Below, piece after piece: positions 1 to 64,000 of a stretch of 64,000 nucleotides of DNA (position 1 is its first letter; each line of letters starts with the position of its first letter). The notes beneath the pieces were generated by a model that was given only the letters and a program-made list of their open reading frames with translations, was not told where the DNA came from and did no database searches. The DNA is taken from the NCBI GenBank assembly GCA_964016885.1, contig OZ024741.1, positions 94,054,001-94,118,000 on the forward strand, read 5' to 3'. Position numbers and translations under genes: made by a program. This DNA is from Eledone cirrhosa. Its lineage: Eukaryota.

Positions 1-2
1 AC

Positions 3-304
3 CAATCCTCTAATACAGATCCATCAGAAACGTGCTTGTACGACACGGCAACAACCCTATTTATCTTCAATCGTTGGGATTTAGTTCGAGAAGAAGAAAG
101 GGAAACGGTGCATGAACACGTTGTGAAACGTCTGCTGCGGTGCTCTCAAGGCCTAGATACATCTGAAATTTTATTCATGTCAGCAACATCAGCGAAACGG
201 CAATTAGAAAACGGCTTTGTTCCTAGATCCTATGTAGACCTAATGAAAGGGATCAAGACGATGATGGAGAAGACTACATTTATTATACTAAAACGATTCT
301 ACAG
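3..304 (+). CDS. Dynamin/mitofusin-like GTPase-pseudokinase gene (DSTYK-like architecture): first exon in window, 5' boundary uncertain
   Basis: Open frame containing LFIFNRWD (G4-like motif of mitofusin/bacterial dynamin-like GTPases) and ILFMSA. Donor AG|GTTGAG at 304/305 is phase 2 and matches the next exon, giving RFYRWLNYM. Confidence 0.75.
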
Positions 305-529
305 GTTGAGTATAATTTCTTGTCCCGATTTTAACTTAAATTTTGATGTTACTTGACACTTACAACATTCTTAATCATATAAGCTAAGTAAATCATCCTA
401 AAGATGTCTGTCATTAAATGGCAGTTAAAATAGCGTGCAAGCGATATTAGCTACCATAGAACAATTGTTAGATTGCGTAGTATAATATGTATTTTAAAAC
501 ACTTATACAATTATATATGTGAGGTCTAA

Positions 530-668
530 TGGCTGTGTGGTTAAGAAGTTCACTTTGTAGTTGCGTGGTTTCAGATTCCACCCTACGGTATGCTGCCTTC
601 GGTAAGTGTATTGTACGATGCCCTCGGGCCGACCAAATTCTTGTGAGTGAAATCTAGAAGATAAAAAC
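530..668 (+). mobile_element. tRNA-derived CORE-type SINE, decayed
   Basis: A-box-like ggctgtgtggttaag, a B-box remnant, and a body that matches the reverse-strand copy at ~13117-13290. Confidence 0.55.
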
Positions 669-1181
669 CTATCAGAGTGACTGTCCCTGTTTTTGAGCGG
701 TAGACTTAATTCGTCGCCTGATTATACACCAACATATGACTCTTGGGTGTCATTAGCAATGCCTATTCTATTTGTGCCAGGACAACTTCCGCCTTTCTAA
801 CTCACCTTTTTCGGAAAAGGCCACCAAAAGAGTTATGAACGCTGCCCATCTAAGCTATGAAAAAACAAAACAAAAAAAAACAAAACATATTAGCTGCAGT
901 TGATGTCTATTCTACCATTTTTCATAAATATGAAAAAAATAGCGAAAGTATTGTTGCAACTCCCTTCTATGTAAATTACTCAACTTCCAAAATTCTAAGT
1001 AGAATCTCTAAACTTTCGTACAGAAACAGGTCAATCGTTTTTGGAGAAAGAAATTATAAGAACATGAATATATAATAAATATTCTAATAATTCACCTCAT
1101 TTCTAATTTCCTTGTTTTACGTAAAAGCATATTTTATCTAAAGACATTTAAATATATAAAAATAGTTTCCTTTCTCTAAAG

Positions 1182-1514
1182 CAGAGGTTCTCGAACTTTT
1201 TGGACCTCCCCCCCACGGTTACGTAATACCCTAACGCCTCCAACCCTATTTCCAGAAAGACCTGCCTACACATGAATTGTAAATAATAAATAGATAAAAT
1301 CGTTAATTTATATATAATAAAAATATAATATATACTGTGTATAAATAAATATATATTTTTTATTTTACTACATTTATATATAGTATGTATCATTTGATAT
1401 TTAATATACTATTGTATCATCTCTACCACCCCATCGCCCCCTTAGGCCGCAGTGCCCCCTGGACCTTCTCAATGCCTCCTGAGGGGGGGGTAGCACCCAA
1501 TTTGAGAACATCTG
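1182..1514. mobile_element. hAT (Charlie-like) MITE
   Basis: Imperfect TIRs cagaggttctcgaact / aatttgagaacatctg, flanked by an exact 8-bp TSD ctctaaag (1174-1181 and 1515-1522). Confidence 0.85.
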
Positions 1515-1565
1515 CTCTAAAGTATAAAAAACAAATATTTTCATAGTACTATTTTTCTTAAACAG

Positions 1566-1836
1566 GTGGCTAAATTATATGGTTTCTCGGAGTTTGCACC
1601 ACTGTAAGACATTGTTTAGTGGAGCTGACTTCTCTGAATATCAGCAGAAGCAAAGGTTCCAGGAAGCTGAGAAGAAATTGAATATTTTAGAGAAGAATTC
1701 TGTAGAAATATTCCAGGAATTACGAGACAGTATTGATGCAGAAGAGACAAGATTGAAGCAATGTTTAACAGAGCAGCTTCAGTCTCCAGATATTCAGAAT
1801 AAAATATATTCCTTTGAAAACACAGAAATTGACTTT
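1566..1836 (+). CDS. Same gene, helical/coiled-coil exon
   Basis: Acceptor tttttcttaaacag ends at 1565; donor GTAAGC at 1837; phases 2/0 are frame-consistent with both neighbours. Confidence 0.8.
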
Positions 1837-1974
1837 GTAAGCCGTTTCTTCTTTAAATCTTAATTATTAGTTCGTACGATTACATAATAAGAAATAATTT
1901 TTGTTTAGCTCTAAATGTTAAGTATCACGTTTCTAATATTATATTACTTGTTAGAAATGTAGGCTTTTATTTAT

Positions 1975-2104
1975 ATGCATACACACGTACATACATACAT
2001 ATATACATACATGCACACATACATACATGCACACATACATACATACATACATACATACATACATACATACATACATACATACATACATACATACATACAT
2101 ACAC
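1975..2104. repeat. (TACA)n microsatellite
   Basis: Direct inspection; similar tracts at 3858-3936 and 31731-31830. Confidence 0.95.
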
Positions 2105-2124
2105 GCATTCATATTTATATCTTC

Positions 2125-2480
2125 AGAACAAAAAATCTGCAACCATCTCATTCACGTTTACGAACATGAAAATAACAATATTGCTAGGGGAGTGGCAGGA
2201 AATAAAACACTGAAAAACTCTACTCAATGCTCGAGCAAAATAAAAAGTAAACCAGTTCTCCGAGAAGGATATACATGGGCACTTGTGACGAACAAAGCAG
2301 ACCCTAGAAGTGATAAACCACACTAAAAGCTTGAAATGGAGTTCCGACAAGTTCGTAACACCCCCACCTCGATGAAGTCGTCAACTGATAAATATAGTCG
2401 TCAACTGATAAATGTTAGCCACATTATTGACAAGTATGAAAGTATGTTGTCCCCTTATTATCTTCCAATGAGGCATGATT
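2125..2480 (+). mobile_element. Short R4/Dong-family fragment
   Basis: YYLPMRHD is shared with the element at 3980-6860. Confidence 0.45.
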
Positions 2481-2891
2481 TGGCACTTAGTCCATTATCA
2501 TTTATTTTACAAAATATAGCAGTTATGTGTCAACAAGCACAAAAACAAAAAACGTATTTAATAATTTCTATGTAGGTGATCTAAATATCTATATTAAAAA
2601 TGTTTACAATTCCGAGAAATGACTGGACTTAGTAATACTTGTCTGTATTTAATAAGTGAATGCTATAAATGTTTCCAAATCAAAATCTTTACCTCCATGG
2701 TCTCTCTATATCCTATATTCCACATCACGTGTGATAAATATACATAGGCATTGAAGAAAATATATCATGCGAAGCTCCTATACAAGTACTGGTAACAACA
2801 TTTGGAATACTTGAATAATCCATAGAAGAAAACGACTCCATAAATTTTAAAATCTGTAAGATCCTGATATCTAATTTTTTCCATATTTCAG

Positions 2892-3077
2892 CTGCTGGGA
2901 TCTGAGAACGTTGATGAGGCTATATATAATATGGCTAATAGGAAGATTATTGATACTATTTCTGAATATACTGACATAGACCAAGAAATTAACAATCACA
3001 AAGAAAAATTGATAAAGATTATCAAAAAGAAGACGTTTCTTCTCCAAGAGGAATTAAGTATTATTGAATCGGAAATG
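2892..3077 (+). CDS. Same gene, helical exon
   Basis: Acceptor ccatatttcag ends at 2891; donor GTAAGA at 3078; phase 0/0; encodes LLGSENVDEAIYNM...IIESEM. Confidence 0.8.
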
Positions 3078-3979
3078 GTAAGAGTTCGTCCCTTTCTCTA
3101 TTCCAATTTCAAATTTCTTTCGGTTTGAAATATATTATTACATAATTATAACACTTAATATGTTTGTTGGCAGGCTGGTTGGCTGGTCTGATTTCAAATG
3201 TCAAGCTTCAGAACGTATAGCAAGGGTATGGGGGTTGGAGGGGGGGGGGGGAGAGAGAAAAGAGAGTATAAGAAAGACAAAAAGATAATGAATGTATAGG
3301 TTGAAGTAGGAACACTAACCGAAGTGGCAGATAAATGCTGTGTGTGTGTGTTAGAGATAGAGAGAGAGGGGGGGGGGGGGGGGAGAAAGCGTGAGGGAGA
3401 AAGAGAGAGAGATGAGCAAACGTCGGAGCATGCGCCCACCACACACACATACAAGCCTCACATAGAAATACACGTACACAAGTAGATAACCGTTTGTACA
3501 ACGTTGTTTTCTTTTTGACGAATGCAATTATCTTATAAGAATATATATATTCCGTTTCAGAACTGCAATTTCTTTTAATAGTGTATTTGATGTATATATT
3601 ACAATCGTCAATCTACGGGAAAATACAAACAATTGACATGATTAATCAATGTGTATATATGCTCATTCAGACAGTATTGGTTAATCCTGCTCCCTATATG
3701 TATTTATGATATATTTGAAATGTTACAGGTGCAATCAATTTATTTAATTATGTTTATCAGTATATTTATATATTTATATTTATTTACTTAGACTTATCTA
3801 CAGTAGTAAACATTCGCTCTCAAATTTACCTGGTGTATAACGAGTAACACGCTAGTGCATACATACATACATACATACATGCATACATACATACATACAT
3901 ACATACATACATACATACATACATACATACATACATGAGATATTCGACTAAATACATAATTAATTTTAGAAGGATTTGC

Positions 3980-6860
3980 TACAAACAGCATGGCCAAACA
4001 CAACATCAACAACAACAATTTACCGAACATAAGGAACGAAAACAAACAATTTACCGAAGAAAATCAATGAGAAAGATGAACATTTTTTATTTAGTTGTAG
4101 CTACAGAAGAAACCGAAATTATAAATGGAGTTACGAACTTAATGATGATATATTTAATTGTTATAAAATGGCCCCCCCCCCCAAAAAAAAAACCCCTCCG
4201 TTGGCTATATGAACAGAATGAAGCTATACTGGGAAGAAATGCATCCAGAGCTAAATAATGTCACAACGAAACAATTACGCCAACAAGTGACATTTGTTGA
4301 ACGTAAAAATAAGATAAATATTATTAATTGTAAGTCCCCCAGAACAAACATTGAATCAACAACACGTGCTACTGGTCGCCATGCTACTAAACTTCCTAAC
4401 AGACAGGTCGAACAGTCCCTTGAAACAAATATGCCGGTAAGAAATTTGATACCACGTGTACCATCTGAGTCTGCCTCGACTGTTGTGGAAAACACTATTG
4501 ATAATGATAATCAGAAGTATAAAAAATATAAATTTTCCCTCAACGAAATCTTCAAGAGATAAATTAATTCATATATAAACATTTCTCTTGCTGAACGTAA
4601 TAAAACAACAATACAAAATAAAATAAAACCAAATAATGAAATCTTACGTGCCATTGACGAAATAGGGGATGGATATTTACGACGTATTAAAACCCCCACG
4701 TTTTGGCAAATCAACGCCTGTTTATATACCCTAGCAACGGCAGTGAAGCATTATCTTGGTGATAGCAGAGATATTAGCAAGAACAAAACACCACCAAAAA
4801 TACCATCATACATAACTAAAATAGAAAAAAAGATTGCTGACCTACGAAAAACCATAGGATATGTGACAATGCTCCTTACATGCAAACAAAAACAAAAGAA
4901 AACTTCACTCCTCACCAACAAAGAGTGAAAAATAAAATAGAAACGATCTTTGGTGACAGTACAACTAGAACTCTTCAATATAAGCTGATCACCCTCAAAC
5001 AAGAATTGAGAGCTGTCAGCGAGAAACGTCAATACCTGAAGAGGGTAGCTGAAAGAAAAGTACTTAATAAAAGATTCGGACGAAACCAAACATCAGTCTA
5101 TAGAGATATGAAGGGCAAAGTAATAAATGTCACTGAGGCCCCATCCCAGAAAGACATAGATTTCCTTCTGGAGAAAAATATGGGCTGAAAAGAAGAATTT
5201 CAACCAAGATGCAGTGTGGCTTAAAGAAATCCAAAATAACTATTGCTCCTACACTACAACAAAACCAGACGAAATAAATGAGGATACCCCTGAGACTGTG
5301 ATAGGAAAACAGCAGGAAGAGACTGGATTGTCGGCTATTGGTACAAAAAACTGATATTCTATCAGATATATCTTATCGACCTCTCCCAACAAGCTCTCAA
5401 AGGAGATACATATATACCAGGTTGACATTAGCACAAACAATACTGATCCCCAAGAAAAAAGACACCCACTTGGCAAAAAACTACCGACCCATTGCATGCC
5501 AGAACCTGATGTATAATATGTATACAGCTCGCCTGAACTTATTTCTCCAAATCACTGTAAAAATAATAACATCATCACAGATGAACAAGCAGCTGGAAAG
5601 AAAGGTGTTTGGCCAAGATAAATGCTCATATATGATTGATTGTAAAGCCGGGAAAAACTACAACCCAATCTAGCAACAGTGTTATCAATGGCCTAACTGT
5701 TTCACCCATATCTGACGAGGACTGCTAAAGATACATGGGGATAGATGAGAATATATCTTATAATGGTATTTGTAATAAGGAACGCGTAACCAAGGGAATA
5801 TTACACCCGATTAAGAAAAATATGGTCATCGGAACTATCTGCGCACAATAAAACAGTGGCTCACAATGTGTTTGATGTGCCTGTCCTAACACCAACGTTT
5901 GGAATACTCGATTGGACGATAGACAACACCGGAAACTTCCACATCAATAGTGACATAGATCGCCTCTCCTTGAAACGAAAGCAGGGAGGCAGAGGCCTAA
6001 CATCAGTCCAGACAACGTTTGAGTGTCGCATCATATCCCTTTGACAACATTTACGAACCTCGAAGCGTAGGAACCCATCTATTGAGTAAGTCTGTCTGCA
6101 TGAGATAGATAAGATCATGAGAGTTGGGAAGGAACTCCTTGAAAGATACTCCACTCAAACTCAGGGAAATTGCCCAACAGTACCGAAGTGAATCCATGGA
6201 TGAAAAACTGCATGCTTATCAGCAAAAAGCCATGCATGGATATGTTGCCAGGAAGCTCCAGAGTGAGAGTAATATAGATAAACAAAGTAGTCTATCTTGG
6301 ACCAACAACCGCTATACTGGCTCCCACTTTGAATGATATGCTTTCGCAATCCAAGAACAGGAAATCAACACAAAATACCTGATTCACAAAAGAGATAAGG
6401 ATGCAAACAAAACACCTAGATGCGACAAGTCCAGACTTTGCAGAATTAATATTGAAGATGTCATCCATGTCATAAGTGACATGGATGTCAAGGATGTCAT
6501 CGCGGTACTATCTACCTATGAGGCATGATGTGGCCAAAACACTGTACAATGCAATCTGTAGAAAAGATAGCCCCAACGATAAACACATTAAAAGCTACAG
6601 CAATGTGGAAGACATACAAATACATAATATGAAAGAGTACTGGTGGAATATTCTAGTCAAAACCCCAATAAAATCAAGCATAACAGACCAGATATAATGA
6701 TATGAGGCTGGGAAAAGAAGGCATACACAGTAGTGGAAGTCAGCTGCCCAGCAGATGCCAATATAATATTAAAAATTAGCGAAAAGGAGAATATCTATGC
6801 AAAAATAATAAGGAATCTGCAGATACTCCACTCTGACTACAATCTACTACAAACCCTTCA
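3980..6860 (+). mobile_element. Decayed R4/Dong-type non-LTR retrotransposon (REL endonuclease) in intron 3; RT core deleted
   Basis: Broken frames encode ILIPKK..NYRPIAC, DIDRLSLKRKQGGRGL, QEQEINTKY, CRLC-like/RHD, HNRPDI and VEVSCP, collinear with the element at 53932-57806. Confidence 0.75.
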
Positions 6861-6959
6861 TAGATTAACGGGAGATGTGCAGTATATTACCAAACAGCAA
6901 ACTTGGTTGGAAATGGTCGTAATTGGTAACTAGTGGTACGATCGTTGGTGGTAGTTTCT

Positions 6960-7150
6960 ATACTGTTACTGGCTGTTTTTGGTGTTTAAATACAAAAGTG
7001 TGTTTTAATGAGTTTATATGTACTTAAAGCGTATTTTAAGGCTTAAACTATGAAAACAATGGTTGTCTTTAGGGTCTCTCTATATCGTGGATTTTCATTT
7101 ATCGCGGTTTGTTCTGGAACGTATCCACCGCGATCAACGGGGGATTACTG
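6960..7150. mobile_element. Tc1/mariner (pogo/Tigger-like) DNA-transposon end
   Basis: Ends in ccgcgatcaacgggggattactg followed by TA, a Tigger-type TIR; the other end is not found. Confidence 0.5.
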
Positions 7151-7265
7151 TATATATATATATATATATATATGAAAATGTGTGAGATCCTTGGTACAGT
7201 TAGGTATATTTGAAAAAAAAGAAAAAAATGACTTCACTTGTAGTTGTAAATAATTTGATTTAATA

Positions 7266-7452
7266 ATTGTTTCTACTTTTGGCACAAGGCCAGCAATTAC
7301 CCAGTGCATTACTGGTATTTTATTTTATCGACCCCGTAAGGATGAAAGGCAAAGTTAACCTCGCGGGATTTGAACTCAGAATGGCAAGGCCGTAACTCTA
7401 TGCGTCAAAGCATGTGTCCGACCCTCTACCGATACTGCCAATCCACCGCCCA
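7266..7452 (-). mobile_element. tRNA-derived SINE, family A
   Basis: Reverse complement of the recurrent unit ggcggtggattggcagtatcggtag...gagttcaaatccc...gcctttcatccttacggggtcgataaaataaagtaccag...agaaacaatt, present more than 10 times in the window. Confidence 0.9.
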
Positions 7453-7864
7453 TTATTTAATTTTATAATATTATAATATTATGAGTTGGTGGATCTAGTA
7501 AGTTCTTTGTTAAGTTCGGTGGGAAGTATTTTAAAGATTCCTGGTTAACTTTCTTGGAGAACTTTCTCGCATTCATCGCTGGCGATTGTCAAACTGAGAT
7601 CAGGTTCTGTTGTGCTGTGTGACTCTATATATAAGAGAGATTTGGATGTATCTGAGGTGTGGTGTTAATGAGTGTAGGGGTAAAAAGGAGTGTTGCTGAA
7701 TATTTAAAGGAATTAAAGCATATACACCTCACACACACACATACATACATACATATATATACACAGAAAATGGTGAAGGTTGACAGCAAGATAGGAGTGT
7801 TTAAGAAAGGGGTTGTAAAAAATCCCCTCCTCACCTTTGATGAATATAATGGCAGGATGTTTTT

Positions 7865-7899
<35 letters not shown>

Positions 7900-7994
7900 A
7901 TACATAAGTATTTGCATAAATAAGTATAGAACTCGCTTATTATTTGTTGAATCTTATATTTTTAGAATAAGCAATATTTTCCTTTTTTTTTCAG

Positions 7995-8680
7995 AACTCC
8001 AAGATAATTAATCCCATGGACACATATCATGGTTTAAGACGGATAAGTAATTTAAGTGTATGCAGTTGGCAACTTCCCATACTACCTCCTAAAATCCCTT
8101 CTTCATTATTTGCTAGGGTGGCATTGAAAGCGAAAAGGATACTCAAAAAGAAAAATAGTCGTCAATTGGCTGCAGAAAAAAAATCTATTAAAAAAATATG
8201 TGATGAGGAAATACAATTATATCTGAGGGAAAATAGTTATGTAAGTTGTCAGCTTGATTCAATACGTGACTACTTGGATTTAGTAGAGGAAAGTATTCCA
8301 AAGCTTATCGAGAGCAATAAAACCTTAATGAAAAAATCAGCTGAAAACCGTTCAAGACATCAAAAGGAAAAAGAAACATACATCAAAGCTCTGAACAAAA
8401 TATTACTACTACAAGATAAAATTGCTCGTTTTGGTTACACGAATGCTTTCAATCAGAAAAAGCAAATTGAAAATTCGATTAAATCTGAAATGAGTTCATC
8501 TACTCTTTATGAGAATTCTGCAATAGATTCTGGAATTGTGGTTGATACAAAATCACGTGTGCCACAGAGTTTATTTGTAGAAATGACTCCAGCCTTTTCA
8601 TGTGACGTTGAAATTACAATCCGGAAATATTTTAATACCGTTGATGTACCAAGTCTCTACACTGAAATAGAAAAGCTAAC
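7995..8680 (+). CDS. Same gene, helical region plus kinase N-lobe start
   Basis: Acceptor poly-T-tcag ends at 7994; 686-nt open frame; donor GTAAGT at 8681, phase 2. Confidence 0.85.
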
Positions 8681-8718
8681 GTAAGTGAATTAGCCGTGTT
8701 TTCTCAATATTAATCTCC

Positions 8719-8772
<54 letters not shown>

Positions 8773-9633
8773 CTATCTCTCGTCTCTTCTCTGCTACTCC
8801 CCCCCCCCCACCTCTCTTTCTCTCTGTTTATATGCACACATTTTGAATAGTTGCGTGACAAATCGCAGTATGTTTTGATCCATCGATATTGTCAATTAAA
8901 TGTTGAAACATGATCAGTTAAAGAATATATTATAGTTGGGTGTATAGTGAATAGAGAAATATTCCAGGAAAAAAATGTGGTAGGGACTGGAGTTGAGAGA
9001 AAGAATAAATATCCTAATAAGGAAATTTCTTTTCTTACTATATCAAGCGTTAAACTATTACTTATCATCACTGTACTGTATAATTTCTCCCGCGTTGTAT
9101 TTCCTTGTTTAATTTTTTCATCTCTCTCTCTCTCGCTCTCTAATTTTAATGAATATACATTTTTCTTCTGTAAATATATGCATGTTTGTCAAGCATAATC
9201 GAGTAAATTTATTTGCAATCTTATCTACAAATACGCTGTCTTAGGACGTTAATTAATTATCCAGAGATGCAAACGAAATTTACAAAAAAAAAAAAATTAA
9301 CGAATGCTGTTCATTGCATTTTTCGTAATCTGCGAACTACTTATGAGCCGGTAATAACCGCCGAAGCCAGCCGTTCACTTCTACAGAGAGATTCATGTAG
9401 CCAAGTAACTGACTTTACTTATAAAAGGAGGTTAAATATATGTAAAATTATTTCCAGATATAATCAGATATATTTGGTTCTATATATCCTCGTGTTCATA
9501 TATATATAGTGAAATCATCGTCGGTTAAATTTGCCATGTTTACGAAAATGCGGCGCGTCAACAACCCAAGATTAAATAACTATGTTGACTATCATATATA
9601 TATCTATATATATATCTTCTTCTTCTTCACCCA

Positions 9634-9760
9634 CTCATTCGTGGGAGGGTCGTGGGGGCAGTGTTCTCAAGCGTGACCAGCCAAACTCATGGATGTTATC
9701 CAACCATCTTGCTGAGGGTCTACCCCTGGGTCTCTTACCTGTTGATTGATTTCGTAAATG
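9634..9760 (-). mobile_element. RTE-type LINE 3' fragment
   Basis: Encodes [17 protein letters not shown] and ends beside a (GAA)n-like tail. Confidence 0.6.
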
Positions 9761-9764
9761 CTCA

Positions 9765-10871
<1,107 letters not shown>

Positions 10872-11338
10872 GTATTTACGAAATCAATCACTGTTGTTAG
10901 CCTAGTGGTCACACACAACGAATTGATTACGGTCAAATATTTATCACTCAATGAAAATCAAACAAACAGTTATTCGATGAGAGGTGACTCAATAGATATG
11001 ATGAATTGACAACGACACCCGAATAAAATGGGAGGGATTTAATTGATAAAAAAACATTAATAGTCATCCATATATGTATATATATTTCCCTCCTTTCGGC
11101 CTTACCATTTGCACGACTCGTTAACACCATATCCTGTCGTGTTTCCAGTCAAGAGACACTCACTTTTGGTTCCCCGTTTCTATGCCGTGCTGTCTCTCAA
11201 ATGTATCTTTCCGGTGGCTTGTTCTAAGCCGTTGTGCAATCTAGACTCAATATCATACAATACCATCCTTATGGATGACATTGCATTATGCAGTGGGTGG
11301 TTGAAGAGGAAGTTGGATGTTCGTTCGTTCGTCCCACT

Positions 11339-11403
<65 letters not shown>

Positions 11404-11442
11404 CCCCCTCTCTCTTCATATATATATATATATATATATATA

Positions 11443-11573
11443 TAGTAATAATAATAAATTTGAAGACTAAAATCCAAAGAAGGTTCGATAAGGAAAAATA
11501 TATATCAAATATATAAGAACCCTAGAGCAAATATTTATTAAAATAACAGATTAAACTTTAATCTGTTATTTTA

Positions 11574-11575
<2 letters not shown>
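11443..11575 (-). mobile_element. Solo Penelope-like terminal fragment with small fold-back
   Basis: Reverse complement of 21165-21272, the 3' end of the Naiad-like element; abuts (TA)n. Confidence 0.65.
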
Positions 11576-11648
<73 letters not shown>

Positions 11649-11704
11649 CTATATATATATGGATTGAGAGGGACGAGGCTGCATGTTTACTGATAACGAG
11701 TGTG

Positions 11705-12508
<804 letters not shown>

Positions 12509-12752
12509 ACTATATGTATGTATATATATTATATACTGCGAGGAAACAAACGTTAGATGATGAAGATATTGATGATTTATATTTGCGGAATACACTGACA
12601 CTTAAATGGTATCTTAATAAACAAACGCGTTACTTATATCTTATACTATATGATATGTACGTATGTGTGTAGATCTGCAGGTTTCCGTAAATGTTAACTA
12701 ACGTCATGGTGAAAGCAGCAACTGTTTTTCTAATTATTATCTCTATCTTCAG

Positions 12753-12993
12753 ATACCTACACCACGAGTCTGTAGCGAAATTCATAGAAACTATATCGAC
12801 AGAGAACTCAACCCCATCTATTTTATTTGATGAACGCCTATTTTCGCTACGATGTAGAACAAATAACATAAGATATCGACCGCTGGTATCCAAAGATATG
12901 TATCCTATTTTCATCGAAAATATTATTTCCGGTCTGGTTTATATTCACTCTAAAGGACTTACACATCCTGAAATATCATTGGACAGTGTCATG
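12753..12993 (+). CDS. Same gene, kinase subdomains IV-VIb (degenerate catalytic loop)
   Basis: Acceptor ctctatcttcag; encodes LHHESVAKF...SGLVYIHSKGLTHPEISLDSVM; donor GTGAGT at 12994, phase 0. Confidence 0.85.
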
Positions 12994-13116
12994 GTGAGTT
13001 TGAAGCTTATATACATTCTTGTATTATTTTACTTGTTCCCCATAAAGGGATATAAACACAGACATACACAAACGCAAACACGTGCGTGCACACATACACA
13101 TATATATCTATATATT

Positions 13117-13290
13117 TATATATACGGTGGGCTTTTGCAGCTTTCGCCAGTGCAATTCCATACACAAAGCATTGGTCAACCCGAGGCTTTAGTAGAAGAC
13201 ACATTTCCGAAGCGGAACTGAACACAAAACCGACTGGTTTGAGAAAGAACTCAGGAACTCTTTAACATTTCAGCCACACCGGTGCCTGTA
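13117..13290 (-). mobile_element. CORE-type SINE, decayed
   Basis: Reverse-strand match to 530-668; tRNA-like head ggtgtggctgaaatgttaaag. Confidence 0.55.
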
Positions 13291-13404
13291 TATATATATA
13301 TAGTTTATTTAATGTTGAAAAATATATTGAATGTAATGTGAAATACAAATAAATTTAACAGAAAAAAACATCATGTTTATTACATTTTTCATATCTGTTT
13401 ATAG

Positions 13405-13776
13405 ATTAACTGGCATCAACAAGTGAAACTAATTGGAATGGCGTTACCACGTAAAGTGAATATTTTGGATATGGATCAGCCGATTCATGACAATATGTAT
13501 CTTGCACCGGAAGTTCTAAATGGAGGAGTATATGAACCACCAGCAGATGTGTTTGGTTTCGGACTCTTGATTTGTGAATTGTACATAAAAAAGAAAGTCT
13601 TTTTAGACAAATCACACTTATCTGTTTTACAATTTTGTGAGACTGTTGATACAAGTGAAGTTGAATACTTCGAACTCATTCCAGACACGTACAAGAACTT
13701 AGTGTTAAACATGCTTAAAAAACAACAGAGTGAGAGATTCACGTCAAACCATATTTGGAAATGTCTTAGCAACTAA
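13405..13776 (+). CDS. Same gene, terminal exon: kinase C-lobe
   Basis: Acceptor ctgtttatag; encodes VKLIGMALPR, YLAPEVL and ADVFGFGLLICEL; TAA stop; AATAAA at 13924 and 14387. Confidence 0.85.
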   Translation: MNWHQQVKLIGMALPRKVNILDMDQPIHDNMYLAPEVLNGGVYEPPADVFGFGLLICELYIKKKVFLDKSHLSVLQFCETVDTSEVEYFELIPDTYKNLVLNMLKKQQSERFTSNHIWKCLSN

Positions 13777-14152
13777 TTTGACAGACAAATAATCTTGACA
13801 ATTGATATTTAAATTATGAACGTATACTGCAGTGTATGTATGTGTGTGGTGTTTGCTGCTGTTTTGAGCGCCAGGACAACTCGAGAAAACCACATGAGAC
13901 CATCCTATCGTTTTTCTATATGTAATAAAACCAGGACTACGTTAGTCAATAATGACCTTTTGTCACCATAAAACATTTATGCATGTATGTATACATGCAT
14001 GGTCTTAGCATGGTCTTACAGGCTCTGTGGGTGTGTATTTGTGTACAATGCGAACAATAGCAGCCAAACCAATTTTAAATTCCATTTCTGAAATATTTAA
14101 CTGAGACGAGAGGCAGAGAGAAGGAGGTAGAGAGAGTAAGGGAGAGAGGGTA

Positions 14153-14184
<32 letters not shown>

Positions 14185-14563
14185 TATGAGAGGGAGAGAG
14201 AGAGAGAGAAACAGAAATGCACTCAACCAAGACAGTTTTATTGTTTGTGTTAGCGTAAATATTGCATGCTATTGTGTGAAGAATGTGTGTTTCAATTGAT
14301 AATGCGCAGTGGGTGGTATGTTTCTTGCCGTGGTAGAGCTGTGTGAATTCGTATTCATTTGTAATACTGGATGGATCAGTGATACAAATAAAGGTACCTA
14401 GCCTTCTGTATATTTGAATTAATCGCTTGAAAAATCGACTTTATATAAATATATAAAAACGGTCTACACAGCACGTTTACAATATAATAAAGATGTCTAT
14501 ACTCTATAAACGTATTTAGTGCCCATTTTAACTGTCACCGATCGGGAAACCACCCATAATCAA

Positions 14564-14687
<124 letters not shown>

Positions 14688-14759
14688 GTATGATTGTGTG
14701 TGTGTGAGAGAGGGCAGGTATGTGTGTGTATATATGTACATATTTTGCAGATCTTTAAA

Positions 14760-15020
14760 CAACAGAAAAACCAGGGTTGTGTTTAATGTCTCGGAATAAA
14801 TGTCTGTGGACAATGGTGTTAAGCACGGAGACATTCCTACTCCAACACTATTTGAAATATACTTTGTCATTCTCCTTGCTTAAGCATTCCACGACTGTAA
14901 TTGAGGCATAAACCGAACATCTGGGGAAGTCTAGTTTAAGAAGTTTTATTGATAAATCTGTGACATTCATTGTGTTCATTCGAGAACTTTTGTATGTTGA
15001 TGATATAAATTTGTTGCACA
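14760..15020 (+). mobile_element. RTE-type reverse transcriptase fragment
   Basis: Motifs NGVKHGDIPTPTLF and IRELLYVDD. Confidence 0.55.
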
Positions 15021-15070
15021 CCCAGAACCAGAACAGACATCCAGTACACGATGGATACATGTTCTGGAAT

Positions 15071-15156
15071 AAAAGTAGAATTGAGATGGAGGGTTGTAGT
15101 TTTTCTCCCATCAGATGCGAGAAAAACTGCAAACCCTCCATCTCAATTCTACTTTT
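15071..15156. repeat. Near-perfect hairpin, ~42-bp arms
   Basis: aaaagtagaattgagatggagggtt... / ...aaccctccatctcaattctactttt. Confidence 0.85.
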
Positions 15157-15239
15157 GAAAAGCATAAGAACTGTGAAACCGGTAAAGGAAACAAATAAAT
15201 ATTCTTAAAAAGACTCCAATTGCATTTTCGATTTCTTTT

Positions 15240-15333
<94 letters not shown>

Positions 15334-15476
15334 ATATATATATAGATTCCTGATGATTTCTAAAGAATGAAACAGTTCTAGTCCTGTAGAATCTCATCTA
15401 TATTAAAACTTTTATACTCTGCAATGTATTGAGTACCTTACTTACTGTGGTTACCTCCGATTCAACCCGGAATAAC

Positions 15477-15592
<116 letters not shown>

Positions 15593-15754
15593 ATGGGTAA
15601 TAAGTATGAATCTTCTAACAACTTTATTCTCAGATTTTCTTAAGTTATTGCGCCTATATTATTGTACAATTTCTTACTCTTGAAGTATATATATATATAA
15701 CAAAGAAAGTGTGGTAAGAAACCAGGTGGACTATAACGCACCAGAGTACTCGAT

Positions 15755-15904
15755 ACTTAGGGTAATAGAGTGGGTAATAGGAATGGAGTCAGGACTCCGA
15801 CGTTTCGACAGCTAGATCCAGTTCGAATCTAGCTGTCGAAACGGCCGGAACTCAGCCGTCGGGGTCCTGACTCTTTTTCTATTATCCACTCTACTACCCT
15901 AAGT
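15755..15904. repeat. Fold-back palindrome
   Basis: acttagggtaatagagtgg...cgtttcgacagctagat / atctagctgtcgaaacg...ccactctactaccctaagt. Confidence 0.85.
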
Positions 15905-15929
15905 GTAATAAAGTGTAATAAACGTAATA

Positions 15930-16195
15930 AAGAGATCACATCTCCGATAATATGAGAATGTGGTTAGGATATCTAACCAAAGAATCGCTGGACATATTCC
16001 ACATGCAAAGCCAAGCGGCAGGAGACCCTGAGGCAGACCACGAGCAAGATAGATGGATAATATCAATGAACACGTTTGGGGATTCAGCCGGATCATTTGG
16101 AGTGTGTAGCTCCTGATAGGATCGCCTGGAAGATGTGTCCGAAGAATCTACTACCACGACTCCACAAAGAATAAGTGGATAAAGAAGAAGAGAAG
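15930..16195 (+). mobile_element. RTE-type LINE 3' fragment
   Basis: Decayed AKPSGRRP.GRPRAR..DNI; homologous to 61960-62220 and 9634-9760. Confidence 0.6.
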
Positions 16196-16457
16196 AAAAC
16201 ATGATTTGGTTTACGTTTTCATCCTTAACTGATTTGTTTTGGATGGCAGATCTTTTGTAGAAAACCACCTCACCACGCAACCATCACCCTATGACATGTG
16301 TCTGGTCTGTATTAAAAGGAATCCGAATATAAGAAATACAAGTTTGAAAATTACTCTCTCTTAAGCAAGAAGCTTTAGTATACTGATCAAATTCTTGAGC
16401 AATAAGTAATTATTATAATTACATTTTATAAAACATTTTATAATTAAATACGACAAG

Positions 16458-16640
16458 GGTAGTGGATTTGCAGAATCAGTAGAGAGCCGGATTATATGCT
16501 TAGCAGCATAGAGTTACGGCCCTTTGCATTCTGAGTTCAAATCCCGCCGAGGTTAACTTTGCCTTTCATCCTTACGGGGGTCGAAATAAAGTACCAGTTA
16601 TACACTGGGGTCGATTTAATCGACTTTCCCCATCCATTTA
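16458..16640 (+). mobile_element. SINE family A with 14-bp TSD
   Basis: Family consensus; TSD attaaatacgacaa at 16443-16456 and 16644-16657. Confidence 0.9.
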
Positions 16641-16784
16641 ATTATTAAATACGACAATTAGAAAAATCATTCTTATCATTTTCCACATGGAAGGACTTCT
16701 TCAATTTCTAATATATATATATATATTTCAATTTCTAATATATATATATATTTCAATTTCTTATATATATATATATATATATAT

Positions 16785-18123
16785 AAATTAATAAAAACAA
16801 TGAATAAAAACAAACAAAGTACAAGTTCCTTATATTAAAAAATTCATCATTTTACGATCGTTTCTAGGATATATATGTGTGTTGGTATGTATATCATATA
16901 GATCTATGTAAAATTTTTACAAACTATCAGAGGAAATATACATACCTTCACATATATATGCTGTCTTCAGAAATAATTGTTTCTACTTTTGGCACAAGGC
17001 CAGCAATTACCCAGTACATTACTGGTACTTTATTTTATCGACCCCGTAAGGATGAAAGGCAAAGTTAACCTCGGCGGGATTTGAACTCAGACCGTAAAGG
17101 GACGTAACTATGCTGGAAAGCATGGCGTCCGACGCTCTACTGATACTGCCAAGAAATAATGATATTTGTTTATTGAAAAAAAACCCAACAAAGATTTAAT
17201 ATAATAGGTCTGTTTGGGAACAGGTTTTGAATTGACCAATAGAAAAGTAGTAAGAGGTCAAGTTGATAGAATAGTAGTAGTAGAAATTTAATTTAGGGGT
17301 AGAGGAATGCAGACTTAAGTTTTGAATGGAAAGAATACTTTGAATGAAAAGAATACTTTGGGGATGAAAAGAGGTCAAGCCGGTGAGGGGTACACGAAAA
17401 TTTGATGCTATTAAAGAATAATGTTAATGTTAAAACCGAAGGAGAATAACATTTTAGGGTAAAGGTATTAGTGAAAAATACCAATCTTATTTAAAACACA
17501 AGAAATTTAGATCTATAACAAGAAATTAAATTAAGCGATAGGTATACTTATAGGGATAAATTTATATTAATTCATATGGATGTGATAAATAAGAATTAGA
17601 TGTTATTAAAGAATGTTGTTAAAAACGAAGGAAAATAAAATTTTGGGATAAATGTAGTAGTGAGAGATACCAATCTTATATAGACTACAAGGAATCTAGA
17701 TTCATAACAGGAAATTAAATTAATTTATATGTATACTTTTAGGTATTAATTTTAGGAAAAGAGAACTGTAAGAGGGAAATAAAATTATGAAGTTCTCTGT
17801 AGTAAAGTACTAATTATAGGTTAACTAAAAAAAAAATATAATTATAATAATATGTAAAATATAAGTGTAAGGTGTATATTAATTAGGTTTATAATATTTG
17901 AAAGTTCTTCTAATTCTATGATTGCAAGATATAATTATTTCTGAAGACAGCATATATATGTGAAGGTATGTATATTTCCTCTGATAGTTTGTAAAATTTT
18001 TACATAGATCTATATGATATACATACCAACACACATATATATCCTAGAAACGATCGTAAAGTGATGAATTTTTTAATATAGGGAACTTGTTCTTTGTTTT
18101 TATTCATTGTTTTTATTAATTTA
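16785..18123. mobile_element. Element with ~190-bp inverted termini (16785-16978 / 17933-18123), probable Penelope-like 5' remnant
   Basis: Arms are near-identical reverse complements. The AT-rich interior holds a ~190-bp tandem duplication and weak PLE-N-terminus-like peptides (IPKSI, INLTSY) on the - strand. Confidence 0.5.
16977..17152 (-). mobile_element. SINE family A
   Basis: Family consensus; agaaataat flanks both sides. Confidence 0.9.
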
Positions 18124-18271
18124 TCTTGACTCTGTTTTCCTGGGATTTTCATCGAAAATTTTTGAATGCATCTTCTCTTTTCATGATATTTGGATTACAT
18201 TGAGTTCTTCATACGGATTGGATACTACCGTATATTTTGGTAGATTTATCTACACACACACACACGCACAC

Positions 18272-18423
<152 letters not shown>

Positions 18424-18637
18424 CACACACACACACGCACATATATATTCAATAAACTCAAAATTTCAAATAGATGACTCCTTTATGAAAAGAATAGGCT
18501 CTAAGCCAGTACACCATTATTAACATTCTATTGCTAATCTACAAAATCCTATTTTAGTATTTAATTCTGTACAAAGGGCGCATTGCAATATTTTTTTTTT
18601 AGTAATTTAAAATAAATTTTAAAATATTTTCAATTGG

Positions 18638-18732
<95 letters not shown>

Positions 18733-18736
<4 letters not shown>

Positions 18737-21269
18737 GTTAATTACCTCGACGTTTCCCTCAATTTGTCGAATGGCTTGCACTACCCGTATAGAAAGCCGA
18801 ATGATACGTTTAATTACATAAGTAAGCATTCTAACCATCCTGCCAGCATAACCAAGAACCTGGTAAGAAACGTTTCTTTGAGGCTTTCCCGTCTATCTAC
18901 TAACGAGCATATTTTCAACGACCATTCCACATATTACAATGAAGCTCTTGCTCTTAGTGGATTTGTCGATAAGGTAGCATATACAGAGTACGAGAATAGA
19001 CCTATGACAAATAGACCCCGACGCATTATATAGTATAACCCACCATATAATATGGAGGTGGCCACACCATTAGCTAAGATCTTTCTCTCCCTTATTATGA
19101 AGCATTTACCCCCAGCACATAAATATAGTAACATTTTTGATAGAAATACCATTAAAATTTATTACTCTACGACTCTAACCTTGCACATAATATCACAGCT
19201 TCAAATTTAGCTAAACTACCTAGCCGTAGGAACACTTGCAACCATGTAGCTAGTACTAACTGTAATTGTAGGAATCGGGTTGATTGCCCCCTATCCGGGA
19301 AATGCCTCTCTAGTAACATTGTCTACAAATGTAAGGTTGAAACACCCACGTCCCGTAGGGCCTACATAGGGTTAACTGCCAATAGATTCAAGCAGCGTCT
19401 TTACATGCATACCCATTCTTTTCTTAACCCTTTAAGAAGGAATATGACGTCACTTTCAGCTTATATCTTGAGTCTAAAAGACAACCACACCCAATATAAG
19501 TTACACTGGGAGATCCTAGCTAGGGCTAGATCGTATAACGGAAATAAAAGACCATGTAACCTCTATGCTGCTGAGGCCCAGGAAATACTCTACGCTAAAA
19601 GACGACATCTTAAACAAAAAATCTGAGGCAATTTCGGCTTGTAAACATAAATTGCACAAATCCTTCCTGTATTACAGCCCCACATTATACCCTAACGGAT
19701 AGTACGAACTATACGCGGATATTTTACGTCTTGATGTGGTAGTTAAGTATATGTTATGTTTATACCATTACTTATTTGTATAGGTAAGTATATATTACCT
19801 GTATGTTTTGTGAAGGTACGTATACTTTCTCGCACGTATATTTGCCTGTATATGTTATGGCGTATATATTATATATTCTGGTACATGTACGTTTGGTTAT
19901 GTGTATACGCGTGTTTTGCGTCTGTGCGAGTACGCGGGTTCGTACGTTTGTAGGGTGTGTGTATGTGTACTTTGTGTTTTGGTCGACGTACGCCTGCGGA
20001 CATATGTGTATTTACATGTAGGTATGTGTGTGCGCACGTTATATACGTTTATTTAATTATATGTATACACGCACACACACACACACACATATATATATAT
20101 TTTTAATATATATTTTTATGTGTATTTGGTGTATACGTTCGTATGTGTGCGGGTACAGGCGTTGCTTGGGTTCTGTATGTGCGCGCGGTTTTTTTGTGCA
20201 CGTGCTTGTATTTGTATACCTATGGCGTGTGTTTTCGCGTATGCTTGTGTATGTACGTATATGGATGAGTGTATGTATTTATTTAAATTCCTCTGTATTT
20301 TATTTACTTTATTCTTAACTCTGAAGCCGTGAATCATTCGGTTTCCTACTTAGAATTGTAGTCTACGACTTCAGTTATACCATTTACGTGGTTTTGTCTT
20401 TGCGTGCAATTGTTCTCACCGATCCATATAATGACGTATTATCTTCGTTTTTTACGTTCATTGCCAGAGATGGTCTCCTTGAAACACCTAATAGAATACT
20501 AGCAGCTGAGCCCGGTTGCACCCGGGGCCACTTTTTATTAAGTTAATAATTTGAAAAATATTATTGAATGTTTATTATAAAGAAGCAGTTTCAGGAAAAA
20601 AAATAGAAATATGCACCTGGTACTGTATGTTAACAGCGAAAGAACGTTGATGAGTTTAAAAATGTGTATGAAATTATAAATAAGACAAAAGTATTAGAAC
20701 AGGAGGAAATAACTCACCGAACGCGATAGTTTTGGGGGCCCAGGGACCACATTTTTCAAGTTAGAGATTTGAAACCTCGTCTATTTGCTTCCTTGGCACT
20801 TTTTACATAGGTGTGTAAATTTCCATGTCCGTCCGACCACGTCTGCTACCATTTAACCGTGCACATTTGAATTTCAACCACCGCCCATTTCACAAATATA
20901 TATTAGATTAGTCTACGACTTCATTTATACTATAAACGTGGTTTTGCCTTTGCGTGTAATTGTTTTAACCGCGCTAAATAATGATGTATTATCTTCGTTT
21001 TTTTCCGTTCTTTGCCAGGAAACGTTTCCACAAACCAAAGTATCGTCTTCCTGTCTTCCACCGGTTGTAACGTTTTTTGAAAAATTTACTTCTGCGTTCA
21101 CAGATTGACTTTTTTAGTTTCAGAAGATCCCGTTAAGAATGAAAGCAGCGATTCTTTGCTTAAACTTTAATCTGTTATTTTAATAAATATTTACTCTACG
21201 GTTCTTATATATTTGATATATATTTATCCATAGCCCTCTGTGGATTTTAGTCTTCAAATTTATTATTAT

Positions 21270-21272
<3 letters not shown>
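18733..21272 (+). mobile_element. 5'-truncated Penelope-like element, Naiad-type (RT thumb + GIY-YIG endonuclease + 3' pLTR)
   Basis: Encodes PYRKPND..YISKHSNHP, YNPPY, CNCRNRVDCPLSGKCL (CxCx5C), IVYKC..AYIGLT..FKQR and NKKSE..CKH, with stops and frameshifts. Starts at (AC)n and ends at (TA)n. Confidence 0.8.
20499..20907 (-). mobile_element. Non-autonomous Helitron
   Basis: On the - strand it starts TC, ends CTAG, has a subterminal hairpin cccgg-gtgcaa-ccggg, and sits between A and T with no TSD. It interrupts one copy of a tandem repeat (compare 20345-20370). Confidence 0.8.
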
Positions 21273-21360
<88 letters not shown>

Positions 21361-21632
21361 CACATATATATAAACTCTTATACTAAACTATACAGATATA
21401 ACCCTTTGATTAAAATGAAATATACTTATCCAAGTACCCTGGGCAATGTAGTTTCAGAATATGGTTATGGGGGTCTATCTTTAGGATCCATAGGAGTAGT
21501 TCGTGAACAAACAAACAAACAAACAAACAAACAGACAGGAATACAACTTTATATATATTTGTATTGAATATATGTATTTGTATTATATATATTTATATTG
21601 AATTGTAGACGTTTATTTATATATATTTGGAC

Positions 21633-21667
<35 letters not shown>

Positions 21668-21976
21668 TATGTTTGTGTAGGATTTAAAATTTATAGACTT
21701 TACTCTGAAGAATTTTTGTAAAAGTATTTGTGTTTTTATCATAATAGAATATATATATATATTTCTTTATTTACCATAAAGGCATAAAAAGAAGGGACAA
21801 ATACAAAGGGGGAGTTTACATACAACTGAGTAAAAAGGGTATAAAATGAAAATAATCAAAAACAACCTCAAAAGGGAGGGGACGTGATGGGGGTTGCACA
21901 GACCCCCGAAAAAGTGTGCAATCCTTTGCCCGGGGAGCACATGGAGAAGGTGCTCCCATCTCCTTTACTTCTTTAC

Positions 21977-24900
21977 CTACAGGATGGTATACAGAGAAGG
22001 CCCATTTACACGAGCCATTCTCGCCACTATCACCCACCTTTCATAAAACTGCCTGTGGCCAAGCACCTCTCTCTCCATTCTTATCCTTCTTCCGAAGTGA
22101 TATCGGAAGAAGTAGACCAGGCTATGGTCAGAGATGAAGTTGCCTGACCTCAGACCTTTCAATCGTGTCCACCAAATAACCTCTTTCAACATGGCTATTA
22201 CGCACAGAAAAACCGCCTTTGCTTCCTTTGTGAAAAGGGGAGGCGGCTTGATTGTCATCACGGACTCGACGGTCAATCGAATCGGCGCCACCCGCGACAG
22301 CAGTCGTTCGGCGTAGCCCCACAGATCAGCCATGCCCGGACATTGCACCAATGCGTGCGCAACGGTTTCTTCGTGACGCACGCATATAGGGCAAATCTTT
22401 TTAGAGGGATCCCTGCCCGGGAGCCCGTGTCTGTACAGCTTTTCTCGAACGGGTAGAGCCACCCGGTAGCACTGCCAGGCTAGTGACTTCTGGAAGTTGT
22501 CCAATGGTCCCGGGCCGAAAGTCCTACCGAACAGGCTGGCCAGTTCGTCCTTTTCCATGTCCAGCGACTCTCCAAGGGTGTCATCGCCCCTGCTAGCCAC
22601 CAGCTCTCTATAGAATGACGAGGTGGATTCTCCACCGATGGCCGGGTCCGCTTGCCAGAGAGCCCTGAGCGCCTGGGCACACTCAGTGTGCCAGTCGCCC
22701 AGTTTTCCGGATCTTTGCTTGACCCAGGACTGCAGCTCGGTGAGCGAGACGAGTCTCGGAAAGGCTCGTCTCACGAACGGAGCCCACACCGGTTGACCAG
22801 TGAGGAATACCTGTAGGTGCCGTAGCCTTAATGCGCGCCTACGCATCATCAACCACGGCATCCCCAGCCCTCCTTTCGAAGGTTGTTGGCATCAGATGGA
22901 TCTTCTCACCATAGGAGGGCGCTTTTTCAAAAGAAATTGAAAGAGCATGCGTTCCATGGTGGTGAGTGTTTCCTTAGGGCAAGGCACGACAGTCAGGCGG
23001 TAGTAGGTGACGGACGCTATGTAAATGTTCGCCACCTCCGCCCGACCTTTCAGGGACAGCTTACACTTGGCCCATTTCTGGGTCAGTGCAAACACCTTGC
23101 TCGTAACCTCTCCCCAGTTCTTTTCCACCTGGAGGTCCGGTCCAAACCAGACCCCAAGCAACTTCACCGGGCCCTCCGTCCAGTATCCGACGACACCGTC
23201 GGGAGGCATCGGTCTGCCTCTCCACGTTCCGAGTTGCAGCCCGATGGATTTTTTCCCGGTTCAGTTTCGCTCCTGACAACCTTTCGTATTCCTCCAGTAA
23301 GGTGCCGATCGCCTCGATCTCCGAGTCGGTCGATACCATTACTGTTACGTCATCGGCGTAGGCCGACACCGCTTTGCTCAATCCTGGTTCCAGGGGGATA
23401 TCCTGCAACAACTCCAACTTCCTCAGTAAAGGCTCGAGAGTCAATACGTACAGAAGGGAGGAGAGAGGGCACCCCTGTCGAATGGATCGTGTGATTTCGA
23501 ACGGCTTCGAAAGGTAGCCGTTCACCTTGATCCTAGAACAGATGTGGTTGCTATGTAAGGCAGTGATCCAGCCTCTGAAAACAGGACCGAACCCAGCCGC
23601 CGCTAGCACCGCATCCAGGTAACCATGGTCGACCCTATCGAACGCCTTAGACTGATCCAAGTTGATCAGGGCCCCACCGAAGCCGGGTTTGTTGCCAACC
23701 CTCTCTATGATGTATCGCATGAGGTGGAGGTTGTCGTGAATGGACCTGGATGGGATAGCACATGTCTGCGCATCTCCCACCAGGCTACCCACGACAAGCG
23801 CCAACCTCTTTGCTAACACCTTGGCCAAAATCTTTAACTCTGTGTTTAGCAGGGTTATGGGCCGAAAATTATTTATACTATCCACCTTGTTCTCGTCCTT
23901 CCTTACCAGCGAGACTACGCCCTTGGCTACAGAACAAGGAATTCTCCCGTTCTGCTTCCAATTGCAGTAGACTGCTTCGAGAAGTTCGGAGAAGAAGACC
24001 GGCATTGCCAAATAAAGTTCGTAAGGTATACCATCTAGACCTGGAGATTTGCGTCTGCTGCATTGGCTCAGCGCATCCCCGATCTCATCAGCCGAGATTG
24101 GTCCCTCGCAGGACTCTGCCTCTTCGCTCGAGAGACGCGACAGGCCGTCGAGGTATGGACCGAAATCCACGTCCCCGCCCGGACCCCCGCTTCCCCCGAA
24201 CAATCGGGCAAAGTGCCTTTGAAAGGCCTCGCACATCTGCTTAGGCTCCCGGATCACCCGCCCATCCTTGTCTTGCAAAGACCGGATGGTGGATCGATTT
24301 CCACTCTTAGCTTCTGTCACGCGGGCCCAGCCAACGGCTTTGGCCCCCTCATTACCTAGAGCACGTATTTTACTTCGAATGACGCACCCTTCGTGCTTTG
24401 CATCGAAAAACTGGCTCAAGGCCGTCCTCGATGCCAGCACTCTAGCCACATCTTCGCTCTTGATTGCCTCTTCTAATTTACCTGTTAATTCTTTCTCGTT
24501 CCTATTCCTATCGGCAGCTGACATCTTGCTATAACTTATTGATTCTGTTCTAATCTCTCTTTTGAGAGATGCCACCATCGGTTGTTGACGATTGCACCCG
24601 TCAACCTCTCCTTAACTAATCTGCTAATCCGGTCTCTGTAAGCCTCTTTTGCCGGTAAAGACAAATTAAGTTTCCAGTAACCGGGACCCTGTCTATGTGT
24701 TCTCTCGAGGTTGACTACGCAGGTCACTAATTTGTGATCTGTATAGCCAACCGTGAGCATTTCTGGACAGCTTAATATGTCCCTATCCTTACTTCTAACT
24801 AAGAATCTATCTAAGTACGATCTAGATTGACCACTGTGGTTCGTCCAAGTCCAGGTTGGCACAGTTGGAAAATCTAGTCGATATCTATCGACCAAGTTAA

Positions 24901-25410
24901 AACGGTCGAGTAACCACTTGAGGCTGTTACACCCCCCTCTATTAGGACATGCTCCTGCATAGTCCCAACGTGCATCTAGGATGTCATTCCAGTCCCCGCT
25001 AGAAGCAGGGAACGCAACGTTCCCAGAAAAGTCTCCAGACGCTGGAAGAAGTCGGGTCGTTCAGCTCCGAAAGGGGAGTAGACGGCGACCAGTCTCAAGG
25101 CCGCACCTCCACTACTGCCAACGTCTAGCACCAACAAACGACCTCCCGGGTCCGAGTGAACAACCTGTACGGCGAGACCCAGGTGTTTTTCCAGCAGTAC
25201 GACAACCCCACCCCCACCTCCAGGTTGACAGAGAGATGCGTGCACCTCAAAGTCATCGAAGGTAGGGGCCAGCTGCCGCACGACGCTGATCCGAGTCTCA
25301 CAGATAACCATTACATTTATACCACGTGACTGAGGTCATTTAGAAGCTTTGCTTGCTTCCAAGTTGAGCCCAGGCCACGTGCATTCAAACATCCTACTCT
25401 TAACACATCC
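21977..25410 (-). pseudogene. Tx1 ORF2 (APE endonuclease-reverse transcriptase), several frameshifts
   Basis: ORFs 24976-25311, 24536-24895, 23061-24578, 22892-23209 and 21977-22861 are collinear with ORF2 of the + strand copy. Confidence 0.88.
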
Positions 25411-26880
25411 ATGTGGGCGGCAAAGCCAAAGGAGAGTGTAGAGACCTACCTTTCTGCTTCCCGGGGTTCGGGTCGCACGACTTCCATGGGGTCGGAGTGT
25501 TGGGTGAAGGGGTGTCTTGTGGTGGTATGGGGTCGTCAGTGTGTGGTGGGGTTGGGGTGTTTGGAGTTGTGTTGGGGAGGGGAAGGGGAGGGGGAAAGCT
25601 TTTTAGGAGGACGCGGTTTATGGGTTTGACAGAGGGTGGTCCTACGTCCTCCTTAAAATCATTTTTTAGATTTTGGTAGAGGTTCATTGGGATCTTTATT
25701 AATTTTAAATGTGGGTAGTTTTCTGAAGAAACAAAGTTTACCCCTTCGGTTTGTACCGAAGGGTTATTGTTTATGAGTTCATTTAATTTATTATTGTTTC
25801 TGTTGATGTAAGTATAGTGTAATGTCTTTTTTTCGGATGGTGTGAGTGTTTCGAAGAGGGGAGGGGCAGGTTTTGTTTTGTTTGTTGCTGGAGGGGTGTT
25901 TTGTATTTTGTTAGACTGTGTTGACATTTGGGTAGGGGCTGTTTGGCCTTGTGTGTTTTGCACATGTTTTCTTATTTTCCTTTTAATCTGTCTGAAGGAC
26001 TCCGTTTCTTCCTCCGAATTCGTTGGGCTATCTTCAGTGTTGGAGGGAAGAGGTATGTTTGCTGGTAATGTTTCCGTGTTGGTTTTCTTTGTGGGGGAGA
26101 TGGATGTCACTATGTTAGACTGTGTTGTATGTTGTGGCTGCGGTGGTTGTGTTGTTTTATTGAGTGAGGGGTTGGGTGGGACTGTGTTTTGGTTTTGGGT
26201 AATGTGTTGTGTCTGTTTGTGTTGTGGTGGTGTTGTAGTTTTACTGAGGGATGGGTTGGGTGGGACTGAGTTTTGTTGTTTGTTTATCTGTTGTGGTGGT
26301 GGTGGAGCTGGTGTTGGTAGAAGGGTTTTCTTCTTGTTGAGTTGGAGACAAGCTGCCTTCAGGTGCCCTCTGCCTGCACAGATATGACAGGACGGCCTTC
26401 TCCCCTCCACGCTAATGTTTATATACCCGTGGCCCTCTAATAGGATTCTGTCGGGTATTTGGGCAATGAGTTCAGGCTTCATTTGCACTACAAGTTCTAT
26501 ACCTGTTCCACTGAACGCATTGCCTGTGGTTTTCCCAATGAAAATCACGTTGTCATTCGCTGGATCGATGAAGCCAGCTATGAGCCAGCAGTGGTCCATA
26601 TCTGGCATCATCGCATCCAGCCATATGCGCTGAGTTCTTTTACCCATATAAGATGGATAAAAGGTAAAATTTGTCGAACGAATCGGCGACAAAGCATATT
26701 TTTTTGCCGCTGATTCATTCTTCATAATAATGGCTAGGCTTCCATACAGCCTGTCTCTTCTTATGAAAGTGGCTTCATTAAGTACTTCTCTAAGTACTGC
26801 TTTAATTTCTGCTTGTGTTGGTTGTTGAGGTTTTTTTGAGATGTTGTTGATGGTGCGGAAAACGACCGTCCGACTTTCAA

Positions 26881-27580
26881 CCGTCCGACACCAGCATGAT
26901 AACCGCCACCGCTGCGTTTACCAACATTAACCCACAGACCAATGACACGGAACACCTTTTCATAGACTTAACTGAATACCTCTCAAACGATGAACTGGAA
27001 CTTCTATACCTCGGACCCAAGTATACATCGTCTCACAGTGGCTCAACGACAGACTAAGATTTGACATCGAGGTCAACTTCTGCTCCCCTCTCTTATCAAC
27101 TGAAATGGATAACCGCCATCAACAATACCACCGAAAATGACAACACCTACACAACCCGCTACAAATTCTCCACCTACCACCTCGACAATCTACTTCACCC
27201 CCAACTCACCAACCACGAACTCAACAAGAAACTTATTAGGTTTAAACACTCTATCTCAGACATCTTGCATAAACACACATGCACACACCATGCAACCTCA
27301 CTAGATCACAACTCGCCACTCTGAAAAACCTGACAAAGGAAAATAATTCTGCTTCATCACCAGGGAGGCTTACAACAACCTAGCATTGACGATAGCAACC
27401 TTACTTCATGGTCACAGGAATCACCCATGCGTGGATCAAGGAACATGTCATTGCTACATGGACCAACATCTGTAACTGGCGGAAACTCCCGAAGAGACTG
27501 ACAAACAACCTTCTAACGAGGAACAGTAGGCTACCCGCTTTCTATCACCTCATCAAAAACCCATAAACAAGGACCCAACG
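26881..27580 (+). mobile_element. Penelope-like fragment nested in Tx1 ORF1
   Basis: Peptides DLTEYLSNDELELLYLGPKY and RLPAFYHLIK resemble PLE pre-RT motifs. Confidence 0.5.
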
Positions 27581-27582
27581 AG

Positions 27583-27767
27583 TCGGAATAACTACTATAA
27601 AGCATTCTATCCGACGATCTAACGACTCTGCCAATTCGCCGCCATCTGCAGTGTAATATTGGTTTCTTATATAGGCACATGACCAGCAATTTTGGGGGAG
27701 GGGAAAGTCGATTAAATCGACCCCAGTGCGTGACTGGTACTTTATTTTATCGACCTTGTAAGGATGA
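27583..27767 (-). mobile_element. Two SINE family A-related fragments
   Basis: Head ggcggcgaattggcagagtcgttag and tail catccttacaaggtcgataaaataaagtaccag on the - strand. Confidence 0.75.
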
Positions 27768-28599
27768 AGTGGCTTCATTAAGTACTTCTCTAAGTACTGC
27801 TTTAATTTCTGCTTGTGTTGGTTGTTGAGGTTTTTTTGAGATGTTGATGGTGCAGAAAACGACAGTCCGACTTTCAATATCTTTGGTGAGTTCTTGGGGC
27901 ATTTTTACCGATAAGGTTCCATTTTCCCCTTGAGTTATGAATTGTTTGGCGTTTTTTATTCTTTGTGCCACATCTGAAATATTTTCAGGTATATATGTTA
28001 AAGATTTTTTTGTTGTTTGTGCAAATGAGATATTATTGGTGTTGACTTTGTCGTCTGTTTTGCTTTCTGTTATGATGTTGTTTTCAAATGTTATTTTTGT
28101 GTTTGTTGTTTCTTTGTTTGTGGTATTAATATTGTCATGCAATTCTTTCAAATTTTTGTTGTTGTTGGAATCAATCTCCAGATTTGTGTTTTCGTCATTT
28201 TTCTCCGCACATTCGTCTGTTTTTATTTTATTTTTTCTTTCCTTCTCTATGACGTTAGTTGAGAAGGAAGGGGGGACTAAAGCGTGCGAGCTTGCAACTC
28301 TTACCGCTGTCCCCCCCACCACTATTTTCGTTAGCTTCGATTAACATTTCTGCCAGACGATTGAAATTTTATGCCACAAAATTTAAAAAAACAGGTTTTT
28401 CACCCTTGGGAGGGGCGAAGATGAGCTGACCCACCGCCTGACAGTTCAGACGGGGGCGGTCAAGCTACACAATAGTATCAAAATTAAAATTAAACTTACA
28501 AAATTTCCGCAATAAATTGGAACAAAACTTCTGCGCGAAGTGAATTACGTCTATGCTGTCGAACAGACGACAGCTAGGTTATAATAGAATATATATATA

Positions 28600-28818
28600 G
28601 GTCGGTGGATTGGCACTATTGGCAGAGAGTCGGACACCATGCTTTGCAGCATAGAGTTACGGTCCTTTACGGTCTGAGTTCAAATCTCGCCGAGGTTAAC
28701 TTTGCCTTTCATCCTTACGGGATCGACAAAATAAAGTACCAGTAACATACTGGTGTCGATCTAATCGACTTTCCGCTCCCCCCCAAATTACTGGCCTTGT
28801 GCCTATACTAGAAATCAT
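28600..28818 (+). mobile_element. SINE family A with 16-bp TSD
   Basis: Family consensus; TSD tataatagaatatata at 28580 and 28819. Confidence 0.92.
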
Positions 28819-29217
28819 TATAATAGAATATATAAATACACACACACACACACTCACACATAGATGTGTGTGTGTTTGTGTGTGTGTGTGTCAGTATGTG
28901 TGTGTATGTTTCATGAAGGAAAATGTTTGTAATCGATTTTGTTACATAACTCTAAGTCCTAACAAATTTTGATCGTTTAAATACCTATGTAAAATAGTGC
29001 TTTTACTCACGTTCTTTTGAGGATTTCTTTTCAATACTGACGTAGTTCATATTCGAATGTAAAGATTTTACCGGTAATGTAACTCATATACAAAATGAAT
29101 CGTAGAGGTAATAATGTTTCTTATATTTTTTTAATTAATTCTGAGGAATCCAGTCATTAGCTCATATAACTAATAATTGTATGTCCTATGAGATGGCAGA
29201 AACGTGCGTTAATTATA

Positions 29218-29404
29218 ATTGTTTCTACTTTTGGCACAAGGCCAGCAATTATCCAGTGCATTACTGGTACTTTATTTTATCGACCCCGTAAGGATGAAAG
29301 GCAAAGTCAACCTCGGCGGGATTAGAACTCAGATCGTAAAGGGACGTAACTATGCTGGAAAGCATGGCGTCCGACCCTCTACCGATACTGCCAATCCACC
29401 GCCC
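29218..29404 (-). mobile_element. SINE family A with 10-bp TSD
   Basis: Family consensus; TSD taattataat at 29210 and 29405. Confidence 0.9.
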
Positions 29405-29753
29405 TAATTATAATGATATAATAACAGTCTTTGGTTTTATTTTCAATGTGATATTTGATCTATGAGTGTACTTAAACATTTGAAGCAAGGAGTTTTTACA
29501 AGTAAATCTTGTATGTAGCCTTCTGAGTAATTTACTGTAATAAATCTCATATTTTGAGTTGTAATTACTTCTTCACCTAACTTTATCTGTTTTCGTATTT
29601 GAAAACCATTTATTCTATATATACATATATATACAACTACCTGAGGATATTAATGCACTGTAGATAGATCTATTGTCTTTAATGCGTCGAAACATCAGGG
29701 ATCCATAGCATGGCAACTGAAGTGGAGAATTGTCTTATGTTTGTTTTTCCCTG

Positions 29754-30237
29754 TCAGCGTATCTCCCCTGTTTGCTGAAAATTGAAGTAAGTGACACTGT
29801 CACTACTTTAAAACAATAGCGTAAGGTCTTCGAAAAGCTTTTAATTAAGCATACAGTGTATTGCAAAATACACTATATATACATTCATATATATATCACT
29901 ATTTCAGAGCACCAATTCTAATTTTCAATTTTTGCTTGACTGGCAACCGCTCTGTATAATCAGTTCCTGATTATTACTGGAATTCTATAATAATCAAACA
30001 TTCATAATTTTCAGCAAACAGGAGTGGTGAGCTTTGATAAGTACCAAAAAGTACGAAACAGGGCTCGGTCAGCTTATCTCCCCTGCTTGCTGAAAATTGA
30101 AGTAAGTGACACTGTCACTCCTCTAAAACAATAGCGTAAGGTCTTCGAAATGCTTTTAATTAAGCATACTGTGTATTGCAAAATACACTATATATATACA
30201 TTCATATATATATCGTTATTTCAGAGGACCAATTCTA

Positions 30238-30240
<3 letters not shown>
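29754..30240. repeat. ~170-bp direct repeats (29754-29920 / 30070-30240), same family as 46009-46474
   Basis: ctcccctg...gctgaaaattgaagtaagtgacactgtcact...tatttcagag.accaattctaatt is repeated and ends in (TA)n. Confidence 0.8.
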
Positions 30241-30283
<43 letters not shown>

Positions 30284-30317
30284 GTGTGTGTGTGTGTGCG
30301 TATTTATATATATATAA

Positions 30318-30650
30318 AGGTGCATCGCATAGTAGTTAGAGCGTCGGGCTTACAATCGTGACGTTCTGAGTTCGATTTTCAGACCAGGCTTTGCGTTGTG
30401 CTCTTGAGCAACACACTTTATTTCACATTTCTCCAGTTTTCTCAGTGGCAACGTCACTAGTTCCAAGCTGTACTGTATCGGTTTTTGAACTTTCCCTTGG
30501 ACAACATCGATGGCGTGGAGAGGGGAGACTGGTATGCATGGGCGACTGCAGGTCTCCCACAAACAACCTTGCCCGGACTTGTGCCTCGGATGGAACTTTC
30601 TAGGTGAAAATCCCATGTCATTCGTGACGGTAGGGGACTTTTACCCTTTA
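30318..30650 (+). mobile_element. tRNA-derived CORE-type SINE (second family)
   Basis: A box tagtagttagagc, B box gagttcgattt, core gtgctcttgagcaacacactt; (AC)n tail. Confidence 0.65.
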
Positions 30651-31103
30651 CTACACACACACACACACAGACACACACACACAGACACGCACACACGCAC
30701 ACACACAGACACACACACACACACATATATATATTGATCCCTTATCTGATTCGGCAAGAAGGTTGACATTAAGCAATCAAAATATCAAGTGAAAGCTGAC
30801 ATTTGTAAAAATTTCGCCTCAAAAAAGAAATTAAAGTTTTAATGGAAGAAACAAATAAATAAATGAAAAACAATCCAATACCAACACGAATAACCAAACA
30901 ACACTATCTTGGTAGCTCAGGTAATCACCAGAGATATAAATGAAAATATGTTTTGATATACGTAGACATTTTATTTATGCACTAATTTTCAACTAGATTT
31001 CTTTGTATTAACTTCCATCATATGTTGATATTTGGTTATTCATGATAGAAAATATTATTTTCGGCCTTAATAAAACTAACTAGATGGTTATAACTGAAGA
31101 AAA

Positions 31104-31687
31104 TCATGATTCTTGGGATACCTCAGCTTTGCAGACTTTTGAGAAGAGCTTTTTTTCTATTGTCTGCAATGTATCATAGTTAGCTACTTCAAAGACTCTC
31201 GAGCTGTCACCAGCTATGGTCTTAAGTTCATTCAAATCAACTTGTTTACCTACACCAATAGTGAAAGTTATGATATTACTCTGCGCTAGTTTTGTAGCTT
31301 CTTGGATGGTACTCTGAGGCGTTGTAGATTGGCCGTCAGTAATTACAATCACAATGTGTGGTACATCAGCTCTGCCGCCATTCGATTTCAAAAAACCCCG
31401 TGTTCGAACAAATTTCAATGCTTTCGCAGTATACGTATCACCATGAATTTGTTTAATTCCTCGTAATGCTGAAATCACAGCGGACTGCGATGATTTAGCA
31501 TTAAGATAAAAGCGATTTACCACATCGCTACTGAATGATACCATGCCAATTTGCGTGTTGTTACGTCCGACAACTGTGTCTTTGACAAAATTAATAATAA
31601 AATCAATCTGCTTCTTGTAGTCAGGGTCCCAAATACTGGTAGACTCGTCAGCTACAAATATTATGTCTGAAGGTATAACACCACAAA
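31104..31687 (-). CDS. Secreted triple-VWA protein (matrilin/collagen VI-type VWA), terminal exon 4
   Basis: Acceptor ttttttgaattacag, phase 1. Encodes DIIFVADESTS, GDTYTAKAL and IVITDG. TGA stop; AATAAA at 30975-30970. Confidence 0.88.
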
Positions 31688-33362
31688 CTGTAATTCAAAA
31701 AATAAGAAATATTGCATTATAGAACGAAAACATGTATGTATGTATGTATGTATGTATGTATGTATGTATGTATGTATGTATGTATGTATGTATGTATGCA
31801 TGCATGCATGTATGTATGAATGAATGTAGTATGTATGTATATTTGTAAACATGTATGAATGCATTTTTTATGCATGTATGAATGTATATTTGTATGTGTG
31901 CATTATGTATGTATGTGTAAGCACGTATGTATGCATCTATGTACGTGTGTTCTTGTTTTTTTTTTATAAAATTTCTCACTATTAGACAAACAAGATTCTT
32001 TCATTAATACTAATATACCAATACACCATCAAACCAACTACATCGTCTCTTTCCTTGACACCATCCCCTTCACACTCTTAGATACTATAATTATCATTAG
32101 ACCACATTCTCACACAGATGTGAAAATCAAAAAATGTTTAATAAGCTTTAAAAAAGCCCAACAGAATGAGTTACATAAAAAAAGCAGAAACAAAGTTTTC
32201 AAAATTCTGCAGCACCAAAATCACTAGACTTTGCAGTTAATTACATTCAAGAAATAATGACAGACGCCTCTAAAAAACACGCCACTAGACAACATAAAGA
32301 TATACAACTTCAACTAAACAGTAGATATAGCCAACCCCATGAAAATCAGAGATAGCATCAAACAACTTAGAAAATATCATATAAATAAGTCATACAAAGC
32401 AGAAAGTCTGATAAATATTTGTATGTTACGTAACTAATAGAAAAACACTCTTCAGAGTGATTAGTAGCCTCATCAAACCATCTCCTAAGAACAACTTTAA
32501 ATATATTTAGCAGATATTTTTCGGAATAAACCACCACGAAACATACAAATAAGACAGGATCAGAAAACGAAAAATACATACCCTCCATCTAGACACCGAT
32601 TTTTACCGCTCCTGCTAACTGACACCCCCACATAAACAGGGAAATCTAAAATATCTAAAATATCAAAGATCTTAAAACCAGACAAAGTGACAGTCAAACA
32701 CACGAACATGGACAACCGTTTCCGATCAGTGGGCCGCATAAGATATGGCTCATCATACGGCAGGCCGCACTACAAAAAAAGATTCAAGGCAAATTTGAAA
32801 TTAGGCGAGCCATTCAAAGCTGCCGTTTAAAGGAACCACTTCACTCACCAACATCTGTAATTATTCGTACCAATGGAATGTGGGAAATGGCGGAAATTAT
32901 AACACTTCTAACCATCATGCTCCACAACACAAACATACAAAACATACAAAACATACACAAGACAAAAATAGTAGAAATTATGTAAAACTCCTGCACAGAG
33001 AGAAGACAGAAAAGAAAGCAAAACGGCGTTCAAACGTGCTTAATTCAATCATAGGTGCCAAGTGAAAACAATACTTTATGGAATATCAGTCTTTCATAAG
33101 CTCTCAATCTCTCCACAACAAACCCAATTAAACACAAAGAACACAAAAACTGCACGATATACGTCATAACGAATTGTAGACAGACCACCAACACAGTTTC
33201 TGTAACTTCATGAAAAATCATCTCCATACACCCAGTCACATATATAGCATCCTAAAGCACCACTAAGAACATTTAAAAAACTCTAACATCTCCAGGACAA
33301 GAAGAAAGAACATATAGACACAGAAAGAGATTCAACATCCACAACCTCACTGAATTGAAACA

Positions 33363-33520
33363 CTGTGCTGAGATACACACCATCAACAAGTGCAGCTGTG
33401 ACCGAGTCCACCTTGCCAGATTTCACTGTGGCAACGACTAGATTCTACGGTCAGGCGGAAATAGACTGGACAGTGGAGAAAGTGCAATATTTCCAGATTG
33501 TCACATTACTCCCTGTAGGG
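33363..33520 (+). mobile_element. Possible Gypsy gag remnant
   Basis: TLPDF...FYGQAE resembles the KLPPF..WFxQxE gag N-terminus; short and decayed. Confidence 0.3.
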
Positions 33521-34009
33521 TTTAACCCTGTATATTGGCGTGTGCAATATAGTCGTCAGCTAGACAGAGAAATGATGAATCTATGCGTCATACCTCGTCG
33601 CTTGACAGACTACGTGACATAGGATTGGTTAACTATGGCTGATACGGGACTACACGACAGTAACTGCTCGACGTTGAATACGTGCTGCCTCACTTTCCAT
33701 TTATTAAAAAAAAAACCTTTACTTTTTACGAAATAAACACTTTGAGTTCTTTTACATAACAACAACAACAACAAAACTACACACACATTCGAAAACAGTT
33801 TGGCTTTGAGATATTATATTTAACTATTTAATATAGAGTCTCTGGATGCAACCTATTTTCTACCTTTTGATTTTAAGGAATGTAAGCCACCAACTTGTTT
33901 AAAACATATATATAGAGAGAAAGGCCACTATTAAAAAATATATATGACATAAATTTGATAATATAATAACTTGATAATAACTTGATAAGACAACAAATAT
34001 ATATATCCT

Positions 34010-34530
34010 AAGGCGTGTACATGTCTGCTTCATGGTCCCAGCGGACAGAATGAAAATAACGTTGCCCCGGAGGATGCCGAGGGTGATGCGTTGGAATAAC
34101 CATTCCAAATCGCGTTGCTCGCTCCTGCAGATGGCTAACTCAGCCCTGACAGTAGTAAGTAGGGAAGTGGTCCGGAGACCAAGAACGCCGAAAGTCTCCA
34201 GCACAACAGGTTCCTCGGCAAATCTATAGGAAAGCAGCCGATAATTCCACAGCTTGCAATCTTCGACTTTTCGAGCAGCGAAGCCTGGGTTAATCGCCGA
34301 ATGTACCAAGTTGTCTCTGGTGAACGTATCATTGGATGTAGCGTCCCAGATGAGTGGCTTATCACTGTGGAACGAGAAGATCGGGTCTTTTGCCGTCTCC
34401 TCGGTATAACCATGCCGGCTCGAGTTGGGAACCGAAGCCTGCGGCATCCACGCCATGCAGCATGATGTGGGAGGCGATTGACGCTGTAACGGCATGATAG
34501 AGGGTAGAGTCCGAAAGAGTCCACAATAAA
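34010..34530 (-). mobile_element. CRE-clade non-LTR retrotransposon 3' fragment (REL endonuclease)
   Basis: Encodes PLIWDAT..DTF, PVVLETFG and LFQRITLGILRGN. Confidence 0.7.
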
Positions 34531-35429
34531 TTCACAGCAATATTTGTATAGCTTTCAGAACTGGAGTGCCGGTTAATAGCGAGGATATAGCATTAAGGCA
34601 GGCACCACTTTGGGGTTGGAAGGTCGAGCGAAAACATACCAGACGGTGCTGATTTAGCCTGCACACAAGCCTGTCCGAGGCCATGTCAACAGGATAGTGT
34701 CCCATTTTCTTTGGGGAGACTGAACATCTACAGAGAGAAGCGGGATTTGGCGGAGGCTGATCAAGTTCCAGGTCGTCTAGGCCGCCTCACGTTCCCCGAT
34801 CACAGTAGGCTCCGTTGTGTTGTGGATAACCTTGTTGATGAAAACACGACAGAAGGTCACTGACGAAAATGACATTTAGTTTGTTCTAAATTATTAAATC
34901 ATTCAATTGATATCTGATGTAAACGCATGTCACGAACTTGTATAAGAATGAAATAAGATTGTGTGACTTTTATGACTTTCCTAATAGAATTAATAATACA
35001 TCTAAATCGAATTTGAAAAGATCCGGCTTCTAAAATCAATTCACAGGGAGCTTACATTTTTTACACATATATCTGTTTTAAATTCGTACGATTAAGTAAA
35101 TAATAGGGCATGGGAGAAGCGAAGGTGTTATTGCATTGAACTAATCGCATTATTAATATTTTTTTCTTTCTTCGATCTATTTTGTCTCAATCAAGAAAAC
35201 TTCACAGAATAATAAAATGTGAACATAAATCAACTATACTCTTTAATTTAGTATTTTTGTGAAGATGTTAGATTAAACAAGAAAAGAGCACTGGAGAAGT
35301 AGAAACAATAGTATCCCATACAGAATGACTTGCCCTTAAATTTTGAGTTTAAGTTGATTACTCATTTCGTACTTCTGCAATCGATAAAACAAGTTCTGAG
35401 GTCAACTCAGTTGTCTTCTAAATTTAGAA

Positions 35430-36950
35430 ACTAATATACTGTTCCAACTGTGACAATTTCGTGCACTATTCTAGCGTCCAACTTAACAGACGCGTGTCGA
35501 AAGCCCTACACCGGTGGCACTACTCGCGCTGTTTGCCCACATCGACGCCACAAGAAAGCTTCGGGGCTCGACACAAAGTAAGTGAGGGTTTGATAGCGAT
35601 CACACACCTCAAGCAGTCACTAATATCCTCCAACGACTATCCGTGAGACTAGGATTGCTGTTTTGTTTCGTGACTCTCACACTCGATATCCCGGTGATTT
35701 AGGAGAACTCGGTCTCATCCCTTGCTTTAAGCTGCTCACACACGCTGACACTGAACACACTGTCCCAAGTGGATAACACGAAACATGTTCTTCACCACGT
35801 CAATAGAACACTTTTGGGGGAGTGAGGGTTTTTCTGCGGTGTGTGTGCTGGCTTTGAACGATACTGTCCACCTATTCACATCGGATGTTTTGGCCTCTTT
35901 CCACCTGAAACACTCAGACAATGCTAACTCAGTCCTCTCGCCTTTCAATGTCTTGTATCTAGATGACGTGATACTGAGTGGTCTTGCTGATTATGTAGTT
36001 GACGACCATCGGAACATCATCCCAGCACTAGCACGCCTAGGACTTAAGGTTAACTCATCCAAGCTGGATGTAATAAATGTGAGCTATAGTGAAACACAAT
36101 ATGAAGACGCCGTACTCTGTATTGAGCCCTTACTGACTGGGGAACGACTAACTCCGAGGGATGATGCCTACATTATCAGCTCTCCAATCACTTCGAAACA
36201 TATATGATAGTGCCTAGAGACCAAACAAGTTGTTCTGGTAAGGAAAATAGACATATTACGCCTCATTGATGCGCACCTCACGCTCTTCCTCCTGAAGAAC
36301 TATTTCGCCTTCTCTAAATTTATCACCTTTATGCGAATCATCTCAACGGACTTGATGCCACCATCCATCGCTACATTGAAAAAGCCTGCAATGTTAGATT
36401 CGACGCAAGCAAAATTCCCCGCGAGGTTCAATGGACTAGAGCTCCGTGGAACATCTGACCTTGCTTTGCCGCTTTACTTATCTTTCATCATCTCCAGCTG
36501 TACCTGCATCAGCGAGATTTTCTAAAAGATATCAGAGCCCAACTAGGACCAGGAACTCGATTCATCTCTGGCCGTTTGGGTTGAAGATGACCTCCCTATA
36601 CTCCAGTATTCAGGCTAGCAACGCCGCGACTAGGACATCAAATGCATGTCAGCCTTCATACGAATCGAACCTTCCTTGGACCAACACCATCTCGCCTACC
36701 TCCGCTTTGCCTCGCAGTCAAACAGCGGCGTATGGATCAATTCAGTGCTCTCCACTTCAGTAAGTACTCTTCTTGATAACAAAGGCACCGGCATCACATT
36801 AGCCCAGTGTTTTGGACCCCTCCTGAACCACAAATATCTTGTGTAACGACGCGTTTGGACTATACCCGCTCTCTTGTTGCCACAATGCAGGTAGATTCCC
36901 TCGGTATGCCGGTTTGGATACCGTAGAGAGATAGGACGTGTCATGGCATT
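35430..36950 (+). mobile_element. Decayed CRE-clade element (RT region)
   Basis: Encodes FNVLYLDDVILSG, LARLGLKVNSSK, PARFNGL.LR..DLALP and SGVWINSV. It interrupts intron homology with 38450-38600. Confidence 0.65.
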
Positions 36951-37074
36951 TTAAAACTGGCGGAGCCAATCCCTCTCTAGGTTTAAACTCAGCCGATTTG
37001 TGCCAGAGGAGGGAAGAGGTGGGAAGAGAACGAGACAGAAAAAAAGTTTGAAAAAGATATAGAGGAAGAATCAA

Positions 37075-37220
37075 CCCTAGAACTGGACTGGTACTTTTTT
37101 ATTGACCTGAAATGGATGAAAAGAAAAGTTGACCTCGGTGGGATATGAAGTCAGAGTGCAGAGAGTCGGAAGCATTCTATCCGACATTTAGATGACTCTA
37201 CTAATTCATCGCCTATTGCA
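37075..37220 (-). mobile_element. Old SINE family A-related copy
   Basis: Diverged match including actggtacttt and gttgacctcgg. Confidence 0.65.
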
Positions 37221-37299
37221 AACATTATATAATTTAAACAAACGCTTTGAAGGATGTCACTGCGATAAATTAAGTAAGAAATATATAAATATATCTTAC

Positions 37300-37866
37300 C
37301 TCTTTTACAGACATTTTGTTTCAGAGATGTTTCGATTGTAGCCAGAGAATTGAAATCTGTTCCTTTAAAGATATATTCTGGTTTTGATGCTATTGCTTTC
37401 AATTCATCTTCATCTATTCTATTTCCAACGGCCACCGTGTAGATTCTGAGAGGATCTTTATGAAGAAGTTTAGCTTCGTTGAGTGTTTGTGTCTTTCCGT
37501 TAGAACCACCGGCAGTTACAAGAATTACGATTTTAGGTACGCCCACTCTGCCACCTTCATCGATAGTAAAAGATTCCGTTCGAATATGTTTTAGAGCCAG
37601 CCAGGTATTGATGGACCCACTTCGGTAAACAATGTTAGAAACAGCTTTTAGAATGTCATGTTTTTGAGAAAAGGCGTTCAGTTGAAACTCAGTTTTGACG
37701 TCAGTTGAGAAGGTGACCACACCGATTTGAATCTTGTCCGAACTGATATCCATATCATTTACAAATGAATTGACGAATGCAAGCTCTTTCTTAAAATTTG
37801 CTTGTGTTACACTTGTGGAACAATCGAGAACAAATACAATATCAGCAGGATTCTCGCAGATGGTTC
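37300..37866 (-). CDS. Triple-VWA protein, exon 3 (one VWA domain)
   Basis: Acceptor ccttttcag, donor G|GTAAGA, 567 nt, phase 1/1; DIVFVLDCSTS. Confidence 0.9.
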
Positions 37867-38640
37867 CTGAAAAGGTTACACATGTGTTATACAGTGATAT
37901 CTGATTCGCAAAAAAAGTAGACAAACATACCAATATTTGTCAGTATCTTGTTGCTGCCTAAGTCCATAAGAAATTGGGTTACCCTTCAGAATGAGATATT
38001 TGTATTCTGTTACAGGCTTTTGTTTTTGCAAACAAATCATTTCTTAGACTCCTATTAATTTACTTAAACGCATGCTGCAGATTTATATAGGATTAAATTG
38101 CGTGACGTTCATATTTTTTTCAATAGAAATAATGGTACTACTAAATAAGATTGGAAAACATTTGGCTTGTCTAAAGGATTCACTGAGAGTTTAAATCATC
38201 TTCATATTCATCTGTCTTGGCTTCGAGAAATGAAGTAAATGAAAGGGCATTAGATAGGAGAAAACTTTATCGCATTGGACTAATCGAAAGAAAGCCTTAT
38301 GATATATATTTACCTTCTTCGGCCCATTTTGTCCCTCGCTCAATCGAGAGAAGTTTACAGGATGCGTACAGGACAATATACTCAGCGTAAATCAATTATA
38401 ACGCATACTGTAATTGAGTATCTTTGGGAAAATGTTAGGAATGATTAACAAGAAAAGAGTACTGGAGAAGTAGAGACTGTAATACACCTTACAGAATGAC
38501 TTACCTGTAAATTCTGTGTTTAAGTCAACTTCTCATTTCATACTACAACAGTCAATAAAACATGTTCTGAGATCGACGACAGTTGTCTTCTAAATTTAGA
38601 TGCTATTATACTGAGTAAGAAATATATAAATATATCCTAC

Positions 38641-39207
38641 CTTTTTTACAGATGCTTTCTTGCACTGGTGTTTCGATTGTAGCCAGGGAATTGAAATCTG
38701 ATCCTTTAAAGATATATTCTGGTCTTGATGCTATTGCTTTCAATTCATCTTCATCTATTCTATTTCCAACAGCCACCGTGTAGATTCTGAGAGGATCTCC
38801 ATGAAGAAGTTTAGCTTCGTTGAGTGTTTGTGTCTTTCCGTTAGAACCACCGGCAGTTACAAGAATTACGATTTTAGGTACGCCCACTCTTCCACCTTCA
38901 TCGATAGTAAAAGATTCCGTTCGAATATGTTTTAGAGCCAGCCAGGTATTGATGGACCCACTTCGGTAAACAATGTTAGAAATAGCATCAAGAATGTTTT
39001 GTTTTTGAGAAAAGGTGTTCAGTTGAAACTCAGTTTTGACGTCAGTTGAGAAGGTGACCACACCGATTTGAACCTTGCCCGAACCGATATTCATATCATT
39101 TACAAAGGAATGGACGAATGCAAGCTCTTTCTTAAAGTCTGCTTGTGATAGACTTGAGGAACAATCGAGAACAAATACAATATCAGCAGGATTGTTGCAG
39201 AGGATTT
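38641..39207 (-). CDS. Triple-VWA protein, exon 2 (one VWA domain)
   Basis: Acceptor aatcatttcag, donor G|GTAGGA, 567 nt, phase 1/1; DIVFVLDCSSS. Confidence 0.9.
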
Positions 39208-40424
39208 CTGAAATGATTATAATGGGTTATCAAAAAACAAAGATACCAATGTTAGACAATATTTTTCACTGTAAGACATTGGCTTTGGTTTGTCACTGGT
39301 GTTGCGGTGTACATCTAGCAAACTTATTACAAGTAAATTGCATCATCTATTGTTGTTAAGGGCGTGCTATAAGGGGCACAATTCACTATTGTAAACATAG
39401 CTTAACAGAGTTTAATGATAACTTAAAATCCTCTCTTTGGACCCAATTTTGTCACACCCGCTTTGCTGTCTTTCAATCGTTAATCTTATATATTACTATC
39501 AAACCTCATTTACACCCCAGAGACGATATACAAAAACATTTATAGTGATAGATTCTTATGAAATTAGACTGTTTTCGTTTTTCCCTCTTCGAATGTATCG
39601 TAGTCAATACTCTAGGCATTATTCACTAAGAGTGTCACTGAGTGACATTCGTATGATAGTGACTCGATATAGTAGCAAACCTTTCGTTGGCCTGCAGAGC
39701 TCATTTTTTATTTACTAACAACGATTAACTACGTGACCTTATTTTCTTCATTATACAACCCTATCTCATGTACCACCACACTGGTTACAACCACTATAAC
39801 TACAACTTTCTTAACCACAAAAAATACCAAACCATCATCACAATCATCACAATCCTCACAACAACAACCATGGCCACTACAACCCCCATCATTCAAATCA
39901 CTTCCCCCAAGCCACCATCCCTACCACCACCACTAGTCAATGTAAGAGGTTTTACTGGTAGAGTTAAGAGCCAAACACTCGAACATTTTAGAAAATGAAT
40001 GCCATTTTAGACAAAGTAGTTTGAGATATACAAAGAGATGGTTATGGTTAGAACACATTTGACGACACGTCTTCTCAATTAGAATTGATGTAGAGCTAAA
40101 TAAGAACAAAAACATCATGGCTACGCACCAGATATTCACATACAACACAACATCCACCTCTTCGACCCTATGATGCTTTAAGTCAGTTGATTGGTTTGAA
40201 CTCTATCAATTCTATGTGAACTATCCTGGTCAGCTCATGAGTTTTATCCTTGACTCATCGTAAACGGCTGAAACCATCCCTGAACCCATCCCCACATCAT
40301 CCGACGCATGACCAATCTGTAGAGACCAAAGTCTTCCAAGTTGTTTACTCATAGCTGAGCTGGTCCTTGCCAAAAAAGATCCCTACCAACTTTTCAGAAT
40401 ACTTCTTTCCTATACTTCTTAACC

Positions 40425-41008
40425 ATGATGATATACAAATAAAATATAGAGTTATTAACTCATATTGATACCCTGCAATTAACAAGCTCAAAGTATAAAT
40501 ACTGAGCATTATAATATTAATATATGTAGAAATAAACACAGTAAATTCTGCGTCTAAAATTACGAGGGTAGATTATACCACAAATGTTTTATATATTTAA
40601 ACTGAAGCATACAGTAAGATACAAGATTTCCTATACATACCGTATCAATAACGATTTCATCTCTCGGACAGACTAAAGATTTAATCTCTTTCGCCCTGAA
40701 AATTGTGTTTGTAACAAGTAATCCTTGGGCATTTCGTCAGCGAGAGATAAGATTAAATGAAACAAAACACATCTAACAAGAAATTCACGGAAGTAAATAA
40801 TGTACCTCGTGGGTTGAAAGCTATACGTGGTGTGAGTGGTTATGCTAGAAATAATAGCCTAATTACACCCATCTTATAAGCTCACCTAGATAGGGAGCCG
40901 AAATACAAATAAAATGTAAAGTTATTAACTCATATTGATGCCCTGCAATTAACAAGCGAAAGTATAAATACTGAGCAGACATGGTCTGTCCGAGAGATGA
41001 AAATTGTA
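40425..41008. repeat. Direct plus inverted repeat element; shorter copy at 45725-45850
   Basis: 40437-40508 is repeated at 40907-40978; tttcatctctcggacagac is inverted at 40985-41003; ends in (TA)n. Confidence 0.65.
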
Positions 41009-41019
41009 TATATATATAT

Positions 41020-42010
41020 AAATGTAATCTGAGATTTTCGAATATTAATAATAATATTCGATTTTCTTAATAATAATATTCGATTTTCTTAAACGAATCG
41101 AATATTATTATTATTTAAAAAAATGTTCGCTCTACATGGCTGAATACAATAAATGTAATCTGAGTTTTTCGAATATTAATAATTGTTTCTACTTTAGGCA
41201 CAAGGCCAGCAATCACCCAGTGCATTACTGGTACTTTATTTAATAATAACATTCGATTCCTCTGCAATTATACAAACAAGCCTAATTTTTATAGCCATGT
41301 CAGTAGAATGAACCCTTCATTTTTACTCCTGTGTTGGCATGTAAACAGAACTGCAGACACTAATGTTTCTGGGTATCCCCCTTCATCAGTATAGCTCACT
41401 GTTCACCTGTCAACTGACAGAGCTAGTTAAAATATATGCTATTTTCTAAAATAAACAGTGACTGATGGGCCTGATTTACATATTAGCAGACTGACTGATC
41501 AGTCAGATCTGCATATTAATAGATCCACTGATCAGCCAGATTTGCATATCAACAGACTGGCCAGTCAGTTTCCTGTATACGAGCGATAAATGGCCGGCTT
41601 TGCCACATTCAAATAAAAAAAGAAAATGTTCGCTCTACATGGCTGAATACAATAAATGTAATCTGTGTTTTTCGAATATTAATAATAACATTCTATTCGT
41701 CTGCAATTATGCAAACAAGCCTCATTTTTATAGCCATGTCAGTAGAATGAACCCTTCATTCTTACTCCTGTGTTGGCATTGAAACAGAACTGCAGACACT
41801 AATGTTTCTGGGTATCACCCTTCTACTGACATGGCTATAAAAATGAGGCTTGTTTGCATAATTGCAGACGAATCGAATGTTATTTTTAATATTCGAAAAA
41901 CTACTGACATGGCTTTAAAAAAGAGGCTGTTTTTATTAATATTCGAACAACTCAGATTACATTTATTGTATTCAGCCATGTAGAGCGATAATTTATTCTT
42001 TTTATATATA
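41020..42010 (-). mobile_element. (TA)n-flanked tandem-plus-inverted repeat with hammerhead motif (PLE pLTR or retrozyme-like)
   Basis: 41120-41384 is repeated at 41623-41824, then folds back (41822-41990 is the inverse); hammerhead core at 41344-41403. Confidence 0.7.
41344..41403 (-). ncRNA. Putative type I hammerhead ribozyme
   Basis: The - strand reads GAGCUAUA-CUGAUGA-A-GGG(GGAUA)CCC-A-GAA-ACA(UUAG)UGU-C-UGCAGUUC. Core boxes are intact, the triplet is GUC, and stems I-III can be paired by eye. Confidence 0.7.
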
Positions 42011-42099
42011 TACAGTTATTTTCCTAATGAAACTGAGGTTATAACATTAAAGTGAGTAGGTAAAGATTCTTTTCTTAACTTGTTTGCTTTTTCCATATT

Positions 42100-42153
<54 letters not shown>

Positions 42154-42239
42154 AAAACGTTGTTGCATCCTCCCCCTCCCCCCATTAAACATAAAAAAAA
42201 CACTTAACTAGAACTCCCAAGGTTACTACAGATGCCATG

Positions 42240-42630
42240 TCTCCTCATCACTATAGTCTTTATCGACGAATTCACCCGCAGTATAGCCAAAAGTGCATCA
42301 CAAAAACTGGCCTTCTTAAGGACCAGAAAATATTTTAACCACTACATACACAAAGATCTAAGATCCATCATCAAGTCACCACCTCTTTTTGTGACTTTCT
42401 GCCGATACTGCAGTGGTTTCTGCTCCTTGCGTCCATGTTCTTCATAGCTGGTAGTCTGGACCTATTACTCGACCACATCACTCCTGAATTATTGTGTTTA
42501 TCCCCAAACGCTCTACTAATCAATACGTTCAGTTATTTTCCCACAGAATATCGACCCTCTGTAATACTTTCATTCACATGTTTTACCTGCAACCGTCGAA
42601 TTACAACTGTTTAAGACGACCGTTAACCAC
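42240..42630 (+). mobile_element. CR1/L2-like LINE 3' remnant
   Basis: SIAKSASQKLAFLRTRKYF resembles the post-RT region. Confidence 0.4.
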
Positions 42631-42786
42631 TTCGTTCTCATTTGTAGCAGAGGTTATGCGAAGTCGCCGAACACAATCACTGCCCCCCCCCCCCCCCCCG
42701 ATCAAACTAAAATAAAAAGTATTTAACACATAGGAAAGGAAAAACTCCAGAGAGGATTCAATGATCACTCAAAACTATCTACTTAC

Positions 42787-42916
42787 CATCAGATAAACCA
42801 ACATTCGATTTCGGGCTTCCATCCAGACCATTTGTGCGGGGACCCTCAATGCGGTACGCTATTACTAAAGAAGCTGCCAAAATGGTAAAGAGAATAGGAA
42901 CAAGTTGTGTTGTCAT
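42787..42916 (-). CDS. Triple-VWA protein, exon 1 (signal peptide); not in the ORF track
   Basis: Translates MTTQLVPILFTILAASLVIAYRIEGPRTNGLDGSPKSNVGLSD followed by G|GTAAGT. It has a hydrophobic leader, and its phase-1 donor matches exon 2. Confidence 0.8.
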
Positions 42917-42943
42917 CGTTGCAGGTAGAAGTATATCAGGAAT

Positions 42944-42982
42944 GAACTAAACCGTCTCTCCTCTGGTTGTAGCTTTAAAAGA
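42944..42982 (-). promoter_or_regulatory. Possible core promoter of the VWA gene
   Basis: TATA-like TTTTAAAG lies ~30 nt upstream of an initiator-like TTAGTT, itself ~30 nt upstream of the ATG. Weak motifs in AT-rich DNA. Confidence 0.3.
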
Positions 42983-43126
42983 TAATATTTAACTACAGAT
43001 GCCAAATTTCCCATATTTCTTAGGTTGTTGATCATATCTACACACACATACATATATACACATACATACATACATACACAATATAATTTATATATGTGTG
43101 TACGTATGTATGTGTGTAGATATGAT

Positions 43127-43183
<57 letters not shown>

Positions 43184-43286
43184 ACACACATACATATATA
43201 TACACACACATATATGCATACATACACATATATACATACACACACACATACACATATGTACATACATACATACACACACATGTACA

Positions 43287-43317
<31 letters not shown>

Positions 43318-44669
43318 GCATATATATACTACAAACCTTCGCATACATTCATAATCACACTCACCCTCATTCACAATTTCATGTAGATAGGTAACTACTC
43401 TTTCTTAAATCTTTATCATTGTTTTTATTAATTTCTGTTTTCTCAGCTCTTTTTCACTCATTTTCACATATTCTTCTTTTCCTTCCCCCTTTCTAACCCT
43501 CATTTCCTGTACCCCCCCCTCTTACAATGTACTTCCTCGTTGTACTCTCTTTTTCTCATCGTCTTATTTACTTATTTTTCGTGTCCTCATTATTTCTCTG
43601 TCTACAATTCCTTTCTCTTTCTCATACTTTCTGCTATTTGGCTACTCTGCTCTTTTATTTTCTATTTGCCACCTCTCCTTGTCATCTTTTAGACTTCTTT
43701 CTTTCCTTCTTTCACAGCCTTTCTCTTATCATAGAGGTACGCAATCATTTATTTCCACCTCTCCTTAATCGTATATGATATCCAGTTATAGATATCAAGT
43801 CAGCATGTTATCAGGATGTCGCTTGGAAAACGCTAAATCGCCACCTTTTAGACGAGCGTGGTAAGCTAATCAACACAATTGTTATGTACGAATACATTTA
43901 AAACTATTTCAAAATATAATTTTTTTATGATTCCTTTTCTTGACAGTCAATTTGCATGCCAGAAAATATTCTAGGACGTTTAATATTTAGTCATTGTTTA
44001 TTCATTTATGTATCTAAATCGTCCGCGTAAGGCCGGTAAGCCAGGGTAGACAAAGAAAGGTATCTAATGCCCCTTATATATGTAAGCAATAAAAAGCAAG
44101 AGATAGAGAGAGAGAGAGAGAGGGAGGGAGGGAGAAAGGATGAGATAGATGGGGGGGGGGGGCAAAACAGAGGAAATAGAAGGCGGGGAAAAGGCCAGAT
44201 AAAGAATAACTAAATGTTTCTGTTAAATCTTTTTGAAGCTTGCATGAATTGGAAGATCTTATGCGTGGCTGGTGGATCCTTGGAAATAAATTGCGCCTTC
44301 AATCTTGGTAGTCTTTTAAAGAGCAGTTTAAGTTAATAACCAAAGTTTGATATTGAAAAGTAAGGAAAATGTAAACCAATAAAATCTAATAAGATAAATT
44401 TCGGTAATATACAATACAGCATACCTTAGCATTGAGTGTATTGTTAATAAATGGACATAGTATGGCTGAATGATTAAGAAGCTCACTTCACAATCAGAAA
44501 GTCCTTAGACCGATCAGACTGCATAGCTTTTTGACTGACATTAGGGAGGGGCGAACTGTATGGAAAGCAGTCGGATGGATTGTACATGCATATCAATGGT
44601 CCAATCTTGTCACATATTGTGTCACACTAGCTCGGTTTGGCAATTTTGTTAAGAGAACTAGTATCTGCT

Positions 44670-45210
44670 GAATATTCAGCCAGTTCAGCGCTATGGTTGT
44701 GAGTAGGGAGGTAGCCCTAGGGCCAAGGATACCAGATGTCTCCACTGCTAGGGGATCGACTGCAAACCTGTCGGAGAGCGACTGATACTTGGAGAGTTTA
44801 CCCTCCTCAGCCTGAAGTGCAGCAGAGCCTGGGTTAGTCGCAGACTGCACCAGGTTGCCGCTGGAGATTATGTCGCTGCATGTGGCATCCCAGACAAGGG
44901 GATTTCCACCACGAAACGGGAAGATGGTCATGCTGTCTGGCCTTTTGCCGTCCTCTCAGTCCAGCCCCACCGACTCGAGCTGGGAGGGGAAGCTTGCAGC
45001 ATCCAAGACATGCTTTATAAAGTCGTTGAGAACAGCATGGCGTGGAAGGCGGCCGGCACTGTAGCAACAGAAAAGTGTGTGGAGGCCGAAAGAATCTACG
45101 GTGGATCCTCAGCGACTTATGTGTGGCTCGCAGTGCCGGAGGCCGATCCCCAGGAAAATCCCCATGCGCAGGCTATCATTGTCCTTCTGCGTGCCAGTAG
45201 AAATCTTTTG
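44670..45210 (-). mobile_element. CRE-clade element 3' fragment
   Basis: Encodes LRMGIFLGIGL, RHAVLNDFIK, GKRPDSMTIFPF..LVWDATCSD and PLAVETSG. Confidence 0.75.
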
Positions 45211-45220
45211 ATACCTTAAC

Positions 45221-45263
<43 letters not shown>

Positions 45264-45487
45264 CACTATAGGCTATGTTAACATCTTGAAGTAAGTGTAT
45301 TTCCTTAAATATTAATTGTTCTATATATATGTACAAAATGGTAAGTTCTCAATTGATATGTTGCTACCTAATTTTCAAATTCACTAGCCGTTTATAAACA
45401 AAGCCTGCTTTGTGTCTCCATATTTATATACTTATATATACCTGCTATTGTTATAGAGCTTCTAATTGAATGGAAGGACGTATGGGT

Positions 45488-45558
45488 GGCCTGTTGGTGT
45501 AATGGTTGCACATTGGTCCGGCAAACCAAAGATGTAGGTTCGTGTCCCATGTACGTCA
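45488..45558 (+). pseudogene. tRNA-like cloverleaf (GGC at anticodon position), probably repeat-derived
   Basis: D stem GTGT/GCAC, anticodon stem TTGGT/ACCAA, T loop TTCGTGT, oligo-T just downstream. U33 and A58 are absent, and the acceptor and T stems have mismatches. Confidence 0.55.
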
Positions 45559-46008
45559 TTACTCATCCCTTTTTTTCCATTCAGAGGGTTTCTTAAAATC
45601 CCAACCAACAGACTAGTTCTATTTAGTCAAATACGGCGTAAGCACATATTACTACCTAATCTTCAAATTCGCTAGCTGTTTATAAACAAAGCCTGCTTTG
45701 TGTCTCCCTATATATATATATATATAAATAAAATATAGAGTTAATAACTCATATAGATACCCTGCAATTTATATAACATTTGTGGTGTAATCTACCCTCG
45801 TAATTTTAGACACGGGTTTACTGTGTTTACTTCTACACATATTAATATAGATATATATATATATATATGTGTATATGTGTGTGTGTGTGTGTTGAAATAG
45901 AAACGTCGACGTAACATTGACTACATAATATTGTCTAATAATAGGGCACTGAACGGAAAAAGATGGGTATCAGCAACCTCCTTCCCTAAATATATATATA
46001 TATATATG

Positions 46009-46474
46009 TATAGTATATTTGGCAATATGTTTAATTAAAAACATTTAGAAGACCATACGTTATCAGTTTTAAAGTAGTGACTATGTCACTTACTTATTTT
46101 CGGCGAAAGAAGGGAGAGCGGCTGACAGTCTGTTTCACGCTGGCTGGCGTTCATCAGAGCCACGCACTCCCCTGCTTCCGCTGAAAATTATAGAAGCTGG
46201 ATTCTTATAGAATTCCAGTAATAATCAGGAGCTGATTATACAGAGCGGTTGTCGGTCCAGCAAAAATTAAGAATGATGAACGCCAACCAGCGTGAAACAG
46301 ACTGTCAGCCTCTCTCCCTTCTTTCCCCGAAAAGAAGTAGGTGACATAGTCACTACTTTAAAACTGATAGGGTATGGTCTTCTAAATGTTTTAAATTAAA
46401 CATACGGTATATTGCCAAATATACTATACAATAATTCATGTACACATCGCTATTTCAGAGCACCAATCCTAATT
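46009..46474. repeat. Fold-back element, ~150-bp arms (46009-46156 / 46274-46428)
   Basis: Arms are reverse complements; the spacer is the inverse of 29925-30020; (TA)n lies on both sides. Confidence 0.85.
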
Positions 46475-46635
46475 TATATATATATATATAACATAGAAAA
46501 CAATCAAATTTTTGTTATCTGATATTTTACATTGAACTAATTTTCTTACTGATAATTGGGTAAACACAAAACATTACCCTTATCTTATTTATAATTGTAT
46601 ATAGATTATATATACAAGTATAAATATTATTATTA

Positions 46636-46776
46636 TTGGCAGTATCGGTAGAGAGTTGGACACCATGCTTTCCAGCATAGAGTTACGCCGCTTAGCTTTT
46701 TCTTTCATCCTTACGGGGTCTATAAAATAAAGCACCAGTAATGTACAAAATTGCTGGCCATGTGCCAATAATAGAA

Positions 46777-46780
<4 letters not shown>
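46636..46780 (+). mobile_element. SINE family A, internally deleted, with (ATT)n tail
   Basis: Family consensus, followed by (ATT)n to 46851. Confidence 0.85.
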
Positions 46781-46852
<72 letters not shown>

Positions 46853-46853
<1 letters not shown>

Positions 46854-47046
46854 GGCGGTGGATTAGCAGTCCGGTAGAGGGTCGGACGCCATGCTTTGAC
46901 GCAAAGAGTTACGGCCCTTTCCATTCTGAGTTCAAATCCCGCCGAAGTTAACTTTGCCTTTCATCCTTACCGGGTCGATAAAATAAAGTACCAGTTATAC
47001 ACTATGTAATTGCTGGCCTTGTGCCAAAAGTAGAAACAATTATTAT
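46853..47046 (+). mobile_element. SINE family A
   Basis: Full consensus; starts in the (ATT)n tail of the previous copy. Confidence 0.92.
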
Positions 47047-47712
47047 TGTTCAGTGCCCGAGCATTGCTGACTTGTGGAGCTATGTCGAACAGTTGCTGTC
47101 GCGTGTAGGACTGATCCGGTTATCGACTGAGTCCATTGTGCAGATGGTCTCGCCGTCTTCCCTCGAGGAGGAAGGGCAGGCGGTTTTCATCTGCCTGGTG
47201 GCCATGGCGAAAGAGATTGTGTGGTGGACAAGGTTGAAAGGGTTAAAGACAGACACTTTCCTCTTCGGCGAATCCCTAATTAACTTTTTCAAGTTTCACT
47301 TGAAGAGGAAAATCAGGGTGGAGAGGCAAGTGCTGCCTTCTAGCAAGTTTGTTGAAAGGTGGGTGAATATAGCGAGAATGGTCCGAGTGAACGGGACCGC
47401 TATGAATATACGCCTGTAGTTTGAGAAATAGAAAAATTGAGAGAGGGCGCTTGCCCTGGTGGTCAGGGTGGCCGTGGTCTTCTATGTGGTTTTCGCCACG
47501 AGTAACCCTCGGTTTCCCCTCTATTGGGGAATTTTTCGTTGTTTCAATTTTCATTTTTATTGTATATATATATATATATGTTTCTATGTCTTTTTCTTTT
47601 TCTTTTCTTATATAAATAATAAAAATCTTTACACGCACAAAACCCACATCGTACCGTCCTGTACCGTCTTGTAATGTTTTTCTTGATGTCAGCCCTGTGT
47701 CGAATAAAGAAA

Positions 47713-47714
<2 letters not shown>
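47047..47714 (+). mobile_element. 5'-truncated Tx1 LINE (ORF2 end plus 3' UTR)
   Basis: VQCPSIADLW...MNIRL* is homologous to 53256-53627; ends AATAAAGAAATC then (ATT)n. Confidence 0.9.
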
Positions 47715-47774
<60 letters not shown>

Positions 47775-48153
47775 GGCGACCTACGTAGGAAATCGTATTA
47801 TCGTGAGCTCCGCAAAGGTTTGTTATTTCTGTTTGTTTAAAAATTGTCATTTATGGAAAATTTTATTGTAAACTGTTTATAAGCACACATACATTGTTTT
47901 CCGAAAAGGACACCCAAAAAGATTGGGGCCTTGTGCCCAAAATTTTAACTTTTATTATTATCCAAAAATTTCTTTGAAAAAAAATTGCTAATTCCCCTGT
48001 GCACGAAGCAGCTGAAAGCCTTCCTCACAAAATAACACCTCACACCGACACCACCATTGTAAATGTTACTACGTTTGCCAACACAAAAAAAATATAAGCA
48101 GTAGCAATATTTTAAATTTGTCTCAGGCAGACATTCATTTCCCGCCATTACCA

Positions 48154-50170
48154 ATGACTGCAGGTGTTAAACCCTCCACCACCTCCACCACCGCGACAAC
48201 CACCACCACCACCACCACCACCGCGACAACAGAAACAAAAGAAGAAAAAAATAAATTAACTCGTGACGTCGAAATGAAATCAAGCAAAATGGACTCTTCC
48301 CCACCAAAGACGACTGACGTCACCACCACCACAACTGAAAATAAAATTAATATTAACGATAGCAACAACAACAACAATGACATTATAAAACCGACCCTCA
48401 GTTTCGCCATCGTAGCAAAACAATTCGAAGCGTTCACGGTAACTCAAGAAGATTTAGAAAATGCCAAACAAATGGTAAAGAAAGATGGGTACAGGGTCAG
48501 CCTCACCCCCCCACCTAATAAAATGGAGCATCGGCGCCTGTGCACCGTGTCGTATAGAACAATAAATGTAAAATCGCGCCGAGTGGAACGGGCATCCGAG
48601 TCCCAAATCCAAAAAGCTTTGGGACATGTGTGGGCAAGAAAAACCCACATCAGACGTGGGCAAAAGTATGGAACCGTGGATGTGTTCTTTGAAACACCAG
48701 AGGAGGCTAGAGAACACTTCATGGCCCCATTAAAAAGTGACGACCTCACACTCGTCCCAAGCTATTGTGGCCAGAGACTCGTAAAGATCAGGGTGACCCA
48801 CGTTCCACCGGCCATCGAAATTCCCTGGCTAATAACGGCTGTCCTCGCCGGCATCGAAGCCAACACGAAAATAATAGCAGTAGCAAAAGAAAAGCAGGAA
48901 AACTGGTCCGGATCTGGGATGGAGCTCCTGATCCAAGCGGACCAAAAAAGCATTGAGGAGATCCCAGAGGTAATAGACCTCACTGACGGCAGCCACCTCA
49001 CGGTAATTGTCGAGGGCAGAAGACCTAGGTGTGTCGTTTGTGGTGAAGGAACCCACCTAAGGGGTTTCTGCCCTCAGGCTAAAAGGTTGAGGCCACCTCT
49101 CCTACCCACCCCAGTGACACAACCATCAACACCACCAGTAGCAGAGATGGCAGCAACAACTGTAGCAGCAACAACAGAAGCAACTATAACAGCAACAACC
49201 CCAGCAACAGTAGCAAAACCAACACCACTACCACCACCAGCAAAACCAACACCACCACCACCCAACGCTTCAGAACTAGCACCAGCGCCTACACCATCCA
49301 CCACACCACAACCAAAACTAACGGCTGTGGAGGATTTTCCACTCCCCGGCCTATCACAACTGGAGACAGATTGTGACGACGAGGAGTGGGAAACGATATC
49401 CGGAAAAAAAAAAAAGAAACCAAAAAAGAAAAAATTCTCTTCCTTCCCCCTCCAAAAACAAAATACAGAGGGAAACAAATAAACTAAGAAACAAAAAAGT
49501 TAGGACAGATATGCCACCATCCACACCAGCATCACTAACCCCATCAACTCAAACACCAACACCATCACCATCATTAACTCCAGCACCACCATCACCTACA
49601 CCACAAAAGTCACCAAAATGCGAAACAGAAACAAACCCACAACAAACGCAAACAAAACAAAACAACCAAAACGATACACACTACACAGCATTAAATTTGA
49701 ACAACAATTGGTGGATTGGTAGTATCGCTAGAGGGTCGGACGCCATGCTTTCTAGCATAGTTACGTCCCTTTACGATCTGAGTTCAAATCCCGCCGAGGT
49801 TGACTTTGCCTTTCATCCTTACGGGGTCGATAAAATAAAGTACCAGTGAGGCACTGGGTAGTTGCTGACCTTGTGCCTAAAGTAGAAACAATTAAATTTA
49901 AACAACAAGCTATTTTTACACTACATCCAACACAACACCAGCATCACAGAAAAAGACTACACAACAACCCCAAAATTCACACCACCTCCACACATACAAA
50001 TCACTCGCATCACACAGAAAACGTACATGACACTAAAACAAAAATTCCCCAAAGACATCGGAGACTTCCGACAAGCACTCTCCAGGAGGATTTATAAGGA
50101 CATCCTTCCTGAGGAGGCCACAAGCAGTGAAAAGGATGGAAAAGCCGTCCTTCCCCTACGAGAAGTAAGG
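48154..50170 (+). pseudogene. Tx1 ORF1 (CVVCGEGTHLRGFC zinc knuckle), frameshifted and SINE-interrupted
   Basis: ORF 48118-49482 continues in another frame after the poly-A run near 49404; SINE inserted at 49709; 3' end approximate. Confidence 0.8.
49709..49890 (+). mobile_element. SINE family A nested in Tx1 ORF1, 18-bp TSD
   Basis: TSD attaaatttRaacaacaa at 49690-49707 and 49891-49908. Confidence 0.92.
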
Positions 50171-50207
50171 TAAGTGGTCTTTCCCATCTTTTCCACTCCT
50201 TTTCAAC

Positions 50208-53200
50208 ATGACCTCACTCAGAATAGGCAGCATAAATGCGCGTGGCTTGGGGTCGTCATGGAAGCAGGGCCACCTGCTCAACGACCTCAGGTCACTAAAC
50301 ATAGATGTAGTGGCCATCAGCGAGACCAGAATCTCCGAAGCACAGGCTTTCGCACCGATCTTCGGCGGCTACGATGTGTACGCATCTCCCAGCCGTCCGG
50401 GATCGGGGGGAGGAGTTGCTGTGCTTTTTCGGAGAGGTTTGGATCTTGCCATACGGGCCATCTTCCTGGACCCAGAAGGTAAGTTGGTGGTGCTGGACGT
50501 GACCAGCGGAGACGGGCAAGCTTTCAGGTTAGTGGCCGTCTATGCCCCGACAGGAGCAGGGCGGCCTGATTTCTTCCGGCGTCTGGAGACCTTTCTTGGA
50601 ACGTCCCGCTCTTTAGTGTTAGTGGGCGACTGGAACGGGATCTTAGATGCACGCTGGGATTGTGTGGGATTAGTGGATAGGGAAGGAGGGTGCAAGAGTC
50701 TCACCAACCTGCTCAGACGTTTTGAACTGTCTGACAGGTACCGAATGGATTTCCCGAATGTACCAATGTGGACTTGGACAAATCGCATAGGGTCATCCAG
50801 ATCATATCTAGATAGAGTATTTTGTAGGGAAATAGATAGGTCTAGCATAGGCTGTCCACAATTCAAGATAGTCAGCTACACGGACCACAAATTCGTGATC
50901 TGTGTGCTTGACTTAGATAGGCTTCATAGACGAGGACCCGGCTACTGGAAGTTAAACGCGCCCTTACCAGCGCGCAAGGCCTACAGAGACCGGATTAGCG
51001 AACTAGTTAAGCGGGCGTTGACGGGGGCCATCGTCAACAACAAGTGGTGGTTTGCTCTGAAAAGAGCAATTAGAATAGAGTCCATTAGGTTTAGTAAGAC
51101 TTAAGCAATAGAGAAAAATAGAGCAGAGGGAGAATTAGTTAGAAAATTAGATGAGACGCTTAGCAAAGGCATCGCGACCGACGTACTTGCGGCGAAATTG
51201 GCCCTTGACCAATTCTTCAATGCAAAGCACGAAGGCTGCGTTGTCAGAGCTAGGGTGCGTGCTCTCAGACACGAGGGCGCGAAAGCCGTTCAATGGGCCC
51301 GAGTGGCGGAGGCACGTCGTGGCAACAAAGCCACGATCCGGTCTTTGGTGGACCACGACGGGCGCATGCTACTCGATCCCGGGCAAATGTGTGAAGCTTT
51401 TCAGCGACACTTCGCTCAACTGTTCGGGGGCAGTGGCGGGCCGGATCGAGGGATGGACTTTAGTGTCTACCTTGACGGACTGCCGCGGCTTTCGGCCACT
51501 GAGGCGGAGTGTTGCGAAAAGCCGATAACAGCCGCTGAAGTACGGGAGGCAATGACTGGCTGCACAAGAGGTAAATCGCCTGGTTTGGATGGTCTGCCCT
51601 ATGAACTTTACGTACAGATGCCAGACTTGTTCGGAGGCCTCTTGGCGGACGTCTACTGCAACTGGCAACAGAACGGGAGAATTCCCAGCTCTGTGAGCCG
51701 AGGAGCGGTGGCGCTGCTGAGAAAGGATCCGAACAAGGGGGATAACATAGATAATTTTAGGCCCATAACTCTGCTAAACACAGAGTTCAAGATTTTGGCC
51801 AAGGTGCTAGCAAAGAGGTTGGCGCTTGTCGTTGGTGGTCTGGAGGGAGAGGCACAGACATGCGCCATTCCCGACAGATCCATCCACGACAACCTCCACC
51901 TCATGCGATACATCGTAGAGAGGGTAGCTAGGGAACCTGGCACGGGTGGGTCTTTGATCAATTTAGATCAGTCGAAAGCCTTCGATAGGGTCGACCATCG
52001 TTACCTAACGGCAGTCCTGAGGGCGGCTGGCTTTGGGCCCGTCTTCAGAGGCTGGATCGCTGCCATGCACAGCGACATCTGCTCTGTAGTGAGAGTGAAC
52101 GGTCACCTTTCGAAACCGTTCAACATCATGCGCTCGGTCCGCCAAGGATGTCCCCTCTCGTCCCTATTGTACGTATTGACTCTCGAGCCATTACTGCACA
52201 AACTGGAGACGTTGAGGGGGGTCCCGCGCGAACTAGGATGCGGAAGATCCGTGTCAGCATATGCCGACGATGTCACCGTAGTGGTGTCGAACGCCAAACA
52301 CATCGAGGCGATCGGCACTACACTAAGAGAATACGAAGCGGTGACAGGTGCAATGATCAACCAGCAAAAGTCAGTGGGCCTGCAGCTCGGCACCTGGAGA
52401 GGCAGGTCCATGCCGTCCAACAGCGTCGTCGGGCGCTGGACGGACGGACCGGTTAAATTGCTAGGGGTCTGGTTCGGTCCAGACCTCCAGACGGACAAAA
52501 ACTGGGACGAGGTGACGAGCAGGGTGGCTTCTCTCACCCAGAAATGGGCCGAGAGGAAGCTATCCCTGAAAGGTCGAGCGGAGGTGGCGAATGCGTACAT
52601 CGCATCCGTCATCTACTACCGCCTGACCGTCGTACCTTGTCCTAAGCCCCGCCTGACTGCGCTGGAGCGTTTGCTCTTTCGCTTCTTGTGGAAGGGACGC
52701 GCTCCGATGGTCAGGCGGTCCATCTGCTGTCAACACCCGCTACGTGGAGGGCTGGGCATGCCGTGGCTGACGATGCGCAGACACGCGCTCAGGCTACGAC
52801 ATTTCGACCTCTTCCTCGACGGTGATCAGGTGTGGTCGCCGTTTGCAAGACACGTTTTTCCCCAGCTCGTCTCCTTGACGGAGCTGCAGTCCTGGGTCAA
52901 GCGAAGACCGAGAGGGAGCGCTTGGAGACTGGAATGTCTTCAGGCGCTCACAGCCCTCGACCAATCGGGCAATGTGATCGGTGGAAACTCCACCTTGGCG
53001 TTCTATAGGGGATTAGTGGAGGGGAAGAGCGACGACGTACTTGGAGAAACTCTAGGCGTCGACGAAAATCAACTAGCCAATCTCTTCGGAAGGACTTTCG
53101 GGCCGGGGCCTATGGACAACTTCCAGAAATCCCTGGCCTGGAGGTGCTACCGAGGAGCTTTGCCAGTTCGGGATAAACTCTACAGGCATGGAGGTGCCGT

Positions 53201-53627
53201 CAGCCGGGCATGTCCGAGATGCGCGCAGGGCGACGAAACCGTCCTGCACGCACTCGTCCAGTGTCCGAGCATTGCTGACTTGTGCGTTTATGTCGAACAC
53301 CTGCTGTCACGTGTAGGACGGATCCAGCTATCAGCTGAGTCCATCGTGAGGATTGCCCCGCCCCCTTCCTTTAGCCTGGAAGGGCAGGCAGTTTTTATCT
53401 GTCTGGTGGCCATGGCGAGAGAGATAGTATGGTGGACACGTTTGAAAGGGCTGAAGACAAGCACTTACCTCTTCGGTGATGCCCTGATTAACTTTTTCAA
53501 ATTTCATTTGAAAAGGAAAATCAGGGTAGAGAGGGAAGTGCTCTCTTCCCAGCATTTTGTTGAAAGATGGGTGAGAGAAGCAAGTATGGCCCGAATGAAT
53601 GGGCCTTCTCTGAGTATGTGTCTGTAA
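50208..53627 (+). CDS. Tx1 ORF2 (APE endonuclease, RT, C-terminal zinc finger), one in-frame TAA at 51102
   Basis: ORFs 50208-51104 and 51198-53627 share a frame and are open between them. Motifs: SINARGL, ISETR, VGDWN, SYLDR, TDHK, SPGLDG, QGCPLS, AYADD, CPRC..H..C. Confidence 0.92.
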
Positions 53628-53870
53628 ATTAAAGGTGGAAAACTGGGAGAGGGCACTTGCCCTGGTGGTCAGGGCCACTGTGGTCTTTTAATGGGCTTTC
53701 TCCACAAATGTCCCTTGGAAGTCTCCCCCCTATTGGGGAATTTTTTCTTTGTTATTTTATTTCAACCTCTGTTTTTTTACACGCAGAAATGCCCATTTGT
53801 ACCGTCCTGTATTGTCCTGTACTGTCCTTAATGTCTACTTTATGTGAACCCTTGTGGTTAATAAAGAAAA

Positions 53871-53932
<62 letters not shown>

Positions 53933-53933
<1 letters not shown>

Positions 53934-56900
53934 AGCTGAATTTATCTTGCTTTATGTTCATACGAGTTATCACCAAGTCACAACCAGTGACCTCAAGAGA
54001 CAACAAGGTCCGCCATGTTCAAAAAAGAACATACATACTCACACATGCATCTTTAGCTGTTTAGACTTGTGATGTACTTATATTGACAGAATTTTCCTTA
54101 GTATATGGGCAGTTCCCATTATTATTATCTTTTGTATTTCTCCTATACGCGGGTTTCCTGGGATTTGCGATAAGTAATCATTAGACCCCTTAGGTATCAT
54201 TCCTAGAGCGCCTACAACTACTGGTATTGTTTTAGTTCTCAATTTCCACATTTTTCCAATTTCTATCTCCAGGTCCTTATACTTGCTCAATTTTTCAAAT
54301 GTTTTTATAGATACATTCTTGTCTATTGGAACGGACATATCAATTAGCAGCCATACCCTCTTTTGAAAGTAAGTCCTTCAATATTATATCAGGTCTATTT
54401 GCATCTATTTTTCGGTCTGTTTGGATGCTAAAGCTCCACAAGATTGAGATGTGATCTTTTTCAAGTATGGGAGGTGGTTGATGCTCCCACCAATTCTTTT
54501 GATGGGGCAGGTCAAAATGCTTACACGTTATCCAATGTATGTATTGTGCAGCTCTGTCATGCCTGTTTAGGTATTCGGTTGGAGCTATAGGACTGCACAT
54601 TGAAATTATATGGTCAATGGTCTCTGGTTGTTTTTACATACACGGCATAATGGGCTGCATCCATTTTTTATTATGTTGGCTTGGTAATTTTTTGTTGGCA
54701 GACACTGATCTTGTTCTGATATAATCAGTCCTTCAGTCTCCGATTTCAGTCCAGAGGATGCCAACCACTGATGGGTTAAAGTTTTGTCAACATCAGTATT
54801 GTTAGCTCGTTCTGGGTATTTTCCATACAGAGGCTTTTCTTGCCATTTCTTAGCCAGTTTCTGTAGCAGTTCTTTCTTTGCAGTTACTTTGCCTTTTCTG
54901 TGTTTTCCATTTCAGCAGTAAATGGGACTTCTGAAATTTGTAGTCCATTACTGTATCTTTGTGCATCTTTTGTAATGGAGTATGATCTTTTGATGCTTTC
55001 GTGTTTCAAAACGAGTTTGATCATCCAATCATGTGATTCCCTTAGATATGTAGATAATCCAATTGTTGCAGTTTTCAACGCAATGTCTAACTGGATTAAC
55101 CCACGTCTTCCTTCTTTCCTAGGGAGATATATTCTATCTGTATCTGCCTTAGAGTGATGCATTCTGTGCATGGTTAAGAATTTTCGAATTTTTGTATCGA
55201 GCCTACGGATCTCTGTGCTTGACCAGTTGATGACATTGTAACTGTAGGTTACTACTGGTATGGCAAGCGTGTTTATGGCATCGATACTATTCCTTGCATT
55301 CAATTCCGTTCTTAAGATTGCTCTTACTCTGCGGTAACATTCCTTCCTTATCCTTTCCCTTATTGTCGAGTGCTTGATTCCGTCTCCTTCACAAACGCCT
55401 AGATATTTGTAAGTTTCCTCTTGATCAAGTTCTCTTATCACATTCCCTCGATCAATATTAATGTCTAAACTTTTCAGCAGCTTTCCTCTGGTGAACGTTG
55501 CATTGGCGCATTTATCTAGTCCAAACTCCATTTTAATGTCATCACTGAACTGCTCCACAGTGGATAATAGCCCTTGCAATTGTTCATAATTTTTTGCAAA
55601 TAGTTTCAGGTCATCCATGTAGAACAAGTGATTAATGGTTTTGTCATAGACTTTATATCCATGTTTTGTTCCATTGAGCATTTTACTTAATGGTATAAGT
55701 GCGATGCAGAATAAAAGCGGTGATAAAGAGTCACCCTGAAAAATTCCACAATTAATATTAACTTCTCCAGCTTCCAGTATTTTTTTTCACTATTCAAAAG
55801 GAGTGTCGTTTTCCATGTCTTCATACTGACAAAAACCTCCTGACAACGGGGGATATTTTGAAAATCTCTAAACATTTTTCAATCCAACTGTGTGGCAAAC
55901 TATCGAATGCTTTTTTATAATCTATCCAAGCAATTGATAGATTTTTGTGTCTATTATGACAATCTTCGAGTATCATTTTGTTAACCAAAAGCTGATCCTT
56001 ACAGCCATATGAGCCTCGTTTATACCCTTTCTGCTCAATGGGAAATAGGCCATTTGTTATCAGGTGGACATATGTATATTCAGTTAGGACTGATGTTAAA
56101 ATTTTATACATTGTGGTCAAGCAAGTTATCGGTCTGTAATTTTTGGGATTGTTTGTCTCATCATTCTTCGGAAGCAGGAATGTAATGTCGTTAACTAGTC
56201 ATGATGGTATCTTTTCTGGCTCCTTAACTATTTCATTGTAAAGTTGGGCTAACAGCTCATGAGACTCTGTGAAGGCATTTATCCAAAAATTTTGTATTTT
56301 GTCTTTTCCTGGAGATTTCCATTTGCTGGTTTTTCTTAGAGCCAAACGCAACTGTTCAACTGTTATATTTTCCCATGTTTGTTCCTCAAGGTGAGCTGTA
56401 TCTTTCATTTGTCTGTCTATCCATGGTGCATGTATATTATGAACTTTTTCTTCGGCCCAGATCTTTTCCCAGAATTCTTGCACTTCCTCCTTGGGTGGTA
56501 TTGATTTAGCAGTTATTGTTGACTTACCAATTTTTCTGTAGAAGTTTCTTTGGTTGATTTTGAACATATTATTGTCCTTATAGAATCTAGATTGTTTTTC
56601 AAAGCGCCTTATACTAGCAGCTTTGTTCGACACTTTTTGCTTGATTATTTCTATCAGCATGCCTATGTCACTTGTTGGTTTTATACTGTACTTTCTTTTC
56701 AATTTTCTAAGTTTAGTTTGTTTAACATGTTCATCTACTTTATAGTTTTTTAAAATTTCTATGTCAGATCGGAGAAGGTTTATTTGGCGATTGATGTTCT
56801 CTTGCCGAGTAGATTTCTTGTGGGAATTCCTTTGTTTTTTCATCTTCACTCCACATAAGTGAGTGGTGACTTTAGCCGATGCATAATAGAGATGATTTAA

Positions 56901-57806
56901 ATCAGTAATGTTTAGTTTGTTTGTGATGATAATGTTTTTGATAATTATGTTAGTCTTGTGTATTATCTTTTGGTTCTGTTTGGAGTTCTGGATCTTAGGG
57001 AGGGTGTCTCGTTCCCCCATTTCAGATTCTTTCATTTTCATCCATTCGATCATAATTTCATCCTTCAAGTTGGCAAGTTCATTCTCATTCATTTCCCTAT
57101 CATTTACGATCTCATTGTTTTCATTTGGAGTTTCATCTTGAGCATGCACTCCCTCCACTTTTTCGATCCTTTCTTTAATTTGTTCTGTTGTCAGTGATTC
57201 CGCCCCAACCCTGGGATTCGAAGTGTTACAATTTACCTCGTTTTCACTGACACATGTTTCATTTTCCCTTCGCTGACTTTGTGCTAATAGCTTGATCTGA
57301 TCAATTTCTATATCAGTTAGTAACTTTTTTTTTACAATATTTCTTCGTATATTGGCTTGTTTGTTACTGTCAATATAGCCTCTGTTTTCGGGATGTTTCT
57401 TTTTCCAGTTGATATATGTCTGTTCTGTATTCGATGTATTTGATGGGTAGTACATGGCAGTGTAGAAAGCCTCAAGGACTTCTTTATTATCTTCCCTTGA
57501 CCATTTTTCTCTCTTTTTCTTTGGATTTCTTGATGGTGAGCATGGAGGGCCAACAGTAGGAGTATTCCGGTTATGGAAGGTCTCCAGCTCCGAAGTGATG
57601 GGAAGGTTTGAACCATTAGCTGATTTTTCGACCCCAGTCTGGTTCCTCTCTGAGGGACGCGGCCCTTTTTTTACCCGGGTGACGGCCGATCCGGTATGAA
57701 ATTTTATCATTAGACATTTACTTTATTTTGTCGCGTTTTATCCTTATCCGCCAAGGGGTAATCATTTCGTGTTACCACTTCTAGAACGAGTGTCAACCAA
57801 GACTAT
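53933..57806 (-). mobile_element. Near full-length R4/Dong-type non-LTR retrotransposon (RT + REL endonuclease), several lesions
   Basis: Single broken ORF 57710-54078 with KSPGKDKI, NYRPITCL, WIDYKKAFDS, GIFQGD, LFYMDDLKL, RHD, NRPDII, LIDMSVP, KLSKY and PVVVGALG. (TAA)n lies at its 3' end and (TAA)n(GAA)n at its 5' end. Confidence 0.88.
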
Positions 57807-57822
57807 TCTTCTTCTTCTTCTT

Positions 57823-57882
<60 letters not shown>

Positions 57883-59142
57883 AATAGTTGCTCATTCATT
57901 TAATCTTGTATGTCATTTGCATAGATATGCTGAACAGTTATGTAATCATATTTTAGACATACATTTAAAAAATATTATTCTTATCTTTAATCACATCCAC
58001 ATGTCAGAATTCAACATATTCAGCATATTTCTTATGCAAATCATTAAATTATCAAAATGCAAATTTTCCTGTTTGTATGATTGTTCGATATCCTGTAATC
58101 CTGGTATATATGGCTTACCAATCCTGGACTCCAAAGATGAAATAAATTCAACGCTATTACTGTCATCGGTGGTGATAGGTGGGTAGGTTCCACAAGGACA
58201 CTAATAGTGGTTAAGCAAGGAGGTATGTGGGTGTGGAGGGGCTGATAGTTTTGATCGGCTTTAATTTGTTTGATATCAATTCTATTAATTTTGCTGATAA
58301 CCCCAATCGCTTTGTTCGATTATTGCTACTCAACAACTAAATCTGAATGGGTATGCTCTGTTCTGGAATTTGTGTAAGTTATCATTGAGCAAGATAGTGA
58401 GTGGCACGATGTTGCATTGCCCTAGGGGCTCAAATTATCGAGAGGTAGTGTGACTTCGTAAAATCTATCGGTATATATATATATAATGTAGGAGGTGAGT
58501 TTTATTGTAGAACAATAAAGCAATGCAAATATCGGATAAGTAGCACACTTACAATACACTTTAATAAAACTTTTTCGCACCTCTTAATAAATCGCTCAGT
58601 ATATAAACCCTAAATAATAGTATACTTGATTTCTATATCTGTAATCATAAACATCATCAATCATAAACCTCATCAATTTTAAATTTTTAAAATTTTTAAA
58701 TTTATTTATAAATTTACAACCGTTTTTTCAGTTATTTTTCAGTGGTGACAGCGTTTTTCAGTTTAAATGTTTATCTCTCTCTCTCTCTCCTCCCTCCTTC
58801 TTATACTCTTCCTCCGTTATCCTTTCCTTCTTTTTTCCTTTCTTCCTCTTCCAATCTTCTATATCCTTTTAAATTTATTTATCATATGTTGATTAGACAC
58901 TACCTTGTTCACAAGTGTTTTTTAAGCATCTTATCATGTCTCCCTATTTTATCTGATGAGAACGCAAATATTGTCCCAGGATGAAATTTGTTTTTGAAAT
59001 GCGCATAATAAAATACATGGAACTTTTTTAACCATCTTTTAATTTCTTCTTATATATATATATGTGTGTGTGTGTGTGGGGGGGGGGGGGGGGATGCGTA
59101 TGCGTGTATGTATGTATATTACTGAATAAAGCGACAGGAGGC

Positions 59143-59490
59143 CAGAAAGTTGAAATTCCATTAAAGTTTTTATCTTATATATATTTCAATGACCAGTACA
59201 ATTCCAGTGTCATGACATCATCAGGTCCATTGCATAACAGTTATAAAGGAAACATGGTGAACACAGGTTGTGTACACGGAGACAGAAAATAAAGATAAAA
59301 TTACTTGATCCTGGGGCAGCCTATGTCCAGTCCTTAAAACTTACTCGACCTTGTTTCCTATATAACTGTTATGCAGTACACCTGATGATGTCATTGGAAT
59401 CATACAGGTCATTGAAATATATATATAGTGCCTGCAAAATAAAAACTTTAAAGGAATTTCAACTTTCTGGCCCCCTGTCGCTTTATTCAA
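59143..59490. repeat. Inverted repeat, ~130-bp arms
   Basis: gaataaagcgacagg...ccagaaagttgaaattcc is mirrored by ggaatttcaactttctgg...cctgtcgctttattc. Confidence 0.85.
59373..59435 (+). ncRNA. Hammerhead-ribozyme-like motif
   Basis: GCAGUACAC-CUGAUGA-UGUC...GUCA-UU-GAA-AUAUAUAUAU-A-GUGCCUGC: palindromic stem III, AUA triplet, weak stem II. Confidence 0.5.
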
Positions 59491-59638
59491 TAATGTTTAA
59501 CTCCGTCCACGCACCACCAACAGAATCTTACACCAAAGAGGATTGAGTAGCGTTACGTTGAGTGTCTTTCATACTATTGCGACGTGGTTAACTACACAGA
59601 ATGAAAAGTTCTACTCAGTTGTGAACCACCAACTTCAA

Positions 59639-59687
<49 letters not shown>

Positions 59688-59901
59688 GAAGAATTAGAAA
59701 TAGAAGTCAGGACTATCCGTCATCAGTGGTCTACTAGCCATCATAGGTATTTCTTCGCATTACAGACCATATACCCCAGGCTAGGGCGATGCAATAACTA
59801 AAATAAGTTATTGGGATAAAAAGAGTTGGTGGAAAAAGAGAGACAAGTAAACAAACACGAATGGTGAGGCAACGTAGAGAGAGGAATATATATATATATA
59901 T

Positions 59902-61391
59902 ATTATATTATATTTTGAGAATAAGCTCTCAGTCGTTTACAATAATTAAGCTCCAGGAAGGGGCTCTTCCGAGCAGTTAATACATTTAAAGTATATGATA
60001 AACACGAAATGTGTTTACATTGCAACAGACAAAGTTAGCTATTAATGAAATAAACTAATAAAAGTGAATACAATTTGTCTGTCTCGATACAAGTCAATAA
60101 AGACAAGCTTATATTGGCAACGGCCATGATTCCTGGACATATTTAAATTTCAAAATTCAAACCTGTTCTGTAGACGAATTTGAACCTCGAAACCGAAATA
60201 AGTTTCGCAACGGTGGAATGTGAATTGAAAAATAAAGAGAATCGAAATGGAATAGAAATAAAAGAGTGAAATGTCCAAATCTTCTGTGCTTATCAACAGG
60301 AATCCAGTAAGATTAGTCTATCTCACATCAAAGATTTTGCAGGTCTGACTACACGTGGGTAGGCAGGCCAAAACTAGCTATCCCACATTCACGGTGCTAG
60401 AAATAACAGCCGCTTATGCAGGATTAAGGATCAGCTCTTACAATAAAGGAGCTATACATTATATTATATTTTGAGAATAAACTCTCAGTCGTTTACAATA
60501 ATTAAGCTCCAGGAATGGGCTCTTCCGAGCAGTTAATACATTTAAAGTATATGATAAATGGATTTCTATTCCATTTCGATTCTCTTTATTTTTCAATTCA
60601 CATTCCACCGTTGCGAAACTTATTTCGGTTTCGAGGTTCAAATTCGTCTACAGAACAGGTTTGAATTTTGAAATTTAAATATGTCCAAGAATCATGGCCG
60701 TTGCCAATATAAGCTTGTCTTTATTGACTTGTATCGAGACAGACAAATTGTATTCACTTTTATTAGTTTATTTCATTAATAGCTAACTTTGTCTGTTGCA
60801 ATGTAAACACATTTCGTGTTTATCATATACTTTAAATGTATTAACTGCTCGGAAGAGCCCCTTCCTGGAGCTTAATTATTGTAAACGACTGAGAGTTTAT
60901 TCTCAAAATATAATATAATGTATAGCTCCTTTATTGTAAGAGCTGATCCTTAATCCTGCATAAGCGGCTGTTATTTCTAGCACCGTGAATGTGGGATAGC
61001 TAGTTTTGGCCTGCCTACCCACGTGTAGTCAGACCTGCAAAATTTTTGATGTGAGATAGACTAATCTTACTGGATTCCTGTTGATAAACACAGAAGATTT
61101 GGACATTTCACTCTTTTATTTCTATTCCATTTCGATTCTCTTTATTTTTCAATTCACATTCCATCGTTGCGAAACTTATTTGGGTTTCGAGGTTCAAATT
61201 CGTCTACAGAACAGGTTTGAATTTTGAAATTTAAATATGTCCAGGAATCATGGCCGTTGCCAATATAAGCTTGTCTTTATTGACTTGTATCGAGACAGAC
61301 AAATTGTATTCACTTTTATTAGTTTATTTCATTAATAGCTAACTTTGTCTGTTGCAATGTAAACACATTTCGTGTTTATCATATACTTTAA

Positions 61392-61395
<4 letters not shown>
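59902..61395. repeat. ~555-bp monomer: ~1.2 copies forward then ~1.5 copies inverted, (TA)n-flanked
   Basis: The unit restarts at 60458; inversion at ~60560; the inverted part restarts at 61118; copies are near-identical. Confidence 0.9.
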
Positions 61396-61435
<40 letters not shown>

Positions 61436-61452
61436 TTCTCTTTATATATATT

Positions 61453-61651
61453 TATTTACTTATGTAATAAACAACACAAAACAATTATTCCATTTATCAA
61501 AGGTTTCACGAAGACAGGCGAGCTCAACAGAGACGTCTGAAATTGTTCATGTGATGAACGATTTCAGACGTCTCTGTTGAGTTCGCCTGTCTTCGTGAAA
61601 CCTTTGGTAAATGGAATAAGTGTTTTGTGTTGTTTATTACATAATTAAATA
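61453..61651. repeat. Long near-perfect hairpin (~98-bp arms, 3-nt loop)
   Basis: Centred on gttcat-gtg-atgaac, with few mismatches. Confidence 0.9.
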
Positions 61652-61959
61652 GCTCTGTAGCATACATAGAGCACCCTCCCTTCCTTTACCCTTTTTACGG
61701 AAATACTTCATATATATATATATATATATAAGGTAGAATTTGAACTTAGAACTTAAACAGCCAACATTTCTCACATATAATGACATTTATTCCTTTTCCC
61801 GATGACCGAGTGCTGAAGTTGGCGTATTAATAGTTGGGGTGCACCAGCTTCTGCAATTCTTGCATTTAATTCAGTTTTCTTCCTTTCATAGGGTTCCTCC
61901 AAAGGGTCTTTGGAGTAACGTTACTCAATAGGGTCTGTAGCTCGTAATATTGTTACTTC

Positions 61960-62220
61960 TCCGAATAGATAGATAACAGCTCCGATACGACGGACATGTG
62001 GCTAACATTTCTAAGAAAAGAATTGCTGGACAGAATTTATGGGCAAAACCAATCAGTAGGAGACCCAAAGGTAGACCACAAGCAAGATGGTTGGATAACA
62101 ACTTGAGCTCGGTTGGTCTCGATTGAGAAGTCAGCCGAATTAATTGGAAACGGTTGCTTCTAATAGGATCCACTGCTAGGTGCATCTGAGGACTCTGCCC
62201 TTATGTTCCTCTCAGAAATA
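61960..62220 (+). mobile_element. RTE-type LINE 3' fragment
   Basis: Encodes LRYDGHVA..RIAGQNLWAKPISRRPKGRPQARWLDN. Confidence 0.65.
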
Positions 62221-62895
62221 ATAATAAGAAAACTTTTATTTTGTACCCTCCTATAACAATGAGAGTGCTATCAGTGATCTTCTAACCATGCCACACACTC
62301 ACAATACAAAAGTGTTATCTCATTCTGATGAAGTCCTCAAACTCAGAACCAGTCTTATAATTAGGTGCTTTCAATTTATTATCTTTCTGACACCTTAAAG
62401 AAAAATATTGTTCTTGAATATTTCATTCAGAGAGTAATATTTGTAATAGTAATAAAAGTATTTCTGGTGATTCTTGATTAATATAACTAATTTTTAGGTC
62501 ACACTAGTTTGTATGAGCATTATATAACTCACGACACTCGCAGTGAAGACAGTAATGATGATGATGATGCTGATGATGATGATTGTGATGATGTTGAGGA
62601 GGGGGAAGAGAATGGTAATGATGATGAGGGAAGTGATCTCCCTTATCTTTTAATATGTTTCAAGGAGTACATTACCAATATTATATATATATTTTTGTTT
62701 AAGACTTACGACCAACTAAAAGGTGATAACGATTGTTGACAATAACGATGACGACGACGACGACAATGACGATGATGATGATGATGATGTAGATGATGCG
62801 GACAACAACGACAATGACAATGGTGTATCTTTAGATAATCACTAAAAGGAATGTAGTTAAACATCATTTTTTATTGCGATACATTTTAAAAGGTG

Positions 62896-63479
62896 TTAAT
62901 CAGTTTTGATGACCTCGACACGACATACTTTGGTAAAAAGAGCTTTTTCTATGGTCTTCAACGTATCATAACTTGCAGTTGTGAACATGTTATCTGCAGA
63001 ACTTGCAATCATTCTTAGTTCTGCTGGATCCACTTCCTGTCCGACTCCCAATGTAAAGACTTCAATACCTGTTTTATGAATAGCTGTAGATTCACGTGCT
63101 GTTTTTGTTGGACTTTGTGCTTGTCCATCTGTAATGACAATAGCGATATGCGCCACACCATCACGACCACCATTTTCTTTGGTGAAACCTTCTTCTCGAA
63201 CAAGTTTCAATGCATCTCCAGTATTAGTGTTGCCATGGCGGCGAGTAATGTTAAGAATAGCTTTCTCCAGGTCTTTTATATTTGAAAATTGGTTCAGCTT
63301 TATCCGATGTACAATTTTGGTGCTGAATGTGACCACACCGATTTGCGTGTTATTTACACCGACTATGGTGTCTGTTATGAACGAATTCAAGAATTTTAAT
63401 TGTAATTTGAAATCTTCATCTAAAATACTGGTTGACTCGTCTAACACAAAAATAATATCCGATGGAACCACACCACATA
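62896..63479 (-). CDS. Terminal VWA exon of an upstream paralogous gene (rest lies beyond the window)
   Basis: Acceptor ctttgacattgcag, phase 1. Encodes DIIFVLDESTS, GNTNTGDAL and IVITDG. TAA stop; AATAAA at 62875-62870. Same 584-nt length as 31104-31687. Confidence 0.88.
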
Positions 63480-64000
63480 CTGCAATGTCAAAGAAGAATA
63501 TGAAATATAAAAATTAAAACAAATATAGGTTGATTATTAACGTAGAGGACACCATTCAATAATGAAGAGAAAGTAAGAGTTTGGGGAAATCATGTGAGAC
63601 ACTTGTTTCTGTACAACTGGGAACTATCTGCATGAAAGGTATATTAATTTGAATACATTTAGAGAAAATATATATTCTGAATAATTGTTCATGTTCCATT
63701 CTTACACTTGCCAACAGATTTAATTTATAGAGTTATCGTTGTTGTTCATTCAATCATTACTATGGTAAATTAAGCTGAAATTATCGCATCAATTCCACAT
63801 CCTTTATAAAAGGAATATATATGTGGTTTATTATCATACACATATTTACTTGAAATAATTCTCTTAGATATAGACTCCACACTTTCTTTACTAAGATACA
63901 TAATTATCTGTCACAACCTGTCAGGGGTAAAAGAGAATGTGGGAAGACCTGGATGTCGTATGAAGATACTTGAACAATAACACAGTAGTGGTACGAATTT

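What the first reader, a model, noticed from the sequence alone, without database searches (positions are those of the whole stretch)
46636..57880. 11-kb retroelement chain linked only by (ATT)n tracts
Seen: SINE-(ATT)n-SINE-ATT-Tx1 3' fragment-(ATT)n-full Tx1-(ATT)n-inverted R4/Dong-(TTC)n(TTA)n, with no unique DNA between members. SINEs and Tx1 are co-oriented with ATT tails; the Dong-like element reads the tract as TAA. Known: Dong targets (TAA)n, and some Tx1 families (Kibi, Koshi) target TC and TTC repeats. Inference: an (ATT)n-preferring Tx1 family, with each insertion regenerating the landing pad shared by three unrelated element types.
Basis: partly seen in the sequence, partly recalled or inferred. 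Interest (0 to 1): 0.75.

Follow-up and report, generated by a model that had tools for sequence, protein, structure and literature searches.

The report
Jumping genes chained on ATT repeats
This 11-kb stretch is a stack of five jumping-gene copies joined only by ATT repeats; the main one belongs to a young family of thousands of copies that sit almost always in ATT repeats facing one way, likely because its enzyme cuts there, while an unrelated element uses the same repeats from the other strand and a very common short element likely borrows the first one's enzyme.

Summary
The chain is real, and the ATT-targeting inference holds. The Tx1-like LINE family has at least 8,471 3' ends genome-wide. 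Of 30 top-scoring full-length copies, 30 start directly after a sense (ATT)n. In a position-ordered sample the figures were 23 of 25 full-length and 8 of 25 truncated copies, against 0.09% background. The 5' tract is not part of the element: 48 of 50 pairs have no outer duplication. Dong-like copies use the same tracts antisense.
Corrections: (1) The 'full' Tx1 is dead, with two ORF1 frameshifts, an ORF2 stop and a third SINE inside. (2) The Dong copy is 5'-truncated and abuts (GAA)15, not TAA. (3) The SINE is probably not unrelated: it ends in the same hairpin as Tx1 and usually needs only about two ATT units. So two enzymes, not three, likely share the pad.
Microsatellite-specific Tx1 families are known; seven literature searches found no ATT target. 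The scan already reported this system on other DNA of this genome.

The parts
46626..46637 (+). (ATT)4 tract at the left edge of the chain
46638..46776 (+). SINE1: degraded copy, clipped at the 5' end and internally deleted
   Evidence: at most 73% identity over its length to fetched copies
46777..46851 (+). (ATT)25 linker
46854..47038 (+). SINE2: full-length (about 185 nt); 3' hairpin with loop CTTGT shared with Tx1
   Evidence: nearest fetched copy 92%
47039..47047 (+). (ATT)3 linker
47048..47714 (+). 5'-truncated copy of an older ATT-tailed Tx1-type family (family B): end of ORF2 plus 3' UTR
   Evidence: 72% to the full element; 91-92.5% to 6 fetched family-B copies
47715..47774 (+). (ATT)20: tail of the fragment and 5' flank of the full LINE
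47775..53871 (+). Full-length but inactivated Tx1-type LINE (family A): ORF1 with a CCHC knuckle, frameshifted; ORF2 50208-53627 with APE, RT and zinc finger, stop at 51102-51104
   Evidence: 77 substitutions in 5,864 aligned bases against the intact copy L076
49708..49890 (+). SINE3 inserted in the Tx1 copy, with an 18-bp target duplication (49690-49707 and 49891-49908, one mismatch) that begins with ATT
53847..53865 (+). Tx1 3' hairpin (4-bp stem, loop CTTGT) followed by AATAAA
53872..53931 (+). (ATT)20 shared by the Tx1 tail and, as (AAT)n, the Dong tail
53932..57805 (-). Dong/R4-like LINE, 5'-truncated by about 1,060 nt and frameshifted; RT, CCHC and a C-terminal PD..D..K-type motif
   Evidence: nearest fetched copy 97.7%
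57806..57879 (+). (TTC)15 then (TTA)9: the Dong 5' junction, read on its strand as (TAA)9(GAA)15
   Evidence: (GAA)n 5' junctions in 3 of 44 resolved Dong copies, this one included

Best explanation
The chain is a series of separate retrotransposon copies sitting in ATT repeats, likely built by successive insertions: a young Tx1-type LINE family likely nicks the AAT strand of (ATT)n and so always faces one way, a Dong-like LINE likely nicks the other strand and faces the opposite way, and the SINE likely borrows the Tx1 protein through a shared 3' hairpin. Shown: the anatomy, the flank bias, the fixed polarity, the shared hairpin and 11-21-bp duplications at SINE sites. Inferred: the APE domain nicks the bottom strand at the left edge of an ATTAT run; the freed end pairs with the RNA's AUU tail and primes reverse transcription; a second nick about 11-21 nt further on duplicates the target. 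One tract thus becomes two (the duplication on the left, tail plus remainder on the right), each a new landing site, and chains grow. The SINE, carried in trans, needs only about two ATT units and so spreads genome-wide. Likely order here: SINE1, SINE2 and the family-B fragment are older, Dong and the full Tx1 are younger, and SINE3 came after the Tx1 it interrupts.
For: 30 of 30 top 5'-end matches (the window's own copy included) follow a perfect sense (ATT)n of 18-64 nt, always in the phase ATT|GGCG; 16 of these are not behind another Tx1 tail. Position-ordered sample: 23 of 25 full-length and 8 of 25 truncated copies have 4 or more ATT units at the 5' junction, against 49 of 56,800 random positions. 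48 of 50 5'/3' pairs have no duplication outside the tracts. All 37 neighbours labelled Dong are antisense. Dong 5' junctions: 32 AAT, 3 AAG, 9 neither and 0 ATT, of 44 resolved among 60 loci. SINE last 30 nt against shuffled 3' ends: Tx1-B p=0.001, Tx1-A p=0.049, two Dong ends p about 1.0. Hairpin: 88.5% of cells paired, 3 of 4 pairs changed on both sides, slid controls 17-54%. SINE duplications of 11-21 bp in 22 of 30 copies, 21 beginning with ATT. Intact ORF1+ORF2 copies exist (L076). A sister family in the same window keeps the hairpin but sits in (TATC)n/(TA)n, so the target is family-specific.
Against: 17 of 25 truncated copies fail the ATT rule: 5 abut another microsatellite, which is weak since 8% of random positions do; 2 more have ATT runs by eye; about 10 have no repeat. 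20 of 70 sampled copies ran off the fetched DNA and were not scored. The hairpin test rests on 4 pairs and 14 rows that I chose, one of them mis-cut, and the SINE match to family A itself is marginal (p=0.049). The SINE search pattern ends in ATT, so duplications that begin with ATT are partly built in. Neighbour labels are automatic; some 5' Dong-B labels are doubtful, and at least one pair (L217) joins two different copies. No empty allele of this locus was seen and no enzyme was tested. Clade membership (Tx1 or another L1-group lineage) was not tested by a tree.
Confidence: 0.82

Rival explanations
1. Targeting is set mainly by RNA-DNA pairing, not by endonuclease specificity. A loosely specific APE nicks AT-rich DNA, and only nicks that expose AAT can prime on the AUU-tailed RNA. 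Long-tailed LINE RNAs favour long tracts, and short-tailed SINE RNAs accept ATTAT.
For: SINE sites need only about two ATT units, and 0 of 30 SINE copies have a tail of 4 or more units. The sister family with a TATC/TA tail sits in TATC/TA repeats. Target and tail are the same repeat in every family seen.
Against: The invariant 5' phase ATT|G in 30 of 30 copies suggests an in-register second cut. PMC4494074 (passages) states that target choice is mainly set by the endonuclease. The two models are not exclusive.
Confidence: 0.3
2. The 5' (ATT)n is carried by the element's own RNA (transcription starting in the upstream tract), so ATT is only head and tail and the insertion sites are less specific.
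For: Full-length copies obey the rule (23 of 25) more often than truncated ones (8 of 25). 14 of 30 full-length copies sit behind another Tx1 tail.
Against: No duplication outside the tracts in 48 of 50 pairs. Truncated copies are still about 370-fold enriched. 5' tracts adjoin the proper ends of other elements.
Confidence: 0.07
3. The SINE is mobilised by a different LINE (for example RTE, CR1/L2 or another ATT-tailed family) and only co-occurs with Tx1 because it ends in ATT.
For: Only six 3' ends were compared. The match to family A is marginal. The SINE (at least 141,950 3' ends) far outnumbers family A (at least 8,471).
Against: The SINE has the same loop, the same stem position, a compensatory change and the same spacing to the tail as the Tx1 families. 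It does not match the two Dong ends or a third ATT-tailed element.
Confidence: 0.2
4. The chain is an assembly artefact: unrelated repeat copies joined at microsatellites.
For: The joins lie in 60-75-bp simple repeats. The public contigs and RAD reads laid on two stretches without long repeats showed no piece bridging a junction.
Against: The same junction types recur at dozens of independent loci with exact element termini and fixed polarity. The window has no N. The tracts are far shorter than long reads.
Confidence: 0.03

Closest known systems
Microsatellite-specific Tx1-clade LINEs: Kibi (TC)n, Koshi (TTC)n and crocodilian Tx1 on (TTCC)n/(TTTC)n (PMC4494074: passages and part 3 of 5 of the text; PMC3812793: passages)
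   Same: APE-type LINE of the L1 group with a strong preference for one microsatellite; meets that paper's criterion of more than 20% of flanks.
   Different: The target is (ATT)n, not found in the texts searched. The host is likely an octopod. The repeat is shared with an unrelated LINE on the other strand. Fig. 3 labels, supplements and Repbase entries were not seen and may list such a target.
Dong (Bombyx), DongAg and DongBg on TAA repeats (PMC3812793 passages); Dong-R4 in Octopus (PMC13282606: part 1 of 3 and passages; PMC9115989: passages)
   Same: RT plus CCHC and a C-terminal restriction-like motif, TAA tail, TAA 5' flank (32 of 44).
   Different: Here two Dong-type families share their tracts with a Tx1 family of opposite polarity, and some 5' junctions carry (GAA)n. 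The octopus passages read give no target sites.
SINEU and Tx1-Mar of crocodilians (PMC4494074, part 3 of 5 read)
   Same: A SINE likely moved in trans by a target-specific Tx1, with weaker target preference than the LINE and frequent tandem insertions.
   Different: In the part read, that link rests on a shared target and shared heads. Here it rests on a shared 3' hairpin and tail, the target is a microsatellite, and the SINE has over 140,000 copies.
Stringent SINE/LINE pairs with a shared 3' stem-loop, including a plant L1-clade lineage (PMC3747384 passages)
   Same: Conserved 3' hairpin with a conserved loop and compensatory stem changes, shared by LINE and SINE.
   Different: An animal Tx1-type LINE with a 4-bp stem and 5-nt loop before AATAAA; function untested.

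Membership tests
Tx1 clade (L1 group) | ORF2 with N-terminal APE endonuclease, RT and C-terminal zinc finger | tested here: met
   Pfam Exo_endo_phos, RVT_1 and zf-RVT on the intact copy P0001
Tx1 clade (L1 group) | RT closer to L1 than to other clades | tested here: met
   Best PDB match is human LINE-1 ORF2, E 1e-52 over residues 5-855; R2 proteins 5e-20
Tx1 clade (L1 group) | Separate ORF1 with a CCHC knuckle (recalled feature) | tested here: met
   654-codon ORF1 with C-x2-C-x4-H-x4-C read in the translation; no Pfam family passes
Tx1 clade (L1 group) | RT phylogeny groups it with Tx1, Kibi, Koshi and Keno rather than other L1 lineages | not testable with these tools
   No named Tx1 sequence came back; the Atlas gave no result
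Target-specific LINE (criterion of PMC4494074) | One sequence type in more than 20% of flanks | tested here: met
   31 of 50 resolved 5' junctions in the position-ordered sample; 30 of 30 top matches
Kibi/Koshi lineage | Target (TC)n or (TTC)n | tested here: not met
   The target is (ATT)n; TTC at only 2 of 50 resolved 5' junctions
Dong (R4 clade) | RT followed by CCHC and a C-terminal restriction-like endonuclease motif, no APE | tested here: met
   RVT_1; CCHC, RHD and RPD..D..K motifs read in translations of the window copy and of P0065; the motif names are recalled
Dong (R4 clade) | Insertion in (TAA)n | tested here: met
   32 of 44 resolved 5' junctions; the window's own copy abuts (GAA)15
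Dong (R4 clade) | RT phylogeny with Dong/R4 | not tested
   No named reference sequence was available
SINE | Short non-coding, high-copy element with target duplications and a simple tail | tested here: met
   About 185 nt, at least 141,950 3' ends, duplications in 22 of 30
SINE | tRNA-, 5S- or 7SL-derived head | tested here: inconclusive
   Neither ARAGORN nor Rfam hits the chain's SINEs; A- and B-box-like motifs seen by eye from a recalled consensus
SINE with Tx1-type partner | 3' tail shared with the partner LINE | tested here: met
   (short match; p=0.001 for family B, 0.049 for family A)
SINE with Tx1-type partner | Mobilised in trans by that LINE's protein | not testable with these tools
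   Needs a retrotransposition assay

The most novel reading that the evidence does not exclude
Octopod genomes hold a radiation of Tx1-type LINEs, each locked to its own microsatellite (ATT, TATC/TA) but all reading RNA through one conserved 3' hairpin. The ATT branch drives a dominant SINE of the genome (over 140,000 copies) and, with Dong enzymes on the other strand, makes a large share of the genome's long ATT repeats and builds polarised retroelement chains: a self-amplifying safe harbour shared by two endonuclease classes.
Probability: 0.5. Interest if true: 0.62.

Novelty: new variant of a known kind. Interest (0 to 1): 0.45.

Why it matters
It adds a target sequence to the short list of microsatellite-specific LINEs. 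It gives a natural comparison of close APE relatives with different targets (ATT against TATC/TA), which makes it testable whether the enzyme or tail pairing sets specificity. It names a likely motor for a very abundant SINE in a group where SINEs make up 11.6% of one genome (PMC13282606) and for which I found no partner LINE named in the passages read. It also offers a mechanism for TE hotspots and for the supply of ATT microsatellites: 5 of 8 long tracts in 200 kb of background DNA adjoin one of these elements (by eye). It is not a new class of element or enzyme, and the copies in this window are dead.

Tried and rejected
Empty site and assembly check: the run search found two contig sets of one sample and three RAD-seq runs. 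Laid on the right flank and on SINE2 plus the fragment, they gave no piece that bridged a chain junction or showed an empty allele, so this was uninformative.
Clade assignment: the homologue search returned 62 proteins with almost no names, cluster look-ups gave no Tx1 name, NCBIfam gave only sub-threshold RT and exonuclease III hits, and the protein Atlas returned nothing.
SINE head: no ARAGORN or Rfam match.
'ATT is only a tail' was rejected. 'The SINE is (ATT)n-specific' was rejected and by 0 of 18 copies in background DNA and the window (that rule missed the chain's own SINE1 and did not pick up SINE2).
Dating by identity to the nearest fetched copy is unreliable for SINEs: SINE3 is at 95.6% yet must postdate a 99% Tx1.
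Literature: seven searches found no ATT-targeting Tx1 and no octopus SINE-Tx1 pair. Kojima and Fujiwara 2004, Repbase and supplements were not read and may bear on novelty.
Full report
Observation. The chain is in the sequence as described: SINE1 46638-46776, (ATT)25, SINE2 46854-47038, (ATT)3, a Tx1-type 3' fragment 47048-47714, (ATT)20, a Tx1-type LINE 47775-53871, (ATT)20, a Dong-like LINE on the minus strand 53932-57805, then (TTC)15(TTA)9. The window has no N. The genome is about 3.0 Gb. A neighbouring vWA exon matches a collagen VI-like protein of Argonauta at 54%, so the host is likely an octopod (inference).

Corrections to the anatomy. Against an intact genomic copy (L076: ORF1 654 codons, ORF2 1,139 aa) the window's LINE has 1-nt indels near 48085 and 49404, a 201-nt insertion at about 49700 and a stop at 51102-51104. 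The insertion is a third SINE with an 18-bp duplication, and the other copies aligned lack it. The Dong copy begins about 1,060 nt into its family and abuts (GAA)15.

Identity of the LINEs. ORF2 carries APE, RT and zf-RVT domains and is closest to human LINE-1 ORF2 among solved structures (E 1e-52). ORF1 has a CCHC knuckle. 'Tx1' is therefore a likely label, not tested by a tree, because no named Tx1 sequence was returned. The Dong-like element has RT, CCHC and a C-terminal PD..D..K-type motif (motif names recalled).

Is ATT a target or only a tail? The family is young (ORF2 region median 98.3% among 96 fetched matches) and large (8,471 exact matches to a 26-nt 3' pattern, 0 for the reversed control). 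All 30 fetched loci of the 40 best 5'-end matches, the window's own included, have a perfect sense (ATT)n of 18-64 nt directly upstream, in one phase. 14 of these follow another Tx1 tail and 16 do not. To avoid ranking by identity I used the position-ordered list: its first 30 loci and 40 that I picked from the next 70. Of these 70, 25 were full-length, 25 truncated and 20 ran off the fetched DNA. Four or more ATT units lay at the 5' junction in 23 of 25 full-length and 8 of 25 truncated copies, against 49 of 56,800 background positions. The two full-length misses have a degenerate tract and an internal deletion. Of the 17 truncated misses, 5 abut other microsatellites (background 8%, so weak), 2 have ATT runs by eye, one is a recombinant with another Tx1 family, two are one duplicated site, and the rest have no repeat. 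If the 5' tract travelled with the RNA, duplications should lie outside the tracts. 48 of 50 pairs show none; the exceptions are a locus-edge artefact and a 6-nt match. The tract is thus a pre-existing target.

Polarity and chains. In those 50 pairs, 34 of the 5' neighbours and 34 of the 3' neighbours are labelled retroelements. All 37 Dong neighbours are antisense and the Tx1 and SINE neighbours are sense; one antisense Tx1 label is a low-complexity match (automatic labels, some doubtful). Dong 5' junctions were (AAT)n in 32, (AAG)n in 3, neither in 9 and (ATT)n in 0 of 44 resolved among 60 loci. Chains like this one are the rule for the family: the listed matches often lie about 5-6 kb apart on one strand.

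The SINE. It has at least 141,950 3' ends. In 30 position-ordered copies, 22 have an 11-21-bp duplication, 21 of them beginning with ATT (partly built into the pattern), but only 2 have four or more ATT units upstream. Its last 30 nt resemble Tx1 ends (family B p=0.001, family A p=0.049, TATC family p=0.064) and not two Dong ends or a third ATT-tailed element (p 0.6-1.0). In 14 hand-chosen ends of Tx1 families and SINEs, a 4-bp stem around a 5-nt loop pairs in 88.5% of cells; 3 of 4 pairs change on both sides, including C-G in Tx1 to G-C in the SINE; slid controls give 17-54%. The stem is short and I named it myself, so this is good but not conclusive support for a Tx1 partner.

Mechanism. Inferred from these data and from established target-primed reverse transcription: the Tx1 protein binds the 3' hairpin, nicks the AAT strand, primes on the AUU tail and makes a second nick about 11-21 nt away. 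This fits the minimum 5' tract of 18 nt. One tract becomes two. Dong does the same from the other strand with a different endonuclease. Whether the enzyme or tail pairing sets the target is open. A sister family in this window (about 21761-28578, minus strand) keeps the hairpin but has (TATC)n at about 16 and (TA)n at 3 of 20 5' junctions, and none has (ATT)n (by eye).

Comparison with what is known. Microsatellite-specific Tx1 families are described for (TC)n, (TTC)n, (TTCC)n and (TTTC)n, and a Tx1 group likely moves SINEU with weaker specificity (PMC4494074: passages; part 3 of 5). Dong on TAA is listed in PMC3812793 (passages). Shared 3' stem-loops mark stringent SINE/LINE pairs (PMC3747384, passages). 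Octopus papers report active Dong-R4 and L1-Tx1 families without target sites in what I read (PMC13282606: part 1 of 3 and passages; PMC9115989: passages). Passages of PMC4758252, PMC5786205 and PMC4640811 added no ATT target. Seven searches found no ATT-targeting Tx1. Figure labels, supplements, Repbase and the 2004 survey were not seen.

Earlier notes. Eight unreviewed reports of this scan describe the same system on other DNA of this genome. My reading, including the SINE partner, was recorded before that look-up and was tested here; the agreement is not independent evidence.

Limits. Assembly and empty-site checks with public runs were uninformative. No enzyme was tested.

Verdict. The chain is real and is a typical example of a genome-wide pattern: a new target variant of a known kind. 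Interest 0.45.

Noticed in passing
window 21761-28578, minus strand: A second Tx1-type family, about 70% identical in ORF2, with the same 3' hairpin; its copies sit in (TATC)n or (TA)n rather than (ATT)n. The window copy is interrupted near 26920-27770 by a SINE piece and other DNA.
   Followed up: partly
window 21742-21760, 28580-28600 and 28830-28850: The same motif of about 18-21 bp occurs three times: it flanks that Tx1 copy on both sides and also flanks the adjacent SINE (about 28601-28829), which faces the other way. Two insertions appear to share one target duplication in opposite orientations.
   Followed up: no
L061, L200, L206, L213, L218, L222, L046, L150: ATT-flanked Tx1 subfamilies with different 5' ends and ORF1 (37-54% identity); in L061 ORF2 is 97.6% identical while ORF1 is 53%, which suggests ORF1 swapping by recombination.
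   Followed up: partly
L088:1404-4172 (P0065) and many 3' flanks: A second Dong/R4-type family (Dong-B) with an (AAT)n tail; it is the commonest 3' neighbour of the Tx1 family (15 of 50).
   Followed up: partly
L085, L201, L203, L056: Another ATT-tailed interspersed element, without the hairpin, whose tails also receive Tx1 insertions; its class was not determined.
   Followed up: no
L121, L187, L185, L190, L192, L218: (GAA)n/(TTC)n tracts recur at Dong 5' junctions and next to some Tx1 copies; they may come from slippage on the GAA-rich Dong 5' end or from a GAA-tailed family.
   Followed up: no
window 31104-31694, 37151-37939, 38606-39226, 62896-63513, minus strand: vWA-type exons of a collagen VI-like gene or gene cluster; one was searched (54% to an Argonauta protein). 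The chain lies between such exons, likely in an intron or between tandem genes.
   Followed up: partly
window about 46060-46410: An element of about 350 bp with long imperfect terminal inverted repeats just left of the chain, MITE-like by eye.
   Followed up: no
window 45487-45559: tRNA-like sequence, called tRNA-Ala(GGC) by ARAGORN, 39 bits in Rfam; possibly the head of another SINE.
   Followed up: no
L195, L196: A truncated Tx1 copy inside a minisatellite, duplicated with it 2.5 kb apart.
   Followed up: no
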